Below, one piece after another: positions 1-64,000 of a stretch of DNA of 64,000 nucleotides. Position numbers and translations under genes: made by a program. Positions within the stretch are counted from its first letter, which is position 1. The number at the start of each line of letters is the position of its first letter. The DNA is from an uncultured Candidatus Saccharibacteria bacterium (GTDB lineage: Bacteria; Patescibacteriota; Minisyncoccia; UBA6257; UBA9933), in the NCBI GenBank assembly GCA_964453135.1, contig CAYVOL010000003.1, positions 33,976 through 97,975 of the forward strand, written 5' to 3'. The notes below the pieces were generated by a model. It saw only the letters and a list, made by a program, of their open reading frames with translations, had not been told where the DNA came from and did no database searches.

Positions 1-180
1 CCCAAAATTATTATCCCCGTTTTTTACAAAGTGCCGGGTTTGAAACGGCCGGCGGAAGATTTAAAAATTTTTGCCGACGAGTTCAATCACGGAGAAGCGG
101 AGCAGTTGGAAAAACTCACTGTCAAAAAAAGAGATTTAGCTTCCGCGAAAACTATGCAGTTAAAGACATTTAAGTTTTAA
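1..180 (+). CDS. 3' end of an upstream gene (partial, unknown function)
   Basis: Frame 1 is open from the window edge to a TAA at 178-180. The translation ...IIPVFYKVPGLKRPAEDLKIFADEFNHGEAEQLEKL... has no recognisable motif. Confidence 0.3.
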   Translation, partial: PKIIIPVFYKVPGLKRPAEDLKIFADEFNHGEAEQLEKLTVKKRDLASAKTMQLKTFKF

Positions 181-267
181 TTTTTCACACGATTGTCATT
201 ATTGAGCATAGCGAGGAATTTATGTTGTTCAGGATGACGAAGGGAGGATCAGAAAAGTTTTTAAATA

Positions 268-609
268 ATGGAATTTTTCAAAGAACAATTAAAGAGAATT
301 CAAAATTCCGATGATGGAGAAAAGAAAAAATGGTTAATTATTCTCAGCGGGATTTCCATGGCAATAATAATAACGGCTTGGATTTTTTATATGAATATCT
401 TTGTGTTTCAGGCTAATAATCCTAACGAAGAAAGCGGAACTAAACTGGAATCGGTTAATGTTGAATTTTGGCCCGTGTTTAAAGCCGGAATGAAAACGAT
501 CGCTCGTGATGTCAGCGGAAAAATAGGCTTCGGTGTTTCGGAAATTTTGTTCAGATTTTCCAAAATTATCGGCGGACAGAAATCTATTGAGATAAAAAAC
601 AGCGAATAG
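268..609 (+). CDS. small hypothetical membrane protein
   Basis: 113-aa ORF with one hydrophobic TM segment (WLIILSGISMAIIITAWIFYM). No family motif recognised. Confidence 0.4.
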   Translation: MEFFKEQLKRIQNSDDGEKKKWLIILSGISMAIIITAWIFYMNIFVFQANNPNEESGTKLESVNVEFWPVFKAGMKTIARDVSGKIGFGVSEILFRFSKIIGGQKSIEIKNSE

Positions 610-628
610 TTTGTAAGGTTAATCCACG

Positions 629-3091
629 ATGAATAGCAAAGAAAAAATTAAAAATGAGGGATTGCCCGAGCGCAAGGCGGGAGTAGAAAGGCGGGAAATA
701 TCCGATGAGCTGAAAGAATCTTATTTGGAATACGCGATGTCGGTTATTGTTTCGCGCGCCTTGCCGGACGTGCGTGACGGATTAAAGCCGGTGCAGCGGA
801 GGATTTTATGGGCAATGTGGGAAACCGGACTAAAAGCCGGAACAAAATTCAGGAAATCAGCCGCGGTGGTGGGCGAGACTTTGAAATCGTACCATCCGCA
901 CGGCGATATCGCGGTTTACGACGCTTTAGCGAGAATGACGCAGGATTTTTCCCTGCGCTATCCTTTGATTGACGGGCAGGGCAACTGGGGATCTATTGAC
1001 GGAGACAATCAGGCGGCGATGCGGTACACGGAATGCAGAATGTCTAAGATTTCCGAGGAGCTGATGTATGACATTGAAAAAGAAACTGTTGACTGGCAGC
1101 CTAATTACGACGCTACTACCGATGAGCCGAGAGTTTTGCCCGCTAAGCTACCTAACCTTTTAATCAACGGCGCTTCGGGCATTGCCGTCGGCATGGCCAC
1201 CAATATCCCGCCTCACAATTTAAGCGAGGTGATTGAGGCAACAACGCATTTAATAGAGCATCCCAAATCTTCCACCGAAGATTTGCTGAATTTCATCAAA
1301 GGCCCTGATTTCCCGACCGGCGGAATTATCTACGATAAAAAAGCGATTTTGGAAGCGTACGCCACCGGGCGGGGCAGCGTTACCACCCGGGCGGTTTCGG
1401 AAATTCAGGAAAGAAAAAACGGGCAATACAACATTGTTATCACCGAAATTCCTTATCAAGTGAATAAAGCGGAAATGATTGCCAAAATGGCCCAGCTGGC
1501 GCAGGAGAAAAAAATAGAAGGCATCCGCGACTTGCGCGACGAAAGCGACCGCGAAGGATTGCGCATCGTTGTTGAGTTGAAAAGCGACGCTTCAGCTCAA
1601 AAAATACTTAACCAGCTTTACAAGCATACCGACTTACAGAAGAATTTTAACTTTAATATGATCGCGTTGACTTCCGGAGGTATTCAGCCCCAGCTTTTGT
1701 CGCTGAAAGAAATTCTGGAATTTCACGTTGAGCATCGCAAAGAAGTGGTGCGGCGCCGGGCGGAGTTTGAACTGAAAAAAGCGAAAGAAAGGGCGCATAT
1801 TTTGGAAGGATTAGCCAAGGCGCTTTCTGTTATTGACCAGATAATCGCCACTATTAAAAAATCGCGCGACCGCGAAGAGGCCCGTTTGAATTTGATGAAG
1901 AATTTTTCGCTTACCGAAATTCAAGCCAACGCCATTTTAGATATGAAGCTGGCGACTTTGGCGGCTTTGGAAAGGGAGAAAATAGAAGAAGAACTGGCGG
2001 AGAAAAAACAGCTTATTAAAGAATTGGAAATTTTGCTGAAGAGTCCGGAAAAAATTTTGAAAGTCGTCAAAGACGAACTTTTGGAATTGAAAAATAAATT
2101 TGGCGATGAAAGAAAAACGAAAGTGGTGGCCGGAGGGATCAAGGAATTTAAAGAAGAGGATTTAGTGCCGGAAGAAGAAACCATCATCACTATGTCGCAA
2201 AGGGGTTATATTAAAAGAGTGCCGCCGTCTATTTTTAAGGCGCAGAAAAGAGGGGGAAAGGGGCTGATTGGTTCGGATATCAACGAAGAAGACGCCTTGC
2301 TTCATTTTATTTCCGCCAATACCCATGACAACATTTTATTTTTTACCGACCAGGGGAAAGTTTTCCAGACCAAGGTTTACGAAATTCCGGCTGCTAGCCG
2401 CACCTCCAAGGGGAAAATAATCCAGAATTTTTTGGATATTCCTCCGGAAGAAAAAATCAGCGCCGTTATTTCTTATGGCAATACTTCTTCCCGAGACGGC
2501 GCTTATTTGGTAATGGCCACCAGAAACGGCACTATCAAGAAAACTTCCTTGGAAGATTTTGCCAATATCCGGCGTACCGGCATTATCGCCATTAACCTCC
2601 AGAAAGGGGATGCTTTGAAAGGGGCGAAGTTATCGGGCGGCGCGGATGAAATTTTAATCACCACAGCCAGAGGGCAATCAGTGCGTTTTAAGGAAAATCA
2701 ATTAAAATCTTTAGGGCGAAGCGCCGCCGGAGTACGCGCCATTAAACTAAAATCCGGAGATTCAGTGGCGGGATTTGATATAATAAATAAGATGAAAAAT
2801 TTATTGATAATCACGGAAAACGGGTTTGCCAAGCAAACTCCATTGAAAGAATACCGTTTGCAAAGAAGAGGAGGATCGGGGATAAAAACTGCTAAAATTA
2901 CGGCCAAGACCGGGCTGATTGCCGCGGCGCGCGCCATCTCAGACGAGGAAGAGATATTGGCTATTTCTGTCAAAGGACAAATCATCCGCACAACCCTTTC
3001 TTCCGTGCGCACTGCGGGCAGAGCCACCAGCGGAGTGAAAATAATGAAACTGAATTCAGGAGACAAAATCGCCGGAATAGCCGTGTTGTAG
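629..3091 (+). CDS. gyrA: DNA gyrase subunit A
   Basis: 820 aa. The N-terminal breakage-reunion domain has the conserved [18 protein letters not shown] and HPHGD motifs and the active-site Tyr context AAMRYTE. The C-terminus carries repeated beta-pinwheel blades. Confidence 0.95.
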
Positions 3092-3151
3092 ATTGATCCG
3101 GAATTTTGAAACGTGGAACTTGAAATTTGAAATTTCAATATTGAAATCTTT

Positions 3152-4435
3152 ATGAATTTCACTAAATCGCAAAGCGTTATTATTTTAATCGGCGTTGCCG
3201 TTGTTTTGTTTTTCATTTTGGGGCTTTTGGGAATTATTCCTGTTTTTAAGACACCGCAGGACCGCAAGCCGGTTCAAGAAATCAGTCTTTCCATTTGGGG
3301 AATTGACGATAAATCTTTTTTTGAAGGAGTTTTGGATAAATTTAACCAATCTAACAGAAATATATCCATAAGCTACCGGTCTTTTGACGAGGCTTCTTAC
3401 GAGAACGCTCTCTTAAACGCCTTAGCGACCGGACAAGGGCCGGATATTTTTATGTTTCACCGCAGTTGGCTAAAAAAACACGGCGACAAAGTAGCCATAC
3501 CGTCAGCCACTCAGATTTCTTTGCCTGTTTTTCGCCAGCTTTTCCCCGATATTGCGGAAAGAGATTTTGTTTCCGACGGGAAAATTTATGCCCTGCCTTT
3601 GTATTTAGACACGGTGGCGATGTTTTACAACAAGGATATTTTTAATAATAAGGCCATCGCGGTTTTGCCGAAAACCTGGGACGATTTCCGTCTTTTAATT
3701 CCCTATTTGACCGAATACGACGTTAACCATCAGATTGTTAAATCCGCCGCCGCTGTCGGCGGGTCGGGAAAATCAATCAGCAAAGTCAGCGACCTTTTAA
3801 GTGCCCTGATGATTCAAAGCGGTTCGTCCATAGCGGATAGTTCGCGGATAAATAATTTTGACGCTCCGGCTGTTAAGGCGTTTGATTTTTATCTTCAATT
3901 CGCCAACGCCGGAAATGCTTACTACACTTGGAATGACGGGCTGGGCAATTCTCTGGATTCTTTTTCTGCCGCGAAAACCGCCGTAATTTTCAACTACGCC
4001 CGTTCTTTGGCGGATATTAAACGGAAAAATCCTTTTCTTAATTTTGCCGTTGCTCACTTGCCGCAATTTAATCCTTCCCAGCCGAAAAATTACGCCGACT
4101 ATTGGGGGTTGGCGGTGTCTAAACAAAGTCTTCATCCCGAGGAAGCGTGGAATTTTGCCATTGACCTTACTACCAACGCCAATACTAACTCAATGTATTT
4201 ACAGTCCAGCGGTTTGCCGCCGGCTTTAAGGACTTTGATCAATCAATACCAAAACGATGCTAATTTGAGTGTTTTCAGCCGGCAAGCGCTAAGCGCTTAC
4301 GCCATTTCCTATTCCGATAAAAATAAATTTGATTCCGTTATCTCCGATATGATAGAAGCTGTGCTGACCGGCAAGGCGAGCCAATCAGACGCCCTGGATC
4401 AAGCCCGGTTGAAATTAGCCGCCGGGGTTCAGTAA
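3152..4435 (+). CDS. membrane-anchored extracellular solute-binding protein family-1-like protein
   Basis: N-terminal TM anchor followed by a roughly 390-aa periplasmic-binding-protein-like region (PDIFMFHRSWL..., LYLDTVAMFYNKDIF). No cognate ABC permease or ATPase lies nearby. Confidence 0.5.
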   Translation: MNFTKSQSVIILIGVAVVLFFILGLLGIIPVFKTPQDRKPVQEISLSIWGIDDKSFFEGVLDKFNQSNRNISISYRSFDEASYENALLNALATGQGPDIFMFHRSWLKKHGDKVAIPSATQISLPVFRQLFPDIAERDFVSDGKIYALPLYLDTVAMFYNKDIFNNKAIAVLPKTWDDFRLLIPYLTEYDVNHQIVKSAAAVGGSGKSISKVSDLLSALMIQSGSSIADSSRINNFDAPAVKAFDFYLQFANAGNAYYTWNDGLGNSLDSFSAAKTAVIFNYARSLADIKRKNPFLNFAVAHLPQFNPSQPKNYADYWGLAVSKQSLHPEEAWNFAIDLTTNANTNSMYLQSSGLPPALRTLINQYQNDANLSVFSRQALSAYAISYSDKNKFDSVISDMIEAVLTGKASQSDALDQARLKLAAGVQ

Positions 4436-4485
4436 TACCCGTAAATTATAAATTAGTTTCACGGTTCAAGTTTTAAGTTTTTCGC

Positions 4486-6195
4486 ATGCTTCATCTTCCT
4501 GTCCACAAACTAAAAGAAACTTTAATCGCCGATCAGCTTATTACGGCGGAAAATTTTGAAGAAATTTCCCAAGAGGGCGAGCGGCTTAACCAGAGAATTG
4601 AAGACATTTTAATTTCCCGCGGAATTGTTTCCCCTGATTATCTTTATAAATTTTTAGCCCGTTATTTAAACGTGGAGCTTATAGATTTGGACGAAGCCAA
4701 AATAGACCGGCAGGTTTTGCGTCTTTTGTCGCCGGATTTGGCTAATCAAAAGAGGGTCATTCTTTTCAAAAAGGAAGCGGATGGAATTTTGGACGCGGCA
4801 ATGGAAGATCCCAGTGATTTGAAGACCATTGAATTTCTGGAAAGATTTTTGAAAGCGAAAGTGAAGCCGTTTTTAGTGCGGCCTGTTGATATGGAAAAGG
4901 GGTTTGCCATTTACAGCCGCCAGCAAACAGAGGATTTTAAAAAAACGATTCAGGAAAATGTTCAGCACAGTTTGCAGATAAGGGAGCAGAATATAGAAAA
5001 AGCGGCCAATGCCGTTCCGGTGGTGGCTTTGGTGGAAAATTTTCTCGCTTACGCCGCAACATCGCGCGCTTCCGATGTTCATATTGAGACTTTGGAAAAC
5101 GAAATTGTCGTCCGCTTCAGGATTGACGGAATTCTTCGCGAAATAATCCGCATTCCCAAGGAAGCTCATCTTCCTATTTTGGCCCGGTTGAAACTTTTAT
5201 CCAACTTGAAAATTGACGAACACTATAAACCGCAGGACGGACGTTTCAATATTAAAGTCGGAGAGGAGAAGGTGGATATCCGCGTTTCCATTATGCCCAC
5301 AATTTTTGGAGAGAAGATTGAAATGCGTCTTTTGCCTGCCACGCAAAAGCCGCTGTCTTTTGAGGAATTGGGAATGATGGAAGACACGATTAAATTATTT
5401 AAGGAAAATTTGGAAAAAACTTTCGGCATCGTTTTAGTTTGCGGGCCGACAGGAGCGGGAAAAACCACCACTCTTTACGCGGTGTTGAATATTCTTAACA
5501 AGCCCGAAGTCAATATTGTGACCATTGAAGACCCCATTGAATATTACATAAAATACGTTAATCAAACGCAGGTTAATACGACAGCCGGGATTACTTTTGC
5601 CAATGCTTTGCGCGCTTTTCTGCGGCAGGATCCTAATATTATTATGGTCGGCGAGGTGCGCGATGAAGAGACGGCGGAAATTTCCGTTCATGCCGCTTTG
5701 ACCGGACATTTGGTGTTGTCGTCTCTTCACACTAACACCGCCGCCGCGGCTGTGCCCCGTTTGATAGACATGAAAGTTCCTCCTTTTCTGGTATCGGCGG
5801 TTCTTAACGCTGTTTTGGCGCAACGTCTCGCGAGAAAAATCTGTCCCAGCTGTATAGAATCTTTCTCTTTGAGCGAAGAACAAATTAGCATCATCACAAA
5901 TCAGCTGAAAGAAATAGAGGGGCACGCCGATTTTGAATTGCCGAAGATATCTTTTCACGGCAAGGGGTGTTCGGCCTGCAACTTCAGCGGATATCAGGGG
6001 CGCGTTGGCATCTTTGAACTTCTTAATATTGACAACGAAATCAGGGACCTCATCAATTCCCCGCAATTCGCTTTGGATAAGATGGAGCAATTGGCAAAAA
6101 AGAAGGGAATGATTACAATGTTTGAAGATGGCTTACGCAAGGTGGGCTTGGGAATGACAACCGTTGAAGAGGTGTTAAGGGTTATCAGGGAATAG
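4486..6195 (+). CDS. pilB: type IV pilus assembly ATPase (PilB/GspE family)
   Basis: Walker A is VLVCGPTGAGKTT. Asp and His boxes are present, and a tetracysteine CPSC...CSAC zinc motif typical of GspE/PilB. There is an N-terminal GSPII_E_N-like domain. Confidence 0.9.
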   Translation: MLHLPVHKLKETLIADQLITAENFEEISQEGERLNQRIEDILISRGIVSPDYLYKFLARYLNVELIDLDEAKIDRQVLRLLSPDLANQKRVILFKKEADGILDAAMEDPSDLKTIEFLERFLKAKVKPFLVRPVDMEKGFAIYSRQQTEDFKKTIQENVQHSLQIREQNIEKAANAVPVVALVENFLAYAATSRASDVHIETLENEIVVRFRIDGILREIIRIPKEAHLPILARLKLLSNLKIDEHYKPQDGRFNIKVGEEKVDIRVSIMPTIFGEKIEMRLLPATQKPLSFEELGMMEDTIKLFKENLEKTFGIVLVCGPTGAGKTTTLYAVLNILNKPEVNIVTIEDPIEYYIKYVNQTQVNTTAGITFANALRAFLRQDPNIIMVGEVRDEETAEISVHAALTGHLVLSSLHTNTAAAAVPRLIDMKVPPFLVSAVLNAVLAQRLARKICPSCIESFSLSEEQISIITNQLKEIEGHADFELPKISFHGKGCSACNFSGYQGRVGIFELLNIDNEIRDLINSPQFALDKMEQLAKKKGMITMFEDGLRKVGLGMTTVEEVLRVIRE

Positions 6196-6206
6196 TTTGA
6201 AATTTT

Positions 6207-7424
6207 ATGAGGTTTCACTATGTTGCCGCTCAAAACGACGGCAAGACAATTGAAGGAGAAACGACAGCCAGCGATGCGGCGGAAGTTTTGAGTTATCTGG
6301 TTTCCCGCGGGTTAAAACCCATTTCTTTAAAAAAGGAGAAATCTTTTGAAGTCAAAAACGATTGGCGCTATCTTTTTCGTTCCGCCATCACGATTGAAGA
6401 CAAGATTTTTCTCACCAAATATCTTGCATTGATGTTGAAAACCGGCAGCGACCTTTTCCGCGCCATTGATATTTTAATCGCCGATTTTGACAAGCCGTCA
6501 ATGCGTTCTTTTCTTTACGAGATTCGCGAGAATCTGGAGCGCGGCCAGGCTTTTTACCGGATTTTTGCCCGTTATCCGCGGTACTTTTCCACTGTCTTCG
6601 TTAATTTGGTAAAAGCGGGAGAGACTACTGGAACTTTGGATAAAACTTTTGAAGATTTAAGCAAAAGTCTTCAAAAAGAAGATAGCCTTCGCCGTGAAAT
6701 CAGTTCTTCTTTAATCTACCCGATAATTTTAGTGATGCTTTCTTTGGGAATTGTTTTTATTCTGGTCAGTTTTGTTTTGCCGAAAATTTCTGATTTGTTC
6801 AGCAGCGGCAATTTTAACCCTCCTCCTTTTTCCCGCATAGTGTTTGGCGTGGGCCGCTTTTTTAACGATTATCTTCTGGTATTTTTAACTTTTTTCTTTG
6901 TCTCGGGAGCGGGATTGTTTTTGGCTTGGCGCCAGTCGGCGGTGTTCAGGCAGATCGCCCACACTTTATTTTTTCGCGTTCCTTTGGTTGGTCCGGTTTT
7001 AAGAAGAATATCCCTGCAAAGATTCTGCTCCACGCTCGGGGCTTTATTGGCTTCGGGAATCCCTTTGGTTGATTGTTTGAATATAACGGCGCAAGTGGTG
7101 GGCGACGAAGAAATGAAGCAGGCGCTTTTAAGGATTTCCCAGGAAGGAGTCTTGAAAGGGGTGGTTTTGGGTGACGCTTTTAAAAGAGAGGCGGTTTTCC
7201 CCCGGGTGCTTGTCAATTTAATCGCCATTTCGGAGAAAGGAGGAAGTTTGTCCGCGATACTTATCACTTTATCCGATTTTTACGAAGGAGAAATAAAAAC
7301 TTCCCTTAAGACGATGCTTACTTTTTTGGAGCCGGCGCTTTTGGTTTTTATCGGCGCTATTGTCGCTTTGATCGCCGCGTCCATTTTGGTCCCCATTTAC
7401 CAGTTGTTCGGAAGTTTTAAGTGA
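6207..7424 (+). CDS. pilC: type IV pilus inner-membrane platform protein (PilC/GspF family)
   Basis: 405 aa with duplicated T2SSF-type domains and three TM segments. It sits immediately downstream of pilB. Confidence 0.9.
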   Translation: MRFHYVAAQNDGKTIEGETTASDAAEVLSYLVSRGLKPISLKKEKSFEVKNDWRYLFRSAITIEDKIFLTKYLALMLKTGSDLFRAIDILIADFDKPSMRSFLYEIRENLERGQAFYRIFARYPRYFSTVFVNLVKAGETTGTLDKTFEDLSKSLQKEDSLRREISSSLIYPIILVMLSLGIVFILVSFVLPKISDLFSSGNFNPPPFSRIVFGVGRFFNDYLLVFLTFFFVSGAGLFLAWRQSAVFRQIAHTLFFRVPLVGPVLRRISLQRFCSTLGALLASGIPLVDCLNITAQVVGDEEMKQALLRISQEGVLKGVVLGDAFKREAVFPRVLVNLIAISEKGGSLSAILITLSDFYEGEIKTSLKTMLTFLEPALLVFIGAIVALIAASILVPIYQLFGSFK

Positions 7425-7513
7425 AATCGTGTTAAGCGTCAAGTATTAAGTGTCAGGCGCGAATGTTTATGTTTCAAGAATTAAAACATCTTTGTGATAA
7501 ACGGATTTATTCC

Positions 7514-7972
7514 ATGCATAAAATTTTGCGCATGGGGTTCACTTTGGTGGAAATTCTTATTGTTTTGGGAGTGATCGCTGTTCTGGCTTCGTTTACCGGT
7601 TTGAATCTGGTGGGCATTTATCACCAGCGGAATTTAAACAATTATTCTTTGAAAATTGTTTATATTTTGCGGGCGGCGCGTGACAAGTCTATTAATCAGG
7701 AAAACGCCAGCGGGTGGGGCGTCCATTTTGATAATTCTTCCAGCAGCTTTGCTTTATTCCAGGGGAGCAGTTATAATTCAGGAATAGTTTATCAATATAT
7801 TAGGTTGAGTTCCGATGTTCAATTTGTCGCTCCGGCTTCCGGTCAAGATATTGTCTTCGCCAAAATTACCGGTTTGCCTAGCTCCACTTCTTCCGTTATA
7901 ATTTCTTTAGTTAATGATGCTAATACTTCCAGTACCATCACTATTAATTCCAACGGAGAAACAAGCAATTAA
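7514..7972 (+). CDS. type IV pilin/pseudopilin (prepilin-type N-terminal cleavage/methylation domain)
   Basis: Class III signal MHKILRMG|FTLVEILIVLGVIAVLA with Glu at +5. The ORF track opens at 7463 and 7514 is the first ATG giving a short leader. Confidence 0.7.
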   Translation: MHKILRMGFTLVEILIVLGVIAVLASFTGLNLVGIYHQRNLNNYSLKIVYILRAARDKSINQENASGWGVHFDNSSSSFALFQGSSYNSGIVYQYIRLSSDVQFVAPASGQDIVFAKITGLPSSTSSVIISLVNDANTSSTITINSNGETSN

Positions 7973-8049
7973 TCTAGTTCATAAAAGTTCGTAAAGTTTT
8001 TAAGATTAATAAAGTCAAAATTAATCAAGGTCGCTAATAATAAAGACAT

Positions 8050-8586
8050 ATGAAAATATTTAACAGCGGGTCGCGGGGTTTTACTCTCATAGAGCTTTTG
8101 GTGGTTATTTCTATTATCGGCATTTTGGCCGGCATATTTTTGAACAAAATAGGAGATTTCCGAAAGCAAGCGGAGGATGCCAGAAGGTTGGCTGACTTGC
8201 GGCATGTCCAGACATTACTGGAGCTTTTTTACAACAAGTGTAATCTTTATCCCGCTAACGGAGTTGACCCGGCGACCTGTACTTCGGCACCGCAGAATGC
8301 AACCCCTGGAGAACTTACATGGGATAATCTTAGAACAAATCTCGTTAACGCGGGAATAGGCATTGTGTCTAAAGATAATATACCGAAAGATCCCGATGCT
8401 AATAGGAGTTATCAATATATAAGCGATGGCTCCAATTATGTTTTGCGGGCTGATTTGAAAAAAGACAACCAGGTTCTGAAAGATAGCGCCAAAAACAATG
8501 GTATAAAAGATGCTTTTAAAAGCCTTATAAATTGTGATACAGCCGACAGTGCCAATGAGCATTACTCTTATTGTATAGAGTTTTGA
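8050..8586 (+). CDS. type IV pilin (candidate major pilin, PilA-like)
   Basis: Leader is MKIFNSGSRG|FTLIELLVVISIIGILAGIF. Two C-terminal Cys pairs (CNLYPANGVDPATC; CDTADSANEHYSYC) suggest disulfide-bonded loops. Confidence 0.75.
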   Translation: MKIFNSGSRGFTLIELLVVISIIGILAGIFLNKIGDFRKQAEDARRLADLRHVQTLLELFYNKCNLYPANGVDPATCTSAPQNATPGELTWDNLRTNLVNAGIGIVSKDNIPKDPDANRSYQYISDGSNYVLRADLKKDNQVLKDSAKNNGIKDAFKSLINCDTADSANEHYSYCIEF

Positions 8587-8587
8587 T

Positions 8588-9490
8588 ATGGCAGTTTATT
8601 TTTTTCTTTTTATTTCTGGTTTGGCGGCCGGCAGTTTTTTGAACGTTATTTCGCTGCGATACTGCGAGTTAAATTCGGAAAATAATCCAGAAGCCAGAAG
8701 CTATAACCTAAAAGCTATTATTGGCGGCCGGTCGCGATGCCCTCATTGTCAAAAAACTTTAAAGTGGTATGAACTCATACCGCTTTTTAGTTTTGTCGTT
8801 CAAAAAAGACGTTGTCGGAATTGCGGAGAAAAATTATCCTGGCAGTATCCGATTGTGGAGATTTTAGCCGGATTAATTTTTGTTTTTGTCCCGTTTTCTT
8901 TGAATCATCTTTTGGGTTTTTCGGGGAGTTCGGATGTATTCGTAGTCTTGTATTCTATTGTTTGGATTTTTATTTTTTTGCTTTTTCTTCTTCTTTCCGC
9001 CATTGATTTTCGGCTTTATATTATTCCCGATTCCGTAAATTTATCATTGGCAATCTTGGGCGCGTCTTTGATTGTTTTAAATTCTAAACCTTATATCCCG
9101 AATTCTAATTACTCACTTTCTTTCCTTGGCTATTACTCTTCGCTTTTTCCGCAAATCAATAATGTTTGGCTTAATCATTTGTCCGCCGCTTTTCTGGCAA
9201 TGTTTTTCTTTGGCGCCGTAATTTTAATAACCAAGGGGAGGGGAATGGGCTGGGGAGATTTTAAATTAGGGGGCGCCTTAGGAATTATTTTCGGCTGGCC
9301 GGATATTTTAGCGGTTTTGGCTTTGGCTTTTATTGTCGGCGCTCTGGCAGGAGTTTTCTTATTGACAAAAGGAAAGAAAAAAATGAAAGACGCGGTTCCT
9401 TTCGGTCCGTTTTTAGTAATAGGGGCGGCTTTGGTTTTCTTTTTCGGCTATAATATTTTGCAGATTTATTTTAGGATTTTTTTGCTATAA
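8588..9490 (+). CDS. pilD: prepilin peptidase (A24 family, PilD)
   Basis: N-terminal zinc-binding CPHC...CRNC tetracysteine followed by a polytopic membrane domain with the conserved GxGDFKLG-like region (GMGWGDFKLGGALG). Confidence 0.85.
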   Translation: MAVYFFLFISGLAAGSFLNVISLRYCELNSENNPEARSYNLKAIIGGRSRCPHCQKTLKWYELIPLFSFVVQKRRCRNCGEKLSWQYPIVEILAGLIFVFVPFSLNHLLGFSGSSDVFVVLYSIVWIFIFLLFLLLSAIDFRLYIIPDSVNLSLAILGASLIVLNSKPYIPNSNYSLSFLGYYSSLFPQINNVWLNHLSAAFLAMFFFGAVILITKGRGMGWGDFKLGGALGIIFGWPDILAVLALAFIVGALAGVFLLTKGKKKMKDAVPFGPFLVIGAALVFFFGYNILQIYFRIFLL

Positions 9491-9498
9491 TATTAAGA

Positions 9499-10083
9499 AT
9501 GATTTTCGGGCAACCTGATACAAGATACAAGCCGCGAAGGGCGCGGGGCTTTACCCTGATAGAGATGCTGGTTACTTTTTCCGTGATTGCCATTTTGTCC
9601 GGCGTGGTTATTCTTTACAACAACGCGGGGCGAGAACAATTAGAATTGTTTCAGGCGCAAAATCAGGTAGCAAGTGTTTTGAATCAAGCCAAGTCGTTTA
9701 CCCTGCAGTTTTATAATGGGGATTCCCGGCGGGACTGCGGCTATGGAGTCCATTTTGACGCCTCGGGAAATTCCTATTTTATTTTCAAAAGCAAAAAAAC
9801 TATTTCAACGGAAAATTGTATGGATTTGAGCCGGCCGGACGCTTACGACCAGACAAGAGACGATGATTTAAGCAAAAAATACAAATTTTCCCTGCCGTCC
9901 TCTTTGCAGTTTGACTCTGCGGGATTTATTTCCGATGTCGTTTTTATTTATCCCAGAGTTAATACCGTTATTATCCGGGGAGGAGTAGAAATAGACGAGG
10001 GGAAGATTACATTAATCAGCAAAGACGGGGCGTATAATAAAGTTGTGGGAATTAATAAAATTGGGCAAGTGTCGGCGCAGTAA
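9499..10083 (+). CDS. pseudopilin / minor pilin (prepilin-type)
   Basis: Leader is ...RRARG|FTLIEMLVTFSVIAILSGV. Confidence 0.7.
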   Translation: MIFGQPDTRYKPRRARGFTLIEMLVTFSVIAILSGVVILYNNAGREQLELFQAQNQVASVLNQAKSFTLQFYNGDSRRDCGYGVHFDASGNSYFIFKSKKTISTENCMDLSRPDAYDQTRDDDLSKKYKFSLPSSLQFDSAGFISDVVFIYPRVNTVIIRGGVEIDEGKITLISKDGAYNKVVGINKIGQVSAQ

Positions 10084-10132
10084 ACCGGCGCAATGTGAGA
10101 CGTTAAACATAAAACATAAAAAACATTGTAAA

Positions 10133-10639
10133 ATGCTACGCGCTACATATTATAAGTTTACGAGCAATAGGGGACAGCTAATTGTGGAAGCGGTGATTGC
10201 TATTTTTTTCATTACCACCGCGGTTTTGATATTTGTGGGGCTTTTGGCGCGTTCCTCTGGGGTTAATACGGTGATTGCCGACCAATACACCGCCACTTAT
10301 CTGGCGAGCGAAGGCATTGAAGTGGTGAAAAATATTATTGACGAAAATGTTAAACAGGGGAGAGCGTGGAATGACGGGATAAACAACGGGGATTACGCCG
10401 CGCAATATAACAGCGCGAAATTAGACAACACTTATAATTACAATAATTTTATAGATTTTGACGGCAACGCTCATTTTTTCCAATACGACAACGGAACCCC
10501 TACGCCTTACCGGCGGAAAATCACCATCGTAAACATCTCGGCGGATCATATAGATGTTATTTCCGCTGTTAATTGGAATTCGCACGGCCTAAGCCAGAGA
10601 GTGAATTTGGAGGACCATTTTTATAATTGGAGGCAATAA
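10133..10639 (+). CDS. pilin-like protein (atypical Gln at +1 of the prepilin site)
   Basis: The sequence ...TSNRG|QLIVEAVIAIFFITTAVLIFVGLL has Glu at +5 and a hydrophobic helix. The ORF opens at 10043 but overlaps the previous gene, so the internal ATG at 10133 was chosen. Confidence 0.5.
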   Translation: MLRATYYKFTSNRGQLIVEAVIAIFFITTAVLIFVGLLARSSGVNTVIADQYTATYLASEGIEVVKNIIDENVKQGRAWNDGINNGDYAAQYNSAKLDNTYNYNNFIDFDGNAHFFQYDNGTPTPYRRKITIVNISADHIDVISAVNWNSHGLSQRVNLEDHFYNWRQ

Positions 10640-10689
10640 ATAAGCTTTAAGCTTTTAGCTCCTAGCTTTCAGTATCTAATTTAACTTCG

Positions 10690-11250
10690 ATGAAAAAAAA
10701 TCTACAACCCAAAGCTCAAAGCTCAAAGCTCAAAGCTAGTCCGAGAGGTTTTTCCATAGTGGAACTTATAATGGCCACGGCTTTGTTTGTTATTATTCTT
10801 TCTATTATAGTCAGCATTTATTTGCGTTCTTTAGAGACGCAAAAAGCCACCCTCCATCTGATAGGAGCCAATGACAATCTGGTTTTAGCAGTGGAAGAAA
10901 TAGCGCGCGACATAAGGAACGGCACGGATTTTAACGAAGGCGACCCGAATTGTTCCAATAACGGCTTTGGCTCGGGATTGGAGTTTACTATTTATACGGG
11001 AGAAAAATTCTGTTATCGTTTTAACGGCTCCGACGCAATTGAAAAAGGAGTTTTTAATACATCAACCGGCAACTTCGATTTTCTAAAAATTACTTCCGAC
11101 GATATTCAAATCAGCGATTTCAAGATACAGAAGATTTCAGGGTTTTCCGTGCCGCGGGTCGTTGTTTTTTTCGCCGTGTCGTCCAAGAACGGCGTTTTGC
11201 GGGGAGTAAAGACTTACATTCAAACCACAGTCAGCGCGAGAAACATCTAA
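10690..11250 (+). CDS. pseudopilin / minor pilin (prepilin-type)
   Basis: Leader is MKKNLQPKAQSSKLKASPRG|FSIVELIMATALFVIILSII. The leader is encoded in part by a 7-nt tandem array (caaagct x4). Confidence 0.7.
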   Translation: MKKNLQPKAQSSKLKASPRGFSIVELIMATALFVIILSIIVSIYLRSLETQKATLHLIGANDNLVLAVEEIARDIRNGTDFNEGDPNCSNNGFGSGLEFTIYTGEKFCYRFNGSDAIEKGVFNTSTGNFDFLKITSDDIQISDFKIQKISGFSVPRVVVFFAVSSKNGVLRGVKTYIQTTVSARNI

Positions 11251-11332
11251 TCTTTTAACTTGTAGCATGAAACGTGAAACGCAAAAAAATCTCTTACAAG
11301 GTTACACGCGTTATTTACATGCCATGTGCTAT

Positions 11333-11776
11333 ATGACTAATTATTTACTGCAAAACCTAATAAAACGTTATACGTTATATGTTATACGTTATACGGACAA
11401 GAGGGGGCAGTTGATGATTTTAACGGTTTTGCTTTTGGGCGGGGTTATTATCGGCGTTACTTCCGTGGTAAGTTCATTGATTGTGTATAAAGTCCGTCAG
11501 GCAACCGACGTGGCTGATTCGGCCAAGGCCATTTTCTCCGCGGACGCTGGCCGGGAATTTGAGCTTTATCGCGCCAAAACGGGGTTAGGCGTGCCTTGCC
11601 CTTCTTTCTCCAACGGAGCGAGTTTTCATACCGAGGTAACATACGATGATTCTTCCGGCTTGCTCACTCTTTTTTCCAAAGGAAGCGGAATTAACAACAA
11701 CCGCATTTGGCACGAATTTTTCGCCTCTTCCACTATCGCCACTTCCAGCTATCCCATTAATAAAGATTGCCAATAA
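11333..11776 (+). CDS. hypothetical membrane protein, possibly a GspK/PilX-like minor pilin lacking Glu5
   Basis: The sequence ...DKRG|QLMILTVLLLGGVIIGVTSVV has a Gly before a hydrophobic helix but no Glu5. The start is ambiguous: the ORF opens at 11267, with ATGs at 11324, 11333 and 11414. A 7-nt x4 array (acgttat) lies in the putative leader region. Confidence 0.35.
   Translation: MTNYLLQNLIKRYTLYVIRYTDKRGQLMILTVLLLGGVIIGVTSVVSSLIVYKVRQATDVADSAKAIFSADAGREFELYRAKTGLGVPCPSFSNGASFHTEVTYDDSSGLLTLFSKGSGINNNRIWHEFFASSTIATSSYPINKDCQ
11365..11396 (+). repeat. heptanucleotide tandem repeat (acgttat x4) in the 5' region of a pilin-like ORF
   Basis: Direct reading of acgttat acgttat atgttat acgttat. 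Confidence 0.8.
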
Positions 11777-11824
11777 AAGTTATCCCCATCCCTTCGTTGA
11801 CAGGAGTTGAGTGAATGATAAAAT
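11776..11824 (+). promoter_or_regulatory. sigma70-like promoter with upstream AAAGTTATCCCCAT motif (left cassette)
   Basis: The elements are aaagttatccccat (11776-11789), TTGACA (11797-11802), a 16-nt spacer and TAAAAT (11819-11824), about 108 nt upstream of the ATG at 11932. Confidence 0.5.
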
Positions 11825-11931
11825 TAGTAATAATCACAAAACATGAAACGTAAATCTTGAAACTGGAGACAAACAATTGAGACAAGCTCCGAGTTTCAGG
11901 GTTCAAGTTTTATGTTTTAAGATTTTCTCCT

Positions 11932-13023
11932 ATGTTCAAATCTCCTCTTTTCTATATTAATTTAGTTCTTTTAGTAATGATTGTCAGTTTGGCATTGAGC
12001 GTTAATGTCAGCAATTCCCATCTTCCCAATTTTCTCAAAAAAGCCATTGCCCAGGTGCAGTCAATAACCGGCAGCGGCACCACCAACTATCTGGCTGTTT
12101 TCGGACAAACTTCCCCTTCCTATACCATCGGCAATTCCATTATTTATGACAATGGAACTAATGTGGGCATTGGGACGACTAATCCGCTTGTGGGATTGGA
12201 TATTGCCGGAGGACGAGGCATTCAACTATCAGACGGATCGGGCCATTATGTTTCTGCTGGTTTGAGCACTGTTACTCCCGGTTGGGCAGGTTTACATGTT
12301 GGCACCATTGCCGGACCTAATGTAGGCGGAACAGGAGGATTTTTTGCTTATGATTACAATACCAATACAGCAGTGATAGCAAGTACTTATGCTACCCGTA
12401 TTGCTTCTCGCCAAGGATTCATACAGTTCAATGCTTCTGATAACCCGTCCCAGGATCTTGGTCGGATGTGGATTATGGGAAACGGCAACGTCGGTATCAA
12501 TACCACCAGCCCTTCCCAGAGATTAGAAGTTGTTGGCAATGGCAAATTCGGAAGATTCTATGTTGTTGATACTCAATATGGCGGCGGTCCTTATGCTCCC
12601 GGCATCGGGACAGATGGAACCAACACCGGCGTTGCCGCAAATGGTGGAGGATTTTACGTCCTCAGTGGTCCTTCTGGCGCTTATGGCAATACTTATGGAA
12701 ATGATTATTGGATTAACTCTGTCGGCAAATGGGCGAGTCAGATGGGGGGAGGATTTGGCTCTTGGAGCGGCCCGTATAGTACGAACACCGCATATACTGC
12801 GGCGACTGACGGATTTGTTGTCGGATATACTTACGCAGGGGGCGATGTTTATTGCGGAGGTTATATTGACACTCCGTTGGGGGTTCGTCGTCAAGATGGC
12901 AGATCAAATCATGATGGCGCACAAGGGACCTATATGGTTCCGGTGCGAAAGGGAGATACCTGGCAGGTAACAGACACCGGTGGTTGCGGATGGACTATTT
13001 ATTGGTTGCCTGCTGGCAGTTGA
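11932..13023 (+). CDS. glycine-rich secreted protein with tail-fibre-like NVGIGTTNP / GINTTSPSQ-LEV repeats (cassette copy A)
   Basis: Signal-peptide-like N-terminus (MFKSPLFYINLVLLVMIVSLALS). Gly/Asn/Thr-rich repeats are of the kind seen in phage tail-fibre and beta-helix adhesin proteins. The first ~85 aa are nearly identical to the minus-strand paralog at 20128-21141. Confidence 0.6.
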   Translation: MFKSPLFYINLVLLVMIVSLALSVNVSNSHLPNFLKKAIAQVQSITGSGTTNYLAVFGQTSPSYTIGNSIIYDNGTNVGIGTTNPLVGLDIAGGRGIQLSDGSGHYVSAGLSTVTPGWAGLHVGTIAGPNVGGTGGFFAYDYNTNTAVIASTYATRIASRQGFIQFNASDNPSQDLGRMWIMGNGNVGINTTSPSQRLEVVGNGKFGRFYVVDTQYGGGPYAPGIGTDGTNTGVAANGGGFYVLSGPSGAYGNTYGNDYWINSVGKWASQMGGGFGSWSGPYSTNTAYTAATDGFVVGYTYAGGDVYCGGYIDTPLGVRRQDGRSNHDGAQGTYMVPVRKGDTWQVTDTGGCGWTIYWLPAGS

Positions 13024-13030
13024 TATAAAT

Positions 13031-13588
13031 ATGAATCATCGTTCTTATTATTATTTTAATCCAGTGGTAAAAATTGTTGTGGCGCTTTTGGTAATTATTT
13101 TGTCTTTTGGCTGGGGCAGTTATTTGGGCAAGCAAAACGAAGCGCGAAAAAATAAAGACAGCGTAGATGGCGCGGTAAGAGAAGCGATGGCGGAGATATT
13201 CGGCAAAGTGTCCGCCAATAATTTGCAAGGGAGAATAGTTTCTGTTTCGGCGGATAAAAAATCAATCGTCGTGGAAATCCCGAGCGTTTTCGGTTTTCCT
13301 CTGCCTAAAAGTTATCAAGACAAGATATTGACGCTTCCCGCTTCAGTGGAAATCATCATGGCCGAGCAGAAAACAGCGCAAGAGTTTGAAAAAGAACTAT
13401 CTTCTTCTAAAAAGAAATCGGGGAGTTTCGGTTTTGTTCCGCCGTCGCCGGTTGTCAATAAGGCGATTTCCGTTGACGAATTGAAAGCCGGAGATCAGAT
13501 AAGTTTTATTGTGGCGGATGCTGGAAAAAATATCCTGGATAATTTCTACGACGTAAATAAAATCGTCGTATCCTCGGCCCGTATTTAA
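13031..13588 (+). CDS. membrane-anchored partner protein of the glycine-rich cassette (copy A)
   Basis: One N-terminal TM helix then a soluble domain. It is about 40% identical over its full length to the 19553-20122 (-) product. The start was moved to the ATG at 13031, just after the upstream stop. Confidence 0.5.
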   Translation: MNHRSYYYFNPVVKIVVALLVIILSFGWGSYLGKQNEARKNKDSVDGAVREAMAEIFGKVSANNLQGRIVSVSADKKSIVVEIPSVFGFPLPKSYQDKILTLPASVEIIMAEQKTAQEFEKELSSSKKKSGSFGFVPPSPVVNKAISVDELKAGDQISFIVADAGKNILDNFYDVNKIVVSSARI

Positions 13589-13591
13589 ACA

Positions 13592-15388
13592 ATGAAAGTG
13601 AAAAATATGTTGTGCCATAAAAAGATATTATTATTGAAAAAACCGCTTTTCTGGAGCGGGCTGTTTTTTGCCGTAATGGCGGTGATGTTTGTTTCGAGCA
13701 TAGATTGGAAAAATACCGCCCAATCCCAGGTAGCCAACTCTGTTTTTGGAAGCGGAACGCCGCACTTTCTGGCCAAGTGGGTGGTGGCAACTAATACCCC
13801 GACTTTAAGAATAGATCCTGCTTCGGCTATAACTCTTGTCGGTTCCACCACGCAATTCCGCGCGTACTACGACCCGGACGGTCCGGGCGGTCCTTCGGCT
13901 GAACAAGACGTCACGGCATCTTCTGTCTGGTCATCGGATAATACTTCTGTTGCCACGGTCAACGGCTCCGGTTTGGCGACAAGCGTCTCTATGGGAACAG
14001 CCCAAATCAGCGCAACGTATTCCGGCTTAAGCGCCTCGGCTTCTTTGACGGTTACCGGGCCTGCCTTCAGGATTGCTCCTGCGTCAGCTACCACTCTTGT
14101 CGGTTCCACTACGCAATTTCGCGCTTACTACGATTCCGACGGATTATTATCCGGCCCCGAAATAGAAGTGACCGCTTCGTCCAACTGGTCTTCTAGCAGC
14201 TCTTCCGTTGCTGCAATAGACAGTTCCGGTTTAGCCACCAGCATTGCCATTGGCACGACCCAAATTGGCGCTTCTTATACTAATCCTTCCGGTGTGACAT
14301 TTACTTCCACCGCTGTTTTGAGAGTCGTTGCTTTTGAGGTCAGGCCACTCTCGGCATCGATTATCACTGGTGCCACTACGTCTTTTAATTCCTGGTTCTA
14401 TAACGGAGCCAGCTGGAGCAATGTTATTTCTAGTTGGTCATCGGCCAGCACCACTATTGCCACAATCAGTCCATCTTCGGGAAGAAGGACCGTTGCTACC
14501 GGTAAAAATAACGGCACAACCCAGATTAAAGCCAGATATAGCAGCGCGATAGGGTCTCTTAACGCAGCTGCTGATTTGACAGTTGGAGTCGCCGGTCCTG
14601 TTAATGGCGTTTGCGGTCCGGCTAACGGCGGAACTTACGCCACTACTCCGCCGGCGGGCGACTTATGTTCCAACGGCTCTGCTTCGTCGGTCTCCGGCAG
14701 CGGCACTCCCACTTGGACCTGGACTTGCAATGGCTCGGGCGGCGGGACCAACGCTTCTTGCTCGGCCACCAACAGCGGCATACCGGCAAATACGCCTCCC
14801 AGCGCATCAAGTTTGTCTATAAGCGTCGCTGCCGGCACGAGCGATAATTTAACCGCGGATTGCAAAATCAGAGATAGCGCTGTTTTCAACTGGAGCTTCT
14901 CCGACCCTGACTCCGGAGATTCTCAAAGCGCTTTTCAAATAAAAGTTTATTCTGACGGCGCGTTAACTAATTTAGCGCTGGATACAAACAAAATTACTTC
15001 TTCTGTTTCCTCTTATTCTACCTCAACTTTATCCGCGGGAACTTATTATTGGAAGATGATGGTGTGGGATAACCATAATGCCTCGTCTTCCTGGGTTATA
15101 GCCCCGTCTTCTTTCACTATCACAGAACAACAAGCGATTAACTTCACCTGGTCCCCCACAACTCCTATATTCAACAGCACGGTTACTTTTACTGCCAACA
15201 GCACTATTCCCATTGCTTCCTACTACTGGCAATTTATCAGCGGCAATCCGTCTGCAGTTTACGGCAATCCGGCAACCACTACTTTTTCCAGTATTGGTTC
15301 AAAGGCGATTACCTTGATTCCTACAACCTCAGGGGGGAAAACCTGTTCTATAAGCCGTAATGTTGTTGTGGGCGGAGGCGGAGAGTAA
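13592..15388 (+). CDS. large secreted surface protein with three Big_2-type Ig-like repeats, a Cys-rich module and a C-terminal PKD/Fn3-like domain
   Basis: N-terminal TM/signal. Three about 95-aa repeats (ITLVGSTTQFRAYYD...SASLTV), the first two nearly identical at DNA level. Then a CGPANGG...C...C...C segment and an NFTWSPTTPIFNSTVTFTANS PKD-like motif. Confidence 0.7.
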   Translation: MKVKNMLCHKKILLLKKPLFWSGLFFAVMAVMFVSSIDWKNTAQSQVANSVFGSGTPHFLAKWVVATNTPTLRIDPASAITLVGSTTQFRAYYDPDGPGGPSAEQDVTASSVWSSDNTSVATVNGSGLATSVSMGTAQISATYSGLSASASLTVTGPAFRIAPASATTLVGSTTQFRAYYDSDGLLSGPEIEVTASSNWSSSSSSVAAIDSSGLATSIAIGTTQIGASYTNPSGVTFTSTAVLRVVAFEVRPLSASIITGATTSFNSWFYNGASWSNVISSWSSASTTIATISPSSGRRTVATGKNNGTTQIKARYSSAIGSLNAAADLTVGVAGPVNGVCGPANGGTYATTPPAGDLCSNGSASSVSGSGTPTWTWTCNGSGGGTNASCSATNSGIPANTPPSASSLSISVAAGTSDNLTADCKIRDSAVFNWSFSDPDSGDSQSAFQIKVYSDGALTNLALDTNKITSSVSSYSTSTLSAGTYYWKMMVWDNHNASSSWVIAPSSFTITEQQAINFTWSPTTPIFNSTVTFTANSTIPIASYYWQFISGNPSAVYGNPATTTFSSIGSKAITLIPTTSGGKTCSISRNVVVGGGGE

Positions 15389-15419
15389 TAAGTCCGGTGT
15401 AATTTGTGATGAAAATAAT

Positions 15420-15453
15420 AAACTCCCCCGCTAAAGCGGGGGAGTTTATTTGG
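15420..15453 (+). terminator. rho-independent terminator
   Basis: Perfect 12-bp GC-rich stem aaactcccccgc / gcgggggagttt with a taaa loop, followed by atttggt, 30 nt after the stop of the Big_2 gene. Confidence 0.8.
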
Positions 15454-15487
15454 TGAGGAAAATGGGATAAAATTAGTTTTAAGCCAA

Positions 15488-18079
15488 TTGTTTTTGTTAT
15501 TTAATATATTCAAGTGTTATTCAATGATTTACAACCATCAGAAAATTGAAAAGAAGTGGCAAGCGTTTTGGGAGAAGAGCGGAATTTATAGAATTAAGAA
15601 AAACAGAAATAAAAAGAAATTTTATGTTCTGGATATGTTTCCTTATCCGTCCGGCGATGGGCTCCATGTGGGGCATCCCCGCGGCTACATTGCCACTGAT
15701 GTGGCGGCGCGTTTTAAAACAATGAAGGGGTATGAGGTTTTACATCCTATGGGCTGGGACGCTTTCGGGCTTCCGGCCGAAAATTTCGCCTTAAAAAACA
15801 AAATTCATCCGCGATTGGCTGTTGCTAAAAATATCAAAAGGTTTAAAAATCAGCTTAAAATGTTCGGTTTTACTTATGACTGGAGCCGCGAGATAAACAC
15901 CACGGATGAAAAATATTATAAATGGACGCAATGGATTTTTCTTCAAATGTTTCACGCCGGTTTGGCTTACGAATCTTTTGAGCCGATTAATTGGTGTCCT
16001 TCGTGCAAGACCGGTTTGGCCAATGAAGACTTGGAAGACGGACGCTGTGAGCGTTGCGGCAGTATTGTGGAAAAAAAGCCGTTAAGGCAATGGGTTTTGA
16101 AAATGACCGCTTACGCCGAACGCCTGCTTAAAGATTTGAAATTTCTTGATTGGCCACTTTCTATTGTTGAGCAGCAGAAAAACTGGATAGGAAAATCGGA
16201 GGGAGCGCTCGTAGAATTCAAGATTCAAGATTCAAGATTCAAGATTGATGTATTTACCACGCGGGTTGATACGATTTTCGGATGCACTTATGTGGTGGTG
16301 GCGCCGGAACACGAGGTTATTAAGAATTTAACATTTAGAATTAAGAATTTCGGGGAAGTAGAGAGATATATTGGGGAAGCGAAGAAAAAATCTGATTTGC
16401 AGAGAACTGATTTGGCCAAAGAAAAAACCGGAGTTGAATTGAAGGGCGTGGAAGCGATTAATCCGTTTAACGGCGAAGCGGTGCCTGTTTTTGTCGCGGA
16501 TTACGTTTTGGCGGATTATGGAACCGGCGCGGTAATGGCAGTACCGGCGCATGACAAACGTGATTACGATTTTGCTCTAAAATACGGTTTATCAATTAAA
16601 CGGGTAATTGTTTCAAATAATACACAAGTTCAGAATGATAATTCCAAATCACAAAATTTAAAACAAGCTTTTGAAGATGACGGGATTTTGGTTGATTCGG
16701 GAGATTTCACCGGTTTGATTTCGGCTAGGGCGCGGCAAGAAATGGCAAAGTGGCTGAAAAAAAATAAATTGGGGGAAGAAAAGACAAATTATAAAATGCG
16801 CGATTGGGTTTTCAGCCGCCAAAGATATTGGGGAGAGCCTATTCCGCTAATTTTTTGTCCAGCGTGCAAAGAATCAATCCAAGATCCAAGATCCAAGATC
16901 CAAGATTCAAGATTCAGTCAGGGCGAATTGTTAAACCCCGGCTGGATAGGGGTGGAAGAAAAAAATTTACCCGTAAAACTGCCGGAGGTGAAATCTTATG
17001 AGCCATCCGGCACGGGCGAATCTCCTTTGGTAAATATTAAAAAATGGGTGAATGTGAAATGTCCTAAATGTGGCGGAAAAGCCAAACGGGAAACCAATAC
17101 TATGCCGCAGTGGGCCGGTTCCTGCTGGTATTATTTGCGTTTCATTGATCCGAGAAATAATAAGGCATTGGTTGATAAAAAAAAGGAAAAAGAATGGATG
17201 CCGGTTGATTTATACGTGGGCGGGGTGGAACACGCCACCCGCCATTTGCTCTATGCCCGTTTTTGGCACAAATTTTTATACGATATCGGAGCGGTTTCCG
17301 CCAAAGAACCTTTCAAAAAGCTCGTCAATCAAGGGTTGATTTTGGCGGCTGACGGCCGCAAGATGTCCAAACGATGGGGAAATGTGATAAATCCGGACGA
17401 TATGATTGAGCAATTCGGCGCGGACTCTTTGCGTTTGTACGAAATGTTTTTAGGTCCTTTTGCGCAGCATATTGCCTGGAATATGGACGGGATAAGGGGA
17501 ATGAAAAGATTTTTGGACAGAATTTATAAAACAATATCAAAACCTAAAAGTCAAAGCCCGAAACTCAAAGTTAAAAATCAAAAATTAGAGAGATTACTGC
17601 ATCAAACTATTAAAAAAGTGACGGAAGATATCGAAGGTTTTAGGTTTAACACGGCGATTTCTTCTTTAATGATTTTATTTAACGAAATGGAACGAGAAAA
17701 CAGCGGATTAGAAATAAAACATTGCGAGTTATTTCTAAAATTACTGGCGCCGTTTGCTCCGCATATCGCAGAGGAAATATGGCAAAATTTGCGACGCAAT
17801 AATAGCGGTAAAAACGCGCGCCGCACCGTTTTCCAAAGCATTCATTCAGAGTTATGGCCCGGATATAACAAGAAATTGATTGAAGAAGAATTATTTGAAC
17901 TGGTGGTGCAAATTAATGGTAAAGTAAAAGACAAAGTTAAAGCCCATGCCGGTATTTCCCAAAAAGAAGCGGAGGAAATGGTTTTTGCTTTGCCTAAAAT
18001 CAGAGAGCTGTTAAAAGGAAAATCCGCGCGGAAAATTATTTTTGTTCCCGGAAGGTTGATCAATCTCGTTATCGCGTAA
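15488..18079 (+). CDS. leuS: leucyl-tRNA synthetase
   Basis: HIGH motif (HVGHPRGY) and KMSKS motif (KMSKRWGN), with a CP1 editing region. 863 aa. It contains two in-frame 7-nt tandem arrays. Confidence 0.95.
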   Translation: MFLLFNIFKCYSMIYNHQKIEKKWQAFWEKSGIYRIKKNRNKKKFYVLDMFPYPSGDGLHVGHPRGYIATDVAARFKTMKGYEVLHPMGWDAFGLPAENFALKNKIHPRLAVAKNIKRFKNQLKMFGFTYDWSREINTTDEKYYKWTQWIFLQMFHAGLAYESFEPINWCPSCKTGLANEDLEDGRCERCGSIVEKKPLRQWVLKMTAYAERLLKDLKFLDWPLSIVEQQKNWIGKSEGALVEFKIQDSRFKIDVFTTRVDTIFGCTYVVVAPEHEVIKNLTFRIKNFGEVERYIGEAKKKSDLQRTDLAKEKTGVELKGVEAINPFNGEAVPVFVADYVLADYGTGAVMAVPAHDKRDYDFALKYGLSIKRVIVSNNTQVQNDNSKSQNLKQAFEDDGILVDSGDFTGLISARARQEMAKWLKKNKLGEEKTNYKMRDWVFSRQRYWGEPIPLIFCPACKESIQDPRSKIQDSRFSQGELLNPGWIGVEEKNLPVKLPEVKSYEPSGTGESPLVNIKKWVNVKCPKCGGKAKRETNTMPQWAGSCWYYLRFIDPRNNKALVDKKKEKEWMPVDLYVGGVEHATRHLLYARFWHKFLYDIGAVSAKEPFKKLVNQGLILAADGRKMSKRWGNVINPDDMIEQFGADSLRLYEMFLGPFAQHIAWNMDGIRGMKRFLDRIYKTISKPKSQSPKLKVKNQKLERLLHQTIKKVTEDIEGFRFNTAISSLMILFNEMERENSGLEIKHCELFLKLLAPFAPHIAEEIWQNLRRNNSGKNARRTVFQSIHSELWPGYNKKLIEEELFELVVQINGKVKDKVKAHAGISQKEAEEMVFALPKIRELLKGKSARKIIFVPGRLINLVIA
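16217..16246 (+). repeat. heptanucleotide tandem array (caagatt x4) inside leuS
   Basis: The sequence gaa ttcaagattcaagattcaagattcaagatt gat encodes FKIQDSRFKID. Confidence 0.85.
16879..16915 (+). repeat. heptanucleotide tandem array (ccaagat x4 + tcaagat) inside leuS
   Basis: The sequence ccaagatccaagatccaagatccaagattcaagattcag encodes IQDPRSKIQDSRF. Confidence 0.85.
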
Positions 18080-18084
18080 TTCGC

Positions 18085-19536
18085 ATGAAATTCTACGACA
18101 CTATTTCAAAAAAGAATAAGTTGTTCAAACCAGGAAATTCGCCACGGGTTTCTTTGTACAGTTGCGGGCCTACGGTTTATAACTTTGTTCATCTGGGAAA
18201 TTTGCGCGCCTATGTTTTTGTTGACTTGCTTAAACGTTATCTGCGGTATCGCGGTTATTCGGTTAAGCATGTGATGAACATCACTGATGTGGACGATAAA
18301 ACTATTGCTGGCAGCAGGGAAGACAAAAAAAATTTAAAAGAATTTACCGATTTTTATCTCAAGGCATTTTTGAATGATTTGAAGGATTTAAATATCCAAA
18401 TGCCCGATGTTTTGCCCCGGGCCACCGACTACGTTGATGATATGGCGAAAATAATTAAGCGGTTAATCAAAAAAGATTTTGCTTACAAAACAAAAGACGG
18501 CTCGGTTTATTTTCGCATTGCCAAGTTTAAAAACTACGGCCGGTTGGCTGATTTGAAGAGCCGCATGAGGAAACAGACAGGGGAACATTCTAATTTAGTT
18601 GATAATTATAACAAGGAAGACGCTTTTGATTTTGCCTTGTGGAAGGCTTGGCGTCCGCAAGACGGAAAAGTTTTTTGGGAAACGGAATTGGGCAAGGGCC
18701 GTCCGGGCTGGCACATTGAATGTTCTGCTATGGCGATGAAATTATTGGGGAGCACGATTGATATTCATTGTGGAGGCGTGGATTTGATTTTTCCGCATCA
18801 CACCAACGAAATAGCCCAGTCGGAAGCGGCCACGGGTAAAAAATTCGTCCGCTATTTCCTGCACAACGAGCATTTATTGGTAGAAGGAGAAAAAATGTCC
18901 AAGTCGCTGGGAAATTTTTATACTTTGGCGGATATATTAAAAAAGGGATACCACCCTTTATTTTTGCGTTTGATTTTGCTGAAAACCCATTATCGGCAAA
19001 CTCTAAATTTCAGTTTTAAGGAATTTGAGGAGGCGGAAAATATATTGGCAAAAATTGACGATTTTATGTCGGAATTGGATTTTATTATTAAGAATCACGG
19101 GAGAGGGGCAATGGCGCAGACAAAGCAACGACTGACAAACATTGAGAAATTAATCGGAGATTGCCGCAGGAAATTTAAACAATCTTTGGATAGCGACTTG
19201 AATGTCAGTGAGGCCTTGGCCGTTTTTTTTGAATTTATTAACGCCGCCAATAAGGCTCTTTCGTTTTTGGATAGCCGAGAAGCGATAGAGATAAAAAGAT
19301 TTATTTTTGAGATTGACTCCGTGTTGGGGTTGATAGAAAAATTTTACGCAGAGAATAAAGAGAAATTAAAAGAGAGATTAAAAAATCCGGAATTAAAAAA
19401 ACTGCTTAAAGAAAGGGAATTGGCCAGAAAAAATAGAGATTATCCGCTGGCAGATGGCTTAAGAAGAAAAATTTTAGATTACGGAGTGATAGTGCGCGAT
19501 AAAACTGACGGATACTTACTGAAAATTAAAATTTAA
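18085..19536 (+). CDS. cysS: cysteinyl-tRNA synthetase
   Basis: The CGPTVYNFVHLGNLRAY and KMSKSLGN motifs are present, with a Zn-binding Cys/His context (HIECSAM...HCGG...H). 483 aa. Confidence 0.95.
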   Translation: MKFYDTISKKNKLFKPGNSPRVSLYSCGPTVYNFVHLGNLRAYVFVDLLKRYLRYRGYSVKHVMNITDVDDKTIAGSREDKKNLKEFTDFYLKAFLNDLKDLNIQMPDVLPRATDYVDDMAKIIKRLIKKDFAYKTKDGSVYFRIAKFKNYGRLADLKSRMRKQTGEHSNLVDNYNKEDAFDFALWKAWRPQDGKVFWETELGKGRPGWHIECSAMAMKLLGSTIDIHCGGVDLIFPHHTNEIAQSEAATGKKFVRYFLHNEHLLVEGEKMSKSLGNFYTLADILKKGYHPLFLRLILLKTHYRQTLNFSFKEFEEAENILAKIDDFMSELDFIIKNHGRGAMAQTKQRLTNIEKLIGDCRRKFKQSLDSDLNVSEALAVFFEFINAANKALSFLDSREAIEIKRFIFEIDSVLGLIEKFYAENKEKLKERLKNPELKKLLKERELARKNRDYPLADGLRRKILDYGVIVRDKTDGYLLKIKI

Positions 19537-19552
19537 ATACCCGTCACCCCGA

Positions 19553-20122
19553 TTATCTTTGCACGGATATTTGAGTAGGAGTAATCTCTGAAAGCAGAAT
19601 AGCTGATTTGCCTGCAGGATTATTAAAGGTAAAAGTTATATTATCTCCTGTTTTTAAGTCATTGATTGTTATTCCTTTTTCCGAAAAAGGAAGGGGCGGA
19701 GAAACGGACATCATGCCTCTGGTTTTTCTTGCTTTAGCCTGATATTCCGCAAGCTCTTTATTGAAAGCTTCGGCGGTTTTGTTTTCTTTTAGGGTTATTG
19801 CAACGCCGTCTTTAATCAATAAATTTTTGTTTTGATAAATTTTAGGGATATTGACGCCCATTATGGAAGGAACAATTACATTTATAGATTTTTCAGCAAT
19901 ATTGATTTTGGTTACCCGGCCGATAAGAGAAGAAGCCGCCATATTGCCGAAAATTTCCTCAATAAGTTGATTTTGCTGTTGTTGCGCTAAAAGTAATTCC
20001 TGATTTTGCCCGTATATTTTTCCGGCAAGATAGCCGAAATGATAAAGAAGATAACCCCCGCCAATTATCAAAATGGCAATAATTAACAAAAGGCCTGTTT
20101 TTATTAATTGAGTTTGATTCAT
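19553..20122 (-). CDS. membrane-anchored partner protein of the glycine-rich cassette (copy B)
   Basis: Paralog of 13031-13588 with the same N-terminal TM and conserved blocks (e.g. VSVSADKKSIVVEIPSV / TKINIAEKSINVIVPSI). Confidence 0.5.
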   Translation of the reverse strand: MNQTQLIKTGLLLIIAILIIGGGYLLYHFGYLAGKIYGQNQELLLAQQQQNQLIEEIFGNMAASSLIGRVTKINIAEKSINVIVPSIMGVNIPKIYQNKNLLIKDGVAITLKENKTAEAFNKELAEYQAKARKTRGMMSVSPPLPFSEKGITINDLKTGDNITFTFNNPAGKSAILLSEITPTQISVQR

Positions 20123-20127
20123 AGAAT

Positions 20128-21141
20128 TTATTGCAACGGCATCCAGTACGCCCATACATAGCAAGGTCCCCGATCTATTCCTAACGCTATGGTATAAGAT
20201 TCTCCATTTTTTATTGGGGCAGTCACGGACTCCGATTCAACACCGTTTCCGTTAATATTATTTTGAGTTATTTTCGCCCCGCTTGCCCATATTTCTAATC
20301 CACAATGAGGCCGAGTACCGCCACTAGAGGTATCGAGACTAGCGGTAACGAATCCATCGGCACTCGCGGTAGAACTATATACTGTCGGACGCGTTCCGTC
20401 GCCATTATATACTTGGGATGCCAATAGCGTTCGCGTTTGAAAACTCTTTGACATCTGGCTTGCCCATTTACCGACAGAATTTATCCAATAATCTTGAGCA
20501 TATACATTATTATAGGCAGAATTATTACCATTCATTACATAAAGACCACCATTGCTTAATGTGCCAATTACATTGCCATCAGTTCCAATTCCAGGAGAAT
20601 AGGTTCCGTATTGACTATCTCCCACGTAAAGTCTACCGAATTTTCCAATACCGGCAACTTCCAATTTTTGGGAAGGGCTGGTTGTATTGATTCCGACATT
20701 GCCAGTGTTGCCGGAAATAAACAGTCGTTCCGTATTGTTGGTGCCAGGGTTATTAGTTAAATCAGCTGAACGTAAATAAAAATTTCCGGAGTTTGGAAAA
20801 TATACCGCTCCACTTCCCTCTCCTCCCATGATGCCAATAGAATTTACCCGTATTGGACCAGCAACATCAAGTTTTGCATACTGGTTTGGATTAGTCGTAC
20901 CTATGCCCACATTGGTTCCGTTATCGTAAATTATGGAATTGCCGATGGTATAGGAAGGGGAAGTTTGTCCGAAAACAGCCAGATAGTTGGGAGTGCCGCT
21001 ACCGGTTATTGACTGCACCTGGGCAATGGCTTTTTTGAGGAAATTGGGAAGATGGGAATTGCTGACATTAACGCTCAATGCCAAGCTGACAATCATTACT
21101 AAAAGAACTAAATTAATATAAAAAAGAGGAGATTTAAACAT
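20128..21141 (-). CDS. glycine-rich secreted tail-fibre-like protein (cassette copy B)
   Basis: N-terminus MFKSPLFYINLVLLVMIVSLALSVNVSNSHLPNFLKKAIAQVQSITGSGT... is about 96% identical at DNA level to copy A, diverging after roughly 330 nt. Start set at the ATG corresponding to copy A (the ORF opens at 21162). Confidence 0.6.
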   Translation of the reverse strand: MFKSPLFYINLVLLVMIVSLALSVNVSNSHLPNFLKKAIAQVQSITGSGTPNYLAVFGQTSPSYTIGNSIIYDNGTNVGIGTTNPNQYAKLDVAGPIRVNSIGIMGGEGSGAVYFPNSGNFYLRSADLTNNPGTNNTERLFISGNTGNVGINTTSPSQKLEVAGIGKFGRLYVGDSQYGTYSPGIGTDGNVIGTLSNGGLYVMNGNNSAYNNVYAQDYWINSVGKWASQMSKSFQTRTLLASQVYNGDGTRPTVYSSTASADGFVTASLDTSSGGTRPHCGLEIWASGAKITQNNINGNGVESESVTAPIKNGESYTIALGIDRGPCYVWAYWMPLQ

Positions 21142-21251
21142 AGGAGAAAATCTTAAAAACATAAAACTTGAACCTTGGAACTTGGAACTCGTCTCAATTA
21201 TTTATCCCCAGTTTCAAGATTTATATTTTATGTTCTGTGATTATTACTCTA

Positions 21252-21301
21252 ATTTTATCATTCACTCAACTCCTGTCAACGAAGGGATGGGGATAACTTT
21301 T
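21252..21301 (-). promoter_or_regulatory. sigma70-like promoter with AAAGTTATCCCCAT motif (right cassette)
   Basis: Reverse complement reads aaagttatccccatcccttcgTTGACAggagttgagtgaatgaTAAAAT, near-identical to 11776-11824. Confidence 0.5.
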
Positions 21302-21307
21302 TGAGTG

Positions 21308-22297
21308 TTAAATATGTTTTTCTCCCAATACCACAGAAATATCTATTTTTTTGTTTTGCCGCAGGATTTTTAATTTTATTTTATCGCCGGCGGATAATTT
21401 TTCCAAAATATCGCCTATGGTTTTCCGGACAGTGACGCTTTCTTCGTTTACAGACAAAATGATATCTTTCTCGCGCAGGCCGGACTTTTTCGCCGGACTT
21501 CCAGCAATAACGCTTTCGGCAAAAGGTTTTTCTGATTTTATCAAGGCGCCGCAATTTACCGGAAGACGCATTTCTTTTTTGACATTATCGTCAATAATGA
21601 GATAACGCACTCCTAAAAAAGGACGTTGGATTTTCCCGAATTTTTTCAGGTCGGCCAAATCTCTTTTGACGATATTGATAGGCAAAGCGAAGCCGATATT
21701 TTCCGCATCGGACATCATTGCCATATTTATTCCTACTACTTCGCCTTCAAGATTAATTAAAGGGCCGCCGGAATTGCCGGGATTGATCGCCGCGTCTGTC
21801 TGAATAAGCCCGTGGATTTCTTCTTCGGGAGATAAGTCGTCAATTTGGGCGCTAATGGAACGGGAAAGGCCGGAAATGATTCCGGTGGAAACGGTATTGC
21901 GGAAAATGCCCAAAGCATTGCCGACAGCAATAACATTTTCTCCCAGTTCCAGACGGGAAGAGTTGCCCAGTTTAAGGAAGGGGAGGCGGTGATGATCTTT
22001 TATTCTTAAAATAGCCACGTCGCTGATGGGGTCGCGCGCCATAATTTTTGCAGGATAACTTTTATTGTCGTTGGTAATGACGGTGTAGCGGTTATTGGGA
22101 GAAGAAACAATGTGGCGGTTGCTCACCACTATCCCCGACGGGTCAACTAAAAAACCTGATCCGCTGTCAATGCTGGCAGGCGGTTTGCTGGAAGAAGATT
22201 TTGCTTTGGCAAGGCGAGATGGTGATTGAGCGACAGCGATGGTTACCACCGCGGGCAGAATTTTTTTGATTATCTTGGGAAGAGACTGATTTATCAT
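21308..22297 (-). CDS. htrA: HtrA/DegP-family serine protease (trypsin-like domain + PDZ)
   Basis: Catalytic Ser motif GNSGGPLIN, with His (VVSNRHIV) and Asp (DVAILRI) contexts. C-terminal PDZ-like region. N-terminal TM anchor. Confidence 0.9.
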   Translation of the reverse strand: MINQSLPKIIKKILPAVVTIAVAQSPSRLAKAKSSSSKPPASIDSGSGFLVDPSGIVVSNRHIVSSPNNRYTVITNDNKSYPAKIMARDPISDVAILRIKDHHRLPFLKLGNSSRLELGENVIAVGNALGIFRNTVSTGIISGLSRSISAQIDDLSPEEEIHGLIQTDAAINPGNSGGPLINLEGEVVGINMAMMSDAENIGFALPINIVKRDLADLKKFGKIQRPFLGVRYLIIDDNVKKEMRLPVNCGALIKSEKPFAESVIAGSPAKKSGLREKDIILSVNEESVTVRKTIGDILEKLSAGDKIKLKILRQNKKIDISVVLGEKHI

Positions 22298-22364
22298 TGA
22301 TTAATTATAGCAACATATCTTAAACTTACAAAGGCAGATGAAATAGTTTATAGAGTTAATGTAA

Positions 22365-22576
22365 GAAATCCGAGCGTTGTTTACATTTCGGAATATTGAC
22401 CACTGGCGTTCCCGACCTTACTGTCATTCTGAGTCCGCCAGCTGGCGGACGAAGAATCTTACGGAGATCCTTCGCCCCGCCACAGCAGGGCTCAGGATGA
22501 CAAAAACGGTCAGGATGACCAAAATGTTCAGGATGACAATAAAAAACTACGACGAAAAGCGTAAATAACGCTATGA
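22365..22576 (+). repeat. dispersed ~200-nt structured element, copy 1 (candidate ncRNA / MITE-like)
   Basis: Shares gaaatccgagcgttgtttacatt...tgtcattctgagtccgccagctggcgg...gatccttcg...cccgcc...ggctcaggatgacaa...gtaaataacgct with 26668-26878 and 56461-56655. Confidence 0.6.
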
Positions 22577-22673
22577 TTTTACATACAAAGTTTGTAAAGT
22601 TGTAAGGTCTATATAGTTTGCAAGGTGTATAAGATTTATAAATATCAATTTAATGCAATGATATCAATGAAAG

Positions 22674-23552
22674 ATGAAATTTTATTCTAAAAATAAAAAA
22701 ACAAGCGCTGAAAAATTTTTCTTTTTGAGAAAAGACAGACTTGTTTTTCTTTTGGCGGTTATTATAGCCGGCGCGGCGATTTATGCCGCGGTTTATTCTC
22801 CGCTGTTTAGGATTAAAGATATTCAAGCGGCGGTGGCGTCCGATTCTTCGGCGGTCAATAAAGAAGAGTTGACAGCGGAATTAAAACAATTTTTTGACAG
22901 CCGCACGTTTTTTGATTCTATTTTGGGAAGCCGCAATATCCTGGTTTGGGATAATGACTTATCTAAATTTTTAAATCAACATCCCCAATGGCAATTTTTG
23001 AAAATAGACAAGGATTATTTTAAGCGGCAAATAGTTATTACCGGAGAAGAAAGAAAAAAATTCGGACTTTGGTGCCAGTCGGCGAAAGCGAGCGCCGGGA
23101 CAACGGCGGCAAAAACAGCTACGGATACAACAGAAATGACGGGAGAAAAAAATAACCTCGCGCTGTCAAAGTGCCAGTGGTTTGATGAAAAAGGGATTAT
23201 TTTTTTGGAAGCGCCGTCTGTGGAAAGCGAAATTTTTAACCGAGTAGACGATTATTCGGGGAGAGAGCTGGAAATGGGAAATTTTGTTTTGCCGGAGGAG
23301 ATGATCGGCAATTTAGTCGCGGTATTCAACATTCTGGAGACTGCCGGAGTCAATGCGAGAACGGCTATTTTGAAAGATTTGGCTTTGGAAGAAATAAGCG
23401 TGGAGCCAAAGAGCGGACCGCGGCTTATTTTTAGTTTGAACCGCGAACCATCTTTCGTCGCGCCTGCCATAGATTCTTTGAAAAAATCAGGGCAATGGGA
23501 TAAATTGCAGTATGTCAATTTTACCGTGGAAAACAGGGCGTACTATAAATAA
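22674..23552 (+). CDS. FtsQ/DivIB-like cell-division protein (tentative)
   Basis: N-terminal TM, then a POTRA-like segment (FRIKDIQAAVAS...NILVWDNDLSKF...FLKIDKDYFKRQIVITGEERKKFGLW). The assignment is by pattern only. Confidence 0.4.
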   Translation: MKFYSKNKKTSAEKFFFLRKDRLVFLLAVIIAGAAIYAAVYSPLFRIKDIQAAVASDSSAVNKEELTAELKQFFDSRTFFDSILGSRNILVWDNDLSKFLNQHPQWQFLKIDKDYFKRQIVITGEERKKFGLWCQSAKASAGTTAAKTATDTTEMTGEKNNLALSKCQWFDEKGIIFLEAPSVESEIFNRVDDYSGRELEMGNFVLPEEMIGNLVAVFNILETAGVNARTAILKDLALEEISVEPKSGPRLIFSLNREPSFVAPAIDSLKKSGQWDKLQYVNFTVENRAYYK

Positions 23553-23554
23553 GA

Positions 23555-23640
23555 AACTTGAATCTTGAAACTTGAAAATTGAATCGCGCAACTTGAATCT
23601 TGGAACTTAGATCTTGAATCCTGATACTTGGCACTTAATA
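23555..23640 (+). repeat. 7-nt-period tandem array (NNCTTGA units) between convergent genes
   Basis: Units read aacttga atcttga aacttga aaattga ... aacttga atcttgg aacttag atcttga atcctga tacttgg. Confidence 0.8.
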
Positions 23641-25323
23641 AAGTTCTTCTTTTATCTTTTTTAATATTTCTACATCGTGTTCGCGCAGGCGGTCAAAAAT
23701 TTTCATTTCCGGGTCAATGGCGATTGATTTTCCCAAATAATATCCGGCGGTAAAATGGGGGAGAATAACGTAATCGGCGCCGGCTTTATAAAGACGGGGG
23801 ATTTCCCATTCGTTTCGGGCCCTCACCACGATTTTGATGCCGCTTCCTTGCTGTCGATAATTTTTTATTTTTTCCAGCAGGTGAAGATTGTCTCTGAAAT
23901 TGGGGGCGGTGGAAATCACCAGCTTGGCTTTTTCCAGCCCGGATTTTTCTATGATTTCTTCGTCGGAGATATCGCCGAAAAGATAGTCGTGATGATTGTT
24001 TTTAAGCTGATGGATGACATCAGGATCAAAATCGACAATCAGCACATCTTCTTTTTCTAGACTAAAAGCAATGCTTTGCCCTAAGCGATGGGCGCCGATT
24101 AAAACAATGGGTTTTTCAAAATAGCGAAGAGGATAGGAGTTTTCTTTTGTTTTTCGGCGTTCAAAAATAACTAAAGATCGGGAAAGCAGAGAATAAATTT
24201 TATCGTCGTAAAGCGAAAAATAAGTGAAAAGGATAAACGACAATACTCCGGTGGCGGTGATGAGCGAAGCGGTTGCCGCGCTGATATGCCCGATTTTAAG
24301 TCCCAAAGCCGCCAGCACAAAACTAAACTCGGAAATTTGAGCTAATGTAAGGCCGGACATAAACGTGGTGTGTTTGCGGTAGCCCATAATACCCATAATG
24401 ACGAAAATAATCAGCGGTTTTCCGATGAGCGTGAAAAGAGAAAAGATAAGAACGGGAACAATCAGCGCTTGAAGCTGGGAGAAGACAAGCGATGAGCCCA
24501 GAGTTATGAAAAAAATAAGAATGAAAAAATCGCGCAATGATTTGACCTGGCCGGATATCTGATATCTCTCCGAGGAATTGGCGAGTGACAAGCCGGCTAA
24601 AAATCCTCCGATTTCCAAAGAAAGCCCGATTTTTTGGGCGCTGGCCACAATAAGAAAAGCCCAGGCAAGACTGACTAAAAATAAAAGTTCCTGCGATTTG
24701 GCGATTTTGTTAAACAGTCGAGGGATGATTTTTGCTCCGATAAAAACAGTCAGAAGAGAAAGAACAATTCCTTTAAGCGTCATCAACGTTATTGTTGTCG
24801 GCGTGATGTGATTGCGAGCGGCAAAACCAGCCAAGAAAACGAGAATTAAAATCGCGGCAAAGTCCTGCAGGAGAAGAATGCCGGTGTCAATTTTCCCGTA
24901 TAAGCTGTTTAAGTCTTTTTTTTCCGATAGCAGTTTAACTACTATAACGGTGCTGGAAAAAGTCAGAGCAGCGGCGATATATAAAGAAGCGAGCGGGTCA
25001 ATATGGAGCAAAACAGCGGTTAAATAGCCTAAAGCCGCGGTGAAAACTATTTGGAACACCCCTATTGTTAAGGCCGAGCGTCCCACTATTTTCAGGGAAG
25101 TGTAATCTATTTCCATCCCGACAAGAAAAAGCAGAAACATCAGTCCTAAATCGGAAAAAGTTTTCAAGGTCTCTTGATTGTTTAAATTGAGCAGTCCGAA
25201 ATGGCCGATAATGACGCCGGTGATAATAAGCGCCAGCAGGAGTGGCTGTTTTAGAAAATGAAAGATAACGCTTAAAACAGCGGCGATTAAGATAATAATT
25301 ACTAAATCAGCAATGCCGGTCAT
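23635..25323 (-). CDS. CPA2-family monovalent cation:proton antiporter with C-terminal TrkA-N/RCK domain (KefB/KefC-like)
   Basis: About 12 TM Na+/H+-exchanger-like core, then a Rossmann-like RCK domain (PIVLIGAHRLGQSIAFSL...). Confidence 0.8.
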   Translation of the reverse strand: MTGIADLVIIILIAAVLSVIFHFLKQPLLLALIITGVIIGHFGLLNLNNQETLKTFSDLGLMFLLFLVGMEIDYTSLKIVGRSALTIGVFQIVFTAALGYLTAVLLHIDPLASLYIAAALTFSSTVIVVKLLSEKKDLNSLYGKIDTGILLLQDFAAILILVFLAGFAARNHITPTTITLMTLKGIVLSLLTVFIGAKIIPRLFNKIAKSQELLFLVSLAWAFLIVASAQKIGLSLEIGGFLAGLSLANSSERYQISGQVKSLRDFFILIFFITLGSSLVFSQLQALIVPVLIFSLFTLIGKPLIIFVIMGIMGYRKHTTFMSGLTLAQISEFSFVLAALGLKIGHISAATASLITATGVLSFILFTYFSLYDDKIYSLLSRSLVIFERRKTKENSYPLRYFEKPIVLIGAHRLGQSIAFSLEKEDVLIVDFDPDVIHQLKNNHHDYLFGDISDEEIIEKSGLEKAKLVISTAPNFRDNLHLLEKIKNYRQQGSGIKIVVRARNEWEIPRLYKAGADYVILPHFTAGYYLGKSIAIDPEMKIFDRLREHDVEILKKIKEELY

Positions 25324-25410
25324 TGATTAAAGTATAGCAGGAATTCGCAGCGCCTTAAAGATTAAAAAGGCAAAGGATTAAATGGATTGTTTAATCAGAT
25401 AATACAAGAG

Positions 25411-26049
25411 TTATAGCGAGACGCTGAAATTGTATTTTTTGTCGCGCCAATAACGGGGCACCCTATCAATTCCTACTCTTTTTTTGGCGGTTATTTGCGA
25501 GGGTTTTATTTTTATTCCCCAGTCTTCCAGCCAAAGTCCGGTTTTTCTGTCCGCCGGCAGGCCGTTTAGACTCTTGTCTATTTTCAATAATTTTGTCAGC
25601 CGCGCCGGACCGTTAACCGCCGAATAAGGAGCGTTCGGGGATTTATTAATGACAACGCCGCTTCTGATTAAAATCGCCGCCGGATAATTTTTAGGACCAA
25701 CAACGACATTAAGCATCCAGTGCATCCCGTAGGTGAAATAAACATAAAAAATTCCGGCCGAGCCGAACATGATTTTATTTCTCTCCGTTTTTCCGATAGA
25801 GGCGTGAGAGGCTTTATCTTGAAAGCCGTCATAGATTTCCACTTCTGTAATGATAAGCGCTGTTTCGCGGCGCGCGGAGGTGTTTTGTTTGGAAACAGCC
25901 GCGGCTGGAAAGCGGCGCATCAAAATTTTGCCCAGCATATTTTTAGCGGTTTTAACAGCGGGGCGATTAAAAAAATCGGAAGAAATTTTTTTCCCTTGAC
26001 AATCTTTTTGTAAGAGAAAATATTTTTTTGGTTGCGAACTTTTCTTCAT
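25411..26049 (-). CDS. DNA-3-methyladenine (methylpurine) glycosylase, Mpg/AAG family
   Basis: The blocks FFNRPAVKTAKNMLGKILMRR, ...IITEVEIYDG and ...HASIGKTERNKIMFGSAGIFYVYFTYGMHWMLNVV resemble the MPG family. Confidence 0.65.
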   Translation of the reverse strand: MKKSSQPKKYFLLQKDCQGKKISSDFFNRPAVKTAKNMLGKILMRRFPAAAVSKQNTSARRETALIITEVEIYDGFQDKASHASIGKTERNKIMFGSAGIFYVYFTYGMHWMLNVVVGPKNYPAAILIRSGVVINKSPNAPYSAVNGPARLTKLLKIDKSLNGLPADRKTGLWLEDWGIKIKPSQITAKKRVGIDRVPRYWRDKKYNFSVSL

Positions 26050-26067
26050 TGAGTTAATATTCTATCA

Positions 26068-26601
26068 ATGGATTATCAAAATCATCAAGCCGCGGCAGAG
26101 GCGATGCTTTTTGTCTACGGGGAGCCGCTGGAGATTAAAAGGATGGCCGGTCTTTTGAGCATCAGCGAAGAAGAAGCAAAAGCCGCTGTTGCGAACCTGG
26201 GGAAAAGCTTGGAAGATTCTCAGAGGGGATTAACCCTGCTTTTTAATAACAACCGTGTTCAACTGGCGACCAAAAAGGAATTTCATTCTTTGGCGGAAGC
26301 ATTGATTAAAAGCGAATTTGAAGAAAATTTGACTCCGGCGGCTTTGGAAACTTTATCAGTTGTTGTTTACCTTGGTCCGGTTTCCCGACCCAAAATTGAT
26401 TACATCAGGGGAGTGAATTCATCTTATACTGTCCGCAATCTGATGTTAAGGGGGCTGATTGAGCGCGTTTCGGACGGCAAAAGCGGAAACGCTTTTTTGT
26501 ATCAGGCAAGTTTTGATTTGCTGAAACATTTGGGAATTTCCCGGATTTCCGAATTGCCGGATTACGGGAAATATAAAGAGTTGGCGGAAAAAACTTCCTG
26601 A
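26068..26601 (+). CDS. scpB: segregation and condensation protein B
   Basis: Two winged-helix repeats with the conserved AEAMLFVYGEPL and PKIDYIRGVNSSYTVRNLMLRGLIERV blocks. Confidence 0.8.
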   Translation: MDYQNHQAAAEAMLFVYGEPLEIKRMAGLLSISEEEAKAAVANLGKSLEDSQRGLTLLFNNNRVQLATKKEFHSLAEALIKSEFEENLTPAALETLSVVVYLGPVSRPKIDYIRGVNSSYTVRNLMLRGLIERVSDGKSGNAFLYQASFDLLKHLGISRISELPDYGKYKELAEKTS

Positions 26602-26667
26602 TGTTCGTTGTAGCGCGGCATAGGGATGAGAGGCAAGGATATTGCCGGGGTATGACTTGGTTTGCAA

Positions 26668-26878
26668 GAAATCCGAGCGTTGTTTACATTTTGGAATGTT
26701 GACTATTGGGGTGTGCCCGACGGCCCCACTCCTGCCATTCTGATCCGCCAGCCGGCGGAGAAGAATCTTAAGAGATCCTTCGTCCGCCCCGCCATGGCGG
26801 GGCGGGACTCAGGATGACAATAAAAACGTTTAGGATGACAATTAAAAAACAGCGATGAAAAGTGTAAATAATGCTATG
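26668..26878 (+). repeat. dispersed ~200-nt structured element, copy 2
   Basis: See copy 1. It has the same termini and internal palindromes (ccgccagccggcgg; ccccgccatggcgggg). Confidence 0.6.
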
Positions 26879-26921
26879 AAATCTTACACATAGTTTATTA
26901 CTAATCGTTACATTGTATTAA

Positions 26922-27875
26922 TTGAACAAAGCGATGCGCAGAAAATTTTTGTTTTTATTTATTATTATTGTGATAGCGGCGGCATTATTCAGCTGGGGGA
27001 CGAGAAAAGATTCTAAAATAGCGGAAAGCAAGGCAGAGACGCAGGCGGCTGATAGCAAATTAGACATTAATGTCCCTTTAAGCGATGGTTCGGAAATCAT
27101 CTCGCGCAATTTCTTGGCTACTTCTTCGGAAGAAGTTTCTAATTTTCACTGCGCTGGCGATTTTTTGGGCGGCTTTTTGACAGCGCGCGCTGTTTTGGTT
27201 CGTTATCTTAACGGAGAGGGAAGTTTTTTGGAATTGAACAAAGGTATTCGCTGGCCCACGGCTTCTTTGGCTAAATTGATGACCTCGCTTGTGGCTTTGG
27301 AAAATATCAAGGGCGATAAAGAAATTAAAATTACCAACGGAATAATTTTAGAAAATACTCCGTTGAAATTCGGGGAAGGAGAAATTTACACGATGGCTGA
27401 TTTAATGAAAGCGATGCTGGCAGTTTCCAGCAATAGCGCGGGGGAAGCCATTGCCGACGATTTCGGCAAGGCTCAATTTATTGAACTGATGAACAGGAAA
27501 GCGGCAAGTTTGGGAATGAATGAAACAAGTTTTTACGACGCCAGCGGCATTTCGGCTTCCGACCAATCAACCACCGATGACTTATTCAAGTTATTGAGTT
27601 ATATTTATAATGCTCGGCCGGAAATTCTTCAGTATGCGCGCGCGCAGAAAAGTGTTATTACGGAATTAAACAGCCGGCGGAAAATTGTTTTGAATAATGC
27701 CAATCAATTCGTTGGAGAGCCGGATTATTTGGGAGGAAAAACTGGAACGACCGACGCCGCGGGACAGAATCTCATCTCATTGTTTTCTTTTCATAAACAG
27801 CCGCTGGCGGTTATCATTTTAGGAAGCCAAAACAGGTTTGAAGAAGCAAGACAATTGTTGAATTGCGTTGAATGA
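26922..27875 (+). CDS. serine-type D-Ala-D-Ala carboxypeptidase (peptidase S11 / PBP5-like, low-MW PBP)
   Basis: The three active-site motifs are SxxK (ASLAKLM), SxN (SSNSA) and KTG (GGKTGTT). N-terminal TM anchor. Confidence 0.75.
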   Translation: MNKAMRRKFLFLFIIIVIAAALFSWGTRKDSKIAESKAETQAADSKLDINVPLSDGSEIISRNFLATSSEEVSNFHCAGDFLGGFLTARAVLVRYLNGEGSFLELNKGIRWPTASLAKLMTSLVALENIKGDKEIKITNGIILENTPLKFGEGEIYTMADLMKAMLAVSSNSAGEAIADDFGKAQFIELMNRKAASLGMNETSFYDASGISASDQSTTDDLFKLLSYIYNARPEILQYARAQKSVITELNSRRKIVLNNANQFVGEPDYLGGKTGTTDAAGQNLISLFSFHKQPLAVIILGSQNRFEEARQLLNCVE

Positions 27876-27982
27876 TAACAGATTCGCAGTTCGTAAAGTT
27901 TATGAAGTTTTTAAGGTTATAACGGGAGATAATTATATCCTCAATTAACTTTATGAATTTTATAAACTTTTAACTATGTTCT

Positions 27983-29059
27983 ATGCACACCCAAGTTTTT
28001 TTATTGGTTAAATTCATCGGGTTTTTTATTTTCTCTTTTTTGATTGCCGCTGTTTTGGCGCCGATTTTGATTCATTATCTTTATAAGTACAAGGCCTGGA
28101 AGAAACAATCGCGTTCGCGGACAATCGGAGGTTATGAAACCCCTATTTTTCAAAAATTTCACGCCGAGAAAGAAGTGAAGACTCCACGGATGGGCGGCAT
28201 TCTTATTTGGGTAACCGTCCTGATTGTTTCTGTTATTGCTTTTTTAGCGTCCTATTTTTTCCCGAATTCTTTTATGGGGAAAATAAATTTTCTAAGCCGT
28301 AAAGAAACCTGGCTGCCTTTGTTCAGTTTGGTGGCGTCTTCTTTATTAGGATTGGCTGACGATTTAATGACAATAGGCAACAATGGCCGGTATATCGGCG
28401 GGGGAATAAGAGCGAGGTGGCGCATAGGGCTTGTTTTGGCGATAGCTTTGGCGGGCGCCTGGTGGTTTCATTTTAAGCTGGGCTGGAATTCCATTTACAT
28501 TCCTTTTTATGGGAATGTGATGATTGACGGCTGGTATTTGTTGCTTTTTATAATTGTTGTCTTGGCTACTTTTTCCACCGGCGTGGTGGACGGATTGGAC
28601 GGCTTATCAGCCGGGGTTTTGGCGCCAATTTTTGCTTCTTTCGGGATCATCGCTTATTCGCGGGCAGAGTATGATTTGGCGACTTTTATCGCGATTATTA
28701 TCGGAGCGCTCACCACTTATTTATGGTTCAACGTTCCGCCGGCGCGCTTTTATATGGGAGAAACCGGCATAATGGGCTTGACTGTTGTCTTGGCGGTGAT
28801 TGCCGCGCTGACTAATTCCATTTTCTTTTTGCCCATTATTGGAATGGTTTTGGTTATTGAGGCGATGTCGGTAATTATTCAGCTTATTTCCAAACAATTG
28901 CGCGGAGGAAAAAAAGTTTTTTTGGCCGCGCCCATCCACCATCATTTTGAGGCCAAGGGCTGGAGTGAGGCGCAGATTACCATGAGATTTTGGATTCTCT
29001 CGGCCGTGTTTTCCGGTTTGGGGTTGATTTTATATTTCGCGAGCAGATTTTTGTACTAA
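27983..29059 (+). CDS. mraY: phospho-N-acetylmuramoyl-pentapeptide transferase
   Basis: The MraY signature blocks MGGILIW, GLADD, DGLDGL, NVPPARFYMGETG and APIHHHFE are present in a 10-TM protein. Confidence 0.9.
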   Translation: MHTQVFLLVKFIGFFIFSFLIAAVLAPILIHYLYKYKAWKKQSRSRTIGGYETPIFQKFHAEKEVKTPRMGGILIWVTVLIVSVIAFLASYFFPNSFMGKINFLSRKETWLPLFSLVASSLLGLADDLMTIGNNGRYIGGGIRARWRIGLVLAIALAGAWWFHFKLGWNSIYIPFYGNVMIDGWYLLLFIIVVLATFSTGVVDGLDGLSAGVLAPIFASFGIIAYSRAEYDLATFIAIIIGALTTYLWFNVPPARFYMGETGIMGLTVVLAVIAALTNSIFFLPIIGMVLVIEAMSVIIQLISKQLRGGKKVFLAAPIHHHFEAKGWSEAQITMRFWILSAVFSGLGLILYFASRFLY

Positions 29060-29096
29060 ATAAATTTAAAACTTATTTGTATTTTGAGATGGTTAG

Positions 29097-29921
29097 ATGA
29101 TTCAAATGTTTCACTCATTTTTTAAAAGAATAATTCAATTTTTGCTGAAATGGATGGCGAAGGTTTATCTTTGGGAAACGCGGCCTCATGTGATAGTAAT
29201 AAGCGGAACAACTGGTAGATTTTGGATAAAAGAAAAAATCGTGGAAGCTCTCGGGGAGACCAGTCATTTTGTCAGGGCCAACAAGAAAAATTTTAACGCG
29301 GAACTCGGGCTCCCGCTCTCTATTTTGGATTTGCCTTCGGGCAACGGATCTTTTTGGGGCTGGATTAGCGTTTTGCGGCAGGGGGTTTCAGTGATTACTC
29401 ACACTATCAGACGTTCGCGCACGCGCAAGTCTTTTTATCTGGTTTTGGAGATGGCAATTGATCGGCCGGAAAATATGAATTATTTGCTGAAAATCGTTAG
29501 GCCTAACGCCGTTATTTTAACCAACATCACCATGATTTATCAGGAAAATTTTGAGGACTTAGACGAAATTTCCGGAGAATACCGCCAATTGGTGAAATCT
29601 CTGCCTTGGGATGGAATTTTGATTCTTAATAATGACGACGAACGGATAAAAAACTTAAGCCAATTTTTTGACGGAAAAACTATTTTTTACGGATTGAAAG
29701 ACGGAGCTCATTTTCGGGCCATGGATATTATAAGAGAGATAGACGGACAGCGATTTAAGATTGAGGTCAACGGCAAGGAAAAAGAGATTTTTCCGCTTAA
29801 AATTAATCGTTTTGGTCGGCATCATGTTTACGCGGAGCTGGCGAAAAAAATTATTTTAGATAATTTTAAGGCGCCGCAGAGAGATTTTTTCGGAAAAATT
29901 TTAGACGTGGAAAGTCACTAA
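29097..29921 (+). CDS. Mur-ligase-family protein (MurF-like), short and with a degenerate P-loop
   Basis: VIVISGTTGRFWIKEKIVEAL aligns with the Mur ligase GTNGKTT P-loop but reads GTTGRF. ...NFNAELGLPLSIL and ...PNAVILTNI match Mur ligase central-domain blocks. It is only 274 aa and the C-terminal domain is absent. It sits next to mraY, as murF does in dcw clusters. Confidence 0.45.
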   Translation: MIQMFHSFFKRIIQFLLKWMAKVYLWETRPHVIVISGTTGRFWIKEKIVEALGETSHFVRANKKNFNAELGLPLSILDLPSGNGSFWGWISVLRQGVSVITHTIRRSRTRKSFYLVLEMAIDRPENMNYLLKIVRPNAVILTNITMIYQENFEDLDEISGEYRQLVKSLPWDGILILNNDDERIKNLSQFFDGKTIFYGLKDGAHFRAMDIIREIDGQRFKIEVNGKEKEIFPLKINRFGRHHVYAELAKKIILDNFKAPQRDFFGKILDVESH

Positions 29922-29945
29922 AAGTTTTGTTATCACCCATCCCTT

Positions 29946-31745
29946 TCACGCCACCTCCTGTTTGTAGCACTCATCGCAGTAGATGATCTCGGGTCGGTCA
30001 GGGGAATAGGAGGTTTGGAAGGTATTGGGACAGGGATTGGTTCCGTGGAAGTGCTTTGATGTATTCTGGTATTGGTTCTGGTTTTTCAGTTGAGAGGTCT
30101 GGCCTTGGCATTCGCATTGTCTTTCCCAGAGTTTCAAAGGGTTTCTTTGTTTGATTCTCTGGTAATGGCGGCAGTTGGGGCAAAGTCTGGGGAGGGGAAG
30201 ATTCATCTTCCGGTAGAAATCAAGCTCGGGTTTGATGATTTTGAAGGCTTTGGTGCATTGTTCGTTGCAATGGGAGGCGCTATGGGAACATTCTATGACT
30301 TGGCCTACTATGGAGTCTTCTACATCCTTTATATGGTCGGGGAGAGATTCTGAGGGGAGGTCTATTTTGAGGTCTCTATTGGCTTCTTCTTTCCACCTAT
30401 ATCCCTGGCTTTCTGCTTGTTCTTGGGTTAGAGGGAAGTATTCCTGAGCAATGGTTTCGTTGTAGGAGAAGGGAGACAATTCCGGAGGGAAGAATTCTCC
30501 GTACTTGTATATTCTTCCTTGTTTATCTATATAGGGAAGAGTATTCATATGATCTATTATTCTGGGGACTAGTTTTTCATATTCTTCCTTGGTGTATTGC
30601 TTGTTGAGGATACAATACTGCTTGTTGCGGAGGCCTACGCAGCCGAAGAGGTGGGAGGAATTTTGACACCACATTGAATATTGTGTGTCATAAATATCGG
30701 GCACAAGCGGCTTGCTTCCCCACATATTCCAGCAAAAATGCGTGTTATACCCAAGACCTTCTACGAGTTCATACAAAAGATCTCCTCCAGCTATCGCCGT
30801 ATCGAAGCAGTCACGACTTTTATAGAAAAAAATAAGCTGGCAATAAGAACAATCTTCCAAATTTTGGCAGACAAATGAATGTTTGGTGTTTTTACAATGC
30901 TTAAGATAATCGCCGGAAACATTGTTGTTGTTTCTTCCGTGATAGAATTTTTTAGGAAATTGCAGTTGAAATTTTTGCAAGTCATTGTTGAATTTCAAAG
31001 TGCCGTTATAAGAGCCAAGGTCAAACGTTTTCAATTTTTGGAAATATTCTTCCCGGGAGTAGGGATGGTTGAAAATGTGGTATTCTTTGTTTTTTAAGCT
31101 AACGCAACCGAAACAATCGTGGCAATTAATCAGATTTTTGGAAAAGAAAACATTACGACACTCACTGCATTCCGAAGAAAAGAAAACATTGTGGCATTTT
31201 TTGCAGTCGTAGAGCCAATAGCATAATTCTGAACTTTGAACCTCGTCAATATCAAGGGAATCTTTTGTTTCGCTTATGGTTTCTCCATAAGCGATGTTTT
31301 CCGAATTGCCTATATTGAAAGCAAGGTAACAATTTTTGATATTAACCGCTTGATTGCAATAATCGCTGTTGATGTCATTTAAGGCGCCGCGGTGCGGCCA
31401 GGGCATTTTTAACATAGACTCTTTTATTTGTTCAAAAAATGACCTGTTGAAATCATAATCTTTCCCGTATTCCATTGCGTCCCATTTGTCCGACCAAAAA
31501 TAGTCTTCGTGGTAAACTTTGACTGGAGAGTCAGGGGAATACATGGCGATAACTTCTTTGTCTTCTCCTTCAATTTTCCGTTTGTATAAAGTCCGGGTGT
31601 TGCGGAAATTCATTCTTCTAGCCGCCCGGCATTCCGGACAGAACGTCGGCGCCGGAACTTTGATTTTGTTGTAAAACTCAAAATCCTCCGGTTTTATGAT
31701 AAAGTTTTGTTTGCAATTTTGGCAAGATTTTTTTTCGGGATTCAT
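29946..31745 (-). CDS. cysteine-rich protein of unknown function with duplicated terminal zinc-ribbon-like motifs
   Basis: 599 aa with about 40 Cys and many Trp/Tyr/His. N-terminal FIIKPEDFEFYNKIKVPAPTFCPECRAARRMNFRNTRTLYKR and C-terminal FKIIKPELDFYRKMNLPLPRLCPNCRHYQRIKQRNPLKLWERQCEC are clear internal homologs. The central region has repeated CxxC...VFFS units. It is the only minus-strand gene in a + strand block. Confidence 0.5.
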   Translation of the reverse strand: MNPEKKSCQNCKQNFIIKPEDFEFYNKIKVPAPTFCPECRAARRMNFRNTRTLYKRKIEGEDKEVIAMYSPDSPVKVYHEDYFWSDKWDAMEYGKDYDFNRSFFEQIKESMLKMPWPHRGALNDINSDYCNQAVNIKNCYLAFNIGNSENIAYGETISETKDSLDIDEVQSSELCYWLYDCKKCHNVFFSSECSECRNVFFSKNLINCHDCFGCVSLKNKEYHIFNHPYSREEYFQKLKTFDLGSYNGTLKFNNDLQKFQLQFPKKFYHGRNNNNVSGDYLKHCKNTKHSFVCQNLEDCSYCQLIFFYKSRDCFDTAIAGGDLLYELVEGLGYNTHFCWNMWGSKPLVPDIYDTQYSMWCQNSSHLFGCVGLRNKQYCILNKQYTKEEYEKLVPRIIDHMNTLPYIDKQGRIYKYGEFFPPELSPFSYNETIAQEYFPLTQEQAESQGYRWKEEANRDLKIDLPSESLPDHIKDVEDSIVGQVIECSHSASHCNEQCTKAFKIIKPELDFYRKMNLPLPRLCPNCRHYQRIKQRNPLKLWERQCECQGQTSQLKNQNQYQNTSKHFHGTNPCPNTFQTSYSPDRPEIIYCDECYKQEVA

Positions 31746-31785
31746 AAAAATAAATTAGTTTATTGCGCGATATTTTATTATAACG

Positions 31786-31834
31786 ATTTTATCAGAAATT
31801 CCCCCCCCCGCAACAATAAAATGGGGATAACTTT
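31786..31834 (-). promoter_or_regulatory. promoter of the Cys-rich gene, with AAAGTTATCCCCAT upstream motif and a C9/G9 homopolymer in the spacer
   Basis: The minus strand reads aaagttatccccattttattgTTGCGGggggggggaatttctgaTAAAATcg. The motif is at 31821-31834, the -35 at 31809-31814, the G9 tract at 31801-31809 and the -10 at 31786-31791. Confidence 0.45.
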
Positions 31835-31929
31835 TTATAAAACATCAAGTAAACTAACTCATTTATAATTTCTTTATTTTTATTTTAATAGGGAATAGTT
31901 AATTTATAAGGCATTATTGGCGATGCTTT

Positions 31930-33462
31930 ATGAATAATTTTTCCAAAGTTTATTCCGCTGAGCTGGAAGGAATTGAAGCCAAGCTGATTGAAGTGGAGAC
32001 CGACATTAACGTCGGGCTTCACGCTTTTAACATTGTCGGGTTGGCGGACAAGGCGCTTAATGAGGCGAAAGAAAGGGTAAACGCCGCTTTGAAAAATTCC
32101 AACATCAAGCCGCCTAACAGGGAGAATCGTAGGATTACGGTGAACTTGGCGCCGGCGGATATCAAAAAAGCCGGTTCGCAATATGATTTGGCGATTGCCT
32201 TGGGCTATCTTTTGGCCACCAGGCAGATTAAAAGTTTTGACGCGAAAGATAAAATTTTTATCGGTGAACTTTCTTTAGAGGGGAATCTTCGTCCGATAAA
32301 CGGAGTTTTAGCTATTGCCCGCTTAGCGAAAAAATTAAATTTTCAGCATCTTTTTGTCCCCAAGGAAAACGCGCGGGAAGCGGCGATCGTGCGCGGCATC
32401 TCGGTTATTCCCGTATCTAACTTGAACGAACTCATCAATCATCTAGAAGGAAAAGAAGAGGTTATTTCTCAGAAAGAGACGCAATTAGATTTTAACTGGC
32501 CGTCTGAAGGTTTGGACATTTCGGAAATCAAGGGCCAGGAAAATGCGAAAAGGGCTTTGATTATCGCGGCGGCCGGCGGACACAATATTTTAATGCGCGG
32601 ATCTCCTGGCGGCGGAAAAACTATGCTGGCGCAGTCCTTGACTTCCATTTTGCCTCCTTTGTCTTTGGAAGAATCTTTGGAGGTGATTCAAATTTACAGC
32701 AGTATTAATTTTTTAGCCGGTCAGTCTTTCATTTCCCGGCGGCCTTTTCGCGCGCCGCATCACACTGCTTCCGCGGTTTCTATTGTGGGCGGAGGCGTAA
32801 ATCCGCGGCCGGGAGAAGTCAGTTTGGCGCACAGAGGAGTTTTGTTTCTGGATGAGATTCCTGAGTTCCGCCGCGATATTTTGGAATCGTTAAGGCAGCC
32901 ATTGGAGAGCGGAGAGGTTTGTATTTCCCGCGCCAGGGGTGTTTTGAATTTTCCCGCGCGTTTTTCTTTGGTGGCGGCGATGAACCCGTGCCCTTGCGGG
33001 TATTACGGCGACGCGGAAAAAGTCTGCCAGTGCAGCGCCGCGGAAATTTTCCGCTATCAAAAGAAAATCTCCGGTCCTTTAATGGACAGAATTGATATTC
33101 AGATTAACGTGCCGCGGGTGAAGACGGAGGATTTGATCCAGAAAAAAGAAGAAAATATTACCGGAAAGATACGCGAGAAAATAATGAAAACGAGAGAGAG
33201 GCAAAGAAAAAGATTCGCCGGGTTAGAAAAGTCAATTTATTTGAATTCCGAAATGTCTTCGCGTTTAGTTGACGAAGTCGTTCAATTGGATTCTGATAGC
33301 CAGAAATTTTTGAAAAATATATTGGACAAGACTTTTTTGTCCGCCCGCGGGTATTACCGGCTTTTGAAAACCAGCCGCACTATCGCCGATTTGGAAGAAT
33401 CGGCGAGTGTTTTGATTTCTCATCTGACAGAGGCGTTTCAGTATAGGATAAGGGAGGGGTAA
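31930..33462 (+). CDS. comM: YifB/ComM-family Mg-chelatase-like AAA+ ATPase
   Basis: N-terminal Lon-like ChlI domain, Walker A GSPGGGKTMLA, Walker B VLFLDEIPEF, and a C-terminal Mg_chelatase_C block. 510 aa. Confidence 0.85.
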   Translation: MNNFSKVYSAELEGIEAKLIEVETDINVGLHAFNIVGLADKALNEAKERVNAALKNSNIKPPNRENRRITVNLAPADIKKAGSQYDLAIALGYLLATRQIKSFDAKDKIFIGELSLEGNLRPINGVLAIARLAKKLNFQHLFVPKENAREAAIVRGISVIPVSNLNELINHLEGKEEVISQKETQLDFNWPSEGLDISEIKGQENAKRALIIAAAGGHNILMRGSPGGGKTMLAQSLTSILPPLSLEESLEVIQIYSSINFLAGQSFISRRPFRAPHHTASAVSIVGGGVNPRPGEVSLAHRGVLFLDEIPEFRRDILESLRQPLESGEVCISRARGVLNFPARFSLVAAMNPCPCGYYGDAEKVCQCSAAEIFRYQKKISGPLMDRIDIQINVPRVKTEDLIQKKEENITGKIREKIMKTRERQRKRFAGLEKSIYLNSEMSSRLVDEVVQLDSDSQKFLKNILDKTFLSARGYYRLLKTSRTIADLEESASVLISHLTEAFQYRIREG

Positions 33463-33533
33463 ACAATTTTGAGGTTTGAAATTTGAATTGATTTATTTTT
33501 GACTTCCTCGCTGTTTTTCAACACAATACCTGA

Positions 33534-35387
33534 ATGACAGGTTTTGATTTGAACGAAAACCAAAAAGAAGCCGCAGAACATCAAGGCGGTCCGCTTTTGA
33601 TTGTGGCAGGCGCGGGTTCTGGAAAAACGCGAACTTTGGTCAGCCGGCTTATCTATTTGCTTCAAAACGGAGTAAACCCGGGAAATATTATTGCCATTAC
33701 TTTCACTAATAAGGCGGCTGACGAAATGCGGGAGCGGGTTGATGATTATTTAGCCAGTCAATCCGCTGTTTCTATTGTTGCCTTCGGCAAGAAAAATAAT
33801 TCAGACAACCAGCCGTTTATCGGCACTTTCCATTCTTTTGGCGCGCGCATTTTACGGAAGGAAAGCCGTTTTCTCGGCCGCTCGGCGAATTTTACCATTT
33901 TTGACGCGGACGATTCGCAATCACTTTTGAAGAAAACAATCAAGAAATTTAATTTTTCCGAAAAGGAAAAAATTACTTTGCCGGCTGTCTCCCGGGCCGT
34001 TTCCCGTTTCAAAAACGAATTGCTTTCATTGGAAGAGGTTGATAACGAAAAAATCAGAATAGTTTTGGAGGAATACGAGGAAGAATTAAAAAGAAACAAC
34101 GCGTTTGATTTTGACGATCTTATTGAAAAACCGGTGAGACTTTTTCACGGCAACAGCGTTGTTTTGGAAAAATACCAGAGTTTATTCCAATATATTTTAG
34201 TGGACGAATATCAGGATATTAACACGGCGCAGTATTATTTCATAAAATTTTTGGCAGAGAAGCACCGCAATATCAGCGTGGTGGGCGACGATGCGCAGAG
34301 TATTTTTAAGTTTCGCGGTTCGGACTTCCGCAATTTTTTGAATTTTGAAAAAGACTGGCAGGATGCTAAAGTTGTTTTTTTGGAAGAAAATTATCGTTCT
34401 GCTTTTAATATTATCAAAGCCGCTTCGGCTGTTATCGCCCACAATAAATATCAGAAGCCGAAAAATTTATGGACGAAAAATAGCCCGGGTGAATTGATAA
34501 AAATCAGAGAGCATCAGGACGCGGAAGAAGAAGCAAACTGGACAGCCGCGCACATCCAAAATTCCAAAACTATTTTTCGCCAGTGGAATGAGCAGGGCGC
34601 TGTCGCTTCTCATTTCAAAACAGCTATTCTTTATAGGACGAATGCGCAGTCGCGCGCCATAGAGCAGGCCTTGATAGAGGAAGGAATACCTTATGCTATT
34701 TTCGGCGGCATCAGATTTTATGAAAGAAAGGAAATTAAAGACGCGGTGGCGGCCTTGCGTTACGGAGTAAACCCGCAAGATACTCTTTCGCGGGAGCGGC
34801 TGAAAAAAAATTTCCCTAAAGGGATTATCGGCGATTTGATAAAAGACATTCCGTCAAAAGCGCAAGAGTTGTCGCCCGTGGAATTCATCGGATATTTTTT
34901 AAAATCAACAAATTATTTTGAATCATTAAAGAAACATTATCTTAATTATGAAGAGCGGACGGAAAACATCGCGGCTTTGATAGAATTTGCCTCTCAATTT
35001 CAAAAACTAGAAGAGCTGACGGAAAAAATAACTTTATTGCAGTCAACAGACAACATCAGCAAGAAAAATATCTCTCAATACAAAGGAGATTCAGTGAGTC
35101 TGATGACCGTTCATTTGTCCAAAGGGCTGGAATTTGACCGGGTGTTTGTTTTGGGTTTAAACGACGGGCTTTTGCCGCATCAGATGTCTTACGCGAGTAA
35201 TGAGGAAATAGAAGAAGAGCGGCGGTTGATGTATGTGGCGATGACCCGGGCGAAAAGAGAATTATTTCTGAATTTTTACGATTTGCCTTCGCGGTTTTTA
35301 TATGAAATTCCGCCGGAGCTGGTTGAGTTTTCCGGCCAGAAAAAATTAAAAGATTTAAACGACGAGGAAAGGTGGATCGAGTATTGA
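33534..35387 (+). CDS. UvrD/PcrA/Rep-family ATP-dependent DNA helicase
   Basis: Motif I AGAGSGKTRTL, motif II VDEYQDIN, motifs IV-VI (RTNAQSRAIEQAL...; VHLSKGLEFD; YVAMTRAK). Confidence 0.85.
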   Translation: MTGFDLNENQKEAAEHQGGPLLIVAGAGSGKTRTLVSRLIYLLQNGVNPGNIIAITFTNKAADEMRERVDDYLASQSAVSIVAFGKKNNSDNQPFIGTFHSFGARILRKESRFLGRSANFTIFDADDSQSLLKKTIKKFNFSEKEKITLPAVSRAVSRFKNELLSLEEVDNEKIRIVLEEYEEELKRNNAFDFDDLIEKPVRLFHGNSVVLEKYQSLFQYILVDEYQDINTAQYYFIKFLAEKHRNISVVGDDAQSIFKFRGSDFRNFLNFEKDWQDAKVVFLEENYRSAFNIIKAASAVIAHNKYQKPKNLWTKNSPGELIKIREHQDAEEEANWTAAHIQNSKTIFRQWNEQGAVASHFKTAILYRTNAQSRAIEQALIEEGIPYAIFGGIRFYERKEIKDAVAALRYGVNPQDTLSRERLKKNFPKGIIGDLIKDIPSKAQELSPVEFIGYFLKSTNYFESLKKHYLNYEERTENIAALIEFASQFQKLEELTEKITLLQSTDNISKKNISQYKGDSVSLMTVHLSKGLEFDRVFVLGLNDGLLPHQMSYASNEEIEEERRLMYVAMTRAKRELFLNFYDLPSRFLYEIPPELVEFSGQKKLKDLNDEERWIEY

Positions 35388-35422
35388 AATGACGTTGTTT
35401 TACTATTTATTTCTACGGATTT

Positions 35423-36223
35423 ATGGGCCAAAAATTAGGACAGCATTTTTTGATAAATAAAGAGAAACTGCAAAAAATTGTTGGCGCTTTGGAATTAGAG
35501 CAGGGGGATTTGGTTTTTGAAATCGGTCCCGGGCATGGGGAGTTGACAGAAGCCATCAAGTATCAAGTGTCAGGTGTCAATATTATTGCGATTGAAAAAG
35601 ACCGGGAATTGGCAGCGGCTCTAAAAGGAAAATATAAAGATGATTTACGGGTAGAAATTGTTGAAGGAGACGCATTGAAAATTTTGTCGGAATTACTCCA
35701 AAGGCATAATCTAAAAGATAAAAGCTATAAAATTGTTGGCAACATTCCTTACTATATTACCGGACATTTATTGCGGATTTTGGGCGAGTTAAAGAACAAG
35801 CCAGCGAGAATTGTTTTGACCATTCAAAAAGAAGTGGCGGAAAGAATATGCGCGGCGCCTCCGAGAATGAATTTATTGGCGGCCAGCGTTCAGTTTTGGG
35901 CTGAGGCGGAAATAATAGATTACATTAGCCGTAAAGATTTTTTACCGGCGCCCGAAGTTGACAGCGCTATTATTGTTTTGCGCCCGCGGCGCGCGGCTTT
36001 CACGCAAATTGGCGACGAACATTATTATCGGTTCATAAAAATTTTATTCCAGCATCCGAGAAAAACTTTATTGAATAATCTCAAATCTCAAATCTCAAAT
36101 CTCAAAAATAAGGAAGAAATTATTAAGGAATTAAAAAAAATTGGAATAAATCCGCAGGATCGGCCGCAGGATTTAGGTCTGGATAATATTATTGAGCTGG
36201 CAAAGAGTTTTGGTTATAATTAG
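35423..36223 (+). CDS. rsmA: 16S rRNA (adenine1518/1519-N6)-dimethyltransferase
   Basis: The GQHFL start, the SAM-binding EIGPGHGELT and the NIPY motif are present. It contains an in-frame aatctca x4 heptamer array (36083-36110). Confidence 0.9.
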   Translation: MGQKLGQHFLINKEKLQKIVGALELEQGDLVFEIGPGHGELTEAIKYQVSGVNIIAIEKDRELAAALKGKYKDDLRVEIVEGDALKILSELLQRHNLKDKSYKIVGNIPYYITGHLLRILGELKNKPARIVLTIQKEVAERICAAPPRMNLLAASVQFWAEAEIIDYISRKDFLPAPEVDSAIIVLRPRRAAFTQIGDEHYYRFIKILFQHPRKTLLNNLKSQISNLKNKEEIIKELKKIGINPQDRPQDLGLDNIIELAKSFGYN

Positions 36224-36227
36224 TCAA

Positions 36228-37373
36228 ATGTTTCAAACAGGGATTGTAGGATTGTTATTAATAGCGGTTTTGACGATAGGCGGATTTTATTTTGTTCATA
36301 ACAACGGCGCGGTTCAAATTTTGCCTTCCTCCAATGATAATAAAGCGAATTATTCTTCAACGACTTCTTTCCATGAGAAGACGGAAAGTTTGAGCCTTGA
36401 CGCGCCGGCGCAGTGGATAAAACGGGAAATTAAAAACCAAACTCAATTTTCCGATTCAGCGGGGGGCGCCATAAGCGAGAATAATAATCAGGGAAATAAT
36501 CAAAAAAGAAAAGAAAACAAAAATGTTTTCCAACCGACTTCTTCTAACCAGACATTTTTCTCATCTTCTGACTCAACTTCCGGCGTTTCATCTCAGGATG
36601 ATAGAACGAGTATTACCGGAGAATACTATAAGAAATTTCTGGAAAGCACTTTTTTTATTGGTTTTGACGCGAATCAGCTTGCAGGCATGAAAAAGGAGGA
36701 AAACGGCCGGGCGCTTACATTAGAGGAATTGATTGATTTGGCGAGAAACGGAACTCCGCTCGGCGGATTGAAATCGTCTTTCCTTGCCTGGAGCGATTTG
36801 GATAAAAGAGTTTTGGCGCAGATGGAAGGTTTATCCGTTGATTCGCGAGCCGCTGAAATCCATCAGGAACTTTTAGAATGGTTTAAGTATCATCAGGCGA
36901 CTGCCGAGAAGTTAAGCGGGGATATTGATTTGCCGCAGATAAATAAAATTTATTTTGATTTTCAGGAGAAAGCCGCTGTTCACAATTCACAATTTAAAAA
37001 ATATCTGGATAATCCGATAATCTCCGATTCGCTGATGGAAAAAATTTTCGGGCTGTTTTTGCCACCGCGGGCCGAAGCGTTTACTTGCGGAGCAATGGTG
37101 CCGCCGCCCTTTTATCATTTTGGAGGAAGGGTAATTCTAATGAAACCTTGTAATTGGGGAATAGTGGAAACCATATCTCCTCCCTGTGGCGGAGAATTGC
37201 TTTTTACTTATCCGGTTTTAGCCGGCAATCCTTTTCTGTGGAAAAAACCCACTATTGGTTCCGCGGTTTTGGGAAGGTCTGTTATCGCTCCGGGGATTTG
37301 TCCGGTAGGCATAATACCAATGTTTCCTTATGAGGCCATAGTTTTGTATTTCGGCACATCCTTAACCCCGTGA
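36228..37373 (+). CDS. hypothetical membrane-anchored protein with Cys-containing C-terminal domain
   Basis: N-terminal TM (IVGLLLIAVLTIGGFYFV), a Ser/Asn-rich linker and four Cys in the last ~100 aa. The start was moved from 36192 to the first ATG after the rsmA stop. Confidence 0.4.
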   Translation: MFQTGIVGLLLIAVLTIGGFYFVHNNGAVQILPSSNDNKANYSSTTSFHEKTESLSLDAPAQWIKREIKNQTQFSDSAGGAISENNNQGNNQKRKENKNVFQPTSSNQTFFSSSDSTSGVSSQDDRTSITGEYYKKFLESTFFIGFDANQLAGMKKEENGRALTLEELIDLARNGTPLGGLKSSFLAWSDLDKRVLAQMEGLSVDSRAAEIHQELLEWFKYHQATAEKLSGDIDLPQINKIYFDFQEKAAVHNSQFKKYLDNPIISDSLMEKIFGLFLPPRAEAFTCGAMVPPPFYHFGGRVILMKPCNWGIVETISPPCGGELLFTYPVLAGNPFLWKKPTIGSAVLGRSVIAPGICPVGIIPMFPYEAIVLYFGTSLTP

Positions 37374-37428
37374 TTTTTGTTATCCACATTGTTTTTAGCC
37401 TGCGAAAACAGGTATAATAGGTAGTGAA

Positions 37429-38259
37429 ATGCCTAAAAATTTGAGGGTCGGGTTGGCGGTTTTTGTGTTGATTGCCGGAATAACGGCCACTTATTTTATT
37501 ATTCAAAATTCTTCGGATTCTTCTCTAACAGAAAATCATAACGGAGAAGAAAATAAAACGGAAAATCAAGCAGTGGAGCTTATCCCTGATAATCCCTTGG
37601 ATTCTTCGAACGCAAGCTCAAGCCGGTTTTCCGTTTCAAACGGCAAAACAGCAAAAGCGAATTACAATTTGACCAACTCAATCGCCGAGTCGGTTTTCAA
37701 CAATCTTAATTCATCTGATGTTGTCAGCAAGATTAATAATAAAATTTCTCCCTCAGGCGGTTCATTGCCGAACGTAAATATCAATGATGTTTTGTCCAAA
37801 GCGCAGGCGGATTTGCGGCTTGTTTCAACAGACGACATTAAAGATAATCAACTAAAAATCTCCTCGGATAATTCCGCAAGCGCCAAACGAAAATATTTAA
37901 GCGATATTACCGCAACTCTTACAAATGATCTGAGTAATTTCAATAAAAATTATTTGCAGATAATCGTGGATACTTACCAAAAACTTGATTCTTCTTCAGC
38001 TGAAAAAGCGGCGGATATTTACGGGAAATTGGCGCGAGATTTTATGAATACTAACGTTCCTTCGGATTGGCAGGATGTTCATAAGGCAACCATTGTTTAT
38101 TATAAAAACTCGGAGGTTGTTTATCGGGCAATGGCCGATTATCAGAACGACCCGATAAAAGGTTACGCGGCTCTAGAAATTATTGAACAAGTGGCGGATG
38201 AAGGTTTGGCGGTCCAGCAGCAGCTGGCGGGAAAAGTAAAATTATTAAGCAAACAATAA
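37429..38259 (+). CDS. hypothetical membrane-anchored/secreted protein
   Basis: N-terminal TM (LAVFVLIAGITATYFII), with the remainder hydrophilic. No motif recognised. Confidence 0.4.
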   Translation: MPKNLRVGLAVFVLIAGITATYFIIQNSSDSSLTENHNGEENKTENQAVELIPDNPLDSSNASSSRFSVSNGKTAKANYNLTNSIAESVFNNLNSSDVVSKINNKISPSGGSLPNVNINDVLSKAQADLRLVSTDDIKDNQLKISSDNSASAKRKYLSDITATLTNDLSNFNKNYLQIIVDTYQKLDSSSAEKAADIYGKLARDFMNTNVPSDWQDVHKATIVYYKNSEVVYRAMADYQNDPIKGYAALEIIEQVADEGLAVQQQLAGKVKLLSKQ

Positions 38260-38262
38260 TTT

Positions 38263-39804
38263 ATGTTGGGAAAAAGGCAAAACATAATTTCAGCGTCGTC
38301 AATGATTTTTTTGGCGATTTTTTTGGTTAGCGAAGTAGCGGGCAATATTGTTTTTGTTGAGCAGGCGCAAGCGCAGACGTCAACGGGAAGCATAGCGGGG
38401 AAAGCTATTGCCGCGGGAACGGCTTGTTTTTTAAGCACGAAAGTAGAAGATTTGGCAGTCGGGCTTATTACTAAACTCCCTCTATTCGGAGAAGATGCTT
38501 CAGAAATGCCTAGTCATCCTTACGCTGTTCCGAGTGTTAGTGTTAATTTGCCAAGCGAAATTGGCAAAGTCCAAACCTCCAATGCTTTGATGAAATCCAA
38601 AGACTGCATCCGCGATGTTTTGGCGAAAATTCTTTTAGATTGGATAACCAACGAAACCGTTAACTGGATTTCCGGTGGAGGAAAGCCGGGGTTTGTCACC
38701 AACTGGAAAAATTTCTCCAACGACGCTTTTAACGCCGGCATAGGGGAGCTTATTTTTGACGACGCGAATTTCCGATCTCTTTGTTCCCCGTTTTCTTATC
38801 AGGTGCGGCTTAGTCTTTTGCCGGTTCAGCATTTCTTCGGCGACCAGATAAGATGCACGCTTGATCAGGTAACGAACAATATCCAGAATTTTTACGATGA
38901 CTTCCGAAACGGAGGATGGGTCACGTATGTTCAGATGGCGCGGCCGGAAAACGATTATTTCGGAGTGATGATGATGATTCAAGACGAGGCTTTGCGCCGC
39001 GCGTGGGCGGAGCAAAGAGCCAAAGAAAACGAAGCTTTGGCCGGAAAAGGATTTTTGTCGGTGAAGCAGTGCGAAGAGTGGGATCCTAACGACAAAACCA
39101 AATGTATTAAAGAATCAATTGTTACTCCCGGAGACGCGGTGGGGCAGACTGTTGGCGCCGCCATTACCTCGGACGTCCAATGGTCCGCCAATATCAAATC
39201 CTGGGTAGCGGCTTTGGTTAACGCGGCTCTTAACCGTCTTTTGAAAGAGGGTTTGGCGCAGATTAAAGGCGGAAGCAGTTCCAGCGGATTTTATTTCACC
39301 AACAGCTCGCCAAGAAATTACTATTACGGGTCAGGCGGAAATTATAATCCGATGGTCGGTTATCAGTATCAAGCCAAAACGGATTTGACTGACGGAATGC
39401 AGAAAGTTTTTGATGACTTGACGGTGATCAAGGGCGACAAGCAGTCAACGTTGTCTTATGCCAGCTCTACTTTACAAACTCTGACAGCTCTTCAGGCGGG
39501 GAATTGCCAGCCGCCGGTTTCCGCCGCCGATATTTCCGACGCGCAGAAGAAAGTTCAGACTTTAACCAACGACTTGGCGAGCATTGAAAATTTGAGAATA
39601 AAAATCAACCAGTTTATTCAGTACATAGAGAGTCTTACGGACAGTCAATTTACTCAGCAGTTTTCCAGTTTGCAGAGTCAGTTCAATGATTTAAGTTCTC
39701 AGGCTTCCACTTTCGGAGATACTTATCAATCAGAGGCGGCTTTGTCCCAAGCCGAAGCGGATAACGCCGCGGCAAAGACACGAGCGCAAACGTGCGGAAT
39801 ATAA
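38263..39804 (+). CDS. hypothetical secreted protein (513 aa)
   Basis: N-terminal signal/TM (MIFLAIFLVSEVAGNIVFV) followed by a large extracytoplasmic domain. It lies immediately upstream of the VirB6-like gene. Confidence 0.4.
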   Translation: MLGKRQNIISASSMIFLAIFLVSEVAGNIVFVEQAQAQTSTGSIAGKAIAAGTACFLSTKVEDLAVGLITKLPLFGEDASEMPSHPYAVPSVSVNLPSEIGKVQTSNALMKSKDCIRDVLAKILLDWITNETVNWISGGGKPGFVTNWKNFSNDAFNAGIGELIFDDANFRSLCSPFSYQVRLSLLPVQHFFGDQIRCTLDQVTNNIQNFYDDFRNGGWVTYVQMARPENDYFGVMMMIQDEALRRAWAEQRAKENEALAGKGFLSVKQCEEWDPNDKTKCIKESIVTPGDAVGQTVGAAITSDVQWSANIKSWVAALVNAALNRLLKEGLAQIKGGSSSSGFYFTNSSPRNYYYGSGGNYNPMVGYQYQAKTDLTDGMQKVFDDLTVIKGDKQSTLSYASSTLQTLTALQAGNCQPPVSAADISDAQKKVQTLTNDLASIENLRIKINQFIQYIESLTDSQFTQQFSSLQSQFNDLSSQASTFGDTYQSEAALSQAEADNAAAKTRAQTCGI

Positions 39805-39809
39805 TAAAA

Positions 39810-42197
39810 ATGTTTTCATCGCATAAAAAATTTATTTTGTCGCTTATTTTGATGGGGGCGGTTTTTGGAGTTGTTTTTGGCAGCGCGGGAGTTGGTTTGA
39901 CGTTGGCGGCGCCGGGCGACGGCAACGGCGGTTTGGGGGCCGGGATGTATAGCGGGTCTGGCGCCGCCGCTGGCACATGGAGCGGCAATCCTACGCCAAA
40001 CATCCAAAATCCAAGCGCAACAAATGAGCAGCTTAATCCTAATGGCACGACGAATGCCGAGAAAGCAACTACATTTGCGGTGGAGGCTTCGTTTTTTAAG
40101 TGGATATTACAAATAATATTAGGAGTTGTGGCGTCTTTTGTTCAGTGGGCGATGGATTTAAGTCAGAATTTAGACAAAATTACGGCTATCCAAGACGCTT
40201 GGAGAGTGTTTTTGAATTTGGCTGACCTAGGTTTTATTGTGGCTCTGATTGTTATTGCTTTCGCTACCATAATTCACTACGAAAACTACGCTATGAAGAA
40301 TACTCTATGGAAATTGATTGTGGCGGCGCTTTTAGTAAATTTCAGTTTTACCATCGGGATGTCTTTCATCCAGCTTTCTAACGCTGTTAGCGGATTTTTG
40401 ATTAGTAATATCACTAAAGATAAGGGAGGATTGGCGAATAGTTTAGGAACAATGATGTCTGTAAACAGGTTGTCCGAAAATGCCATTAGCAAAGATCCTG
40501 GTATCATTGCGTCTATTTGGAATGCGGGGAAAATGATCGCTGATGTACTTACAAATCCCCACAGGGTTCTCCTTAACGCCATTTTTATGATCATTTTTGT
40601 CATTCTTATGCTTTTAACCTTTTTTACTTTATTTGTTATGTTGTTGGTGCGATTTGTACATTTGGCTATATTGTTGATTTGGTCTCCCATTGCCTGGTTT
40701 TGTTGGATTTTCCCTTATACTGATAGCCATTGGAAAAAATGGTGGCGTGATATGTTGAAATGGAATATTTTTTTGCCCGCTGTATTATTGTGGATTTATG
40801 TGGCGCAATTGGTAGCAAATAATGTTAATGATTTGTCTATAAGTAAATCAGGGTTTGGAAGTTCTCAGGCAGATACAATGGCAAGCGTGGCGACCGAGGC
40901 TGTTTTGGGAGCGGATTTCTTTAGTTATGCCGCAAAAATAGTGTTGATTTGCGGGTTTATCGTAATGGGTATGATAGCGGCTTATGAGACGGGCATCGCG
41001 GGAGGAAAAATTGCCTATAACCGAGCTGAGGCGATGAAGAATTGGAGCGTTAATAAATCTAAAGGCAAGGCGAAAGAATGGGGATGGAGAGCCGGACGAG
41101 GCGCCGTAGGTGGAGAATGGGTTAAGAAAAAGGCGGGTGAGTTATCTCAAGCGGAAGGAAGGGGCATTAAAAAGCCTTGGGCTTTTGTTCAAAAGCAGTT
41201 AGCCAAGGGATTAAACAGAATGGGAGCGGCCACGGAAGCAGGCGTGAAGAAAGCTACTGACGATAAAGAATATCGCAAATATGTCAGCAGTTTGGATAAA
41301 ACTCGGCAGCAGATTGAATTGCAAAGCATGAGCGGAAGGAAACTGGCTATTGCCGTGGAAGAGTTAAGTAAGTCCGGCAAATTGGATTACGACGGTAAAT
41401 TTACCGTTAAACTTCGGGAAGATCCTGAATTGTTAAAGCGAATGGAGGGTGATTTCAATAGGTTTAAATTAGATGACAAGATGCTTTTGCAAGCCGCGGG
41501 GTTTAGAAATTCCAGTTTGATGGAATTGGAACAAGATCCTGAATATCAAAGAGCCAGGAATTATCGCGCAGCCCAGCAATTAGAGCAAGAAGCGGTAGAA
41601 GCTGAATCGCGGGGAGATTTGGGAGAAGCCAGAGCTAAAACGGCCAAGCGCAATATGATTATGGATGAATTAGATATGACGAAGTTTGATACAACGAAAG
41701 TAGATCAGATAATTGAAGAACATGACAACAAACTCTCTGATATTCAGAAGAAGTTTTCTAACGCGGATATCAGCAAGAATAAAGCAGTTCAAGATTTGTT
41801 TAAGGAAAAACCCGCGGTTGGCGCTGTGTTGGGAACCGATGTTATTATCGGAATGCGGCAGGCGTTTGTGGATGCGTTGAGCCAGGCGGATAAAATCGAC
41901 GTTTTGAATTCAATGCCTTCCAATATGAACAGTCACCAAGTTCGCCAGTTGAATGTTGCTATGGAAAATACCATCAAGAATCTTGAAGCTTTAGCGGAGC
42001 AAGCGAAGAAAGCGAAGGATGTAAGGAAAGAGGAGGAATATAGAGAAAGGATTAAACGAATGCAAAAAGCTAGAGATAGGTCATTGGGCAGGGCGCTTCT
42101 TGGCGCTGCAGAGACCAAAAAGAAAAAAGGAGGAGGAGAAGATGAGGATGAAGATGATGAGAAAGAGGAGAAGGGGAAAAAGGAAGAGAAAAAATAA
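39810..42197 (+). CDS. VirB6/TrbL-like polytopic membrane protein with long cytoplasmic coiled-coil and K/E-rich tail (TcpH/PrgH-like)
   Basis: About 6-8 TM segments between aa 100 and 420. A coiled-coil C-terminus ends in an EEKGKKEEKK tail. The size and architecture resemble VirB6-like channel components of Gram-positive T4SSs. The N-terminal ~50 aa are paralogous to the ORF at 48247. Confidence 0.5.
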   Translation: MFSSHKKFILSLILMGAVFGVVFGSAGVGLTLAAPGDGNGGLGAGMYSGSGAAAGTWSGNPTPNIQNPSATNEQLNPNGTTNAEKATTFAVEASFFKWILQIILGVVASFVQWAMDLSQNLDKITAIQDAWRVFLNLADLGFIVALIVIAFATIIHYENYAMKNTLWKLIVAALLVNFSFTIGMSFIQLSNAVSGFLISNITKDKGGLANSLGTMMSVNRLSENAISKDPGIIASIWNAGKMIADVLTNPHRVLLNAIFMIIFVILMLLTFFTLFVMLLVRFVHLAILLIWSPIAWFCWIFPYTDSHWKKWWRDMLKWNIFLPAVLLWIYVAQLVANNVNDLSISKSGFGSSQADTMASVATEAVLGADFFSYAAKIVLICGFIVMGMIAAYETGIAGGKIAYNRAEAMKNWSVNKSKGKAKEWGWRAGRGAVGGEWVKKKAGELSQAEGRGIKKPWAFVQKQLAKGLNRMGAATEAGVKKATDDKEYRKYVSSLDKTRQQIELQSMSGRKLAIAVEELSKSGKLDYDGKFTVKLREDPELLKRMEGDFNRFKLDDKMLLQAAGFRNSSLMELEQDPEYQRARNYRAAQQLEQEAVEAESRGDLGEARAKTAKRNMIMDELDMTKFDTTKVDQIIEEHDNKLSDIQKKFSNADISKNKAVQDLFKEKPAVGAVLGTDVIIGMRQAFVDALSQADKIDVLNSMPSNMNSHQVRQLNVAMENTIKNLEALAEQAKKAKDVRKEEEYRERIKRMQKARDRSLGRALLGAAETKKKKGGGEDEDEDDEKEEKGKKEEKK

Positions 42198-42202
42198 AAA
42201 AT

Positions 42203-43903
42203 ATGTTAACAATTTCCCAGCAACAAATTGATAATCGTTATGATTCTCTTCCCGCTGTTTTGAAGGAGGCGCTTTTTTCCACTGACAACGCGGATTCGTT
42301 GTGGAACATTGGCGATGGCAATCATCTTTCTGATGACAAAAAATCAGATTTAGCCGGAATTGTGGGCAACGTGATTTTGGGATTTATTCACCCTGATGAT
42401 TTAGCCAAAGAAATAGCCGCTGACTTGATGATTGATAATCGCTTAGCTCAGCAGTTGTCGGAAGAGGTTAATAAAAAAATAATTTCGCCGGTTCGCTCGG
42501 AAGTTGAAAAAATTTATCGGTCGCCCTCAGCCGGCGCCGCGTCTGATTTATCATTAAAAATTCCGCTAAGGGAAATGAAAGAGCAAGAAGAATCGCCCGT
42601 TGTTTCGGAGAGCCCGAAGGAAATATTGACAGGGGAGAAACCGAAAGTTTTGGATGTTTCCGCGCCGGCTGTTTTTTCTTTGTCTCCTGATTCTAATGAG
42701 AGAGCGCCGGAAGGAACGGGAGGGTTTCTAAAAACTAAACCAAAAACAGGAGAAGAGTTGAGATCTGAGCTGGGAGTAGTGTCGGACGCTAAACTAGAGG
42801 CAATAGAGAAAGTAGAAGAATTTGTCGCCAAAGAGCCAATCAGAGAATTTAAGCCGGAAAAAGCGGAGCCGGTAAAAATAGAAGAAGCGCCCACTATTAT
42901 TCACGAAGAAGCTGAAATAAAACAAACTGTAAATACCAAGCCGTATATCAGCGGAATTTTCGGATTTTTGAAACGCAAGCGTCCAACAATCACCGAACAG
43001 GTAAAAATAACAGCCACGATTAATCCGGAGGAAGAAAGTCCGCAAAATATATCCCAGAAATTGCCGGCAGAAAAAGAAGAAAAAGAAAAAACAATTCCCT
43101 CCGATAGTTCTTATGAAAGCGGCCAATTAAAGACAGAAGCAGGGAAGAATCAAGAGGAGGGACATCAGTTGTTTTCCATAGAAGATATTATTTCCGCTAG
43201 AAAGGAGACGAAAGAGAGGGAAGAACAAGAAAAGATTATTGAAGAGCAGGTATTGGAAAATCAACCAAGCGGCGCGGCGGCAGAGTTGTCTCAGGCGTCT
43301 CAATCTCCTAAAACACTGGAAACGCCGGTTGAAATTCCTTTTGAAATTCCTTCGGCAAATGAGTTTTTAGCATCGCCTTCGCCAGTTCCTCCCTCATCGC
43401 TTTCGTCGTCGGATATTTTGGCGGAAGAGAAATTAGCCATTCAAGAAGAGTCTCAAAAAGAAGAACAGCCAGCGGCGCCAAAAGAACAATTCTTGTCCAA
43501 TGTTTCGGAAGAAAAATTGACAGCTCAAGATGATAAACCGAAAATCCGCGTAGTGCATTACAGCGATTTGAGGACATTGCTGGAAGAATCAGGAGAACAA
43601 GGAAAGCAGGAAAAAATGAACAATGTTTTTCCGGAAGAAAATGAAATAGAAAATAAGAAAGAGATAATTGAGCAAGAAAATAAAGCGGAGAAAATTTTAG
43701 CAGTTAATTTTCCACCGGAAGATAGAAAGGAAAATAAAGAAGATTTAAAGAGCCAGCAAGCGGCGCGGGAAACTTCGCCAGTTAATGCTTCTTCGGCTCC
43801 CGCAGGATCGGCTGAAAAAGATATCCCTGATGTCAATAATATAAAACTGGAAGATTTGCCGGTGGGAGACAATGTTATTGACTTGCGGAAGCTGGAGCAA
43901 TAA
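42203..43903 (+). CDS. acidic low-complexity (E/K/S/P-rich, likely disordered) protein with a structured N-terminal ~110 aa
   Basis: 566 aa of mostly low-complexity charged sequence. No enzymatic motif. Confidence 0.45.
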   Translation: MLTISQQQIDNRYDSLPAVLKEALFSTDNADSLWNIGDGNHLSDDKKSDLAGIVGNVILGFIHPDDLAKEIAADLMIDNRLAQQLSEEVNKKIISPVRSEVEKIYRSPSAGAASDLSLKIPLREMKEQEESPVVSESPKEILTGEKPKVLDVSAPAVFSLSPDSNERAPEGTGGFLKTKPKTGEELRSELGVVSDAKLEAIEKVEEFVAKEPIREFKPEKAEPVKIEEAPTIIHEEAEIKQTVNTKPYISGIFGFLKRKRPTITEQVKITATINPEEESPQNISQKLPAEKEEKEKTIPSDSSYESGQLKTEAGKNQEEGHQLFSIEDIISARKETKEREEQEKIIEEQVLENQPSGAAAELSQASQSPKTLETPVEIPFEIPSANEFLASPSPVPPSSLSSSDILAEEKLAIQEESQKEEQPAAPKEQFLSNVSEEKLTAQDDKPKIRVVHYSDLRTLLEESGEQGKQEKMNNVFPEENEIENKKEIIEQENKAEKILAVNFPPEDRKENKEDLKSQQAARETSPVNASSAPAGSAEKDIPDVNNIKLEDLPVGDNVIDLRKLEQ

Positions 43904-44032
43904 ATAAAACTTGAATCTTAAAACTCAAATCTTGAATTTTAAAATCACAACGAGAACTCTAAACTTGGAAATTCAGTCACAGATATTTTTTAATAGAGAT
44001 TTTGGGTTTTCTTTCTCTAGTTTTGTTATTTT

Positions 44033-44548
44033 ATGCAGTTTCAAACTCCTCAATTTATTGAAATAGAAGATAAGATTTGGGGACCTTTTTCTTTAAGGGA
44101 GCTTTTGTATTTAATCGCCGGAGGGGCGGTTAGTTTATTTGCTTTTTATTTATTTAAATTCTGGCTGGCGGCCGTTACCACCGCGCTGGCGGCTTCTTTA
44201 AGTTTGTCTTTCGCTCTAATCAGGTATAACGGTCAGCCTTTTCATAGGCTCGTCTTTTCCGTTTTTTATTATTTTTGGCATCCGCGTTTTTATTTGTGGC
44301 AAAGGCAGATACAGGAGAAAACCATTGATATTCCGGAATTTTCCGTTTTGAACAAGCGTAAGACCTTGAAAGAACTGGCCAGCGAAATGCCGTCCGTAAA
44401 GCAGTTGTGGATGCAGATGATGACGGCTAAGAATCCCATTCCGGCGCGGGAAAAAGCCGTCAACATTGATCGCATCACCGACAGATTTTCTTTATTTAGG
44501 AAATTAAGTGGAGAGAGAGAGGTGGCGAGAAGAATTGATTATCGTTGA
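44033..44548 (+). CDS. PrgI/VirB3-like small membrane protein
   Basis: The N-terminus QFIEIEDKIWGPFSLRELLYLIAGGAVSLFAFYLF fits the PrgI-family pattern (..I.G.fs.Rq...l..g.. + 2 TM). It sits directly upstream of VirB4, as in Gram-positive T4SS loci. Confidence 0.5.
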   Translation: MQFQTPQFIEIEDKIWGPFSLRELLYLIAGGAVSLFAFYLFKFWLAAVTTALAASLSLSFALIRYNGQPFHRLVFSVFYYFWHPRFYLWQRQIQEKTIDIPEFSVLNKRKTLKELASEMPSVKQLWMQMMTAKNPIPAREKAVNIDRITDRFSLFRKLSGEREVARRIDYR

Positions 44549-44607
44549 TTGGTGGCAAGAATCCGTTGGATTGGTTATTATAGTTTGATAGGGTAAATAA
44601 TTTTATT

Positions 44608-45267
44608 ATGCCTAAAGAATCACAGCCTACGCAACAATTTGTAGACATAGAAGAAATCCGAAACGGAATAGTCGTTTTGAAAAACGGAAGTTTGCGCCGC
44701 GTTCTGCTTGTTTCGGGAATTAATTTTGAGTTAAAATCGGAAGAAGAAAAAAACGCCGTTCTGGGCGCTTACCAGAATTTTCTAAATTCTTTGGATTTTT
44801 CTTTGCAAATCGTCGTCCATTCCCGGAAGTTTAATATAGAAAAGTATATTAAAAATGTGGAAAGTCGCTTGGAACAGGAGGGGCACGAGTTGATAAGAGA
44901 ACAGACCACGGAGTATTTGAATTTCATCAAATCGTTCGTTCAGGACAACGCTATAATGTCCAAGAATTTTTTTGTGATAGTGCCTTACGAATCCATCTCT
45001 TTGAAAGAAGCCGCCGGATTTTTGGGAAACATCCCGTTTTTAGGCAATAAGAAGAATGCCAAAAAAGAAGCGGCGAAAGCGAGAGAAACTATCGCGGAAA
45101 AAACAATCCAGCTGGACCAGCGGACAGAGGCTGTTATCAACGGATTGGTGAGCGTCGGGTTGAGAGCCATTATCCTGGACGATGAAGAACTTATTGAATT
45201 GTTTTATAATTTATACAATCCTCAGTCTACGGAGAAAAAAGAATTGAAAATCGCCAAACAGCAATAA
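44608..45267 (+). CDS. VirB4/TrbE/CagE N-terminal domain, encoded as a separate ORF
   Basis: ...IVVLKNGSLRRVLLVSGINFELKSEEEKNAVLGAYQNFLNSL... matches the CagE_TrbE_VirB N-terminal domain pattern. It ends with a TAA immediately followed by the ATG of the ATPase ORF (taaATG). Confidence 0.55.
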   Translation: MPKESQPTQQFVDIEEIRNGIVVLKNGSLRRVLLVSGINFELKSEEEKNAVLGAYQNFLNSLDFSLQIVVHSRKFNIEKYIKNVESRLEQEGHELIREQTTEYLNFIKSFVQDNAIMSKNFFVIVPYESISLKEAAGFLGNIPFLGNKKNAKKEAAKARETIAEKTIQLDQRTEAVINGLVSVGLRAIILDDEELIELFYNLYNPQSTEKKELKIAKQQ

Positions 45268-47013
45268 ATGGAACAAGTTAAAATACCGCAAGCCTATACT
45301 CCCGGAGAGCGCGATGTAGAAAATATTATCGCGCCGGCCGCTATAGAAATTAATCCCAACTACCTACGCTTGGGGGATATTTTTTCCAAAACTCTTTTTC
45401 TTTTCACTTATCCGCGCTATCTGGCAAGCGGCTGGTTTGATTCTTTGGTGAATATGCCTGAGCTTCTTGATTTGGCAATTTTTGTCCATCCTATTGATAC
45501 GGCGGAAGCTTTGAAAAAACTGCGCAGAAAAGTTACGGAAATTGAGGCGCAGTTGGCGGAACGGGCGGATAAGGGAATGGTGCGCGACCCGCAATTGGAA
45601 ACAGCCTACACTGACGTGGAAAATTTAAGAGACCAGCTTCAGCAGGCGCAGGAAAGATTGTTTGATGTTAGCGTGTATATCACCATTTACGCCAATTCGC
45701 TGGAAGAACTTAACGCCGCGGAAGAAAAATTGGTGAATCTGCTGGACAGCCAGCTGATTTACGCCAAGCCCACGATGTTCCAGCATATTGACGGATTTAT
45801 TTCCACTTTGCCTTTGGCGCAGGACAAACTTTTTATCCATACTCCTTTTAACACCCAGCCGCTTTCTTCTTTTTTCCCTTTTGTTTCGGCAGACCTTACT
45901 TCTGAGGAAGGAATTTTATACGGCGTCAACGAGCATGATAATTCGCTGGTGATTTTTGACCGTTTTTCTCTGGAAAATTACAATCAGGTTATTTTTGCTA
46001 AAGCCGGCGCGGGAAAATCATTTACCGCGAAGGTGGAAATTTTAAGGTCTCTGATGTCGGACATAGACGTTTTGGTTATTGATCCGGAAAACGAATATCA
46101 GCGCTTGGCGGATTCCATGGGAGGAAGCGTAGTGAAAATTTCTCTTACTTCCAAGACATCCATTAACCCTTTGGATATCCCTATTGTTCCTAAAGGGGAA
46201 GACCCGGCCGATGTTTTTAAGTCGCATATTTTGAATTTAGTGGGCCTTTTGAAATTGATGCTGGGGGAGATTACTCCCGAAGAGGACGCTATTTTGGACC
46301 GCGCTATTGCCGAAACTTATTTTTCCCGGGGCATTACCGCTGACGTGAAAGATTTTTCCAAGCTGGAGCCGCCGCTTTTGGAAGATTTAGAGACGGTTTT
46401 AAATAATATTGAAGGAGGAAAGAGCATGGCGTCCCGTCTTTATAAATACACCAAAGGAACTTACGCCGGTTTTGCCAACCGTCCTACCAATGTAGAGGTG
46501 AATAACAGAATGGTTGTTTTTGAAATCCGCGATTTGGAAGAAGAACTGCGTCCGATGGCGATGTATATCGTGCTTAATTTCGTGTGGAATTTAATCCGTT
46601 CGCAGCTGAAAAAACGGATTATGATTATTGACGAGGCTTGGTGGATGATGAAATATCCGGACAGCGCCGCTTTTCTTTTTAGCTTGGCGAAAAGATGCCG
46701 CAAGTATTATCTGGGGCTGACCACCATCACCCAGAACGTGGAGGATTTTCTCAATTCTCCTTACGGCCACCCGATTATCACCAACTCCTCTTTGCAGTTG
46801 TTGTTGAAACAGGCGCCGGCCGCGGCGGACATTATCACGCGCACTTTCAGCTTGAGCGAAACGGAAAAAAACTTTTTGCTTCAGGCGGAAGTAGGTGAAG
46901 GAATATTCTTGGTGGGGTTAAAGCACGTGGTTTTGAAAATTTTAGCTTCTTATTTTGAAGAGCGCATCATTACCACCAATCCGGAAGAATTATTGGAGAT
47001 GGGGGAGGGATAA
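45268..47013 (+). CDS. virB4: VirB4-family T4SS ATPase (C-terminal ATPase portion)
   Basis: Walker A AKAGAGKSFTAK and the VirB4-type Walker B IIDEAWWMM, with a C-terminal motif block (TQNVEDF). Confidence 0.75.
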   Translation: MEQVKIPQAYTPGERDVENIIAPAAIEINPNYLRLGDIFSKTLFLFTYPRYLASGWFDSLVNMPELLDLAIFVHPIDTAEALKKLRRKVTEIEAQLAERADKGMVRDPQLETAYTDVENLRDQLQQAQERLFDVSVYITIYANSLEELNAAEEKLVNLLDSQLIYAKPTMFQHIDGFISTLPLAQDKLFIHTPFNTQPLSSFFPFVSADLTSEEGILYGVNEHDNSLVIFDRFSLENYNQVIFAKAGAGKSFTAKVEILRSLMSDIDVLVIDPENEYQRLADSMGGSVVKISLTSKTSINPLDIPIVPKGEDPADVFKSHILNLVGLLKLMLGEITPEEDAILDRAIAETYFSRGITADVKDFSKLEPPLLEDLETVLNNIEGGKSMASRLYKYTKGTYAGFANRPTNVEVNNRMVVFEIRDLEEELRPMAMYIVLNFVWNLIRSQLKKRIMIIDEAWWMMKYPDSAAFLFSLAKRCRKYYLGLTTITQNVEDFLNSPYGHPIITNSSLQLLLKQAPAAADIITRTFSLSETEKNFLLQAEVGEGIFLVGLKHVVLKILASYFEERIITTNPEELLEMGEG

Positions 47014-47017
47014 TTAA

Positions 47018-47425
47018 ATGGAACAATACGAGCAAGACGAAATAGAATATCAGGAAGGAGAAGAAGATGAGGAAAAGGAAGGAATAAGGATTCATTTAGC
47101 CGAGGGTATTTTTATCACTTTGTTGTTGATTACTACTGAAGGCATTGGCGCAATATTGAGTTGGGCGACATTTGCCGGCGCGATTATTTCCGAAGTTATT
47201 AACGGAGCAGTGGGAATAGCCGTGGAAATATATTTATTTTTTAGAGGCGCGCGAGGCGCGAGGCAATTGGCTGTTTTCGGATTGGGTATTTTTATTGACG
47301 AGATGGATGGAGGATTTTTTCCCACGGAAACAATTTTATGGCTTATTACCTGGTATTTGATAAATCATCCTAAAACAATGGAAAAAATGGGACCGGCAGC
47401 TCAAATAGCTGAATTGGGGAAATAG
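47018..47425 (+). CDS. small protein with acidic N-terminus and two TM helices (T4SS-associated, unknown role)
   Basis: An MEQYEQDEIEYQEGEEDEEKEG tail, then two hydrophobic helices. A VirB2-like role is speculative. Confidence 0.35.
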   Translation: MEQYEQDEIEYQEGEEDEEKEGIRIHLAEGIFITLLLITTEGIGAILSWATFAGAIISEVINGAVGIAVEIYLFFRGARGARQLAVFGLGIFIDEMDGGFFPTETILWLITWYLINHPKTMEKMGPAAQIAELGK

Positions 47426-47526
47426 AAAAATTTTGATACAATATAGAAAAGAAGTTCAAAATGAAAAATCTAAAAGGCAAAATTTTAATCAAAAATTAAA
47501 AAGTGATTGATGGGGAATAATTTTTA

Positions 47527-48237
47527 ATGAAACTTTATATATTGAAAATCTTTTTTTTGGCATTAATTATTGTATCAGGGGCGTTTCAATCAGCGCGGGC
47601 GCAGTCAGGCCAATCACTTCAACCCGCGCCGGAATTTTTGGCAAGCTGGCAGGCAAATTCTTTCGTTCCCTCCTGGTACGAAGGGAAAATCTTTCCGGTT
47701 TACGGCAGCCGCATTGACGTGAATTTTGAATTGATTGACAATGGGAAAATCGCCGATTTGTCCAAAGAAAAAGTGCGCTGGTATGTCAATGATGATTTGA
47801 TATTGAACGAGAAAAATGGCTTGGGAATAAAAAACTTTTCTTTTGTCAACAACTATTTTTACGGCGGAGAATTGGAAGTAAAAATTTCCATTCCCGAATA
47901 CAAATCGGGATCGCTGATTAAAGTTGTTCATATTCCGGTAAAAACTCCGGAGGTGGCCGTTGAGGCGCCTTATTTCGGGCAAATTCTTAAGCAGGGAAAG
48001 AATCTGGTTTTTGCCTGGCCATTTTTCTTCAGCGCCACAGACTTGAATAATCTGTCGCTGGAGTGGCGCGCGGACGATAAAACTTTGGCGAAAGCAACCG
48101 CTCTTAACCCGAGTTTTTATGTTAATGTTGACGCGGGAGCAGAGTCGGGGAAGAAAATAAATTTGCTGGCGCGTTTCAGTAATTTGAAAAATAATATGGA
48201 GTTTGCCGGCAAGGCGATAATATTAGAGACGCCGTAA
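47527..48237 (+). CDS. secreted protein with cleavable signal peptide
   Basis: MKLYILKIFFLALIIVSGAFQSARA|QSG is a classic signal peptide. Confidence 0.4.
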   Translation: MKLYILKIFFLALIIVSGAFQSARAQSGQSLQPAPEFLASWQANSFVPSWYEGKIFPVYGSRIDVNFELIDNGKIADLSKEKVRWYVNDDLILNEKNGLGIKNFSFVNNYFYGGELEVKISIPEYKSGSLIKVVHIPVKTPEVAVEAPYFGQILKQGKNLVFAWPFFFSATDLNNLSLEWRADDKTLAKATALNPSFYVNVDAGAESGKKINLLARFSNLKNNMEFAGKAIILETP

Positions 48238-48246
48238 ACTATAGAA

Positions 48247-49203
48247 ATGTTTTCATCGCATAAAAAATTTATTTTGATGTTCATCCTACTGGGGGTGGGT
48301 TTTGGGAGCGTATTTGTTGGTTTAGTTATGGCGGCGCAAGGTGATGGAAACGGCGGCTTGGGACCCGGTATGTATAGTGGATCTAACGCCGCTAACGGCA
48401 CTGCTCAAAATGGAGTGAATGTGGGAGGGTTGCCTAGCACAATCGCTAATTCTCAAAGTCCCGGAGAGTTGGTTAAAAATATTTATCAATATGCCTTGGG
48501 CATTGTCGGTTTGGCGGCATTGGGAGCGATTATTTACGGAGGAATCTTATGGATTTTTTCCGCCGGTATTCCCGGCAATCAAGCGAAAGCTCAGGAATGG
48601 ATTAAGGGAGCCTTGTGGGGACTTTTGCTTTTACTGGGCGCGGCTGTTTTATTCAATACTATTAATCCCTATATCGTGGATACCGGAGCGATTGATGCCA
48701 GCTTGAAGCAGAATCTTAATCAAGGTCAGTTGCCTCCGGCGTCTCAAGCGCCGCCAACTTCATCAACACCGACTGACAGTACCTGGCCTCCTGTTTCCGA
48801 TGCGGAAGCAAGAGCTATGATAGGAGGGGACGCTAATATTAATAATCCCGACTGTCAAAAGGTAGGGGATCAGAATTGCACAAGTTTGCGCGGGATGCCG
48901 AACCCAACATTGAATTGCATAAAACAAATCGCGTCTGCTACTCAAAAAGTTACCGGCGGAACAGAATGGTGGTTACATGGAGACGGAGTAAGCCCCGATA
49001 GTACGCATCATGGGCCGGGAAAGGCAACGGCAGATTTTCGATATTCTAGAACATTGCCAAGTCAAATAGACGGATATAAACAAAAGGGCTGGGTTACTTT
49101 TTATCAATGTGAAAATAGAAGACAAAAAATTAGTTGTGACGGAAGCCAAGGAACGCCCGATCATGTTCATGTAGAATTTGCTCCAGGCACTTCTTGCCAA
49201 TAA
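48247..49203 (+). CDS. membrane protein sharing the N-terminal module of the VirB6-like protein, with a Cys/His-containing C-terminal domain (possible cell-wall hydrolase)
   Basis: The N-terminus MFSSHKKFILMFILLGVGFGSVFVGLVMAAQGDGNGGLGPGMYSGS matches 39810. The C-terminus has WWLHGDG...HHG...HVHVEF, reminiscent of the M23 peptidase HxH terminal motif. The hydrolase call is speculative. Confidence 0.4.
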   Translation: MFSSHKKFILMFILLGVGFGSVFVGLVMAAQGDGNGGLGPGMYSGSNAANGTAQNGVNVGGLPSTIANSQSPGELVKNIYQYALGIVGLAALGAIIYGGILWIFSAGIPGNQAKAQEWIKGALWGLLLLLGAAVLFNTINPYIVDTGAIDASLKQNLNQGQLPPASQAPPTSSTPTDSTWPPVSDAEARAMIGGDANINNPDCQKVGDQNCTSLRGMPNPTLNCIKQIASATQKVTGGTEWWLHGDGVSPDSTHHGPGKATADFRYSRTLPSQIDGYKQKGWVTFYQCENRRQKISCDGSQGTPDHVHVEFAPGTSCQ

Positions 49204-49210
49204 TTTTCTT

Positions 49211-50404
49211 ATGAAAAAAATCATTATCATAATTTCCATTGTCGCTATTTTAGCCGTAGGCGCCGGAGTTTATTTGGCTTGGCAGAAATACAGCAAGTCA
49301 AATGAACAGGTTTCGGTTCCCGCCACTCCTTCTACCGCTAACCCTTCTGTTAATTATCATTTTTCTTCTTCCACTGCGTCGCGGATGAGACAAATAAGCA
49401 AAGAACCGGCGTGGTTTTATTGGTTAAGCAAGGGAGCGGTTTCTATTTCCGGTTCCTCGTCTGCTTCTGTTGGGTTGACGCCGAGCGCGCCTTCCTCGCT
49501 TTTTTATATTGCCGCCAGCGACCATAAAATCAGAGAAATTGCCGCTAGCGGAGAAACGATGATAAGCGATTCTTTGTCGGCGGACGATTATCAAAGCGCC
49601 GTGGTCTCTTTTGACGGGAATTTGCTGGCTTTGAAAGTTGGCAATCATTTAAGTAATGGGTTAACCGGGCAATGGATAATTTTTGATGCCAAGAAAAAAG
49701 TTCAGCTGGCGTTTTTAAGCAATGTCAGCGCATTCGCTTGGTCGCCTTCTGACAATAAAGCGATTTATTTTCAGCCCAACAATAAAGGCGGTTCTGATTT
49801 GATTATCAATGATTTTACCGCGGTCAAGCAAAAGCCGCAGAAAATTATTTCTCTTAACCAGGGAGATTTTTCTTTGCAGTGGATTGCCGGCAACAATGTT
49901 CTATTGTTGTCGCCCCCCTCTTTTGATTGGGAGTCGGAGATATGGAATTTGGACATTAAAAATAAAACTTTGAAAAAAGTTGCTGCGGGGAAAAGTTTGA
50001 CGATTAACTGGGCGAAAAATGTTCAGGAAGGATTGAAGCTGGCCCAGCTCGGCAGCGATAATTATGAACTGAGCCTTGTCAATTTTTCCGGAGAAAAACA
50101 GGCGGATTTCAAATTCAAAACTTTTCCCGATAAATGTTTTATCGCCACGGCTTCCCAGCTTTACTGCGCTATTTCTAAAAATCAGGAAGTGTTTTCCTTG
50201 ACAGATATTTTTGACAGATATTTGAAGAGGGAGATTTATTTTAAGGACGGAATTTACAAGGTTGACTTGGCGGAAAATAAATTTATTCCGCTTTACGAAG
50301 GGGAAAATCCGGCCATAGACGCGGCGAATCTTACTTTTGACGGCCGCAATAAGCTGTATTTTATCAATCGGTATGATAAGCAGCTTTATGAGTTAGAGAT
50401 TTAG
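49211..50404 (+). CDS. hypothetical membrane-anchored extracytoplasmic protein
   Basis: N-terminal TM (MKKIIIIISIVAILAVGAGVYLAW) followed by a large hydrophilic domain. Confidence 0.4.
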   Translation: MKKIIIIISIVAILAVGAGVYLAWQKYSKSNEQVSVPATPSTANPSVNYHFSSSTASRMRQISKEPAWFYWLSKGAVSISGSSSASVGLTPSAPSSLFYIAASDHKIREIAASGETMISDSLSADDYQSAVVSFDGNLLALKVGNHLSNGLTGQWIIFDAKKKVQLAFLSNVSAFAWSPSDNKAIYFQPNNKGGSDLIINDFTAVKQKPQKIISLNQGDFSLQWIAGNNVLLLSPPSFDWESEIWNLDIKNKTLKKVAAGKSLTINWAKNVQEGLKLAQLGSDNYELSLVNFSGEKQADFKFKTFPDKCFIATASQLYCAISKNQEVFSLTDIFDRYLKREIYFKDGIYKVDLAENKFIPLYEGENPAIDAANLTFDGRNKLYFINRYDKQLYELEI

Positions 50405-50456
50405 TCGTGTTTTTAGCGGAATTTGGATAGTTAATCCGCTCCTTCTTCTTTTCTTA

Positions 50457-51806
50457 TTGATTTTGATGAACGACGCTATAAAAAAGATGGTTTTTTATTT
50501 GAAGCTGCCGGAGATGCGGCTTTTTTGGTATATTGTCCTTTTGACTTTATTCTTTTTGTTTTTTGAATTTGAAGGGGCGTATCTTCAGCTTAATTTTTTC
50601 TGGATGGCTTTGATAAACATCGTATTTTTTACCGCGGTGGGCGTTATCGTTTTTATTACCAGTTTGCGATTAGCGGCTTTTAATCAAGAGGTTAAAATTG
50701 AACGCAACGAATTAAAAAGCGTGATTGCCAATTTGGGAAACGGCGTGGTGGCTTACGACCATAATTTCAAAGTTTTAATTTTTAATTCGGCGGCAGAACG
50801 GATTTTTAATTTGCGCTCCGGAGAAATGGAGGGAAATTATTTTGCGCCGGACAAAGTCAGGGACCCGCGTTTTTCCTTTTTTTGCCGCGTTTTGTTTCCT
50901 TCTTTGGCGCCGCAAGTGGTAAGAATTACCGAAGAAGGAAAATATCCGCAAATTATTGATATGTCTTTTGAGAATCCGCGCTTGGAGTTGAGGGTGGCTA
51001 CCGATCGGGTGATTGATTCCGATGGAAGGGTATTGGGATTTATGAAGATTATCCAGGACCGGACGCGGGAAGCGGAGCTTCTTCGTTCCAAAAGCGAGTT
51101 TATTGAGGTGGCGGCTCACCAATTAAGAACTCCCCTTACGTCCGTCAACTGGATTTTTGAATCGCTAGTCAAGGAAAAATTGAGCGAGGAACAAAAGAAT
51201 ATGGTGGATATGGGCGCTATCGCGGCCGGCAGTTTATTAAAGATCGTTAACGACCTTTTAGATATCGCCCAGATAGAAGAAGGGAAATTCGGATATAAAT
51301 TTGAAAGCGTTGACTTTGTCCGTTTCATGGAAGAGGTGCTGATTGAAATGAATGTTCTGGCAAAATCTTTGGGGGTGAAACTTTATTTTAAGCGTCCGGC
51401 CGAGGCCTTGCCTCCTTTGACGATTGACGCTAAAAAAATATCCGTTGTTTTGTCTAATTTGATTGCCAATTCTATTAAATATAACGTGGAAAACGGAGAA
51501 GCGGTGGTGGGGGTAAGGAAATTGGAAGATAAGCCTTATGTTGAGGTAAGCGTGAAAGATACCGGCATCGGCATTGCCGAAGAAGACGCTGGAAAGGTTT
51601 TTACTAAATTCTTCCGTTCTGATAACGCCCAGAAAGCCGTGCCCGACGGAACGGGCCTGGGGCTTTACATTGTTAAAAACATTATCAGGCGGCACGGAGG
51701 GGAAATTCGGTTTGATTCGCAGTTAAACCGCGGCACGACTTTTTATTTTACCCTTCCTCTTGACCCCAGTTTGATACCGCAAAAAGAATTCGCCTACGAG
51801 GACTAA
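50457..51806 (+). CDS. sensor histidine kinase (2 TM + PAS + HisKA + HATPase_c)
   Basis: H-box EVAAHQLRTPLTSV, N-box NLIANSIKYN, G1 VKDTGIGI and G2 GTGLGLYIVKNII. No response regulator is adjacent. Confidence 0.85.
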   Translation: MILMNDAIKKMVFYLKLPEMRLFWYIVLLTLFFLFFEFEGAYLQLNFFWMALINIVFFTAVGVIVFITSLRLAAFNQEVKIERNELKSVIANLGNGVVAYDHNFKVLIFNSAAERIFNLRSGEMEGNYFAPDKVRDPRFSFFCRVLFPSLAPQVVRITEEGKYPQIIDMSFENPRLELRVATDRVIDSDGRVLGFMKIIQDRTREAELLRSKSEFIEVAAHQLRTPLTSVNWIFESLVKEKLSEEQKNMVDMGAIAAGSLLKIVNDLLDIAQIEEGKFGYKFESVDFVRFMEEVLIEMNVLAKSLGVKLYFKRPAEALPPLTIDAKKISVVLSNLIANSIKYNVENGEAVVGVRKLEDKPYVEVSVKDTGIGIAEEDAGKVFTKFFRSDNAQKAVPDGTGLGLYIVKNIIRRHGGEIRFDSQLNRGTTFYFTLPLDPSLIPQKEFAYED

Positions 51807-51856
51807 TCTCCGCTCTTGTTCTTGACTCTTGACACTTGACGCTCGACACTTATTCT

Positions 51857-52726
51857 ATGCCCGAGTTGCCGGAAGTTCAAACAATTATTGATGATTTGAA
51901 TAAGAAAATTAAAGGCGAAATTATCGCTGATTTTTGGAGCGACTGGAAAAAATCCCTTAAAGCGATTTCTCCGGAGCAATTTAGGCGCGCTGTAAAGAAT
52001 AAAAAAATTTTAAGAGCGCGCCGCAAGGGAAAAAATATTTTTATTGACTTGAGCGGCGGGAAAACTATTTATCTTCACCTTAAAATGACCGGCCATCTTT
52101 TAGTTAAGCCGGCCGGTAAAATTTCGGATTTGGAAAAAAAATATTTTGCCGAAAAAGTTAATCAGTATATTCACCATATTTTTTATTTTAGAAGCGGGAA
52201 AATCATGACCTTTTCCGATTTAAGAAAATTCGGGAAAATTATTTTAGTGCCTACTTCACAGGCGGAGGATTTGCCGGAAATAAAAAATTTGGGGGAAGAC
52301 GTTTTATCTCCAAGTTTTACATTGGAGAAGTTTAAAAATCTTTTGGCGAAAAAAAGAAAACTTTCTCTGGTTGTTTTTTTAGCGGACCAGCAAATTTTAA
52401 GCGGCATCGGCAACATATACCGCAGCGAAATTTTATTTGAAGCCGGCGTTTTGCCATGGAGGAAAGCCGGCGAACTGGAAGAAGAAGAAATTGGAGATGT
52501 TTATCGTGCCATTGGAAAAATTTTGAAAAAAGCGATAAGATTGCGGGGCACCTCCGACAGCGATTATCGGGACACCTCCGGCACTCCCGGAAAATTCCAA
52601 AATGTTTTGAGGGTTTACCGCAGAGAAGGCGAGAAATGTTTGGTATGTAAGAAGGAAATTAGGAGGGTAAAAATCGGAGCGAGAAGCGTCTTTTATTGCC
52701 CGCGATGCCAGAATCGTGAATCCTGA
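51857..52726 (+). CDS. mutM: formamidopyrimidine-DNA glycosylase
   Basis: It starts MPELPEV, giving the catalytic Pro2 after Met removal. It has the H2TH region and a C-terminal zinc finger CLVCKKEI...CPRCQ. The start was moved from 51836 to the Fpg-type ATG. Confidence 0.85.
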   Translation: MPELPEVQTIIDDLNKKIKGEIIADFWSDWKKSLKAISPEQFRRAVKNKKILRARRKGKNIFIDLSGGKTIYLHLKMTGHLLVKPAGKISDLEKKYFAEKVNQYIHHIFYFRSGKIMTFSDLRKFGKIILVPTSQAEDLPEIKNLGEDVLSPSFTLEKFKNLLAKKRKLSLVVFLADQQILSGIGNIYRSEILFEAGVLPWRKAGELEEEEIGDVYRAIGKILKKAIRLRGTSDSDYRDTSGTPGKFQNVLRVYRREGEKCLVCKKEIRRVKIGARSVFYCPRCQNRES

Positions 52727-52772
52727 ATCGTAAATCTTGAATCGTGAATCGTGAATTCTAACCATTCAATCA

Positions 52773-54656
52773 ATGTCTAAGCGCGATCTTTTTTTAGAGG
52801 AATCAATTTTGGACAATTTCTCTTCTTTGGAAGAAGTAGAAATGCCTTTGCCTTCCAAATCTTTCAGGATAGTGGCAGGCGTTGTTTTTTTAACCGCTTT
52901 AATAGTGGGAGCGAGAATTTTTTTTCTTAATGTTAAAAACGGAGATTTTTACCAGAGACGCGCTTGGGCGAATATGAGCGATGGCAGTATTGTTCCTGCG
53001 CAGCGAGGAATTTTTTTTGACCGCTTTGACAAGCCGTTGGCGAAAAACATCCCGTCTTTTCAGGCCATTTTGAAAATTTCCGATTTTCTTAAAAATGATG
53101 CTTCCCGACAGGAAGAAGCGCTGAAAAATCTGGAAACTGTTTTAAATTTAAGCGACGGGCAGATACAAGAATGGCTGGACAATATAAATTTGGAAAAACA
53201 AAGTTCTTTGGTTTTGGCCCGCGATTTGACCATTGAACAAATGGCGGCTATTAAAAATCTCCAGTATCCTTTTGTTGAAGTGCAAAATGATTTTCTTCGC
53301 CAATATGAGGGAGAAGGCGCTCTCAGCCATATTTTGGGGTATACGGGATTGGTATCTTCCGATGATTTGGCGGAAAACTCGGATTTTAGCTTGAATGATT
53401 CCATCGGCAAAAACGGGTTGGAGTTTTTTTACGATAAAGAGCTGCGCGGAAAAAACGGAGAAAAATTTGAATACAAAAATGCCAAAAATGAAACTTTGGG
53501 GCAGGATTTTTCTTTGCAGGCGAAAAACGGCAATGATTTGCATTTGACCATAGACAAAGATTTGCAGGAATTCTTTTACGGGAAAATGTCCGAACAGCTG
53601 AAGTTCTTGGGACGCACTTCGGGCGCGGGCATCGTGATAAATCCTCAAAGCGGAGAAGTTCTGGCTTTGGTTAGTTTTCCTTCTTTTGACGCCAATCATC
53701 TGACCAAAGATATATTATCGGACAGCAATCAGCCTTTGTTTAACCGGGCGATAAGCGGACTATACAATCCTGCTTCTACCATCAAGCCGTTGGTCGGCAC
53801 TGCCGCTTTGACGGAAAATGTTATTGATACTAAAAAATCGGTTTTTTCCGCCGGCTACATTGACATCCCCAATCCGTATCATCCCGACCAGCCTTCCCGT
53901 TTCGTGGATTGGAAACCCAACGGCTGGATCAATATTTATTCCGCGTTGGCAAAATCAAGCAACATTTATTTTTATTCCGTGGGCGGCGGATACGGCGACA
54001 TTAAAGGATTGGGCATTGAGAAATTAAGGGGATATTGGGAAAAATTCGGCCTTAATGAAAAAACAGGCGTGGATTTGCCCAATGAAAAAAGCGGCTTTCT
54101 GCCTTCTCCCGAGATCAAACAAAAAAATACCGGCGAACCGTGGCGTTTAGGGGATACCTACAACGTAAGTATCGGACAAGGAGATTTGATGATTACTCCT
54201 ATGGAGCTGATAAGCTATATTTCTTCCGTATCCACTAAGGGAATTTTTTACAAACCTTTTATCGTAAAAAAAATAGTTGACGAACAGGGAAACGTCATCA
54301 AGGAAAATAATCCTCAAGTTATTCGCGATATCTCTTATCTGAAGAGCGCTATGGGCGAAGTGGAGAAAGGAATGATTGACGTGAGCGAAAAAGATTACGG
54401 TACTGCTTATTTTTTGCATGATTTGCCGTTTATCGTGGCGAGTAAAACTGGAAGCGCCCAGATTCAAGATAACACTAAAATCAACGCTTTTTATGCGGGC
54501 TACGGGCCGCTGGATCCGCAATACGGCAATCGGCAAATCGCTGTTTTGGTTTTGGTGGAAAACGCGAAAGGAGGAAGTTTGAATGCCGTGCCGGTGGCGA
54601 AAGCAGTTTTTCAGTGGTATTATGACAATAGATTAACAGCCAAGGTTGGACATTAG
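52773..54656 (+). CDS. mrdA: penicillin-binding protein 2 (class B transpeptidase, elongation-type)
   Basis: N-terminal TM and dimerisation domain. The transpeptidase motifs are STIK (ASTIKPL), SSN (KSSNIYF) and KTGS (SKTGSAQ). It lies upstream of mreB/mreC. Confidence 0.85.
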   Translation: MSKRDLFLEESILDNFSSLEEVEMPLPSKSFRIVAGVVFLTALIVGARIFFLNVKNGDFYQRRAWANMSDGSIVPAQRGIFFDRFDKPLAKNIPSFQAILKISDFLKNDASRQEEALKNLETVLNLSDGQIQEWLDNINLEKQSSLVLARDLTIEQMAAIKNLQYPFVEVQNDFLRQYEGEGALSHILGYTGLVSSDDLAENSDFSLNDSIGKNGLEFFYDKELRGKNGEKFEYKNAKNETLGQDFSLQAKNGNDLHLTIDKDLQEFFYGKMSEQLKFLGRTSGAGIVINPQSGEVLALVSFPSFDANHLTKDILSDSNQPLFNRAISGLYNPASTIKPLVGTAALTENVIDTKKSVFSAGYIDIPNPYHPDQPSRFVDWKPNGWINIYSALAKSSNIYFYSVGGGYGDIKGLGIEKLRGYWEKFGLNEKTGVDLPNEKSGFLPSPEIKQKNTGEPWRLGDTYNVSIGQGDLMITPMELISYISSVSTKGIFYKPFIVKKIVDEQGNVIKENNPQVIRDISYLKSAMGEVEKGMIDVSEKDYGTAYFLHDLPFIVASKTGSAQIQDNTKINAFYAGYGPLDPQYGNRQIAVLVLVENAKGGSLNAVPVAKAVFQWYYDNRLTAKVGH

Positions 54657-54714
54657 CAGGCATATTTGTTATTAATAAATGTAATAAAAAGTTGGATTTT
54701 GATTTTTATTAACT

Positions 54715-55752
54715 ATGCTCAATTATTTTCGCAAAGATATCGGGGTTGATTTGGGAACCGCCAATTCTCTTTTGTATGTCAAAGAGCGGGGCATTGTTAT
54801 TAACGAGCCGTCCATCGCGGCGGTGAATAATAAAACCGGGCAAATCGCGGCTATAGGCGAAGACGCCAAAAAAATGCTGGGCCGCACGCCGTCCCATATT
54901 TCGGTAATCAGGCCATTGGTTAACGGAGTTATTTCCGATTTTGAAATGACGCAGGAAATGCTCCGCCATTTTTTCAATAAAGCAAGCCAGCGCCACATTC
55001 TCAAATACTACCGCGCTGTTATCGGCGTTCCTCCTAATTTGACCGAGGTGGAAAGAAAATCAGTGGAAGATGCCGTAATTAACGCCGGCGCTTCGCGGGC
55101 TTATTTGGTGGAAGAGCCCATTGCCGCGGCTTTGGGCGCCCGTCTTCCTATTAACGAAGCGGTAGCGACGATGATTGTGGACATCGGCGGAGGCACAACT
55201 GATATTGCCGTTATTTCCATGAACGGAACAGTTTTCAGCAAGAGCTTGAAGATCGCCGGCGATAAGTTTAATGACGACATCATCCGTTTTGTCAGGGATG
55301 AATTTAAGTTGTTAATAGGAGAGCCCACGGCGGAAGAATTAAAAAAAACCATCGGCTCCGCTATTGCCTTGGAGGAAAAACTGGATTTAGCCGCCAGAGG
55401 AAGAGATATGTCTACGGGTTTGCCCAGGGAAATAGTGGTGAGGGGCGCTCAAGTGCGGGCGGCTTTGAGCCGTTCTTTGAAATTAATTTTAGAATCCATC
55501 AGAGAGGTGGTGGAAAAAACTCCTCCGGAGTTGGTGGGCGACATTTATCGGCAGGGGATTTATGTCTGCGGCGGAGGAAGTTTATTAAAAGGAGTGGGAA
55601 CTTTGATTGAAAGAGAAATTTCTGTGCCGGTTATTTTAATTGAAGATCCTTTGACTGCGGTGGCGCGCGGCACGGGAATTATCGCCGAAGATATAGATAA
55701 GCATTCCCAATTATTCACCATTCCCTTAAAGCCGATGGATATTAACGAGTAA
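54715..55752 (+). CDS. mreB: rod-shape-determining actin homolog MreB
   Basis: Actin-fold phosphate-1 motif GVDLGTANS, phosphate-2 motif VDIGGGTTD and an adenosine motif. Confidence 0.9.
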   Translation: MLNYFRKDIGVDLGTANSLLYVKERGIVINEPSIAAVNNKTGQIAAIGEDAKKMLGRTPSHISVIRPLVNGVISDFEMTQEMLRHFFNKASQRHILKYYRAVIGVPPNLTEVERKSVEDAVINAGASRAYLVEEPIAAALGARLPINEAVATMIVDIGGGTTDIAVISMNGTVFSKSLKIAGDKFNDDIIRFVRDEFKLLIGEPTAEELKKTIGSAIALEEKLDLAARGRDMSTGLPREIVVRGAQVRAALSRSLKLILESIREVVEKTPPELVGDIYRQGIYVCGGGSLLKGVGTLIEREISVPVILIEDPLTAVARGTGIIAEDIDKHSQLFTIPLKPMDINE

Positions 55753-55779
55753 AGGCGCGCGGCGCATTCGTTATTTATA

Positions 55780-56460
55780 ATGATAAAAAAAGTTATTTTA
55801 ATTTTTCTGACGATTTTTCTTTTATTTTTAACGTTTGCTTCGGATATTTTCACGGGAAAAAGTTTTTTGTCGCTAGGGAAGGATTTTTTATCTCACTATT
55901 TCAGCGGACTTTATCAGGAGAATAAATTATTAAAACAGGAGAATTTTGATTTGAGAGCGCAAATTCAGGAGTGCCAAATAGCGTCTTTTAAGCAGTTGGA
56001 CGAAGATTATCAAGTTAATGTTTTGAGAGGAGATATTTTTTCGACCTATCCTTCCAACTTGCGGAGCAGTATCATTATTAATAAAGGCAGCCGCGACGGA
56101 GTAAAAGAAAAAATGGCGGCGGTCAAGGGAAAAAATATTTTAATCGGGCAAGTGAATAAAGTTTACGACAGCATCGCGGAAATTAAAACTATTTTTGATC
56201 CCCAGTGGCAGTTGCCGGTTAAGATAGGAGAAGATAAAATAAACGGGTTGTTTCAAGGCGGCAATGACCCGAAAGTAATTCTGGTAGAAAAGCCGGTTAA
56301 AGCCGGCGATCCGATTTTTACCGCGTCGCAGGACCTTCCTTTGAACTTAAAAATCGGCGAAGTGAAAGAATTTCAGGAAAAAAACGGAAAATCTTTAGGC
56401 GAGGCGTCCGTTAATGTTCCTTATAGCATCAATGATATTGATTTTGTTAACTTGTATTAA
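55780..56460 (+). CDS. mreC: rod-shape-determining protein MreC
   Basis: N-terminal TM, a coiled coil (ENKLLKQENFDLRAQIQE) and a beta-rich C-terminus ending ...GDPIFTASQDLPLNLKIGEVKE, typical of MreC. It sits immediately after mreB. Confidence 0.65.
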   Translation: MIKKVILIFLTIFLLFLTFASDIFTGKSFLSLGKDFLSHYFSGLYQENKLLKQENFDLRAQIQECQIASFKQLDEDYQVNVLRGDIFSTYPSNLRSSIIINKGSRDGVKEKMAAVKGKNILIGQVNKVYDSIAEIKTIFDPQWQLPVKIGEDKINGLFQGGNDPKVILVEKPVKAGDPIFTASQDLPLNLKIGEVKEFQEKNGKSLGEASVNVPYSINDIDFVNLY

Positions 56461-56655
56461 TGCCGCAGACATAGCGAAGCGAAGAATCCATCCTGTCATT
56501 CTGAATCCGCCAGCTGGCGGAGAAGAATCTCGTATTTATGCGATTGCGAATATGAGAGATCCTTCGTCCCCCGCCATGGCGGGGGACGAAGGATGACAAT
56601 TAAAACAGGATGACCATAAAAAACAACTATAAAAAGTGTAAATAATGCCTGGATT
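56461..56655 (+). repeat. dispersed ~200-nt structured element, copy 3
   Basis: It shares tgtcattctgaatccgccagctggcgg...gatccttcgtcccccgccatggcggggg...aggatgacaa...gtgtaaataatgc with copies 1 and 2. Confidence 0.6.
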
Positions 56656-56702
56656 TCTTATAGATTATAAATTAAAGATTTTTTATTCTTTTTCAATAAT
56701 AA

Positions 56703-57188
56703 ATGGGCGAAGATATTAAAAAACATAAACAACGCAATAAAATAGCAGGGTTTACTTTGGTGGAAATTTTGCTGACTTTGGCGATTATCGGCGTTTTAAC
56801 CGCGGCGGTTTTGATAATGATTAATCCTGCCCAGCAGCTGGGCGTCGCGCGCAATAATCAGCGTTCCACAAATATCAATGTTATTATCAACGCCATTGGC
56901 CAGAATATGGGAGACAATAAGGGAAGCTTCGGCTGCGTTATCGGAGATATTCCCACTTCTTCCGTAAAAATGGCAAGCGGCGCGGGAAATTACGATATTG
57001 CCCAGTGTTTGGTTGGGCCGAATTATTTGCCCAACCTTCCTTTTGACCCGACGGCGCCGGGCGCTCATTATTCTTCCAGCGCTGATTACGACACCGGTTA
57101 TTATGTTTCCAAAAATGCTTCCACCAGCCGCGTAACTATTACCGCCCCTTACGCTGAGGCGGGACAGACAATTTCCATCACGCGATAG
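56703..57188 (+). CDS. type IV pilin (prepilin-type), distal to the main pilus operon
   Basis: Leader is MGEDIKKHKQRNKIAG|FTLVEILLTLAIIGVLTAAVLIM. Confidence 0.7.
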   Translation: MGEDIKKHKQRNKIAGFTLVEILLTLAIIGVLTAAVLIMINPAQQLGVARNNQRSTNINVIINAIGQNMGDNKGSFGCVIGDIPTSSVKMASGAGNYDIAQCLVGPNYLPNLPFDPTAPGAHYSSSADYDTGYYVSKNASTSRVTITAPYAEAGQTISITR

Positions 57189-57218
57189 AGCCAAGAGCCA
57201 AAGCCGTTTAAAAATTTT

Positions 57219-57779
57219 TTAACAGCGCGGTTCGGGAAAAATTTCCGCAAGAATTTTCTCAAACGCAGTTTGGATTTTGCGTTCGTCGCTTGCCGTTATT
57301 GTTTTCAGCACGTACTCCTCCGCCTTTATCTTCCGCGCCGCGCCGTTATTTCTCTTATACTTGGCTATTCCTATCCTCAGTCTCCATAAATTTTTTGTGT
57401 TCAAAATTTTTATTATTGATTCCGCTCCTTTGTGTCCCGCCGACCCGCGCCCGAAAGAAAATTTATATTCTCCTATTTCAATATCCGCGTCGTCGTGGGC
57501 GATTAAAATCTCCCCCGGTTTTATTCCGAAGTATTTTATCGCTTCTTTTACCGCGTTCCCTGATTCATTCATAAAAGTTTTTGGCTTGACGACGGTTATA
57601 TTATTGTTTTTCAGATATTCAAATTTTTTGGCGGTTTTCAATTGCCGTTTATCTTCTGCCAGTCTATTTTTTATCAAATAGTCAACGAATAAAAAACCGA
57701 TGTTATGATAAGAGCGTTCGTAAGGCGCTCCGGGATTGCCCAAACCGATAATTAGCGAATAACGCGATTTGACATTCAT
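57219..57779 (-). CDS. pth: peptidyl-tRNA hydrolase
   Basis: It starts ...LIIGLGNPGAPYERSYHNIGF, and the conserved His and Asp context is present. Confidence 0.9.
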   Translation of the reverse strand: MNVKSRYSLIIGLGNPGAPYERSYHNIGFLFVDYLIKNRLAEDKRQLKTAKKFEYLKNNNITVVKPKTFMNESGNAVKEAIKYFGIKPGEILIAHDDADIEIGEYKFSFGRGSAGHKGAESIIKILNTKNLWRLRIGIAKYKRNNGAARKIKAEEYVLKTITASDERKIQTAFEKILAEIFPEPRC

Positions 57780-57840
57780 CTTAATTATATTAGAATATCC
57801 TCATAAAAATTCAATTTTTACCTGTTGGAAGTTAGTCAAG

Positions 57841-58389
57841 ATGAAATCATTTTTTTTCGCGGCGCGGGAAATATTGGAAGTAGTGCTAATCGCTATTATA
57901 GTAGTGGCGGGCGTGCGCGCTTTTTTAGTGCAGCCATTTTTGGTAAGCGGCTCCAGCATGGAGCCGACATTCCAAAGCGGCGATTATATTTTAATCAATG
58001 AAATATCTTATCGTTTTCGCGCTCCGGAAAGGGGAGAGGTTGTTGTTTTCCGTTTCCCGGGAAACGAATCCGTTTTTTACATAAAAAGAATTATTGGTTT
58101 GCCCGGAGAACGAGTGGTGATTAAAAACGGAGAAGTAAAGATATTTAATAAAAATCATCCTGATGGTTTTGCGTTAGGCGAAAATTATCTGGGAGTTCCG
58201 ATGCGGAAAATTGACGAGAGAGACGTTCTCTTGAAAGACAGCGAATATTTTATGCTGGGAGACAATCGCAATGCCAGTTCTGATTCGCGGCAGTGGGGAC
58301 CGGCGAAAAAATCGGAAATCATCGGGGAGGTGTGGTTAAGATTATGGCCGCTTAATAAGGTGATGGCTTTTGATAAGCCGGCGTATTAA
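57841..58389 (+). CDS. lepB: signal peptidase I
   Basis: The S26 boxes are GSSMEPTF (catalytic Ser), YIKRIIGLPGE (Lys box) and GDNRNASSDSRQWG. The start was moved from 57769 to the ATG preceding the TM segment. Confidence 0.85.
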   Translation: MKSFFFAAREILEVVLIAIIVVAGVRAFLVQPFLVSGSSMEPTFQSGDYILINEISYRFRAPERGEVVVFRFPGNESVFYIKRIIGLPGERVVIKNGEVKIFNKNHPDGFALGENYLGVPMRKIDERDVLLKDSEYFMLGDNRNASSDSRQWGPAKKSEIIGEVWLRLWPLNKVMAFDKPAY

Positions 58390-58521
58390 ACCATAAATCT
58401 TGAATCGCGAAACTTAAATCCCGAACCCTATTTTAATCTTGTTTATTTTTCCGTTTATCCCCCCATGGGGCGCCTGCTTAAGATGAAATCTAAAAAAGAA
58501 AAAATTAAAAACGAGAAGAAG

Positions 58522-59778
58522 ATGCTTATTCAAAGCGTGAAGGGGATGCATGACATTCTTCCCGACGAGCAGTTGCTGTGGGAAAAAATAAGGCAGACTG
58601 CCCGAAATATAGCCAATGATTATAATTTTTCCCGTTTGGACACGCCTGCGGTGGAATCGGCCGATCTTTTTGAAAGAAGCGCCGGGCTTGACTCCGATAT
58701 CGTCGAAAAACAAATGTATTTTGTGAAATCCAAGGGAAACGAACGTTTGGTTCTGCGTCCTGAAGGCACTGCTCCGGCGGTGCGTTCTTATTTTGAACAC
58801 GGCCTGGCGCGCATGGGGCTTCCTTTGAAAATTTATTATTTCGCGCCGATGTTCCGTTATGAACAGCCGCAGGCCGGAAGATACCGCCAGCATCACCAGT
58901 TGGGCTTTGAAATTTTAGGCGGAGAAAACGACCCTATTTACGACGCCCAAATTATTTCCGTTATCATCCGTTTTTTGGAGGAGCTGAAAATAAAAAACGC
59001 CTCTGTCCACATCAACAGCATTGGCTGTTTAAAATGCCGCGCGGCTTACTCCAAAAAATTGGAGGCCTATTATAGAAAATATCTCAAAGAAATTTGCAAA
59101 GATTGCCAAAAGCGGCTGGGAAAGAATCCTTTGCGTCTTTTGGATTGTAAAAACGAAAGATGCCAGATTGTTAAAACTGAAGCGCCGATTATTCTTAATT
59201 TTATCTGCGAATCATGCAAAAGGCATTTTAAGAGCGTTTTAGAATATTTAGACGAATTGAAAATCGCTTATTCCATCAATTCGCATTTGGTGAGAGGATT
59301 GGACTATTACAACCGCACAGTGTTTGAAATTTTTACCGAGGGATTTTCTTTCGCCATTGCCAGCGGAGGACGTTTTGATTATCTGGCGGAAATGCTGAAA
59401 TTGAAAAAGTTAAACGCCATGGGCGGGTGTTTGGGAATTGAAAGAGTGGCGGAGGCGATTAAAAGCGCGGGAAAACTGAACTTAACGAAGACTCCGTCCA
59501 AGGTTTTTTTTATTCATATCGGCGACGAGGCGAAAAAGAAGGGGCTTGTTTTGGTTGACGCTTTGCGCCGGGCCGGCGTGAAAACAGGCGAATCATTCGG
59601 GAAGGAATCGCTCAAGGCGCAGTTAAAAATTGCCGACAAAGAAGGGTCTTTGCTGGCATTGATTTTGGGACAGAGAGAAGTCTTTGAAGAAAGCGTTATT
59701 ATAAGAGATATGACTAGCGGCGCCCAGGAAACCATTGCCTTATCCAAAGTCATAGAAGAAGTTAAAAAAAGATTATGA
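58522..59778 (+). CDS. hisS: histidyl-tRNA synthetase (with Cys-rich insertion)
   Basis: Class II motif 1, motif 2 (FRYEQPQAGRYRQHHQLGFE) and motif 3, with an anticodon-binding C-terminus. The insertion domain carries 4 Cys pairs (CLKC...CKDC...CKNERC...CESC). Start chosen at MLIQSVKGMHD. Confidence 0.9.
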   Translation: MLIQSVKGMHDILPDEQLLWEKIRQTARNIANDYNFSRLDTPAVESADLFERSAGLDSDIVEKQMYFVKSKGNERLVLRPEGTAPAVRSYFEHGLARMGLPLKIYYFAPMFRYEQPQAGRYRQHHQLGFEILGGENDPIYDAQIISVIIRFLEELKIKNASVHINSIGCLKCRAAYSKKLEAYYRKYLKEICKDCQKRLGKNPLRLLDCKNERCQIVKTEAPIILNFICESCKRHFKSVLEYLDELKIAYSINSHLVRGLDYYNRTVFEIFTEGFSFAIASGGRFDYLAEMLKLKKLNAMGGCLGIERVAEAIKSAGKLNLTKTPSKVFFIHIGDEAKKKGLVLVDALRRAGVKTGESFGKESLKAQLKIADKEGSLLALILGQREVFEESVIIRDMTSGAQETIALSKVIEEVKKRL

Positions 59779-59827
59779 CTCGTTGTATGAATCTTGAATC
59801 GCGAAACACTGCTTAATTTATCGTGCC

Positions 59828-60232
59828 ATGTGTTTATTTTGCGATATTGCTCAGAAAAAAATTCCAGCGGAAATTATTTATGAGGACGAAGAGGCTTTGT
59901 CTTTTTTAGATATTCATCCGCGCGCTCCGGGGCACGCGGTGATAATTTCCAAAACACACTCGGAAAATATTTTGGATTTGCCCGAAGAAAAAGTAGGCTC
60001 TCTTTTTAAGGCTGTAAAAAAAATAACGTCTTTAATCGACCAGGCTTTTAAGCCCGACGGCTTTACAATCGGCATTAACCATGGTAAGGTAAGCGGACAA
60101 GCGGTGGAACATTTGCATGTTCACATAATTCCCCGCTGGCTTAATGACGGCGGCGGATCGCTCCACGGCGTTGTTAATAATCCGCCATCAGAGTCGCTTA
60201 AAGAAATAAAAAGTAAAATAATACAATCATAG
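59828..60232 (+). CDS. HIT-family (histidine triad) nucleotide hydrolase
   Basis: Histidine triad HLHVHIIP, with an N-terminal CxxC (CLFC). Confidence 0.85.
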   Translation: MCLFCDIAQKKIPAEIIYEDEEALSFLDIHPRAPGHAVIISKTHSENILDLPEEKVGSLFKAVKKITSLIDQAFKPDGFTIGINHGKVSGQAVEHLHVHIIPRWLNDGGGSLHGVVNNPPSESLKEIKSKIIQS

Positions 60233-60310
60233 TTATAAATTACGGATACATCCGAATGCCCCGAATAAATTAGCGGTATTCGCATAAATTCGTTGGTTAG
60301 CATTATTATT

Positions 60311-60520
60311 ATGGAATTAAAACGTCGCGGCGGAGAATCGGCAAGCGCTTTTCTCTACCGCTTTTCCAAAAAAATTCAGCACAGCGGAGTTTTGCGCGAG
60401 GCGAAAAAGAGAAGGCATCTCGGCCGCGCCATTAACAAAAATAAAAGAAAGGCCTCGGCTATATACAGAGAAAATAAAAAAGCGGAAGTGGAGAGGATGA
60501 AAAAGCTGGGGAAAATGTAG
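60311..60520 (+). CDS. rpsU: 30S ribosomal protein S21
   Basis: Small basic protein with the S21-like blocks AFLYRFSKK..GVLREAKKRRH and KNKRKASA. Start assumed at MELKRR (the ORF opens at 60293). Confidence 0.55.
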   Translation: MELKRRGGESASAFLYRFSKKIQHSGVLREAKKRRHLGRAINKNKRKASAIYRENKKAEVERMKKLGKM

Positions 60521-60643
60521 ATTTGAGTTCATAAAGTTTGTAAAGTTCATAAAGTTAGTTAAGGATTTAAGTCCATATTCATAGAGTTAGCATGGTAATG
60601 TGGTTCTTGCAGTTATATTTATAAACATTATAAATTTCACTAT

Positions 60644-61111
60644 TTGATGCTTAAGGAACAACTTCAGATTGATTTGAGGGAATCTCTTAAAACGCAGGAC
60701 GCAAAAAAAATATCCGTTTTAAGAATGCTCTCGGCCGCTCTTCACAATAAGGTTATTGAAAAAAGGGGGAAAGGGTTGGAAGGAGAATTAAACGATGACG
60801 AAGCGCTGGAGATTTTAATGAAAGAAGCGAAAAAAAGAAAAGAAGCGGCGGAGATTTATTCCAAAGGGGGAAGAAGTGATTTGGCTGAAAAAGAAAATGA
60901 AGAATACGAAATTATCAAGCGATACTTGCCGGAACAGATATCCGAAGAAGAATTAAAGAGAATCGCTGGCGCTGTTTTGGAACGGCTCGGCGTTAAAGAT
61001 ATCAAAGAGATGGGCAAGGCAATCGGAGAAGTGATGAAAGAAGTGAAAGGAAAAGCCGAGCCGCGTTTGGTGAGTGAAATGGTGAAAAAAATACTTAGTA
61101 AAGTTAATTAG
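60644..61111 (+). CDS. yqeY: GatB/YqeY-domain protein
   Basis: The YqeY pattern ...LRESLKTQD..K..VLRMLSAAL...E... is present, with a C-terminal GatB-like helical tail. Confidence 0.8.
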   Translation: MMLKEQLQIDLRESLKTQDAKKISVLRMLSAALHNKVIEKRGKGLEGELNDDEALEILMKEAKKRKEAAEIYSKGGRSDLAEKENEEYEIIKRYLPEQISEEELKRIAGAVLERLGVKDIKEMGKAIGEVMKEVKGKAEPRLVSEMVKKILSKVN

Positions 61112-61151
61112 TTTTTTTTAAGTTGCGTGTTACAAGACACAAGATTTCTAA

Positions 61152-62159
61152 ATGTTTATTCGTAAAATCGGCATTGATTTGGGAACAGCCAATACTGTTG
61201 TTTTTCTTCCGGATAAAGGTTTTGTGATAAACGAGCCGACCATCGTGGCTTTGAGCGCGCCCGACAATTCCGTGATGGCGGTAGGAAAAGAAGCAAAGGA
61301 AATGATCGGACGCACCCCCAGCGACATTAAAGCTTATCAGCCGTTAAGAGACGGAGTGATTGCGGATTATTATATCACTAAGGCCATGCTGGGGTATTTT
61401 ATTAAAAAAACATTGGGCATGTTTAATTTTTTTAAGCCCGATGTGGTGATTTCCGTGCCAGCCGGCATTACGCAGACCGAGCGCCGGGCTGTTGTTAACG
61501 CCGCCAAAGAAGCTGGCGCTAAAGCCGCGCATATCGTGCGGGAGCCGATTTTAGCCGCTCTGGGAGCCGGCATTCCCATTAACGCCCATTCGGGCAATAT
61601 GATTATCAACATCGGCGGCGGGACTTGCGAAGCCGCGGTAATTTCTTTGGGAGGAATTGTTTCTTGGTCCAGTCTGCGGGTGGCGGGCAATAAATTTGAT
61701 CAAGCCATCGCCGATTATATAAAGAAAAAATATTCTTTGGCTATCGGCCAGCAAACCGCGGAAAATATTAAAATTAAAATCGGCGCCGCTTTGCCGTCCA
61801 AAGAGAAAAGAACCATGGAAGTGAGAGGACGCGATTTGATTTCCGGTTTGCCCAAAGATATCGCTATTAGCTCCAATGAAATAGCCGAAGCCCTTCACGC
61901 GCATTTGCTGGATATTGCCGCGGCTATCCAGAATGTTTTTAACGAAACGCCGCCGGAACTGGTGGCGGACGTTATGGAAAAAGGAATAATACTTTCCGGC
62001 GGAGGAGCGCAAATCGCCCACCTTCCGGAATTTTTCAAAAGAATGCTGGGCGTGAATGTCTATGTGGCGGAAGAGCCGCTGTTTTGCGTGGCGAAAGGGA
62101 CAGGTTTAATTCTTAATCACTTAAATCTTTACAAGAGGACTTTGTTGAATAAACGTTAA
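61152..62159 (+). CDS. second MreB-family actin homolog (Mbl/MreB paralog)
   Basis: The motifs GIDLGTANT and INIGGGTCE are present. It aligns over its full length with the MreB at 54715. Confidence 0.85.
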   Translation: MFIRKIGIDLGTANTVVFLPDKGFVINEPTIVALSAPDNSVMAVGKEAKEMIGRTPSDIKAYQPLRDGVIADYYITKAMLGYFIKKTLGMFNFFKPDVVISVPAGITQTERRAVVNAAKEAGAKAAHIVREPILAALGAGIPINAHSGNMIINIGGGTCEAAVISLGGIVSWSSLRVAGNKFDQAIADYIKKKYSLAIGQQTAENIKIKIGAALPSKEKRTMEVRGRDLISGLPKDIAISSNEIAEALHAHLLDIAAAIQNVFNETPPELVADVMEKGIILSGGGAQIAHLPEFFKRMLGVNVYVAEEPLFCVAKGTGLILNHLNLYKRTLLNKR

Positions 62160-62175
62160 CCGGCATTTTGGTTTA

Positions 62176-63168
62176 ATGAACCAATATCAAAGATCTTACA
62201 TTGAATTTCTCCGGAAATTTCTAAAACCGGCGAAGCCGCTAAAAGTAGTTTTTGATTGTTCCAACGGCTCGGCGGGAATCGTATTGAAGCATTTATTATT
62301 CAATAGCCGGCGGACAAAAAAACTGAAAGTTTTTTTGATAAACGAAAATCCCGACGGAAATTTTCCGGGACACGGCCCTAATCCGTGGGCTGATAACGCG
62401 ACTGACCAATTAAAAAAAGAGGTTTTGCGGCAAAAGGCGGATTTGGGAATTATTTTTGACGCGGATGCTGACCGCGTTTTTTTTGCGGATAATCGCGGCT
62501 GCTTGCTTGATCCGGACGAAGCGGCTTATATGCTCATATGGCATTTAAAGCCCAAGAGGGCGGTGGCAGATATCAGGACAGGATGGCTGATAAGCAAATT
62601 GGCAATTTCTGATTTTCCCTTATCAATATCAAAATCAAAAGCAGGGCATTATTTTATAAAAAAAATAATGCGGCAAAAGGACGCTGATTTGGGCGTGGAA
62701 AAATCCGGCCATTATTATTTTAGAATTCCAAATTTGCGCGGAGGGACGCTTTATTACGATGACGGAATCTTGGCGGCTTTGGAAATGATTAACGCGGTGT
62801 CGCGTCTGCCTTATTCGCTCGCGGATTTCAGCGATTTGCTTCCGAAATATTATAGAAGCGGGGAAATCAACATCAGAATTCAGAATTCAAAATTCAAAAG
62901 CCAAAATCACAATTCAAAATCAAAAATACTAAAAAAGGTAGAGGATAGATATAAAAATACGGCGGCAAAGATTTCTCATTTAGACGGGCTATCAATGGAA
63001 TTTGAAAGTAATCTTTACGGTCAAGGGCTTGGGAGTGCCGGCGGCAATAGCTGGTGGTTTAATTTGAGGTTTTCCAACACCGAACCGTTTGTCCGCCTTA
63101 ATATGGAAGCCGAGAATGATGAGACGCTTGAAAAGGAGAAGAAAAAATTGTTATTGTTAATGAAATAA
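62176..63168 (+). CDS. alpha-D-phosphohexomutase-family protein lacking the N-terminal catalytic-Ser domain
   Basis: Domain II-IV blocks are present (VVFDCSNGSAG; GIIFDADADRVFF; EKSGHYYF) but there is no TASHNP-type domain I. It contains an in-frame 7-nt-period array (62867-62925). Confidence 0.5.
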   Translation: MNQYQRSYIEFLRKFLKPAKPLKVVFDCSNGSAGIVLKHLLFNSRRTKKLKVFLINENPDGNFPGHGPNPWADNATDQLKKEVLRQKADLGIIFDADADRVFFADNRGCLLDPDEAAYMLIWHLKPKRAVADIRTGWLISKLAISDFPLSISKSKAGHYFIKKIMRQKDADLGVEKSGHYYFRIPNLRGGTLYYDDGILAALEMINAVSRLPYSLADFSDLLPKYYRSGEINIRIQNSKFKSQNHNSKSKILKKVEDRYKNTAAKISHLDGLSMEFESNLYGQGLGSAGGNSWWFNLRFSNTEPFVRLNMEAENDETLEKEKKKLLLLMK

Positions 63169-63173
63169 TGCTA

Positions 63174-63239
63174 ACCGGCGAATTTATGCGAACACCGTGA
63201 ATAAATAAAAGGTCAACCGGCGAATTTATGCGAACACCG
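63174..63239 (+). repeat. 25-nt perfect direct repeat x2 (aaccggcgaatttatgcgaacaccg), 41-nt period, upstream of the YkuK-like gene
   Basis: Copies at 63174-63198 and 63215-63239, read directly. Confidence 0.85.
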
Positions 63240-63249
63240 CGAATTTTTT

Positions 63250-63720
63250 ATGTTTAACGATTCTTTCGGCAACAAATTATCTTTGGAGAAAGTGGTGCGG
63301 GAACTGGTTAATTTTATGCGGCAGGATGAAAGCAGGAAATATAAGGTAATCATCGGCACCGACTCGCAGTATCTGGAAGACAAAACCGCTGATTTTGTTA
63401 ACGCGGTTGTTATTCATCGGATAGGCAACGGGGGCCGGTATTTTTGGAAAAGAAGCCGGTCGGGCAAATTTTACAACATCCGCGACCGGATAATTCAGGA
63501 GGCGCTGGATTCTATTGAAATAGCGCGGAAAGTTTTGGAAAATCTAAAAAAATACGACACTCCGGGTTTTGCTTTTGAAATTCACGTGGATGTCGGAGAA
63601 AACGGCGCGACCCGCAGTATTATCAATGAAGTAGTGGGAATGGTGCGCGCCAATAATTTTGAGGTGAGAATTAAGCCGTACAGCTACGCGGCAAGCAAAG
63701 TGGCGGATAGGCATGTTTGA
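63250..63720 (+). CDS. YkuK/DUF458-family RNase-H-like protein (tentative)
   Basis: The blocks IIGTDSQ, VVIHRIGNGGRYFW, IHVDVGENG and KPYSYAASKVADRH match my recollection of the YkuK family. Confidence 0.5.
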   Translation: MFNDSFGNKLSLEKVVRELVNFMRQDESRKYKVIIGTDSQYLEDKTADFVNAVVIHRIGNGGRYFWKRSRSGKFYNIRDRIIQEALDSIEIARKVLENLKKYDTPGFAFEIHVDVGENGATRSIINEVVGMVRANNFEVRIKPYSYAASKVADRHV

Positions 63721-63748
63721 TAGCATTAAAAATTAAAATTATTAGAAG

Positions 63749-64000
63749 ATGGCGCTTGACACCATAGTAATTGACATTGAAACGAAAAATACTTTTTTTG
63801 ACGTAGGAAAAGATAATCTGGACGCCCTGGAAGTTTCTATGATCGGCGTTTATTCCTACGCCAGCCAGAGTTTTTTTTCTTTTGACGAAAATCAGATAAA
63901 GGAAGCGGTTGAATGTATCAAAGGAGCCGGTTTGATTGTGGGATTCAGCATCAATCGTTTTGATATTCCGGTTTTAAGTCGGCATCTTAATTTTGATTTG
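63749..64000 (+). CDS. RNase-H-like 3'-5' exonuclease-domain protein (5' part, runs off the window)
   Basis: IVIDIETKNTFFDVGKD...VSMIGV...GFSINRFDIPVL resembles the Exo I motif (DxE) region of PolB-type/YprB-like exonuclease domains. Confidence 0.35.
   Translation, partial: MALDTIVIDIETKNTFFDVGKDNLDALEVSMIGVYSYASQSFFSFDENQIKEAVECIKGAGLIVGFSINRFDIPVLSRHLNFDL

Follow-up and report, generated by a model that had tools for sequence, protein, structure and literature searches.

Dispersed intergenic repeats in a Saccharibacteria contig are probably head-to-head dimers of REP-like DNA hairpin modules of the Ssn-related type

Two described groups of short palindromic repeats come closest to the elements analyzed here. 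Ssn-related repeats (SRM), represented by the Neisseria NTS (CGTCATTCCCGCGMAVGCGGGAATCYRG), consist of an unpaired GTC that gives the repeat its orientation, an imperfect palindrome of 20-50 nt (starting AT(T/C)C.) that can form a hairpin as single-stranded DNA, and an unpaired C (Chenal et al., Nat Commun 2025, PMC11893778). Nucleases of the Ssn family cut single-stranded DNA (ssDNA) beside these "GTCATTCC...GGAATC" NTS hairpins (Chenal 2025, PMC11893778). SsnA binds and cuts the NTS only when it is ssDNA, acts on just one of its strands and does not bind RNA (PMC11893778). Cleavage requires the GTC upstream of the palindrome, and the C after the palindrome is the most important position for binding; strand-specific binding and cleavage were shown for Neisseria and Wolbachia pairs of enzyme and repeat (PMC11893778). 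The second group is the superfamily of CGTC-tagged REPs, the name under which such repeats had been catalogued before; it comprises the families CGTC-1 to -4 and includes dRS3 and the Rickettsia repeats RPE-4 and RPE-6 (PMC3733652). These REPs form head-to-head (HH) dimers, often heterodimers, and some of the dimers are nested in palindromes (Di Nocera 2013, BMC Genomics, PMC3733652).

The window, which is the whole 64-kb stretch of DNA that was analyzed, contains three copies of a dispersed unit, all located in intergenic DNA at the sites given by the original prediction. Their bounds were slightly extended to 22360-22585, 26663-26888 and 56473-56662, with a unit length of roughly 225-245 nt per copy. 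Every sequence string quoted in that prediction was found in the window. The copies contain the strings of the proposed outer stem (GTCATTCTGA...TCAGGATGAC), the internal palindrome CCGCCAGC(T/C)GGCGG, the string CCCCGCCATGGCGGGG (degenerate in copy 1), the paired strings GAAGAATC...GATCCTTC and a tail of the form AAAAG(Y)GTAAATAA(Y)GC, together with 3, 2 and 2 AGGATGAC units in copies 1, 2 and 3. The identical 5' GAAATCCGAGCGTTGTTTACATT that had been noticed in copies 1 and 2 was likewise found. In the window, AGGATGAC occurs nine times against an expectation of 0.82, a count that none of the shuffles reached, and GTCATTCTGA (with at most one mismatch) occurs 11 times against 2.6 expected. 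Only three to four copies are visible in the window, the fourth being a decayed dimer on the + strand (GTCATTATTGAGCATAGCGAGGAAT...GTTCAGGATGAC, positions 195-238). A search for tRNA or tmRNA found none.

The core of each copy consists of two inverted modules, module A on the + strand (GTC-ATTCT-GA-hairpin-GA-AGAAT-C) and module B on the - strand (GTC-ATCCT-GA-hairpin-GA-AGGAT-C), and all window copies are thus arranged as HH A/B heterodimers. One or two extra half-sites stand behind the core, and a 25-nt outer inverted repeat encloses both core and half-sites. The six modules of the window (34-45 nt) share one common architecture, each on its own strand (ssDNA folds, z -3.2 to -8.3). The base stem is AT(T/C)CT / AG(A/G)AT, a GA/GA 2x2 internal loop splits the stem in five of the six modules and the hairpin loops are 4 nt long. 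All six carry an unpaired C directly 3' of the palindrome (...AGAAT-C or ...AGGAT-C), the tail reading C then T. Five modules start with GTC and module A of copy 2 with GCC; with the preceding base included, the tags on the + strand of copies 1, 2 and 3 are TGTC, TGCC and TGTC, and those on the - strand are TGTC.

In copy 1, the left arm of the outer inverted repeat (TGTAAGAAATCCGAGCGTTGTTTAC, 22360-22384, + strand) pairs with the right arm (GTAAATAACGCTATGATTTTACA, 22561-22583, - strand) in the ssDNA centroid fold. Module A (22423-22458, + strand; ssDNA fold -10.4 kcal/mol, z -4.3) is made up of the GTC tag, the ATTCT/AGAAT base stem, the GA/GA internal loop, an inner stem GTCCGCC/GGCGGAC with the loop AGCT, and the 3' C. 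Module B (22466-22501, - strand; -10.2 kcal/mol, z -3.9) faces it head-to-head across a 7-nt spacer and reads GTC-ATCCT-GA-GCCCTGC..GCGGGGC-GA-AGGAT-C on the - strand. Two extra tandem half-sites follow (22508-22537, - strand, with TCAGGATGAC at 22510-22519 and 22528-22537); they have an 18-nt period and, read on the - strand, are 5' halves of module B. In copy 2, the two arms of the outer repeat lie at 26663-26687 (+ strand) and 26864-26888 (- strand) and a single extra half-site (TTAGGATGAC) at 26828-26839 (- strand). Module A of this copy (26734-26767, + strand; ssDNA fold -9.5 kcal/mol, z -3.6), the one whose tag is mutated to GCC, has the inner stem TCCGCC/GGCGGA and the loop AGCC, and module B (26774-26818, - strand; -16.3 kcal/mol, z -4.2) has a long, GC-rich inner hairpin (CCGCCCCGCC ATGG GGCGGGGCGG). 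Copy 3 has no left outer arm. What is left of the 3' portion of a canonical module (AGCGAAGCGAAGAATCC, 56473-56489, + strand) lies just upstream of module A (56495-56529, + strand; ssDNA fold -7.9 kcal/mol, z -3.2), which is followed by a 28-nt spacer with its own small hairpin (56530-56557) and by module B (56558-56597, - strand; -20.9 kcal/mol, z -8.3). A paired TC/GA takes the place of the GA/GA loop in this last module and results in a perfect 16-bp hairpin. One extra half-site (CAGGATGAC, 56604-56614, - strand) is present, and the right outer arm (56638-56662, - strand) matches the left arm of copy 1 at 20 of 25 positions.

The strings of the proposed outer stem are present, but their reading as one structure did not hold, as the mismatches are compensated inside each arm. 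Because the differences ATTCT/ATCCT and AGAAT/AGGAT are compensated within the arms, the unit is read as two inverted hairpin modules and not as a cloverleaf. Minimum free energy folds of both strands look multi-branched, yet a single-cloverleaf RNA model was rejected on the grounds of this within-arm compensation and of the sense-type modules on opposite strands. Of the two compensatory differences that had been claimed between copies, gagtcc/gatcc is genuine, a base pair being gained or lost with compensation, and cagctgg/cagccgg affects the loop only.

The window modules share the SRM/NTS frame of unpaired GTC, palindrome and unpaired C, and the base stem of module A (ATTCT/AGAAT) is one base pair away from the ATTCC/GGAAT stem of the NTS. 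Both repeat types are intergenic, multi-copy and oriented, and both flank or enclose genes for single-domain GIY-YIG proteins of ~92-94 amino acids. The SRM/NTS are about 28 nt long. The modules of the window, in contrast, measure 34-45 nt, their stem is divided in two by a conserved GA/GA internal loop with a variable hairpin on top, their tag is mostly TGTC, and they are regularly arranged as A/B heterodimers with tandem half-site arrays. The published SRM string HGTCWYN(0-2)YYVSBRHN(0-5)WNVSBRGN(0-2)RNCYNB matches none of the six window modules, nor the canonical GTCATTCTGAGCGAAGCGAAGAATC, whereas an NTS control is matched. The string leaves no room for a 5-bp stem, a GA/GA loop and an inner hairpin. 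The CGTC-tagged REPs are also short palindromes with an unpaired tag ending in GTC that occur in several phyla; their stems likewise open with A-T and T-A pairs and end in a short unpaired tail starting with C. HH dimers with the tags outside predominate among them and heterodimers are common, as in the window copies, and spacers with small hairpins and dimer families nested in palindromes are known there as they are found here. The differences lie in the stem and tail: CGTC-tagged REPs have a continuous 8-9-bp stem, a 4-5-nt loop and a CCA tail, whereas the type found in the window and its family has a 5-bp stem, the GA/GA loop, an inner stem of 2-12 bp and the tail CT(N). The first tag base also differs from that of CGTC, being T in the window and forming TGTC in 78% and CGTC in 17% of the family, while the GTC core is kept. 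Five phyla are listed for the CGTC-tagged REPs, and CPR/Patescibacteria and most Firmicutes are not among them.

Relatives of the window repeats were collected with the pattern CATTCTGA-N58-88-AGGATGAC-N8-14-AGGATGAC, which matched the head-to-head dimer in at least 120 stretches of DNA belonging to many phyla. The scan requires GTC, so that these three bases cannot vary in the modules obtained; the base before them is mostly T (78%) and less often C (17%). Covariation, for which a check had been proposed, was detected for both the base stem and the inner hairpin across 580 distinct relatives. Eight base-stem variants occur, all of them compensated; the two commonest were counted 433 and 359 times and the two rarest 36 and 10 times, and controls gave 0-4. 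The GA..GA loop is kept in 80-84% of the 580 distinct modules, and the inner stems are diverse yet paired (at least 2 bp in 62% of these modules versus 7% of shuffles). GNA triloops account for 232 of 419 loops in the family. Such triloops, like tandem G.A pairs, are characteristic of stable mini-hairpins made of DNA. Heterotypic dimers make up 27 of 32 in an unbiased set. In two loci (L146 and L178) canonical NTS-like modules are interleaved with modules of the window type.

Among 2,832 ORFs, and with housekeeping genes and probable spurious ORFs left out, the sole recurrent gene beside the dimers encodes a GIY-YIG protein of about 92 amino acids (Pfam PF01541, no further curated domain). The gene is located inside the dimer loop, between dimers or beside modules, and was examined in nine loci (L006, L024, L067, L086, L100, L115, L197, L202 and L208). 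The half-site statistics cover seven of these: a half-site lies within 65 nt of one gene end for all seven genes, compared with a background of 17%, and at both ends for five of the seven, compared with 1.4%. The encoded protein shares 44.7% identity (E 8e-18) with the protein of the NTS-flanked ssnA locus of N. gonorrhoeae. Planktothrix agardhii WP_083616022.1 is one Ssn from a GTCATTCTGA-type locus. NCBIfam holds no specific model for this nuclease, and in the PDB the only match was the distant UPF0213 GIY-YIG structure 1zg2 (E 0.005), with no structure of an Ssn. An ssn gene was not found in the 64-kb window by tblastn or with a purpose-built Ssn profile (best E 0.48).

Taken together with the module anatomy, these comparisons suggest that each copy is probably a gene-less HH heterodimer of REP-like DNA hairpin modules that are CGTC/TGTC-tagged and Ssn-related (SRM; Neisseria NTS/dRS3 type). 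As the hairpin modules are of the kind that Ssn recognizes, the copies would represent selfish or genome-structuring DNA of a known kind rather than a new regulatory RNA. We infer the presence of an Ssn enzyme in this genome, its action on these modules and the formation of the copies. Replication, repair or DNA uptake can leave either strand single-stranded, and the module that it carries would fold. Ssn, a small single-domain GIY-YIG protein presumably encoded elsewhere in the genome, would then bind the hairpin and the 3' C and nick the DNA a few nucleotides 5' of the GTC tag. Such nicking may drive the spread and maintenance of the repeats and modulate recombination with incoming or replicating ssDNA. 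Several observations speak against the Ssn model: the window has no ssn gene, the SRM string is unmatched, module A of copy 2 carries GCC instead of the GTC required for cleavage, and no more than three to four copies are visible. The model also leaves the 25-nt outer inverted repeat and the roughly 60-nt shared flanks unexplained.

With this assignment, a candidate "new sRNA family" is removed and the repeats are placed in a class whose enzyme was characterized only in 2025; the general picture is unchanged by these repeats. The GTCATTCTGA...GAAGAATC / GATCCTTC...TCAGGATGAC subtype was encountered in all major phyla sampled and is missed by the published SRM string, so that SRM censuses and Ssn-repeat pairings may be undercounted. 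Its grammar is sharp: a tag, a covarying base stem of 5 bp, tandem G.A pairs, an inner hairpin capped by a GNA loop, and a 3' C. Together with the A/B heterodimers and the gene that some dimer loops contain, this grammar provides concrete substrates for work on specificity and mobility.

One reading offered by the original prediction was an sRNA family that would act in trans, with its repeated AGGAUGA units serving as a sponge for CsrA/RsmA or ribosomes. Repeated GGA-containing units are indeed shared with the sponge RNAs CsrB and RsmZ, and strong folds are predicted for both strands. However, CsrB/RsmZ are transcribed and terminated RNAs with the GGA in their hairpin loops, whereas the GGA of the window repeats belongs to a DNA stem or half-site: the AGGATGA units combine the 3' strand of the base stem with the complement of the GTC tag. 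In relatives AGGAT is replaced with compensation by AGAAT, AGCAT, AGGGT or GGAAT, which turns GGA into GAA, GCA, GGG and others, and GGA is therefore not the feature that is kept. The - strand folds equally well, sense-type modules occur on both strands, neither strand has a terminator behind the structure, the GNA triloops and tandem G.A pairs typify DNA hairpins, and SsnA does not bind RNA (PMC11893778). At the gathering threshold the proposed Rfam check found no match anywhere in the window, and a search with copy 1 at E values up to 10 returned only a chance match to an archaeal snoRNA (14 bits against a gathering score of 64). Among 149 dimers the downstream gene is co-oriented in 51 cases and opposite in 62, so that no orientation bias is seen, and convergent gene ends (25) outnumber divergent ones (12). 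The sponge sRNA is thus unsupported and regarded as extremely improbable. The orientation data also bear on a cis-acting role, in which the unit supplies a promoter or a structured 5' UTR to + strand genes. All three copies and the decayed one do lie upstream of co-oriented ORFs, and weak -35/-10-like matches are present in the A/T-rich tail. Nevertheless, these promoter-like matches are not in excess (13 versus 9.5 +/- 2.9 in shuffles), the downstream genes are unrelated (a hypothetical protein, a D-Ala-D-Ala carboxypeptidase and a pilin-like protein) and syntenic relatives have the same gene pairs with gaps of 0-82 nt and without the element, which makes a leader or promoter very unlikely. 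A terminator role was rejected, as no T-run stands behind the structure on either strand. A likeness to box C/D motifs (CUGA...GAUGA) was dropped as a coincidence in a bacterial DNA repeat. A full-text literature search with the sequence strings returned unrelated primer matches only.

The duplicated entity is the whole ~245-nt unit, present at at least three intergenic sites in this genome. The 5' and 3' flanks of copies 1 and 2 are the 25-nt outer inverted repeat, roughly 60 nt of flank are common to the copies, and within the window the outer motif TGTAAGAAATCCGAGCGTTGTTTAC occurs only at the three copies. A non-autonomous mobile element, the second reading of the original prediction, is supported insofar as gene-carrying versions exist and two copies are missing in syntenic relatives; the element is unlikely to be a classical MITE with terminal inverted repeats and target-site duplications. 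Such a MITE would require that a DDE-type transposase acts on the outer repeats, with the dimer as cargo or original target. Copies 1 and 2 are indeed bounded by the outer inverted repeat (TGTAAGAAATCCGAGCGTTGTTTAC / GTAAATAAYGC..TTACA), which also closes copy 3 on the right and has no further occurrence in the window, and it is the whole unit, not the dimer alone, that is duplicated here and missing in relatives. Like Correia/NEMIS, RUP and ERIC, the copies are also small, non-coding, intergenic and multi-copy, have terminal inverted repeats and differ in presence between relatives. Unlike in MITEs, the part conserved across phyla is the internal hairpin dimer and not the termini, and the linked gene encodes a 92-aa nuclease and not a DDE transposase. 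Inspection of the boundaries of the three copies revealed no consistent target-site duplication, no recurrent transposase family was seen among the ORFs of at least 120 loci, and neither the window nor the fetched loci yielded a parent IS. Outside the source's own contigs, the outer flanks had no other match among 210 fetched loci. Outer palindromes surround 10.5% of dimers elsewhere versus 1.5% of controls, with lineage-specific sequences, and have been reported for both CGTC and GTAG REP dimers (PMC3733652). A classical MITE is accordingly considered unlikely. Mobilization as a REPIN by a RAYT (an IS200/IS605-like Y1 transposase) can be set against the same loci. REP, BIME and REPIN elements share the architecture of tagged hairpins paired as inverted doublets, with two subtypes such as the Y and Z REPs, that make a long hairpin, are intergenic and multi-copy with convergent gene ends favored, and are thought to act as ssDNA hairpins for a dedicated, usually single-copy enzyme. 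They differ in the GTAG tag, which is (T/C)GTC here, and in the use of an HUH Y1 transposase rather than a GIY-YIG enzyme; no RAYT is linked to the repeats, and no Y1-transposase cluster recurs in at least 120 loci whereas the GIY-YIG gene does. CGTC-type repeats were found never to flank RAYT genes (Di Nocera 2013, PMC3733652), and this reading is regarded as extremely improbable. A bolder version of the Ssn reading, which we consider rather unlikely, would have the ~245-nt units as active non-autonomous transposons with the 92-aa GIY-YIG ssDNA nickase (Ssn) as the sole enzyme. The A-ssn-B arrangement would be the autonomous form, gene-less A-B dimers with their outer palindrome its MITE-like derivatives and half-site arrays the outcome of repeated nick-and-repair cycles, and spread via ssDNA would have reached nearly all bacterial phyla, including the genome-reduced CPR.

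The sites of two copies can be compared directly with relatives. Copy 2 sits between the genes for ScpB and a PBP, where the gap is 332 nt in the window and 0-16 nt in syntenic relatives, and copy 1 sits between the HtrA gene and a gene for a hypothetical protein (376 nt in the window versus 82 nt in relatives). As relatives with conserved synteny are without them, copies 1 and 2 are lineage-specific insertions, and these filled and empty sites in syntenic CPR genomes offer a natural test bed for repeat gain.

Three stretches of the window could be aligned with each other over about 210-245 nt, and all strings quoted in the original prediction were present in them, so that the feature is real and its sequence was accurately described. 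With boundaries widened here, copy 1 (22360-22585) lies between the genes for an HtrA-like protease (- strand) and a hypothetical protein (+ strand), copy 2 (26663-26888) between scpB (+) and a D-Ala-D-Ala carboxypeptidase gene (+), and copy 3 (56473-56662) between mreC (+) and a pilin-like gene (+). The predicted intergenic placement holds for all copies, and a decayed fourth copy is found at 195-238. The motif AGGATGAC occurs nine times in the window (0.8 expected) and GTCATTCTGA, with at most one mismatch, 11 times (2.6 expected); shuffles never contained as many of either. A 25-nt outer inverted repeat, whose two arms are the shared 5' and 3' flanks of the units, is confined to these copies, and copy 3 is without its left arm. 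The window also contains three pilin-like genes with an N-terminal methylation motif (7535-7582, 9547-9594 and 56748-56795) and two MreB paralogues (54739-54826 and 61167-61254), duplicates that are ordinary paralogy with no relation to the repeats.

The originally proposed outer stem GTCATTCTGAG / CTCAGGATGAC does appear in minimum free energy folds of either strand, where it closes three hairpins, but the unit is made up of two separate modules instead. Left and right arms differ at two positions, always alike (ATTCT versus ATCCT and AGAAT versus AGGAT). As compensation takes place inside each arm, the left self-pairing as ATTCT/AGAAT and the right as ATCCT/AGGAT, the unit consists of two inverted hairpin modules: module A on the + strand, GTC-ATTCT-GA-(inner hairpin)-GA-AGAAT-C, and module B on the - strand, GTC-ATCCT-GA-(inner hairpin)-GA-AGGAT-C. 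Each folded as ssDNA on its own strand, five of the six window modules share one architecture, in which GTC and the 3' C stay unpaired, the base stem has 5 bp, the internal loop is a 2x2 GA/GA, the inner stem spans 6-12 bp and the loop has 4 nt. In copy 3, module B forms a continuous 16-bp stem, its internal loop being closed by a paired TC/GA, and module A of copy 2 carries GCC where GTC is expected. One or two extra TCAGGATGAC half-sites follow downstream of module B at a spacing of 17-21 nt.

Contigs from one genome per species were scanned with the outer motifs only (CATTCTGA-N58-88-AGGATGAC-N8-14-AGGATGAC), which yielded at least 120 matching stretches; the phyla among the matches listed include Nitrospirota, Chloroflexota, Bacillota, Bacteroidota, Acidobacteriota, Cyanobacteriota, Planctomycetota, Pseudomonadota, Omnitrophota, Patescibacteria and others. 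The consensus reads (GTCATTCTGAG-N~12)n GTCATTCT-GA-GCGAAGC-GA-AGAATCT, a spacer of 4-60 nt, and AGATCCT-TC-GCTTCGC-TC-AGGATGAC (A-N~10-CTCAGGATGAC)n. Metagenomes were scanned as well, with the core of module A as it stands in the window (CCGCCAGCYGGCGGA.GAAGAATCT), and gave 80 stretches of very different flanking composition, many with singlet modules. Over the 200 loci (120 genome and 80 metagenome stretches), eight base-stem variants were found, every one compensated: ATCCT/AGGAT (433), ATTCT/AGAAT (359), ATTCC/GGAAT (36), ATTGC/GCAAT (25), ATGCT/AGCAT (16), ATGCC/GGCAT (15), ACCCT/AGGGT (15) and ATCCC/GGGAT (10), compared with 0-4 for two non-complementary controls. The GA...GA loop is kept in 80-84% of distinct modules (n=580), and inner stems are diverse in sequence yet paired, with pairing over 2 bp or more from the ends in 62% versus 7% of shuffles. 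GNA triloops make up 232 of 419 loops (e.g. GCGAAGC, GCGCAGC, GCGTAGC and ACGAAGT); d(GCGNAGC), with its sheared G.A pair, is a DNA mini-hairpin of exceptional stability. Dimers are mostly heterotypic (27 of 32 cases with module B unconstrained) and intergenic (131 of 149, by an ORF proxy), and the gene ends around them are convergent in 25 cases versus divergent in 12.

This class of element has already been described, the repeats in 2013 and the nuclease in 2025. 'CGTC-tagged REPs' were catalogued in five phyla, with stems that start with A-T pairs, a short tail, a predominance of HH dimers (tags outside) that are often heterodimers, and some families nested in longer palindromes; dRS3 is family CGTC-1, and a dedicated transposase was not found (Di Nocera et al., 2013, PMC3733652). 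SsnA, a GIY-YIG protein of 94 aa with a single domain (CDD cd10448), binds the Neisseria NTS hairpin CGTCATTCCCGCGMAVGCGGGAATCYRG solely as ssDNA and solely on one strand, cuts a few nucleotides upstream of it, needs the GTC 5' of the palindrome in order to cut, gives the C directly 3' of the hairpin the greatest weight in binding, and belongs to a system that modulates transformation in Neisseria; 'Ssn-related motifs' (SRM) flank its homologs across phyla, and the NTS-ssnA-NTS architecture was likened to an insertion sequence (Chenal et al., 2025, PMC11893778). The window modules share with SRM and NTS the frame of GTC, an AT... palindrome and C, and with CGTC-tagged REPs the HH heterodimers nested in a palindrome. 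Unlike the published repeats, the window type has a bipartite stem with a GA/GA loop, a tag that is mostly TGTC (78%) and common tandem arrays of half-sites. The window repeat adds a member of the class in a CPR-like genome, and its subtype is very widespread, yet missed by the published SRM search string, which fails to match the window modules.

The 120 genome loci contain 2,832 ORFs of at least 70 aa, and all of these were clustered. With housekeeping and overlapping, probably spurious ORFs set aside, the only recurrent family was a ~92-aa protein in six loci, carrying a Pfam GIY-YIG domain and no second curated domain; NCBIfam has no model specific for it. The dimer loop encloses the gene in L067, L024 and L208 (in L067 as GTCATTCTGAGCGCAGCGAAGAATCTT - gene - AAGATTCTTCGCTTCGCTCAGAATGAC); the gene is flanked by one dimer on each side in L115 and L202, and directly abuts module A in L197. 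Over the 200 loci, a half-site is located within 65 nt of a gene end for seven of seven GIY-YIG genes, versus 17% for the gene proxies of these loci, and at both ends for five of seven versus 1.4%. In L115, an ORF adjoining the ssn gene and dimers resembles Cas2 in its sequence. The family counts 5,349 homologs at E <= 1e-5, and the best 120 of these share 73-100% identity with the Syntrophomonadaceae query. The names of these 120 include numerous lineages of Bacillota and a single MAG of the 'Patescibacteria group'; on the contig of the latter the neighbouring genes (SpoIIT, CoA transferases) resemble those of Firmicutes, so that this bin may be contaminated. When PLSDB was searched by tblastn, one match came up, present in two Neisseria gonorrhoeae records of 2.17 Mb (44.7% identity, E 8e-18, 92% coverage), with CCGTCATTCCCGCTCAGGCGGGAATCCGG and CCGTCATTCCCGCACAGGCGGGAATCTAG after the gene and an inverted copy before it, the order known as NTS-ssnA-NTS. 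The repeat type of the window has a cultured example on a plasmid of Planktothrix agardhii, where A/B dimers and half-site arrays stand on both sides of a gene with 67.8% identity. Identities of 73-100% over many lineages and 68% for the cyanobacterial plasmid copy amount to unusually high conservation, which suggests that horizontal transfer is frequent. On this plasmid (L202; NZ_LR882964.1, 1-3267), ssn and its flanking dimers lie inside a defence island, with a type IIL MmeI-like restriction-modification gene on one side and drmA, the helicase gene of DISARM, on the other.

The window elements are very probably Ssn-related, CGTC/TGTC-tagged REP-like HH heterodimers. That they also work as the literature describes is an inference, somewhat favoured: the module on each strand would fold once that strand is single-stranded, and Ssn, for which no gene was found within the 64-kb window and which is putatively encoded elsewhere in the genome, would bind the folded module and nick 5' of GTC. 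The GCC of module A in copy 2 is a point against this. Such nicking would underlie the spread of the repeat and any effect on recombination. Half-site arrays, common on both flanks, suggest repeated local duplication beside the predicted nick site. One such example, about 30 half-sites at a strict 24-nt period (L006, 64-763, a Syntrophomonadaceae MAG), consists of GTCATCCTGGGGGCAACACCCCGT and GTCATTCTGAG variants directly 5' of one complete dimer, with an ssn gene 6.4 kb away.

The outer inverted repeat is left unexplained by the Ssn model. The main rival, a conventional MITE in which the 25-nt outer arms define the element and the dimer is carried along, is improbable, as no consistent target-site duplication is visible at the window copies; elsewhere, 10.5% of dimers are flanked by outer inverted repeats 10 nt or longer, versus 1.5% of mismatched controls. 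The broader suggestion of a non-autonomous mobile element was largely right. The window ScpB has one exact counterpart on record, and its closest relatives are 66-71% identical (the best named ones, Candidatus Wolfebacteria and other Patescibacteria, about 55%), so that the source is probably a CPR bacterium. The gene order HtrA / hypothetical / Na-H exchanger / glycosylase ... ScpB / PBP / glycosyltransferase is conserved in two relatives. Between ScpB and PBP there are 16 nt in L205, 0 nt in L206/L207 and 332 nt in the window, where the gap contains copy 2, and the gap between HtrA and the hypothetical gene is 82 nt in L207 versus 376 nt, with copy 1, in the window. Given these short gaps in syntenic relatives, copies 1 and 2 are lineage-specific gains. 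Two independent Logan short-read contigs of the source organism with the exact ScpB (L203, 3534-3698, and L204, 750-914, corresponding to window ~26601-26765) both break off in module A of copy 2, 164 nt past the scpB stop codon, as expected of a repeat with more genomic sites than the window shows. The proposed sRNA acting as a CsrA or ribosome sponge found no support and is very unlikely: the family pattern is one of hairpin covariation without the marks of an RNA that regulates in cis or acts in trans, and the gene downstream of the dimer is co-oriented in 51 cases versus opposite in 62. A promoter or leader is just as hard to credit on these data, and a RAYT-type element likewise has very little probability.

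NTS-like modules GTCATTCCCGCGCAGGCGGGAATCC share arrays with window-type modules in two environmental contigs. In L146 (~480-700) and L178 (- strand, near match), the canonical Neisseria-type NTS modules GTCATTCCCGTGAAAACGGGAATCC and GTCATTCCCGCGCAGGCGGGAATCC, and other variants (GTCATCCCGGCCTATGAGCCGGGATCC) too, are nested in or in tandem with window-type modules; with module types mixed in the same contigs, several specificities may coexist in one genome. Intergenic DNA of the window further contains numerous short tandem arrays with a period of 7 nt, in each of which a different heptamer is repeated: 3101-3147 (GAAATTT), 10710-10737 (CAAAGCT), 11365-11395 (ACGTTAT), 16216-16246 (ATTCAAG), 16877-16913 (ATCCAAG), 21165-21189 (AACTTGG), 23553-23630 (GAAACTT, x11), 36077-36106 (AATCTCA), 52711-52756 (GAATCGT) and 62873-62925 (TCAAAAT). 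Similar arrays lie beside elements in other CPR-like loci, e.g. L166, L168 and L190.

Follow-up and report, generated by a model that had tools for sequence, protein, structure and literature searches.

Heptanucleotide tandem repeats in the spacers and essential genes of a CPR bacterium: probable members of a known simple-sequence class in a new host lineage

The period-7 arrays found in this 64-kb stretch of DNA (the window, meaning the whole stretch analysed) are probably heptanucleotide simple-sequence repeats, microsatellite-like and of a known class, carried by a CPR host near Candidatus Wolfebacteria. Host GyrA is at most 76% identical to that of Candidatus Wolfebacteria MAGs. On this reading they join the cyanobacterial STRR and the TAACTGA repeats of Beggiatoaceae, with the host lineage as the novelty, and no new type of genetic element is called for. 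Among short periods, 7 alone gives rise to arrays, in the window as well as in some 1.8 Mb of DNA from related CPR. Each genome has units of its own, which are replaced rapidly from one relative to the next; the period lasts and so, often, does the locus. Arrays occupy DNA that tolerates them: the spacers of co-directional genes, the ends of genes, whose stop codons they can supply, and 5' UTRs. In essential proteins they occur in variable loops and linkers, and there in the stop-free orientation only.

The strict 7-nt period that the first-pass annotation described in the spacers is borne out by the autocorrelation it had proposed, run here on the window. Across the intergenic DNA (3.6 kb in 48 spacers), identity at lag 7 is 0.343, against 0.282 +/- 0.0075 in shuffled intergenic sequence (z=8.2), with harmonics at lag 14 (z=6.9) and lag 21 (z=4.1); autocorrelation of the coding DNA of the window gives no lag-7 peak. 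Seven is the best period at 12 of the 13 sites cited in that annotation (p<=0.014 against shuffles); the site at 60525-60600, also taken for a heptamer array, has a period of 9 and belongs to a separate family. TRF recovers 15 period-7 arrays of at least 3 copies in the window, reaching 11.1 copies, whereas no other period between 4 and 12 has more than 2; inside the arrays it finds higher-order periods of 14, 21, 28 and 35 nt. A stringent lag-match detector returns 11 arrays at period 7, none at periods 4-6 and 8-11, and none in shuffled window sequence. "Almost every" spacer was an overstatement: among the 33 spacers of at least 25 nt, a period-7 array is present in 10 at p<0.01 and in 16 at p<0.05, and 7 is the best period in 19. 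Arrays do fill spacers but are not confined to them, and 7 of the 11 cleanest (stringent) arrays of the window lie in ORFs. CRISPR arrays consist of 24-48 nt repeats with unique spacers, whereas the units here are 7 nt long and contiguous. An Rfam scan at the gathering threshold and a tRNA scan gave no matches in the window. The scope that had been called genome-wide is covered here by the 64-kb window together with related genomes.

The AWCTTGA units form a genuine family in this genome, and the earlier observation that one unit recurs in either orientation holds. The consensus A-W-C-T-T-G-A derives from 72 in-phase units at 13 intergenic loci, in both orientations; 3 coding loci, whose arrays carry the reverse unit TCAAGAT, bring the family to 16 loci in the window. 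The dimer AACTTGAATCTTGA, allowing up to 3 mismatches, occurs 51 times in the window against 11 +/- 3.5 expected. Conservation within the unit is uneven, strongest at positions 1, 3, 5 and 7, and position 2 is A or T. The exact 18-mer AATCTTGAATCGCGAAAC lies in the arrays on both sides of hisS. On the sense strand of the spacers the stop-containing orientation predominates, 8 vs 2 by our own count. Other units coexist in the window: CAAAGCT, TAAGCTT, AGAGCCA, AATCTCA and ACGTTAT, the last accounting for the cited site at 11365-11396, which has the period of 7 but an unrelated unit, and lies within an ORF rather than a spacer. Recurrence of AWCTTGA at 16 loci suggests either ectopic conversion between loci or selection. 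The individual arrays are listed in Table 1.

Table 1. Repeat arrays and associated elements in the window.
Feature	Position	Strand	Context and measures
Degenerate AWCTTGA array, ~11 units (main array)	23553..23634	+	35-nt higher-order repeat; lag-7 identity 0.65, z 7.7; occupies the entire 82-nt spacer between convergent genes 22674..23552 (+) and Na+/H+ exchanger 23635..25323 (-); as RNA, MFE -3.6 kcal/mol, z +1.7, no hairpin
AWCTTGA-family array	3101..3147	+	Spacer between gyrA and solute-binding protein gene; z 4.9; stops 4 nt short of ATG; no SD, no hairpin
Family array, reverse orientation (sense strand TCAAGWT)	4455..4480	-	z 4.7; stops 5 nt short of pilB-like ATG
Degenerate family array, reverse orientation	7430..7460	-	z 4.1; stops 2 nt short of ATG of pilin-like gene
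Period-7 array, unit TAAGCTT	10641..10667	+	Directly after stop codon; p 0.003
Perfect (CAAAGCT)x4	10710..10737	+	Putative prepilin leader of ORF 10690..11250; would count as 5' UTR should NCBI's shorter gene call be correct
(ACGTTAT)x4.4, unrelated unit	11365..11395	+	Within ORF 11267..11776
Strong 5'-UTR hairpin with forward and reverse family units as its arms	11852..11911	+	-28.1 kcal/mol, z -3.9; promoter-like site upstream at 11797-11824
Perfect (ATTCAAG)x4.4 in leuS	16216..16246	+	Translated EFKIQDSRFKID; stop-free reverse orientation of the AWCTTGA-family unit
Degenerate (ATTAAGA) array in leuS	16319..16349	+	Translated IKNLTFRIKNF; perfect array at the orthologous segment in relatives
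(ATCCAAG)x5.3 in leuS	16877..16913	+	Lineage-specific leuS insertion; translated SIQDPRSKIQDSRF
Paralogous copy of the 11797-11911 promoter and 5'-UTR block	21165..21224	-	Family array 21165-21189 (-) adjoins start codon of gene 20128..21162
Short family-like array TTTGAGG TTTGAAA TTTGAA	33468..33487	+	After stop of Mg-chelatase-like gene; p 0.013
(ATCAAGT) array in rsmA/ksgA	35555..35580	+	Variable segment after GPGxGxLT motif
Perfect (AATCTCA)x4.3	36077..36106	+	Near rsmA 3' end; translated NLKSQISNLK
Family array, 14-nt higher-order period	43905..43975	+	Begins 2 nt past stop codon; z 4.1
(CTTGACA)-type array	51815..51851	+	Fills spacer before fpg; z 4.8; fpg truly begins with the ATG at 51857 (MPELPEV), 5 nt past the array
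(GAATCGT)x6.6	52711..52756	+	Overlaps and supplies fpg stop codon, runs toward PBP2 gene; z 6.4
Short (AGAGCCA)x2.9	57187..57205	+	Overlaps stop codon, convergent genes; p 0.003
Family array upstream of hisS	58393..58427	+	Contains 18-mer AATCTTGAATCGCGAAAC
Family array downstream of hisS	59788..59808	+	Contains 18-mer AATCTTGAATCGCGAAAC
(TCAAAAT)x7.9 in phosphoglucomutase-like (PGM-like) ORF	62873..62925	+	Domain III/IV linker; translated IRIQNSKFKSQNHNSKSK
Period-9 array, AGTTCATAA	60525-60600		Separate family

The cleanest arrays are found within genes, and those of leuS, rsmA and the PGM-like gene in the window are translated in frame. Sense-strand stops are absent from all three frames in 7 of the 8 coding arrays checked, the eighth being stop-free in its own frame, and are present in most spacer arrays. 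Two stretches of leuS, orthologous and constant in length, consist of heptamer arrays in one clade (about 17 loci) but of ordinary sequence in genomes beyond it, and within the clade the unit differs from genome to genome. Unit identity in the two segments is 0.82/0.81 within a genome vs 0.64/0.65 between genomes at equal unit positions (permutation p<0.001). Units are thus more alike within a genome than orthologous units are between genomes, which is the signature of concerted evolution; and because the arrays have the same length as the non-repetitive orthologous segment, they appear to have been converted in place, not inserted.

Related genomes give the same picture of a stable period and an unstable unit. 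A set of 118 CPR loci (1.79 Mb) contains 76 period-7 arrays, whereas none of the remaining periods between 4 and 15 exceeds 21. Perfect repeats of at least 3 copies number 24 at period 7, 4 at period 8, 1 at period 6 and none at the rest of periods 5-12; the lengths of perfect arrays show two modes, the second of them at 30-35 nt. ORFs contain 53 of the 87 stringent arrays, and array density is 4.6 times as high in intergenic as in coding DNA. AWCTTGA as a lineage-wide motif was considered and rejected: the dimer stays within the background range in most related loci, whose arrays use other units. Relatives at 85-91% identity differ in both copy number and unit at orthologous loci. In one such pair (L006 and L028, flanks about 91% identical), CGGTTAT in one faces CCTTTTT in the other at one locus, and at another locus the unit is identical and the copy number different. 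With the same detector, 50 kb of E. coli K-12 yields no arrays, and 100 kb of a Nostoc PCC 7120 plasmid yields 4 period-7 arrays and none at periods 4-6 and 8-10. The arrays at 3101, 4455, 23553, 58390 and 59780 recur unchanged in independent Logan assemblies. No length variants appear in the Logan contigs of SRR5161805 and SRR5161795, which are 99.8-100% identical to the window and free of indels; the 90% protein clusters held no informative array variants, and the metagenome scan found no relative above 69% LeuRS identity.

As simple-sequence repeats, the arrays would have grown in situ from proto-repeats. Replication slippage or template switching in 7-nt steps, together with multi-unit duplications, would keep them homogeneous. 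Selection would act as a filter only: within genes it would exclude stops and preserve the frame and key residues, and in spacers it would permit near-free growth. Any function would be secondary and independent of the exact sequence, most likely that of an unstructured, SD-free stretch between cistrons. For the 7-nt step, the one published idea known to us invokes how much DNA the replicative polymerase holds. Several findings count against the simple-sequence reading: slippage alone does not account for the spread of a single family over 13 intergenic and 3 coding loci, or for one 18-mer on both sides of hisS; the stop-containing sense orientation is favoured in spacers; the bimodal length of perfect arrays is not predicted by a simple geometric slippage model; copy-number polymorphism was not seen, the only other assemblies of the organism being identical; and array presence is conserved at some loci in relatives, where an array of whatever sequence might be under selection. 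A more far-reaching proposal, tentative and rather doubtful, is that Paceibacteria-type CPR possess an unusually strong, heptamer-specific, length-preserving homogenisation that has rewritten weakly constrained DNA, including the leuS loops, throughout the history of the clade, the arrays being co-opted as SD-free leaders. Such homogenisation may be a property of the replication or repair machinery.

Known heptamer-repeat systems provide the frame for the favoured reading. The Mrazek survey of 2007 reportedly found long repeats of 5-11-nt units chiefly in free-living bacteria whose genomes are large. Among the long simple-sequence repeats (LSSRs) of bacteria, tandem heptanucleotides are the most over-represented, and Mrazek, Guo & Shah 2007 treated the heptamer class, with polymerase slippage as its proposed origin and multiple-of-3 units favoured in coding DNA, according to two later papers (PMC4679880, PMC4692102). 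The arrays here share with that class head-to-tail 7-nt units, heptamers that far outnumber other lengths, and units that vary within and between genomes: they are contiguous, longer than chance and in excess over neighbouring unit lengths. Points of difference are the high density, at about 17 stringent arrays per 100 kb, the CPR host and the coding position of many heptamer arrays. Among the papers searched, none connects CPR or Patescibacteria to heptamer or simple-sequence repeats.

The cyanobacterial STRR1-3 are CCCCAGT, TTGGTCA and CAACAGT. None of these is a unit here, and the host is not a cyanobacterium. The likeness to the STRR of Calothrix PCC 7601 and Nostoc/Anabaena PCC 7120 lies instead in period-7 arrays dispersed over mostly non-coding loci, in genome-specific families and in families near starts or promoters. 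The arrays here are shorter and more degenerate, at about 4 times the density of the Nostoc plasmid sample, in another phylum and with other units. Nostoc TTTTGAA/TTCAAAA arrays upstream of genes also resemble the present units (bioRxiv 10.1101/2022.06.06.494920). The first-pass annotation knew of no described element of this organisation, but heptamer repeats are established in cyanobacteria (Calothrix, Nostoc) and Beggiatoaceae (PMC4679880, PMC4692102, bioRxiv 10.1101/2022.06.06.494920). In Beggiatoaceae, TAACTGA occupies many intergenic sites near starts lacking an SD (MacGregor 2015, PMC4679880). Read forward, the repeat puts a stop codon in each of the three frames and can overlap that of the upstream gene; in reverse it is found within ORFs, at the protein periphery, and no RNA structure is predicted (PMC4679880). 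Placement in the window is of the same type: starts lack an SD (2/57 have one), stops depend on orientation and the reverse unit lies in ORFs. TAACTGA and TCAGTTA themselves have zero occurrences in the window. The Beggiatoaceae repeats are direct repeats of one heptamer, related heptamers rarely repeating, whereas here a degenerate family exists beside other units, at conserved positions in essential genes as well, with concerted evolution across a clade.

Among the alternatives, an unlikely one that still deserves some weight takes the arrays as an mRNA platform for an RNA-binding protein with a footprint of about 7 nt (ribosomal protein S1 or a cold-shock-domain protein), or as unstructured leaders for SD-independent initiation or for re-initiation at internal cistrons; slippage would create the arrays and selection would keep them. 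The genome is nearly without Shine-Dalgarno sites, with an SD core ahead of 2 of 57 start codons, compared with 13.5% of random positions. In six cases the gap between array end and start codon is 2-6 nt (among them the starts at 3152, 4486, 7463, 51857 and, on the minus strand, 21162), arrays are unstructured as RNA, and one unit family serves many loci. Both the arrangement and the hypothesis have been published, for Beggiatoaceae TAACTGA (PMC4679880) and Nostoc TTTTGAA (bioRxiv 10.1101/2022.06.06.494920). However, the largest array (23553-23634) lies between convergent genes with no start codon near, and identical arrays occur within coding regions, where no initiation is expected. Units keep no constant register to the ATG, arrays of either orientation lie upstream of starts, and fold z-scores are mostly like those of shuffles. 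Close relatives carry different units at one locus, and the distances of their arrays to start and stop codons are broad; neither the window units nor the relatives' distances revealed a fixed register or distance to start codons. A secondary role as an mRNA binding platform is possible.

It is very improbable that the arrays are double-stranded half-sites for a regulator or nucleoid protein, with every third unit on one helical face. The earlier remark that a 7-bp period does not match helical phasing was incomplete, three units making 21 bp, or two helical turns; the uneven conservation within the unit and the presence of the AWCTTGA family at many loci also suit a protein site. Heptameric direct repeats are known SARP regulator sites in Streptomyces (PMC5930380). 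Several unrelated units coexist in the window, though, units at one locus are replaced between relatives whose flanks are about 88-91% identical, arrays lie in frame within essential coding regions and no fixed register exists, which makes a single sequence-specific binder, as first suggested, unlikely as the primary cause. In the window no regulator gene is linked to the arrays. SARP sites, moreover, set their 7-nt repeats at an 11-nt spacing and are not contiguous units, unlike the arrays.

Phase variation, with 7-nt slippage at contingency loci switching genes, carries similarly little credence. Tandem 7-nt units occur in the H. influenzae hmw1A/hmw2A promoter and in E. coli K1 neuO, which translates to 7-residue peptide repeats; in neuO, in-frame heptanucleotide repeats can be translated (PMC13001214, PMC8653822). 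Perfect arrays of 4-5 units are present here, one (10710-10737) in or before a pilin-like gene and others near type IV pilus genes. But hmw1A/hmw2A and neuO are single, perfect and highly polymorphic loci of surface or virulence genes, whereas the arrays here number dozens, mostly degenerate and in housekeeping contexts. Most spacer arrays, at 65-85% unit identity, are too degenerate for efficient slippage. Perfect tracts lie mainly in leuS, rsmA and the PGM-like gene, and in essential leuS and rsmA a shift of frame by 7 nt would be fatal, not adaptive. Length variants were not seen between assemblies from two samples.

Equally hard to credit is an origin as footprints or cargo of mobile elements, whether 7-bp target-site duplications or miniature elements inserting arrays. 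The same unit family does recur at many loci, and the identical 18-mer flanks hisS; in L006 and L028 the arrays are interleaved with G-rich punctuation and adjoin a dispersed 'caggatgaca' hairpin element. In cyanobacteria, Elhai et al. reportedly described in 2008 small dispersed repeats embedded in heptamer arrays. The leuS arrays, though, match the length of non-repetitive orthologous sequence, which points to conversion in place. Pfam scans of most window ORFs found no transposase, integrase or reverse transcriptase, and the 18-mer AATCTTGAATCGCGAAAC had no match in viral contigs.

The least credible reading, extremely improbable on the present evidence, takes the arrays for signals that end transcription, with or without a factor, in place of intrinsic terminators. 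In many cases an array begins at, or a few nt from, a stop codon (23553, 43905, 52711, 58393, 10641), a position just after the stop that some share with intrinsic terminators; terminator-like hairpins in the window are no commoner than in shuffles, and the convergent pair at 23553 has no hairpin. The replacement proposed by the first-pass annotation nevertheless fails on structure and placement: intrinsic terminators have a stem-loop and a U-tract, whereas arrays have neither (MFE -2 to -9 kcal/mol, z -0.6 to +2.2), and many arrays abut the next start codon inside long co-directional gene runs or sit in 5' UTRs and ORFs. Nor have terminators been lost, both features coexisting in genomes: a canonical hairpin terminator stands at 15417-15450, and classical terminators follow gyrA in L002, L004, L005, L006 and L028, two of them adjoining heptamer arrays. 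The terminator scan of the window had no match within arrays. Rho loading (rut) sites were considered and rejected: arrays are unstructured, as rut RNA (~70-80 nt) would be, but are not C-rich and G-poor (sense-strand C 0.17, G 0.18), and most are shorter than 50 nt.

The probable simple-sequence repeats thus described are dense in a streamlined CPR organism, where purging of useless DNA would be expected, and in an essential gene they have stayed in frame at orthologous positions while clearly evolving in concert. They bear on CPR annotation: arrays shift predicted starts and stops and give low-complexity peptide segments in housekeeping proteins, and short-read assemblies may break at them. 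CPR genomes measure about 1 Mb. If heptamer-specific homogenisation proved true, such small genomes, which should contain few candidate polymerases and repair proteins, would offer a tractable system for the question of the 7-nt preference.

The 82-nt spacer at 23553-23634, with convergent genes on either side, consists wholly of about 11 degenerate heptamer units (gaaactt gaatctt gaaactt ...). The first-pass annotation reported period-7 arrays in intergenic DNA, and autocorrelation over all 48 spacers bears this out: lag-7 identity is 0.343, against 0.282 +/- 0.0075 in shuffled sequence (z=8.2), with harmonics at lags 14 and 21 (z=6.9 and 4.1). The lag-7 peak is absent from the coding DNA of the window. 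TRF finds 15 arrays at period 7 (3 copies or more) and no more than 2 at any other period from 4 to 12; a stringent lag-match detector returns 11 arrays at period 7 but nothing at periods 4-6 and 8-11 or in shuffled sequence. Within arrays there are also higher-order periods of 14-35 nt. Twelve of the 13 sites originally cited have 7 as their best period (p<=0.014); the other, 60525-60600, has period 9 and belongs to another family. That almost every spacer carries an array was too strong a statement: among the 33 spacers that are 25 nt or longer, period 7 is best in 19 and significant in 10 (p<0.01) or 16 (p<0.05).

The window is gene-dense, with about 42% G+C and nearly all genes on the + strand. 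It encodes GyrA, a type IV pilus cluster, LeuRS, CysRS, HisRS, RsmA, Fpg, PBP2, MreB (two copies), MreC, a VirB4/TraG-like ATPase and PrgI/T4SS pilin-like proteins. GyrA reaches 76% identity with that of metagenome-assembled genomes that carry the label Candidatus Wolfebacteria or Paceibacterota, which places the organism in the Candidate Phyla Radiation (CPR). Two sequencing runs, assembled independently in Logan, yield contigs 99.8-100% identical to the window without indels. These contigs cover the arrays at 3101, 4455, 23553, 58390 and 59780, which rules out an assembly artefact as the source of the repeats.

The motif first proposed is also real: with <=3 mismatches allowed, the AACTTGAATCTTGA dimer is found 51 times where 11 +/- 3.5 would be expected. 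The 72 in-phase units from 13 intergenic loci give the consensus A-W-C-T-T-G-A, most conserved at positions 1, 3, 5 and 7, with A or T at position 2. An exact 18-mer, AATCTTGAATCGCGAAAC, flanks hisS on both sides; it has no match in viral contigs. Unrelated heptamers (CAAAGCT, TAAGCTT, ACGTTAT, AGAGCCA and AATCTCA) also form arrays in the window. In most related loci the AWCTTGA family does not rise above the background range, and arrays there are built of other units. The recurrence of the AWCTTGA family at 16 loci in the window needs spread between loci or selection.

The comparison set comprised 118 related CPR loci (1.79 Mb) taken around gyrA and leuS. The stringent detector found 76 period-7 arrays there, and at most 21 at every other period from 4 to 15; 34 of the 118 loci carry at least one period-7 array. 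The lineage has the period in common, not the unit sequence. Among perfect repeats of at least 3 copies in 1.85 Mb (CPR loci plus window), 24 are heptamers, 1 hexamer and 4 octamers, with no other period from 5 to 12. As controls, 50 kb of E. coli K-12 gave no arrays, and 100 kb of the alpha plasmid of the cyanobacterium Nostoc PCC 7120 gave 4 at period 7 with none at periods 4-6 and 8-10; the detector therefore has no bias toward 7, and the Nostoc plasmid shows the same period-7 signature as the window. The Wolfebacteria relatives L006 and L028 carry strings of heptamer arrays, each array about 4 units (25-32 nt) long, with G-rich punctuation between them (GGGATGCGGGG) and alternating unit families ATAACYN, ATGACCG, GGTATAN and TAATTNC. 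The window shows no such composite organisation.

Arrays also occur outside spacers: 7 of the 11 cleanest in the window lie in ORFs. Those in leuS are translated, for example as EFKIQDSRFKID, since Pfam domains lie on both sides. A heptamer array runs through three reading frames per 21 nt, so a coding array needs a stop-free reading frame throughout. Sense-strand stops are absent in all three frames of 7 of 8 coding arrays checked; the eighth, the leuS array at 16319-16349, is stop-free in its own frame. Coding arrays are built of the reverse unit TCAAGAT; the forward unit contains TGA and is tolerated only in spacers or at gene ends, and an array at 52711 supplies the fpg stop codon. This stop-codon filter largely accounts for the orientation pattern. 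Arrays of the CPR loci are denser in intergenic DNA (15.2 per 100 kb) than in ORFs (3.3 per 100 kb), yet 53 of 87 arrays fall in ORFs (by crude ORF calls, with leuS loci over-represented). Stop-free arrays also lengthen ORFs upstream, and start-codon calls differ between pipelines.

Coordinates of arrays, differing start calls and neighbouring features
Feature	Position	Details
leuS array	16216	ATTCAAG x4.4
leuS array	16319-16349	
leuS array	16877	ATCCAAG x5.3
rsmA arrays	35555 and 36077	
Phosphoglucomutase-like ORF array	62873	linker between domains III and IV
Putative prepilin leader array	10710	
fpg start	51857 vs 51836	true start 51857 (MPELPEV)
Pilin-like gene start	10690 vs NCBI call	186 aa (Logan), 163 aa (NCBI)
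hisS start	58465 vs 58522	418 aa (Logan) vs 437-aa ORF
Start-codon examples	9499, 21308-, 23635-, 25411-, 26068, 37429, 57219-	
L006 strung arrays	6600-6720, 21250-21420	locus coordinates
L028 strung arrays	6500-6620, 20800-21150	locus coordinates
Canonical bidirectional terminator	15417-15450	
5'-UTR hairpin	11852-11911	-28 kcal/mol, z -3.9
Paralogous hairpin copy	21165-21224	
Duplicated promoter + 5'-UTR block	11777-11931 and 21163-21307 (- strand)	88% identical
Pfam-less genes downstream of block	11932..13023 and 20128..21162	
GGGGATAACTT-like boxes	29922-29945, within 31746-31929	
Period-9 family	7976-8007, 27888-27967, 60526-60556	AGTTCATAA / AGTTCGTAA / AGTTTGTAA; inverted copy 27947-27967
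~200-nt element	22360-22580, 26660-26900, 56470-56670	mean column identity 72%
411-nt 'spacer'	60233-60643	
~40-nt direct repeat, two copies	63169-63249	aaccggcgaatttatgcgaacaccg..., before RNaseH-like gene

The leuS gene shows how such arrays change. In the LeuRS alignment, two short segments (16216-16246 and 16319-16349) lie either side of the conserved TTRxDT region and are equal in length among most orthologs, with small differences in a few. In about 17 loci, which form one clade, both segments are near-perfect arrays of heptamers with a unit that differs by genome (first segment, e.g. ATTCAAG, GTTCAAA, ATTCTCA, GGATTAA; second, e.g. TCAAATA, AATCTCA, GCAAATT); outside it they are ordinary sequence of the same length, so the arrays are conversions in place, not insertions. 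A common core, ATTC, encodes conserved Phe, Ile and Asn-Ser in three different frames, and the remaining positions vary between genomes while being uniform across the units of one genome. Unit identity is 0.82 and 0.81 within genomes for the two segments, against 0.64 and 0.65 between genomes at the same unit position (permutation p<0.001). The leuS arrays are thus under concerted evolution, that is, active homogenisation in an essential gene at constant length. Spacer arrays of L006 and L028, whose flanking DNA is 85-91% identical, behave likewise: at one orthologous locus the unit is CGGTTAT in one genome but CCTTTTT in the other, and at another both have an identical unit in different copy number. 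In L072, a G+C-rich relative outside the array clade, the same hairpin-segment position holds an independent heptamer-like array (cgggtgg cgggtgg cgagggt cgggtg; lag-7 identity 0.69), a hint that this site is recurrently prone to form heptamers.

The arrays are probably heptanucleotide simple-sequence repeats (SSRs). They would arise in place from proto-repeats, slippage or template switching in 7-nt steps would keep them homogeneous, multi-unit duplications (the higher-order periods) would add to their growth, and selection would then filter the sites where they persist. Perfect heptamer arrays are bimodal in length: numbers fall from 14 to 21 nt, only 6 arrays measure 24-28 nt, and a second mode of 13 arrays (4.3-5 copies) lies at 30-35 nt. 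This preferred size is not predicted by a plain slippage model. The first-pass annotation knew of no described element of this kind, which does not hold: two papers describe heptamers as outnumbering all other longer SSR units in most genomes, advance the slippage hypothesis, and propose, as the reason for 7, how much DNA the polymerase holds (PMC4679880; PMC4692102).

A translational role at starts lacking a Shine-Dalgarno (SD) sequence is an unlikely, secondary possibility. SD cores precede 2 of 57 starts, below the 13.5% at random positions, and several arrays stop 2-6 nt ahead of internal-cistron starts. Beggiatoaceae TAACTGA repeats show the same constellation: they lie near SD-less starts, the forward unit has stops in all frames, the reverse unit occurs inside ORFs, and S1, Csp or CsrA-type proteins are the proposed binders (PMC4679880). 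Nostoc heptamers likewise lie near start codons (bioRxiv 10.1101/2022.06.06.494920). However, unit register relative to ATG is not constant, start and stop distances in relatives are broad, both orientations occur upstream of starts, the biggest array sits between convergent genes, and the arrays do not clearly fold less well than shuffles; these features speak against a precise function. Many starts or first genes also have a TATAAT-like box 5-9 nt upstream of ATG, and this suggests that leaderless transcripts are widespread in this organism.

Replacement of canonical terminators, as first proposed, is contradicted by the RNA properties of the arrays, which fold weakly (MFE -2 to -9 kcal/mol; z -0.6 to +2.2 vs dinucleotide shuffles) and contain no U-tract. 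Terminator-like matches in the window are no more frequent than chance predicts, but one canonical bidirectional terminator is present, and five relatives (L002, L004, L005, L006, L028) have textbook terminators after gyrA, flanked by heptamer arrays in L006 and L028. Canonical terminators have not been replaced in this lineage. Rho loading sites are rejected, as sense-strand composition (C 0.17, G 0.18) does not fit. The window has no Rfam matches or tRNAs, and no transposase or reverse transcriptase was found among the ORFs scanned.

The sole strong structure is a 5'-UTR hairpin made of forward and reverse units. It belongs to a duplicated block upstream of two Pfam-less genes, which also contains a AAGTTATCCCCATCCC box and the window's best sigma-70-like promoter (TTGACA-16-TAAAAT with TG).

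The window holds other repeats as well. The period-9 family (6 pattern matches vs 0.04 expected) is a separate dispersed tandem family adjoining the 3' side of three genes; the related locus L032 has a similar gttcataaagtccgtaaagtttataaagtt. Each of the three copies of the dispersed ~200-nt element has a pair of G+C-rich hairpins (tccgccagctggcgga; ccccgccatggcgggg), CAGGATGACAA boxes in tandem and, as a conserved tail, aaaagtgtaaataatgc; the element looks like a MITE-like or regulatory intergenic repeat. Logan contigs break at its copies, and similar modules (gtcatcctgaac / ccgccagccggcgg) adjoin heptamer arrays in L006 and L028. The 411-nt 'spacer' holds an unlisted small + strand ORF resembling ribosomal protein S21 (MELKRRGGESASAFLYRFSKKIQHSGVLREAKKRRHLGRAINKNKRKAS...), while Logan calls a 77-aa gene on the opposite strand; cgaataaattagcggtattcgcataaattcg at about 60265 resembles the ~40-nt direct repeat.

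No report of heptamer repeats in CPR or Patescibacteria was found in the literature searched. What is new is that such repeats occur in CPR, that they are this dense in a streamlined organism, and that in leuS they have persisted across a whole clade with concerted evolution.

Follow-up and report, generated by a model that had tools for sequence, protein, structure and literature searches.

The window, by which we mean the whole 64-kb stretch of DNA that was analysed, carries on its minus strand a complete open reading frame for a Cys-rich protein of 599 aa, in which we recognise paired zinc-finger modules at the two ends and a solenoid core between them. The features of the gene, listed in the direction in which it is read, are as follows:

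31786..31816, minus strand: putative promoter, read by eye, with TTGTTG (31816-31811), a 19-nt spacer and TG-a-TAAAAT (31794-31786)
29946..31745, minus strand: complete open reading frame, 599 aa, 71 kDa, pI 6.4, 33 Cys, starting MNPEKKSCQNC
31590..31733, minus strand: N-terminal finger 1, residues 5-52, a zf_Tbcl-type treble clef with predicted ligands C8, C11, C36 and C39
31461..31589, minus strand: N-terminal finger 2, degenerate, residues 53-95, homologous to CxxC-x17-CxxC fingers (zf_Tbcl_2-like)
31380..31460, minus strand: conserved helix/linker, residues 96-122, with D98, F103, Q106, L110 and P115 nearly invariant
31038..31379, minus strand: β-solenoid module 1, residues 123-236, eight 12-residue coils (128-223) and a cap
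30936..31037, minus strand: variable helical linker, residues 237-270, with the lowest conservation (entropy 2.88 bits)
30570..30935, minus strand: β-solenoid module 2, residues 271-392, the second, duplicated copy of module 1
30306..30569, minus strand: highly conserved acidic region, residues 393-480, net charge -8, pLDDT 92-98
30123..30305, minus strand: C-terminal finger 1, residues 481-541, again of the zf_Tbcl type and a copy of N-terminal finger 1; predicted ligands C486, C497, C522 and C525
29949..30122, minus strand: C-terminal finger 2, residues 542-599, with C544-x-C546 ... H565-x-H567 ... C572 ... C590-x2-C593

The coordinates, strand and length of the reading frame are exactly those of the original prediction, which had put the number of Cys at about 40; the protein holds 33 Cys and 18 His (5.5% and 3% of residues). 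It has no signal peptide and no hydrophobic or transmembrane segment, the highest 19-residue Kyte-Doolittle mean being 0.88, which speaks against the surface location that had been proposed for it. The neighbours of the gene are comM and uvrD. Between MraY and ComM there is indeed no other gene on the minus strand, but this is trivial, since the whole of that stretch consists of three genes. Its GC content (0.413, compared with a window mean of 0.427±0.030) and GC3 (0.480, compared with 0.451±0.049) are near the window means, and its codon-usage distance (1.09, compared with a mean of 0.82±0.16) falls in the range of the other minus-strand genes (0.84-1.29). The G+T skew relative to neighbouring genes that had been remarked upon is a strand effect. 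No DNA tandem repeats were found within the gene. The special promoter that had been described comes down to a run of nine G residues (31809-31801) inside the 19-nt spacer of the putative promoter, whose -10 element lies 41 nt upstream of the start codon; this is the sole such run in the window, where 0.52 runs of this length are expected by chance, and the TTGTTG/TAAAAT site was not among the sites listed by a consensus promoter scan of the window. Because no homopolymer tract was found upstream of other genes of the family (0/189), phase variation is not a trait of the family.

Each end of the protein is a basic, double treble-clef zinc-finger module, and the two ends are homologous to each other. 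This homology, first noticed by inspection, is longer than had been thought: residues 16-63 align with 502-548 at 42% identity in BLASTP (E=2e-12), and residues 5-86 align with 491-597 in a profile self-alignment (E=1.6e-14). The C-terminal copy had been placed at the extreme end of the protein; it sits at about residues 491-541, and the second finger (542-599) comes after it. N-terminal finger 1 (net charge +6, pLDDT 96-97) is followed by a basic helix, and its Cys are kept in 95-97% of 176 relatives. C-terminal finger 1 (net charge +6, pLDDT 88-96) has an inserted loop with H488 and C493 and also has a basic helix; the eight ligand positions C8/C11/C36/C39 and C486/C497/C522/C525 are found in 91-99% of the 176 relatives. 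As modelled, the two CxxC pairs come together in a treble-clef site of the zf_Tbcl kind, which is predicted to bind zinc. The Pfam model PF13451 (zf_Tbcl) matches residues 7-45 of the window protein with 17.9 bits (E=0.003), short of its gathering score of 24, and among 31 relatives PF13451 was matched by 11 (E≤0.1) and PF23477 by 5. The CxxC...CxxC signature of zf_Tbcl and zf_Tbcl_2 (PF13451, PF23477, TIGR04272) is common to both ends of the protein, but the fingers make up only about 170 of its 599 residues and the second finger at the N terminus is without ligands; PF13451 and PF23477 are themselves families without known function.

At the ligand positions of N-terminal finger 2 the window protein has I58, E61, H79 and Y82, so that all four Cys have been lost. 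About half of the family retains them, in an all-or-none pattern (phi 0.99-1.0), and the finger ends with a conserved W-x-S-D-x-W-D motif. C-terminal finger 2, a homologue of N-terminal finger 2, differs from it by the insertion of a His/Cys loop. The CxxC-x17-CxxC ligands of PF23477 and TIGR04272 are absent from both second fingers, the C-terminal one having CxC...CxxC with a 40-residue insert.

The fingers flank an acidic core, formed by two solenoid copies and a conserved segment of 90 residues, in what is a soluble cytoplasmic protein; the net charge is +6 for each finger module and -8, -1 and -8 along the core. The two solenoid modules resemble each other (residues ~123-236 and ~272-390) with E=4e-9 in a self comparison of the sequence and E=6e-26 with profiles. 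The repetitive middle of the original prediction is thereby upheld, while its CxxC and CxC units turn out to be parts of 12-residue coils and no metal motifs in their own right. Module 1, within which 'CKKCHNVFFSSECSECRNVFFS' repeats, ends in the cap FGC-x-x-L-x-N-K-x-Y-x-I-F-N-x-x-Y-S-x-E-E-Y, and the model places its strands 12 residues apart (197-200, 209-212 and 221-224). Module 2 has register shifts, one low-confidence loop (346-349) and the cap FGC...ILNKQY(S/T)KEEY. The consensus of the acidic region is HM..(P)Y.D..GR.Y.YGEFFP.ELSPF.YNET.AQEYFPLT.E.A...GY.W.

The period-3 power of the solenoid is 25-31, compared with less than 4 in control regions, with no power at period 6 or 18, and each of the ten Cys that module 1 has within residues 123-226 keeps to the positions of value 1 mod 3 along the eight coils. 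Registers 3/6/9/12 hold small residues (58-74% C/S/A/G/T), registers 1-2 are aromatic and registers 4-8 are hypervariable, which gives the solenoid one conserved face and a hypervariable face opposite. Outside the fingers and one coil, each Cys position of the solenoid is occupied by Cys in 15-60% of sequences and otherwise by Ser, Ala, Val or Leu, and these Cys do not covary (mean phi about 0, and -0.13 at i+6). Since they point inward at every third position, are swapped freely with Ser, Ala or Val and show no covariation, they would serve in core packing and not as metal sites; judged from the sequences, it is unlikely that the mid-protein Cys are metal ligands, and disulfide or metal pairing among them was rejected in view of the covariation analysis. 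The exception in occupancy is a set of four consecutive inward Cys of one coil at positions 205, 208, 211 and 214, which are 73-98% Cys in the family. In the window protein position 205 is Leu, and its only CxxCxxC run (208-214) lies in that solenoid coil. The metal binding that had been suggested for the protein thus holds for the terminal fingers, with their conserved ligands and their zf_Tbcl and phage zinc-ribbon matches, but not for the variable and uncorrelated Cys of the middle.

An AlphaFold2 model of the protein shows a confident, compact fold (pLDDT 91.0, pTM 0.92). Foldseek searches of the PDB gave no match with a first model (pLDDT 82) and insignificant β-helix matches only with the better one (pLDDT 91). 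In BFVD the finger alone was matched, by phage 'zinc-ribbon domain' models at an rmsd of 0.6 Å over 42 residues, and Foldseek likened its treble-clef fold to phage zinc-ribbon, HNH-associated and MYM-type fingers. Searches with the whole protein of Pfam, NCBIfam, PADLOC and PHROGs returned nothing except the sub-threshold zf_Tbcl, and sequence searches of the PDB, with the single protein and with a profile of 31 sequences, did not rise above noise, with LIM domains at an E of about 0.2 and an aminopeptidase at 0.36. Neither a radical-SAM or ferredoxin motif (CxxxCxxC, CxxCxxCxxxCP) nor a match to such a characterised family came up in Pfam, NCBIfam or the PDB. The original prediction had not recognised the family, and this stands: no curated model and no paper describes it, and it is uncurated and unnamed. 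Our literature search found no description of it, and the T4CP literature yielded only a study of type IV secretion in Patescibacteria that deals with orphan T4CPs (PMC12102498).

It is useful to compare the core with known solenoids. The insect antifreeze protein of Tenebrio molitor (TmAFP) is a secreted protein with 12-residue coils and the repeat TCTxSxxCxxAx. Its Pfam family (PF02420), a right-handed β-helix, has in common with the window protein the 12-residue coil, a small inward residue at every third position and a flat variable face. However, the window protein has no sequence, HMM or Foldseek match to TmAFP; it is cytoplasmic and lacks a signal peptide, its solenoid Cys are unpaired where the antifreeze protein has one cross-coil disulfide per coil, it has no Thr-x-Thr ice-binding ladder, and its solenoid is set in a multidomain protein of 599 aa. 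A precomputed 'AFP (weak)' flag on one paralogue (L005) was not reproduced by the Pfam search, in which PF02420 matched neither module 1 of nine family members nor that whole paralogue at E≤10. The top Foldseek matches of the confident model are left-handed β-helix enzymes (GlmU, LpxA/LpxD, γ-carbonic anhydrase), and they show β-solenoid local geometry in the core. All of these matches are insignificant (E≥0.04, probability ≤0.08, TM<0.1, rmsd 15-22 Å), and the window protein differs from the hexapeptide enzymes in its periodicity of 3/12, instead of 6/18, and in having neither an acyltransferase motif nor a Pfam hexapeptide match. The pentapeptide-repeat DNA mimics Qnr and MfpA are comparable by analogy only, both they and the window protein being acidic β-solenoids that act, or may act, on DNA-handling ATPases; they differ in periodicity (5/20), the window protein has no Pfam pentapeptide match, and its two solenoids are packed with the fingers into one globular protein (pTM 0.92).

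The family is very large and is centred on Patescibacteria, mainly Parcubacteria/Paceibacteria. More than 8,000 clusters at 90% identity are related to the window protein, with 50-58% identity over the full length and nearly all from Patescibacteria. A search at the level of 50% identity gave 3,826 clusters, and the record titles of at least 597 genomic loci with the family are almost all of this phylum as well. The gene had been regarded as isolated, which is at odds with these numbers and with the tandem arrays that are usual among its relatives: 56 of 85 loci carry 2-10 co-directional copies in tandem. The paralogues of one array are 29-57% identical, one cross-genome pair reaches 57%, and the arrays consist of ancient, diverged paralogues. 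Searches of 50,697 phage and 72,556 plasmid records found no homologue, and 2.9 million viral contigs gave one marginal match only. The 142 flanking proteins that we scanned are assorted housekeeping proteins in which, besides the ATPase discussed below, only CutA1 recurs (6/142, the second most frequent neighbour), and on these grounds we reject any further conserved operon partner besides the ATPase. Two of the closest relatives are followed immediately by RecA, and one of the two is preceded, at a distance of three genes, by FtsK; TrmB-type regulators are interspersed in one array. Relatives outside the typical Patescibacteria are single-copy and lie in housekeeping or RNA-processing contexts, some of them fused to GNAT or IMPase; one such GNAT fusion lies inside an IscS-MnmA-MiaB-like-RNase III-Der operon.

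The one recurrent association of the family is with VirD4/TraD-like coupling protein (T4CP) ATPases that do not adjoin a type IV secretion apparatus, to which it is genetically coupled. Of 83 loci centred on the family, 25 carry T4CP-like genes (PF10412, PF12696, DUF87), which were the immediate neighbour 26 times; at locus L013 ATPase and family gene alternate three times. A reverse test, carried out on an independent metagenome sample and started from the ATPase, found the family within 5 kb at 62 of 80 ATPase-centred loci and, at 33 of 69, a family gene on the same strand that starts no more than 700 nt downstream. The genes recur in the order SecD-SecF-Sigma70_r4/HARE-HTH-DUF8128-small TM protein-T4CP-(CutA1)-family gene(s), CutA1 often standing between the ATPase and the family gene; an example of the ATPase/family gene pair is found at L087 (5479-6963 and 7001-8806), where DUF8128 lies at 3845-5227. 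A TM segment is present at the N terminus of DUF8128, and at L077 DUF8128 and the ATPase form a single fusion. The partner ATPases have TrwB_AAD_bind, TraG-D_C and DUF87 domains with remote TraD/VirD4/CedD matches, and some of them end in a CxxC-x17-CxxC finger (PF23477/TIGR04272), the type of the second finger of the family. The compared loci come from related genomes, so part of this linkage could be inherited synteny and not selection, and since about 70% of family-centred loci have no T4CP within 6 kb, there are many paralogues without linkage to the ATPase. The window copy is one of these, a lone paralogue away from any ATPase gene, with no VirD4/TraD-like T4CP gene anywhere in the 64 kb.

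In having a membrane anchor, an ATPase and a cytoplasmic partner, the linked genes resemble a coupling protein (VirD4/TraD/TrwB) with its client, and CedD, the archaeal DNA-importing ATPase, is also among the systems that come closest. The partner ATPases nevertheless score far below every cut-off for curated coupling proteins (for example 53 vs 366 bits). They are soluble, with DUF8128 as an anchor of its own, and as a rule virB4 is not in their vicinity; no relaxase came up among the flanking genes, and the family protein is unlike any known T4SS substrate or adaptor. The reading that we prefer, with a probability of roughly 40%, is that the family protein may be a client or adaptor of the orphan T4CP ATPases. 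The basic finger modules would be handles that bind nucleic acid or the ATPase complex, which would be anchored in the membrane through DUF8128; paralogues would differ in specificity by virtue of the variable solenoid face, and the ATPase would move, at the membrane, either DNA held by the family protein or the family protein itself. Against a client or adaptor role, the window and about 70% of family-centred loci lack a T4CP, and exported effectors do not usually show the 35-58% conservation that is seen across the family. The single-copy relatives outside Patescibacteria also fit a general nucleic-acid- or protein-binding role without the ATPase.

Such a role leads to a competing possibility to which we give modest weight, namely that the family protein binds DNA or RNA on its own, with its two basic finger modules as handles and a solenoid that would recruit or block other factors; paralogues would be specialised by target, and the ATPase linkage would be incidental synteny. 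The Arg-rich helix that follows each basic finger module, the likeness of the treble clef to phage zinc-ribbon, HNH-associated and MYM-type fingers, the DNA-metabolism neighbours (ComM and UvrD in the window, RecA and FtsK at relatives), the GNAT-fused relative in its RNA-processing operon and the TrmB-type regulators are all in agreement with this, but the remaining flanking genes are a random housekeeping assortment, no DNA- or RNA-binding family was matched beyond a generic finger, and the strong two-way association with T4CPs would be left without explanation. That association could also mean that the protein is an exported effector or cell-surface component which leaves the cell without a Sec signal through T4CP-linked machinery, the arrays being a host-interaction repertoire; this would be the surface protein of the original prediction, arriving there by a non-classical route. 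T4CPs are substrate receptors in type IV systems (PMC12102498), the cluster adjoins SecDF and the membrane-anchored DUF8128, multi-copy arrays occur here in obligate epibionts of very small genome, and the hypervariable solenoid face and 12-residue coils recall those of the secreted antifreeze proteins. We consider export rather unlikely in view of the four Zn(Cys)4-type fingers, which are typical of intracellular proteins, of the solenoid Cys, whose lack of pairwise covariation makes disulfide ladders improbable, of the paralogue subfamilies, which are old and conserved and not fast-evolving, and of the finding that only 148 of 5,713 T4CPs are near the virB4 channel gene (PMC12102498).

The Cys and His content and the presence of CutA1 ('divalent ion tolerance') at 6 of the 142 flanking genes might point to a protein for metal storage, metal buffering or redox chemistry in which many Cys, including those of the middle, bind Zn, Fe or Cu, and the coil at 205/208/211/214 could form one extra structural site. 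This is improbable: the other mid-protein Cys are exchangeable and uncorrelated at 15-60% occupancy, neither a motif nor a match of the ferredoxin or radical-SAM kind is present, and the window protein has Leu at 205. Least probable is that the gene came in recently from a foreign source or a mobile element, in line with the horizontal acquisition proposed in the original prediction. The strand opposite to the neighbours and the raised codon-usage distance would agree with acquisition, but GC and GC3 are within 1 SD of the window means, the codon shift is common to other minus-strand genes, and, in an incidental view, the surroundings of the gene gave no sign of an integrase, a repeat or a tRNA. 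Given this host-like composition, a chromosomal family that is widespread in the phylum, its absence from phages and plasmids and its near-absence from viral contigs, we reject horizontal transfer.

Patescibacteria, which account for a large part of bacterial diversity, have genomes of about 1 Mb, and yet up to ~18 kb of these is taken up by tandem genes for a single uncharacterised protein. For about 80% of its length this protein has no sequence or fold relative. A cytoplasmic β-solenoid of 12-residue coils with a Cys/Ser core and duplicated double zinc fingers on either side is also of structural interest in itself. The linkage to the ATPase bears on a published question, namely why each genome has approximately two coupling-protein homologues without an associated T4SS: 5,713 VirD4-like T4CPs were counted in 2,918 Patescibacteria genomes, few of them near virB4, and their role was left open (PMC12102498). 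Gene pairs of the L087 type make this question directly testable. Going beyond a client or adaptor role, it is conceivable, if on balance doubtful, that the family together with DUF8128 and the T4CP forms an unrecognised, VirB4-independent translocation module in which the family proteins are specificity adaptors or cargo. DNA might, for example, be handed to or from the ATPase in bacteria that depend on scavenged nucleic acids, or else the family proteins might be delivered to the host cell. If this were true, the translocation module would explain what thousands of orphan coupling proteins do in Patescibacteria.

We show that the 599-aa window protein is a cytoplasmic, compact, predicted multi-zinc protein in which two basic finger handles flank an acidic core whose solenoid varies on one face, and that its family forms ancient paralogue arrays with a strong two-way linkage to a membrane-tethered ATPase resembling VirD4/TraD coupling proteins (T4CPs). 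The open reading frame (29946..31745, minus strand; first residues MNPEKKSCQNC) lies where the original prediction placed it, and its start agrees with the N-termini of all close relatives. Its housekeeping flanks are an S11 D-Ala-D-Ala carboxypeptidase, MraY and a short Mur-ligase fragment, then divergent ComM/YifB, UvrD and KsgA. The Mur-ligase gene just upstream (29097-29921, plus strand; 274 aa) holds the middle domain (PF08245) only and may be truncated, split or degenerate, since it is far shorter than normal MurF/MurE. In the window the family gene is divergent from comM and uvrD. DNA-recombination genes recur beside ATPase-unlinked copies; in two loci of the closest relatives (L004 8001-10830 and L086 7001-9836; 56-57% identity) recA starts 8 nt past the family stop codon.

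That the gene is foreign, as its supposed G+T skew had hinted, is hardly credible. The skew is a strand effect, because its raised codon-usage distance recurs in the other minus-strand genes, and GC (0.413) and GC3 (0.480) fall within the window distribution (0.427±0.030 and 0.451±0.049). Phage and plasmid records contained no homologues, and 2.9 million viral contigs gave one marginal partial match. The gene is a genuine, ordinary-looking chromosomal resident. Its putative promoter is the following:

31786-31816, minus strand: TTGTTG -35-like hexamer, 19-nt spacer and extended -10 TGaTAAAAT, upstream of the window gene

Inside the spacer lies a G9 homopolymer (31801-31809), the sole long homopolymer of the window, for which chance predicts 0.52 per window (at least one in 33 of 100 shuffles). 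By analogy with phase-variable promoters, changes in tract length would shift the promoter spacing; a comparable tract is found upstream of none of 189 other family genes, and an assembly artefact is not excluded.

The gene had been described as isolated, and it instead belongs to a very large, largely Patescibacteria family, with more than 8,000 matching clusters at 90% identity. Among 50%-identity representatives, searched exhaustively, 3,826 clusters match at E≤1e-3, and 1,530 of these reach E≤1e-30. The best 120 matches share 49-58% identity, are nearly all full-length, and are almost all unnamed or 'hypothetical' proteins from Patescibacteria/Parcubacteria groups. At least 597 family loci appeared in a scan of species-representative genomes, under titles including Giovannoni-, Jorgensen-, Staskawicz-, Nomura-, Sung-, Lipton- and Magasanikbacteria, Paceibacterota and Minisyncoccia. 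The remark that the family is not a recognised one stands: it has no curated model, and our literature search found no paper describing it, DUF8128 (the separate membrane anchor of the ATPase) or either finger family. A short-form subfamily (~550 aa), sometimes with an N-terminal GNAT or IMPase fusion, occurs in Gracilibacteria, Peregrinibacteria and a few genomes that are not Patescibacteria-like, one contig of which also has IMPDH, GuaA, pyruvate:ferredoxin oxidoreductase and a T3SS/flagellar-type ATPase fragment. Relatives outside typical Patescibacteria (P0216, at L090 8001-10196; P0273-P0278, P0280, P0287) carry a GNAT acetyltransferase or inositol-monophosphatase-like domain as an N-terminal fusion; one is labelled Bdellovibrionales, and the P0216 gene comes straight after der (EngA) within a cluster of the order IscS-MnmA-MiaB-like-RNase III-Der. 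One relative with 44% identity to the window protein (L065) comes from a MAG titled 'uncultured Gammaproteobacteria', in contrast to the others, which are essentially all from Patescibacteria; misbinning or mislabelling is the probable reason.

The window has a single family copy, and 56 of the 85 loci examined hold 2-10 co-directional copies within ~14 kb. Examples are:

L005 (assembly 'Patescibacteria group bacterium AH-259-L07'): ten copies consecutively
L073: eight copies
L084: seven copies
L001: six copies
L091 (1.39-Mb contig), 753745-773418: eight family-size genes (550-579 aa) in 20 kb, putative members by size, with no Pfam match

Identity within one array is only 29-57%, against 57% for a cross-genome pair, which indicates that the paralogues are ancient and retained rather than recent amplifications. 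In L091, three divergent TrmB-type HTH regulator genes each follow a pair of family-size genes, which suggests cassette-wise regulation in that lineage.

The sequence description in the original prediction has largely held, including the homology of the two termini (residues 16-63 vs 502-548; 42% identity, E=2e-12 by BLASTP), though the protein has 33 Cys (and 18 His) rather than about 40. Each terminus is a double finger and not a single ~45-aa module, since a profile-profile self-alignment based on 31 relatives widens the match to residues 5-86 vs 491-597 (E=1.6e-14). The fingers are:

N-terminal finger 1: C8, C11, C36, C39; source of the sole Pfam match (zf_Tbcl at 17.9 bits, under the 24-bit threshold)
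N-terminal finger 2: counterpart of the CxxC-x17-CxxC finger; family Cys positions 58, 61, 79, 82
C-terminal fingers, ligands kept: C486/C497/C522/C525, then C544-x-C546...H565-x-H567...C572...C590-x2-C593

Among predicted phage structures, finger 1 matches 'zinc-ribbon domain' proteins (0.6 Å rmsd over 42 residues). The Cys of finger 2 are kept or lost jointly across the family (phi 0.99-1.0 for three of them), and the window protein belongs to the half without them (I58, E61, H79, Y82). The protein has zf_Tbcl-type fingers, yet is not defined by them. Each first finger is basic (+6), and the core is acidic (module 1, -8; module 2, -1; residues 393-480, -8).

Duplication extends to the centre of the protein (residues ~123-236 vs ~272-390; E=4e-9, or 6e-26 by profile). 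Its 'CxxC...VFFS' units do repeat, as had been noticed, and are coils of a predicted β-solenoid. Across 176 aligned full-length relatives, every Cys-prone column in residues 127-223 has a residue number of 1 modulo 3, and eight coils align when residues from 128 are set in rows of 12. Small residues (C/S/A/G/T) make up 58-74% at registers 3, 6, 9 and 12, where acidic or aromatic side chains hardly ever occur and basic ones only at register 9 (10%); a conserved aromatic ladder occupies registers 1-2, and registers 4-8 are hypervariable (2.8-3.4 bits) except for the inward register 6 (2.2 bits). Period-3 spectral power is 25-31 in the solenoid and below 4 in control regions, a periodicity that rules out hexapeptide and pentapeptide repeat proteins. 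AlphaFold2 with 150 relatives gave pLDDT 91.0 and pTM 0.92 (81.8 pLDDT with a shallower alignment), with short strands spaced 12 residues apart (197-200, 209-212, 221-224). Foldseek found no significant PDB match for either model, the best for the pLDDT-91.0 model being left-handed β-helix enzymes (E≥0.04, TM<0.1); strand spacing together with these insignificant matches supports the solenoid class in the models while matching no known fold. Coil length and the inward-residue rule are shared with the Tenebrio antifreeze β-helix, but the window protein failed every test of homology to that family and lacks secretion signals.

A metal-storage or redox protein, which so many Cys might bring to mind, is most unlikely. 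Cys occupancy is uncorrelated between solenoid positions (mean phi ~0; -0.13 at i+6), which makes these Cys interchangeable core residues rather than disulfide or metal pairs; one coil may be an exception, as family members have 73-98% Cys at positions 205, 208, 211 and 214, with Leu at 205 in the window protein. Searches of Pfam, NCBIfam and PDB sequences gave no match to an Fe-S or radical-SAM protein, ruling these out.

When all non-family ORFs of family-centred loci were clustered, one neighbour family stood out: its 43 proteins are spread over 25 loci, and 26 directly adjoin a family gene. These are VirD4/TrwB/TraD-like ATPases (TrwB_AAD_bind, TraG-D_C, DUF87). Some end in a CxxC-x17-CxxC finger (PF23477/TIGR04272) of the same type as the second finger of the family; such a finger, CxxCGK...VPFxPxxxRPVYCxxC, closes a longer subtype (560-720 aa; L013 3914-5914, L001 12605-14776, L009 4203-5939). 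In L013, ATPase and family gene alternate three times. The linked ATPases are soluble and are preceded by DUF8128, with an N-terminal TM segment, and a small TM protein; DUF8128 and ATPase together look like a split coupling protein, and in L077 (8706-11504) they are fused in one 932-aa protein. In the reverse direction, with the 494-aa ATPase subtype as query, the family was within 5 kb in 62 of 80 independent metagenome loci, and of the 69 with enough downstream sequence, 33 had a family gene that began ≤700 nt past the ATPase gene in the same orientation. The recurring order is SecD-SecF-[Sigma70_r4+HARE-HTH]-DUF8128-small TM-T4CP-(CutA1)-family gene(s). A Parcubacteria block (L087 3845-6963; L093-L172) conserves SecD-SecF-[Sigma70_r4+HARE-HTH]-DUF8128, a 55-aa TM protein and the soluble ATPase. 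The 142 flanking proteins scanned were otherwise assorted housekeeping, CutA1 alone recurring (six times); this 'divalent ion tolerance' protein (L087 8907-9212, L006 7895-8200) is the second commonest neighbour, often between ATPase and first family gene.

We tentatively infer, with a probability of about 0.4, that the family protein serves the T4CP-like ATPase as a client or adaptor. Its fingers would bind to either nucleic acid or the ATPase complex, and paralogue-specific recognition may come from the variable solenoid face. DNA handling is plausible because the ATPases are remotely similar to TraD/VirD4 and the archaeal DNA importer CedD, and because RecA, ComM, UvrD and FtsK genes are neighbours of unlinked copies, either directly or at a distance of a few genes. 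However, the 64-kb window has no T4CP ATPase gene, most family loci have none within 6 kb, and shared inheritance of gene order could explain part of the linkage. Such unlinked copies would suit a protein that binds nucleic acid on its own through its basic fingers, a reading that the two-way linkage leaves doubtful. Export of the family protein itself is the main alternative to DNA handling. As an exported effector or surface component it would fit a coupling protein, but this is unlikely. The window protein has no signal peptide or hydrophobic segment, against the surface protein first proposed, and resembles none of the known T4SS substrates. The earlier interpretation, as surface protein or acquired factor, has largely fallen.

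A 2025 survey counted 5,713 VirD4-like coupling proteins in 2,918 Patescibacteria genomes, 148 of them near virB4, with relaxases almost absent, and its authors suggested T4CP exaptation for another function (PMC12102498). To our knowledge, consistent coupling of the family to orphan coupling-protein ATPases is previously undescribed. This large family, without a curated model and with ~80% of its length lacking a solved or matched fold, is a candidate partner for orphan Patescibacteria T4CPs. The finding gives a specific, testable way into a question about Patescibacteria already acknowledged as open, although the function is read from context only and the window copy is an unlinked paralogue.
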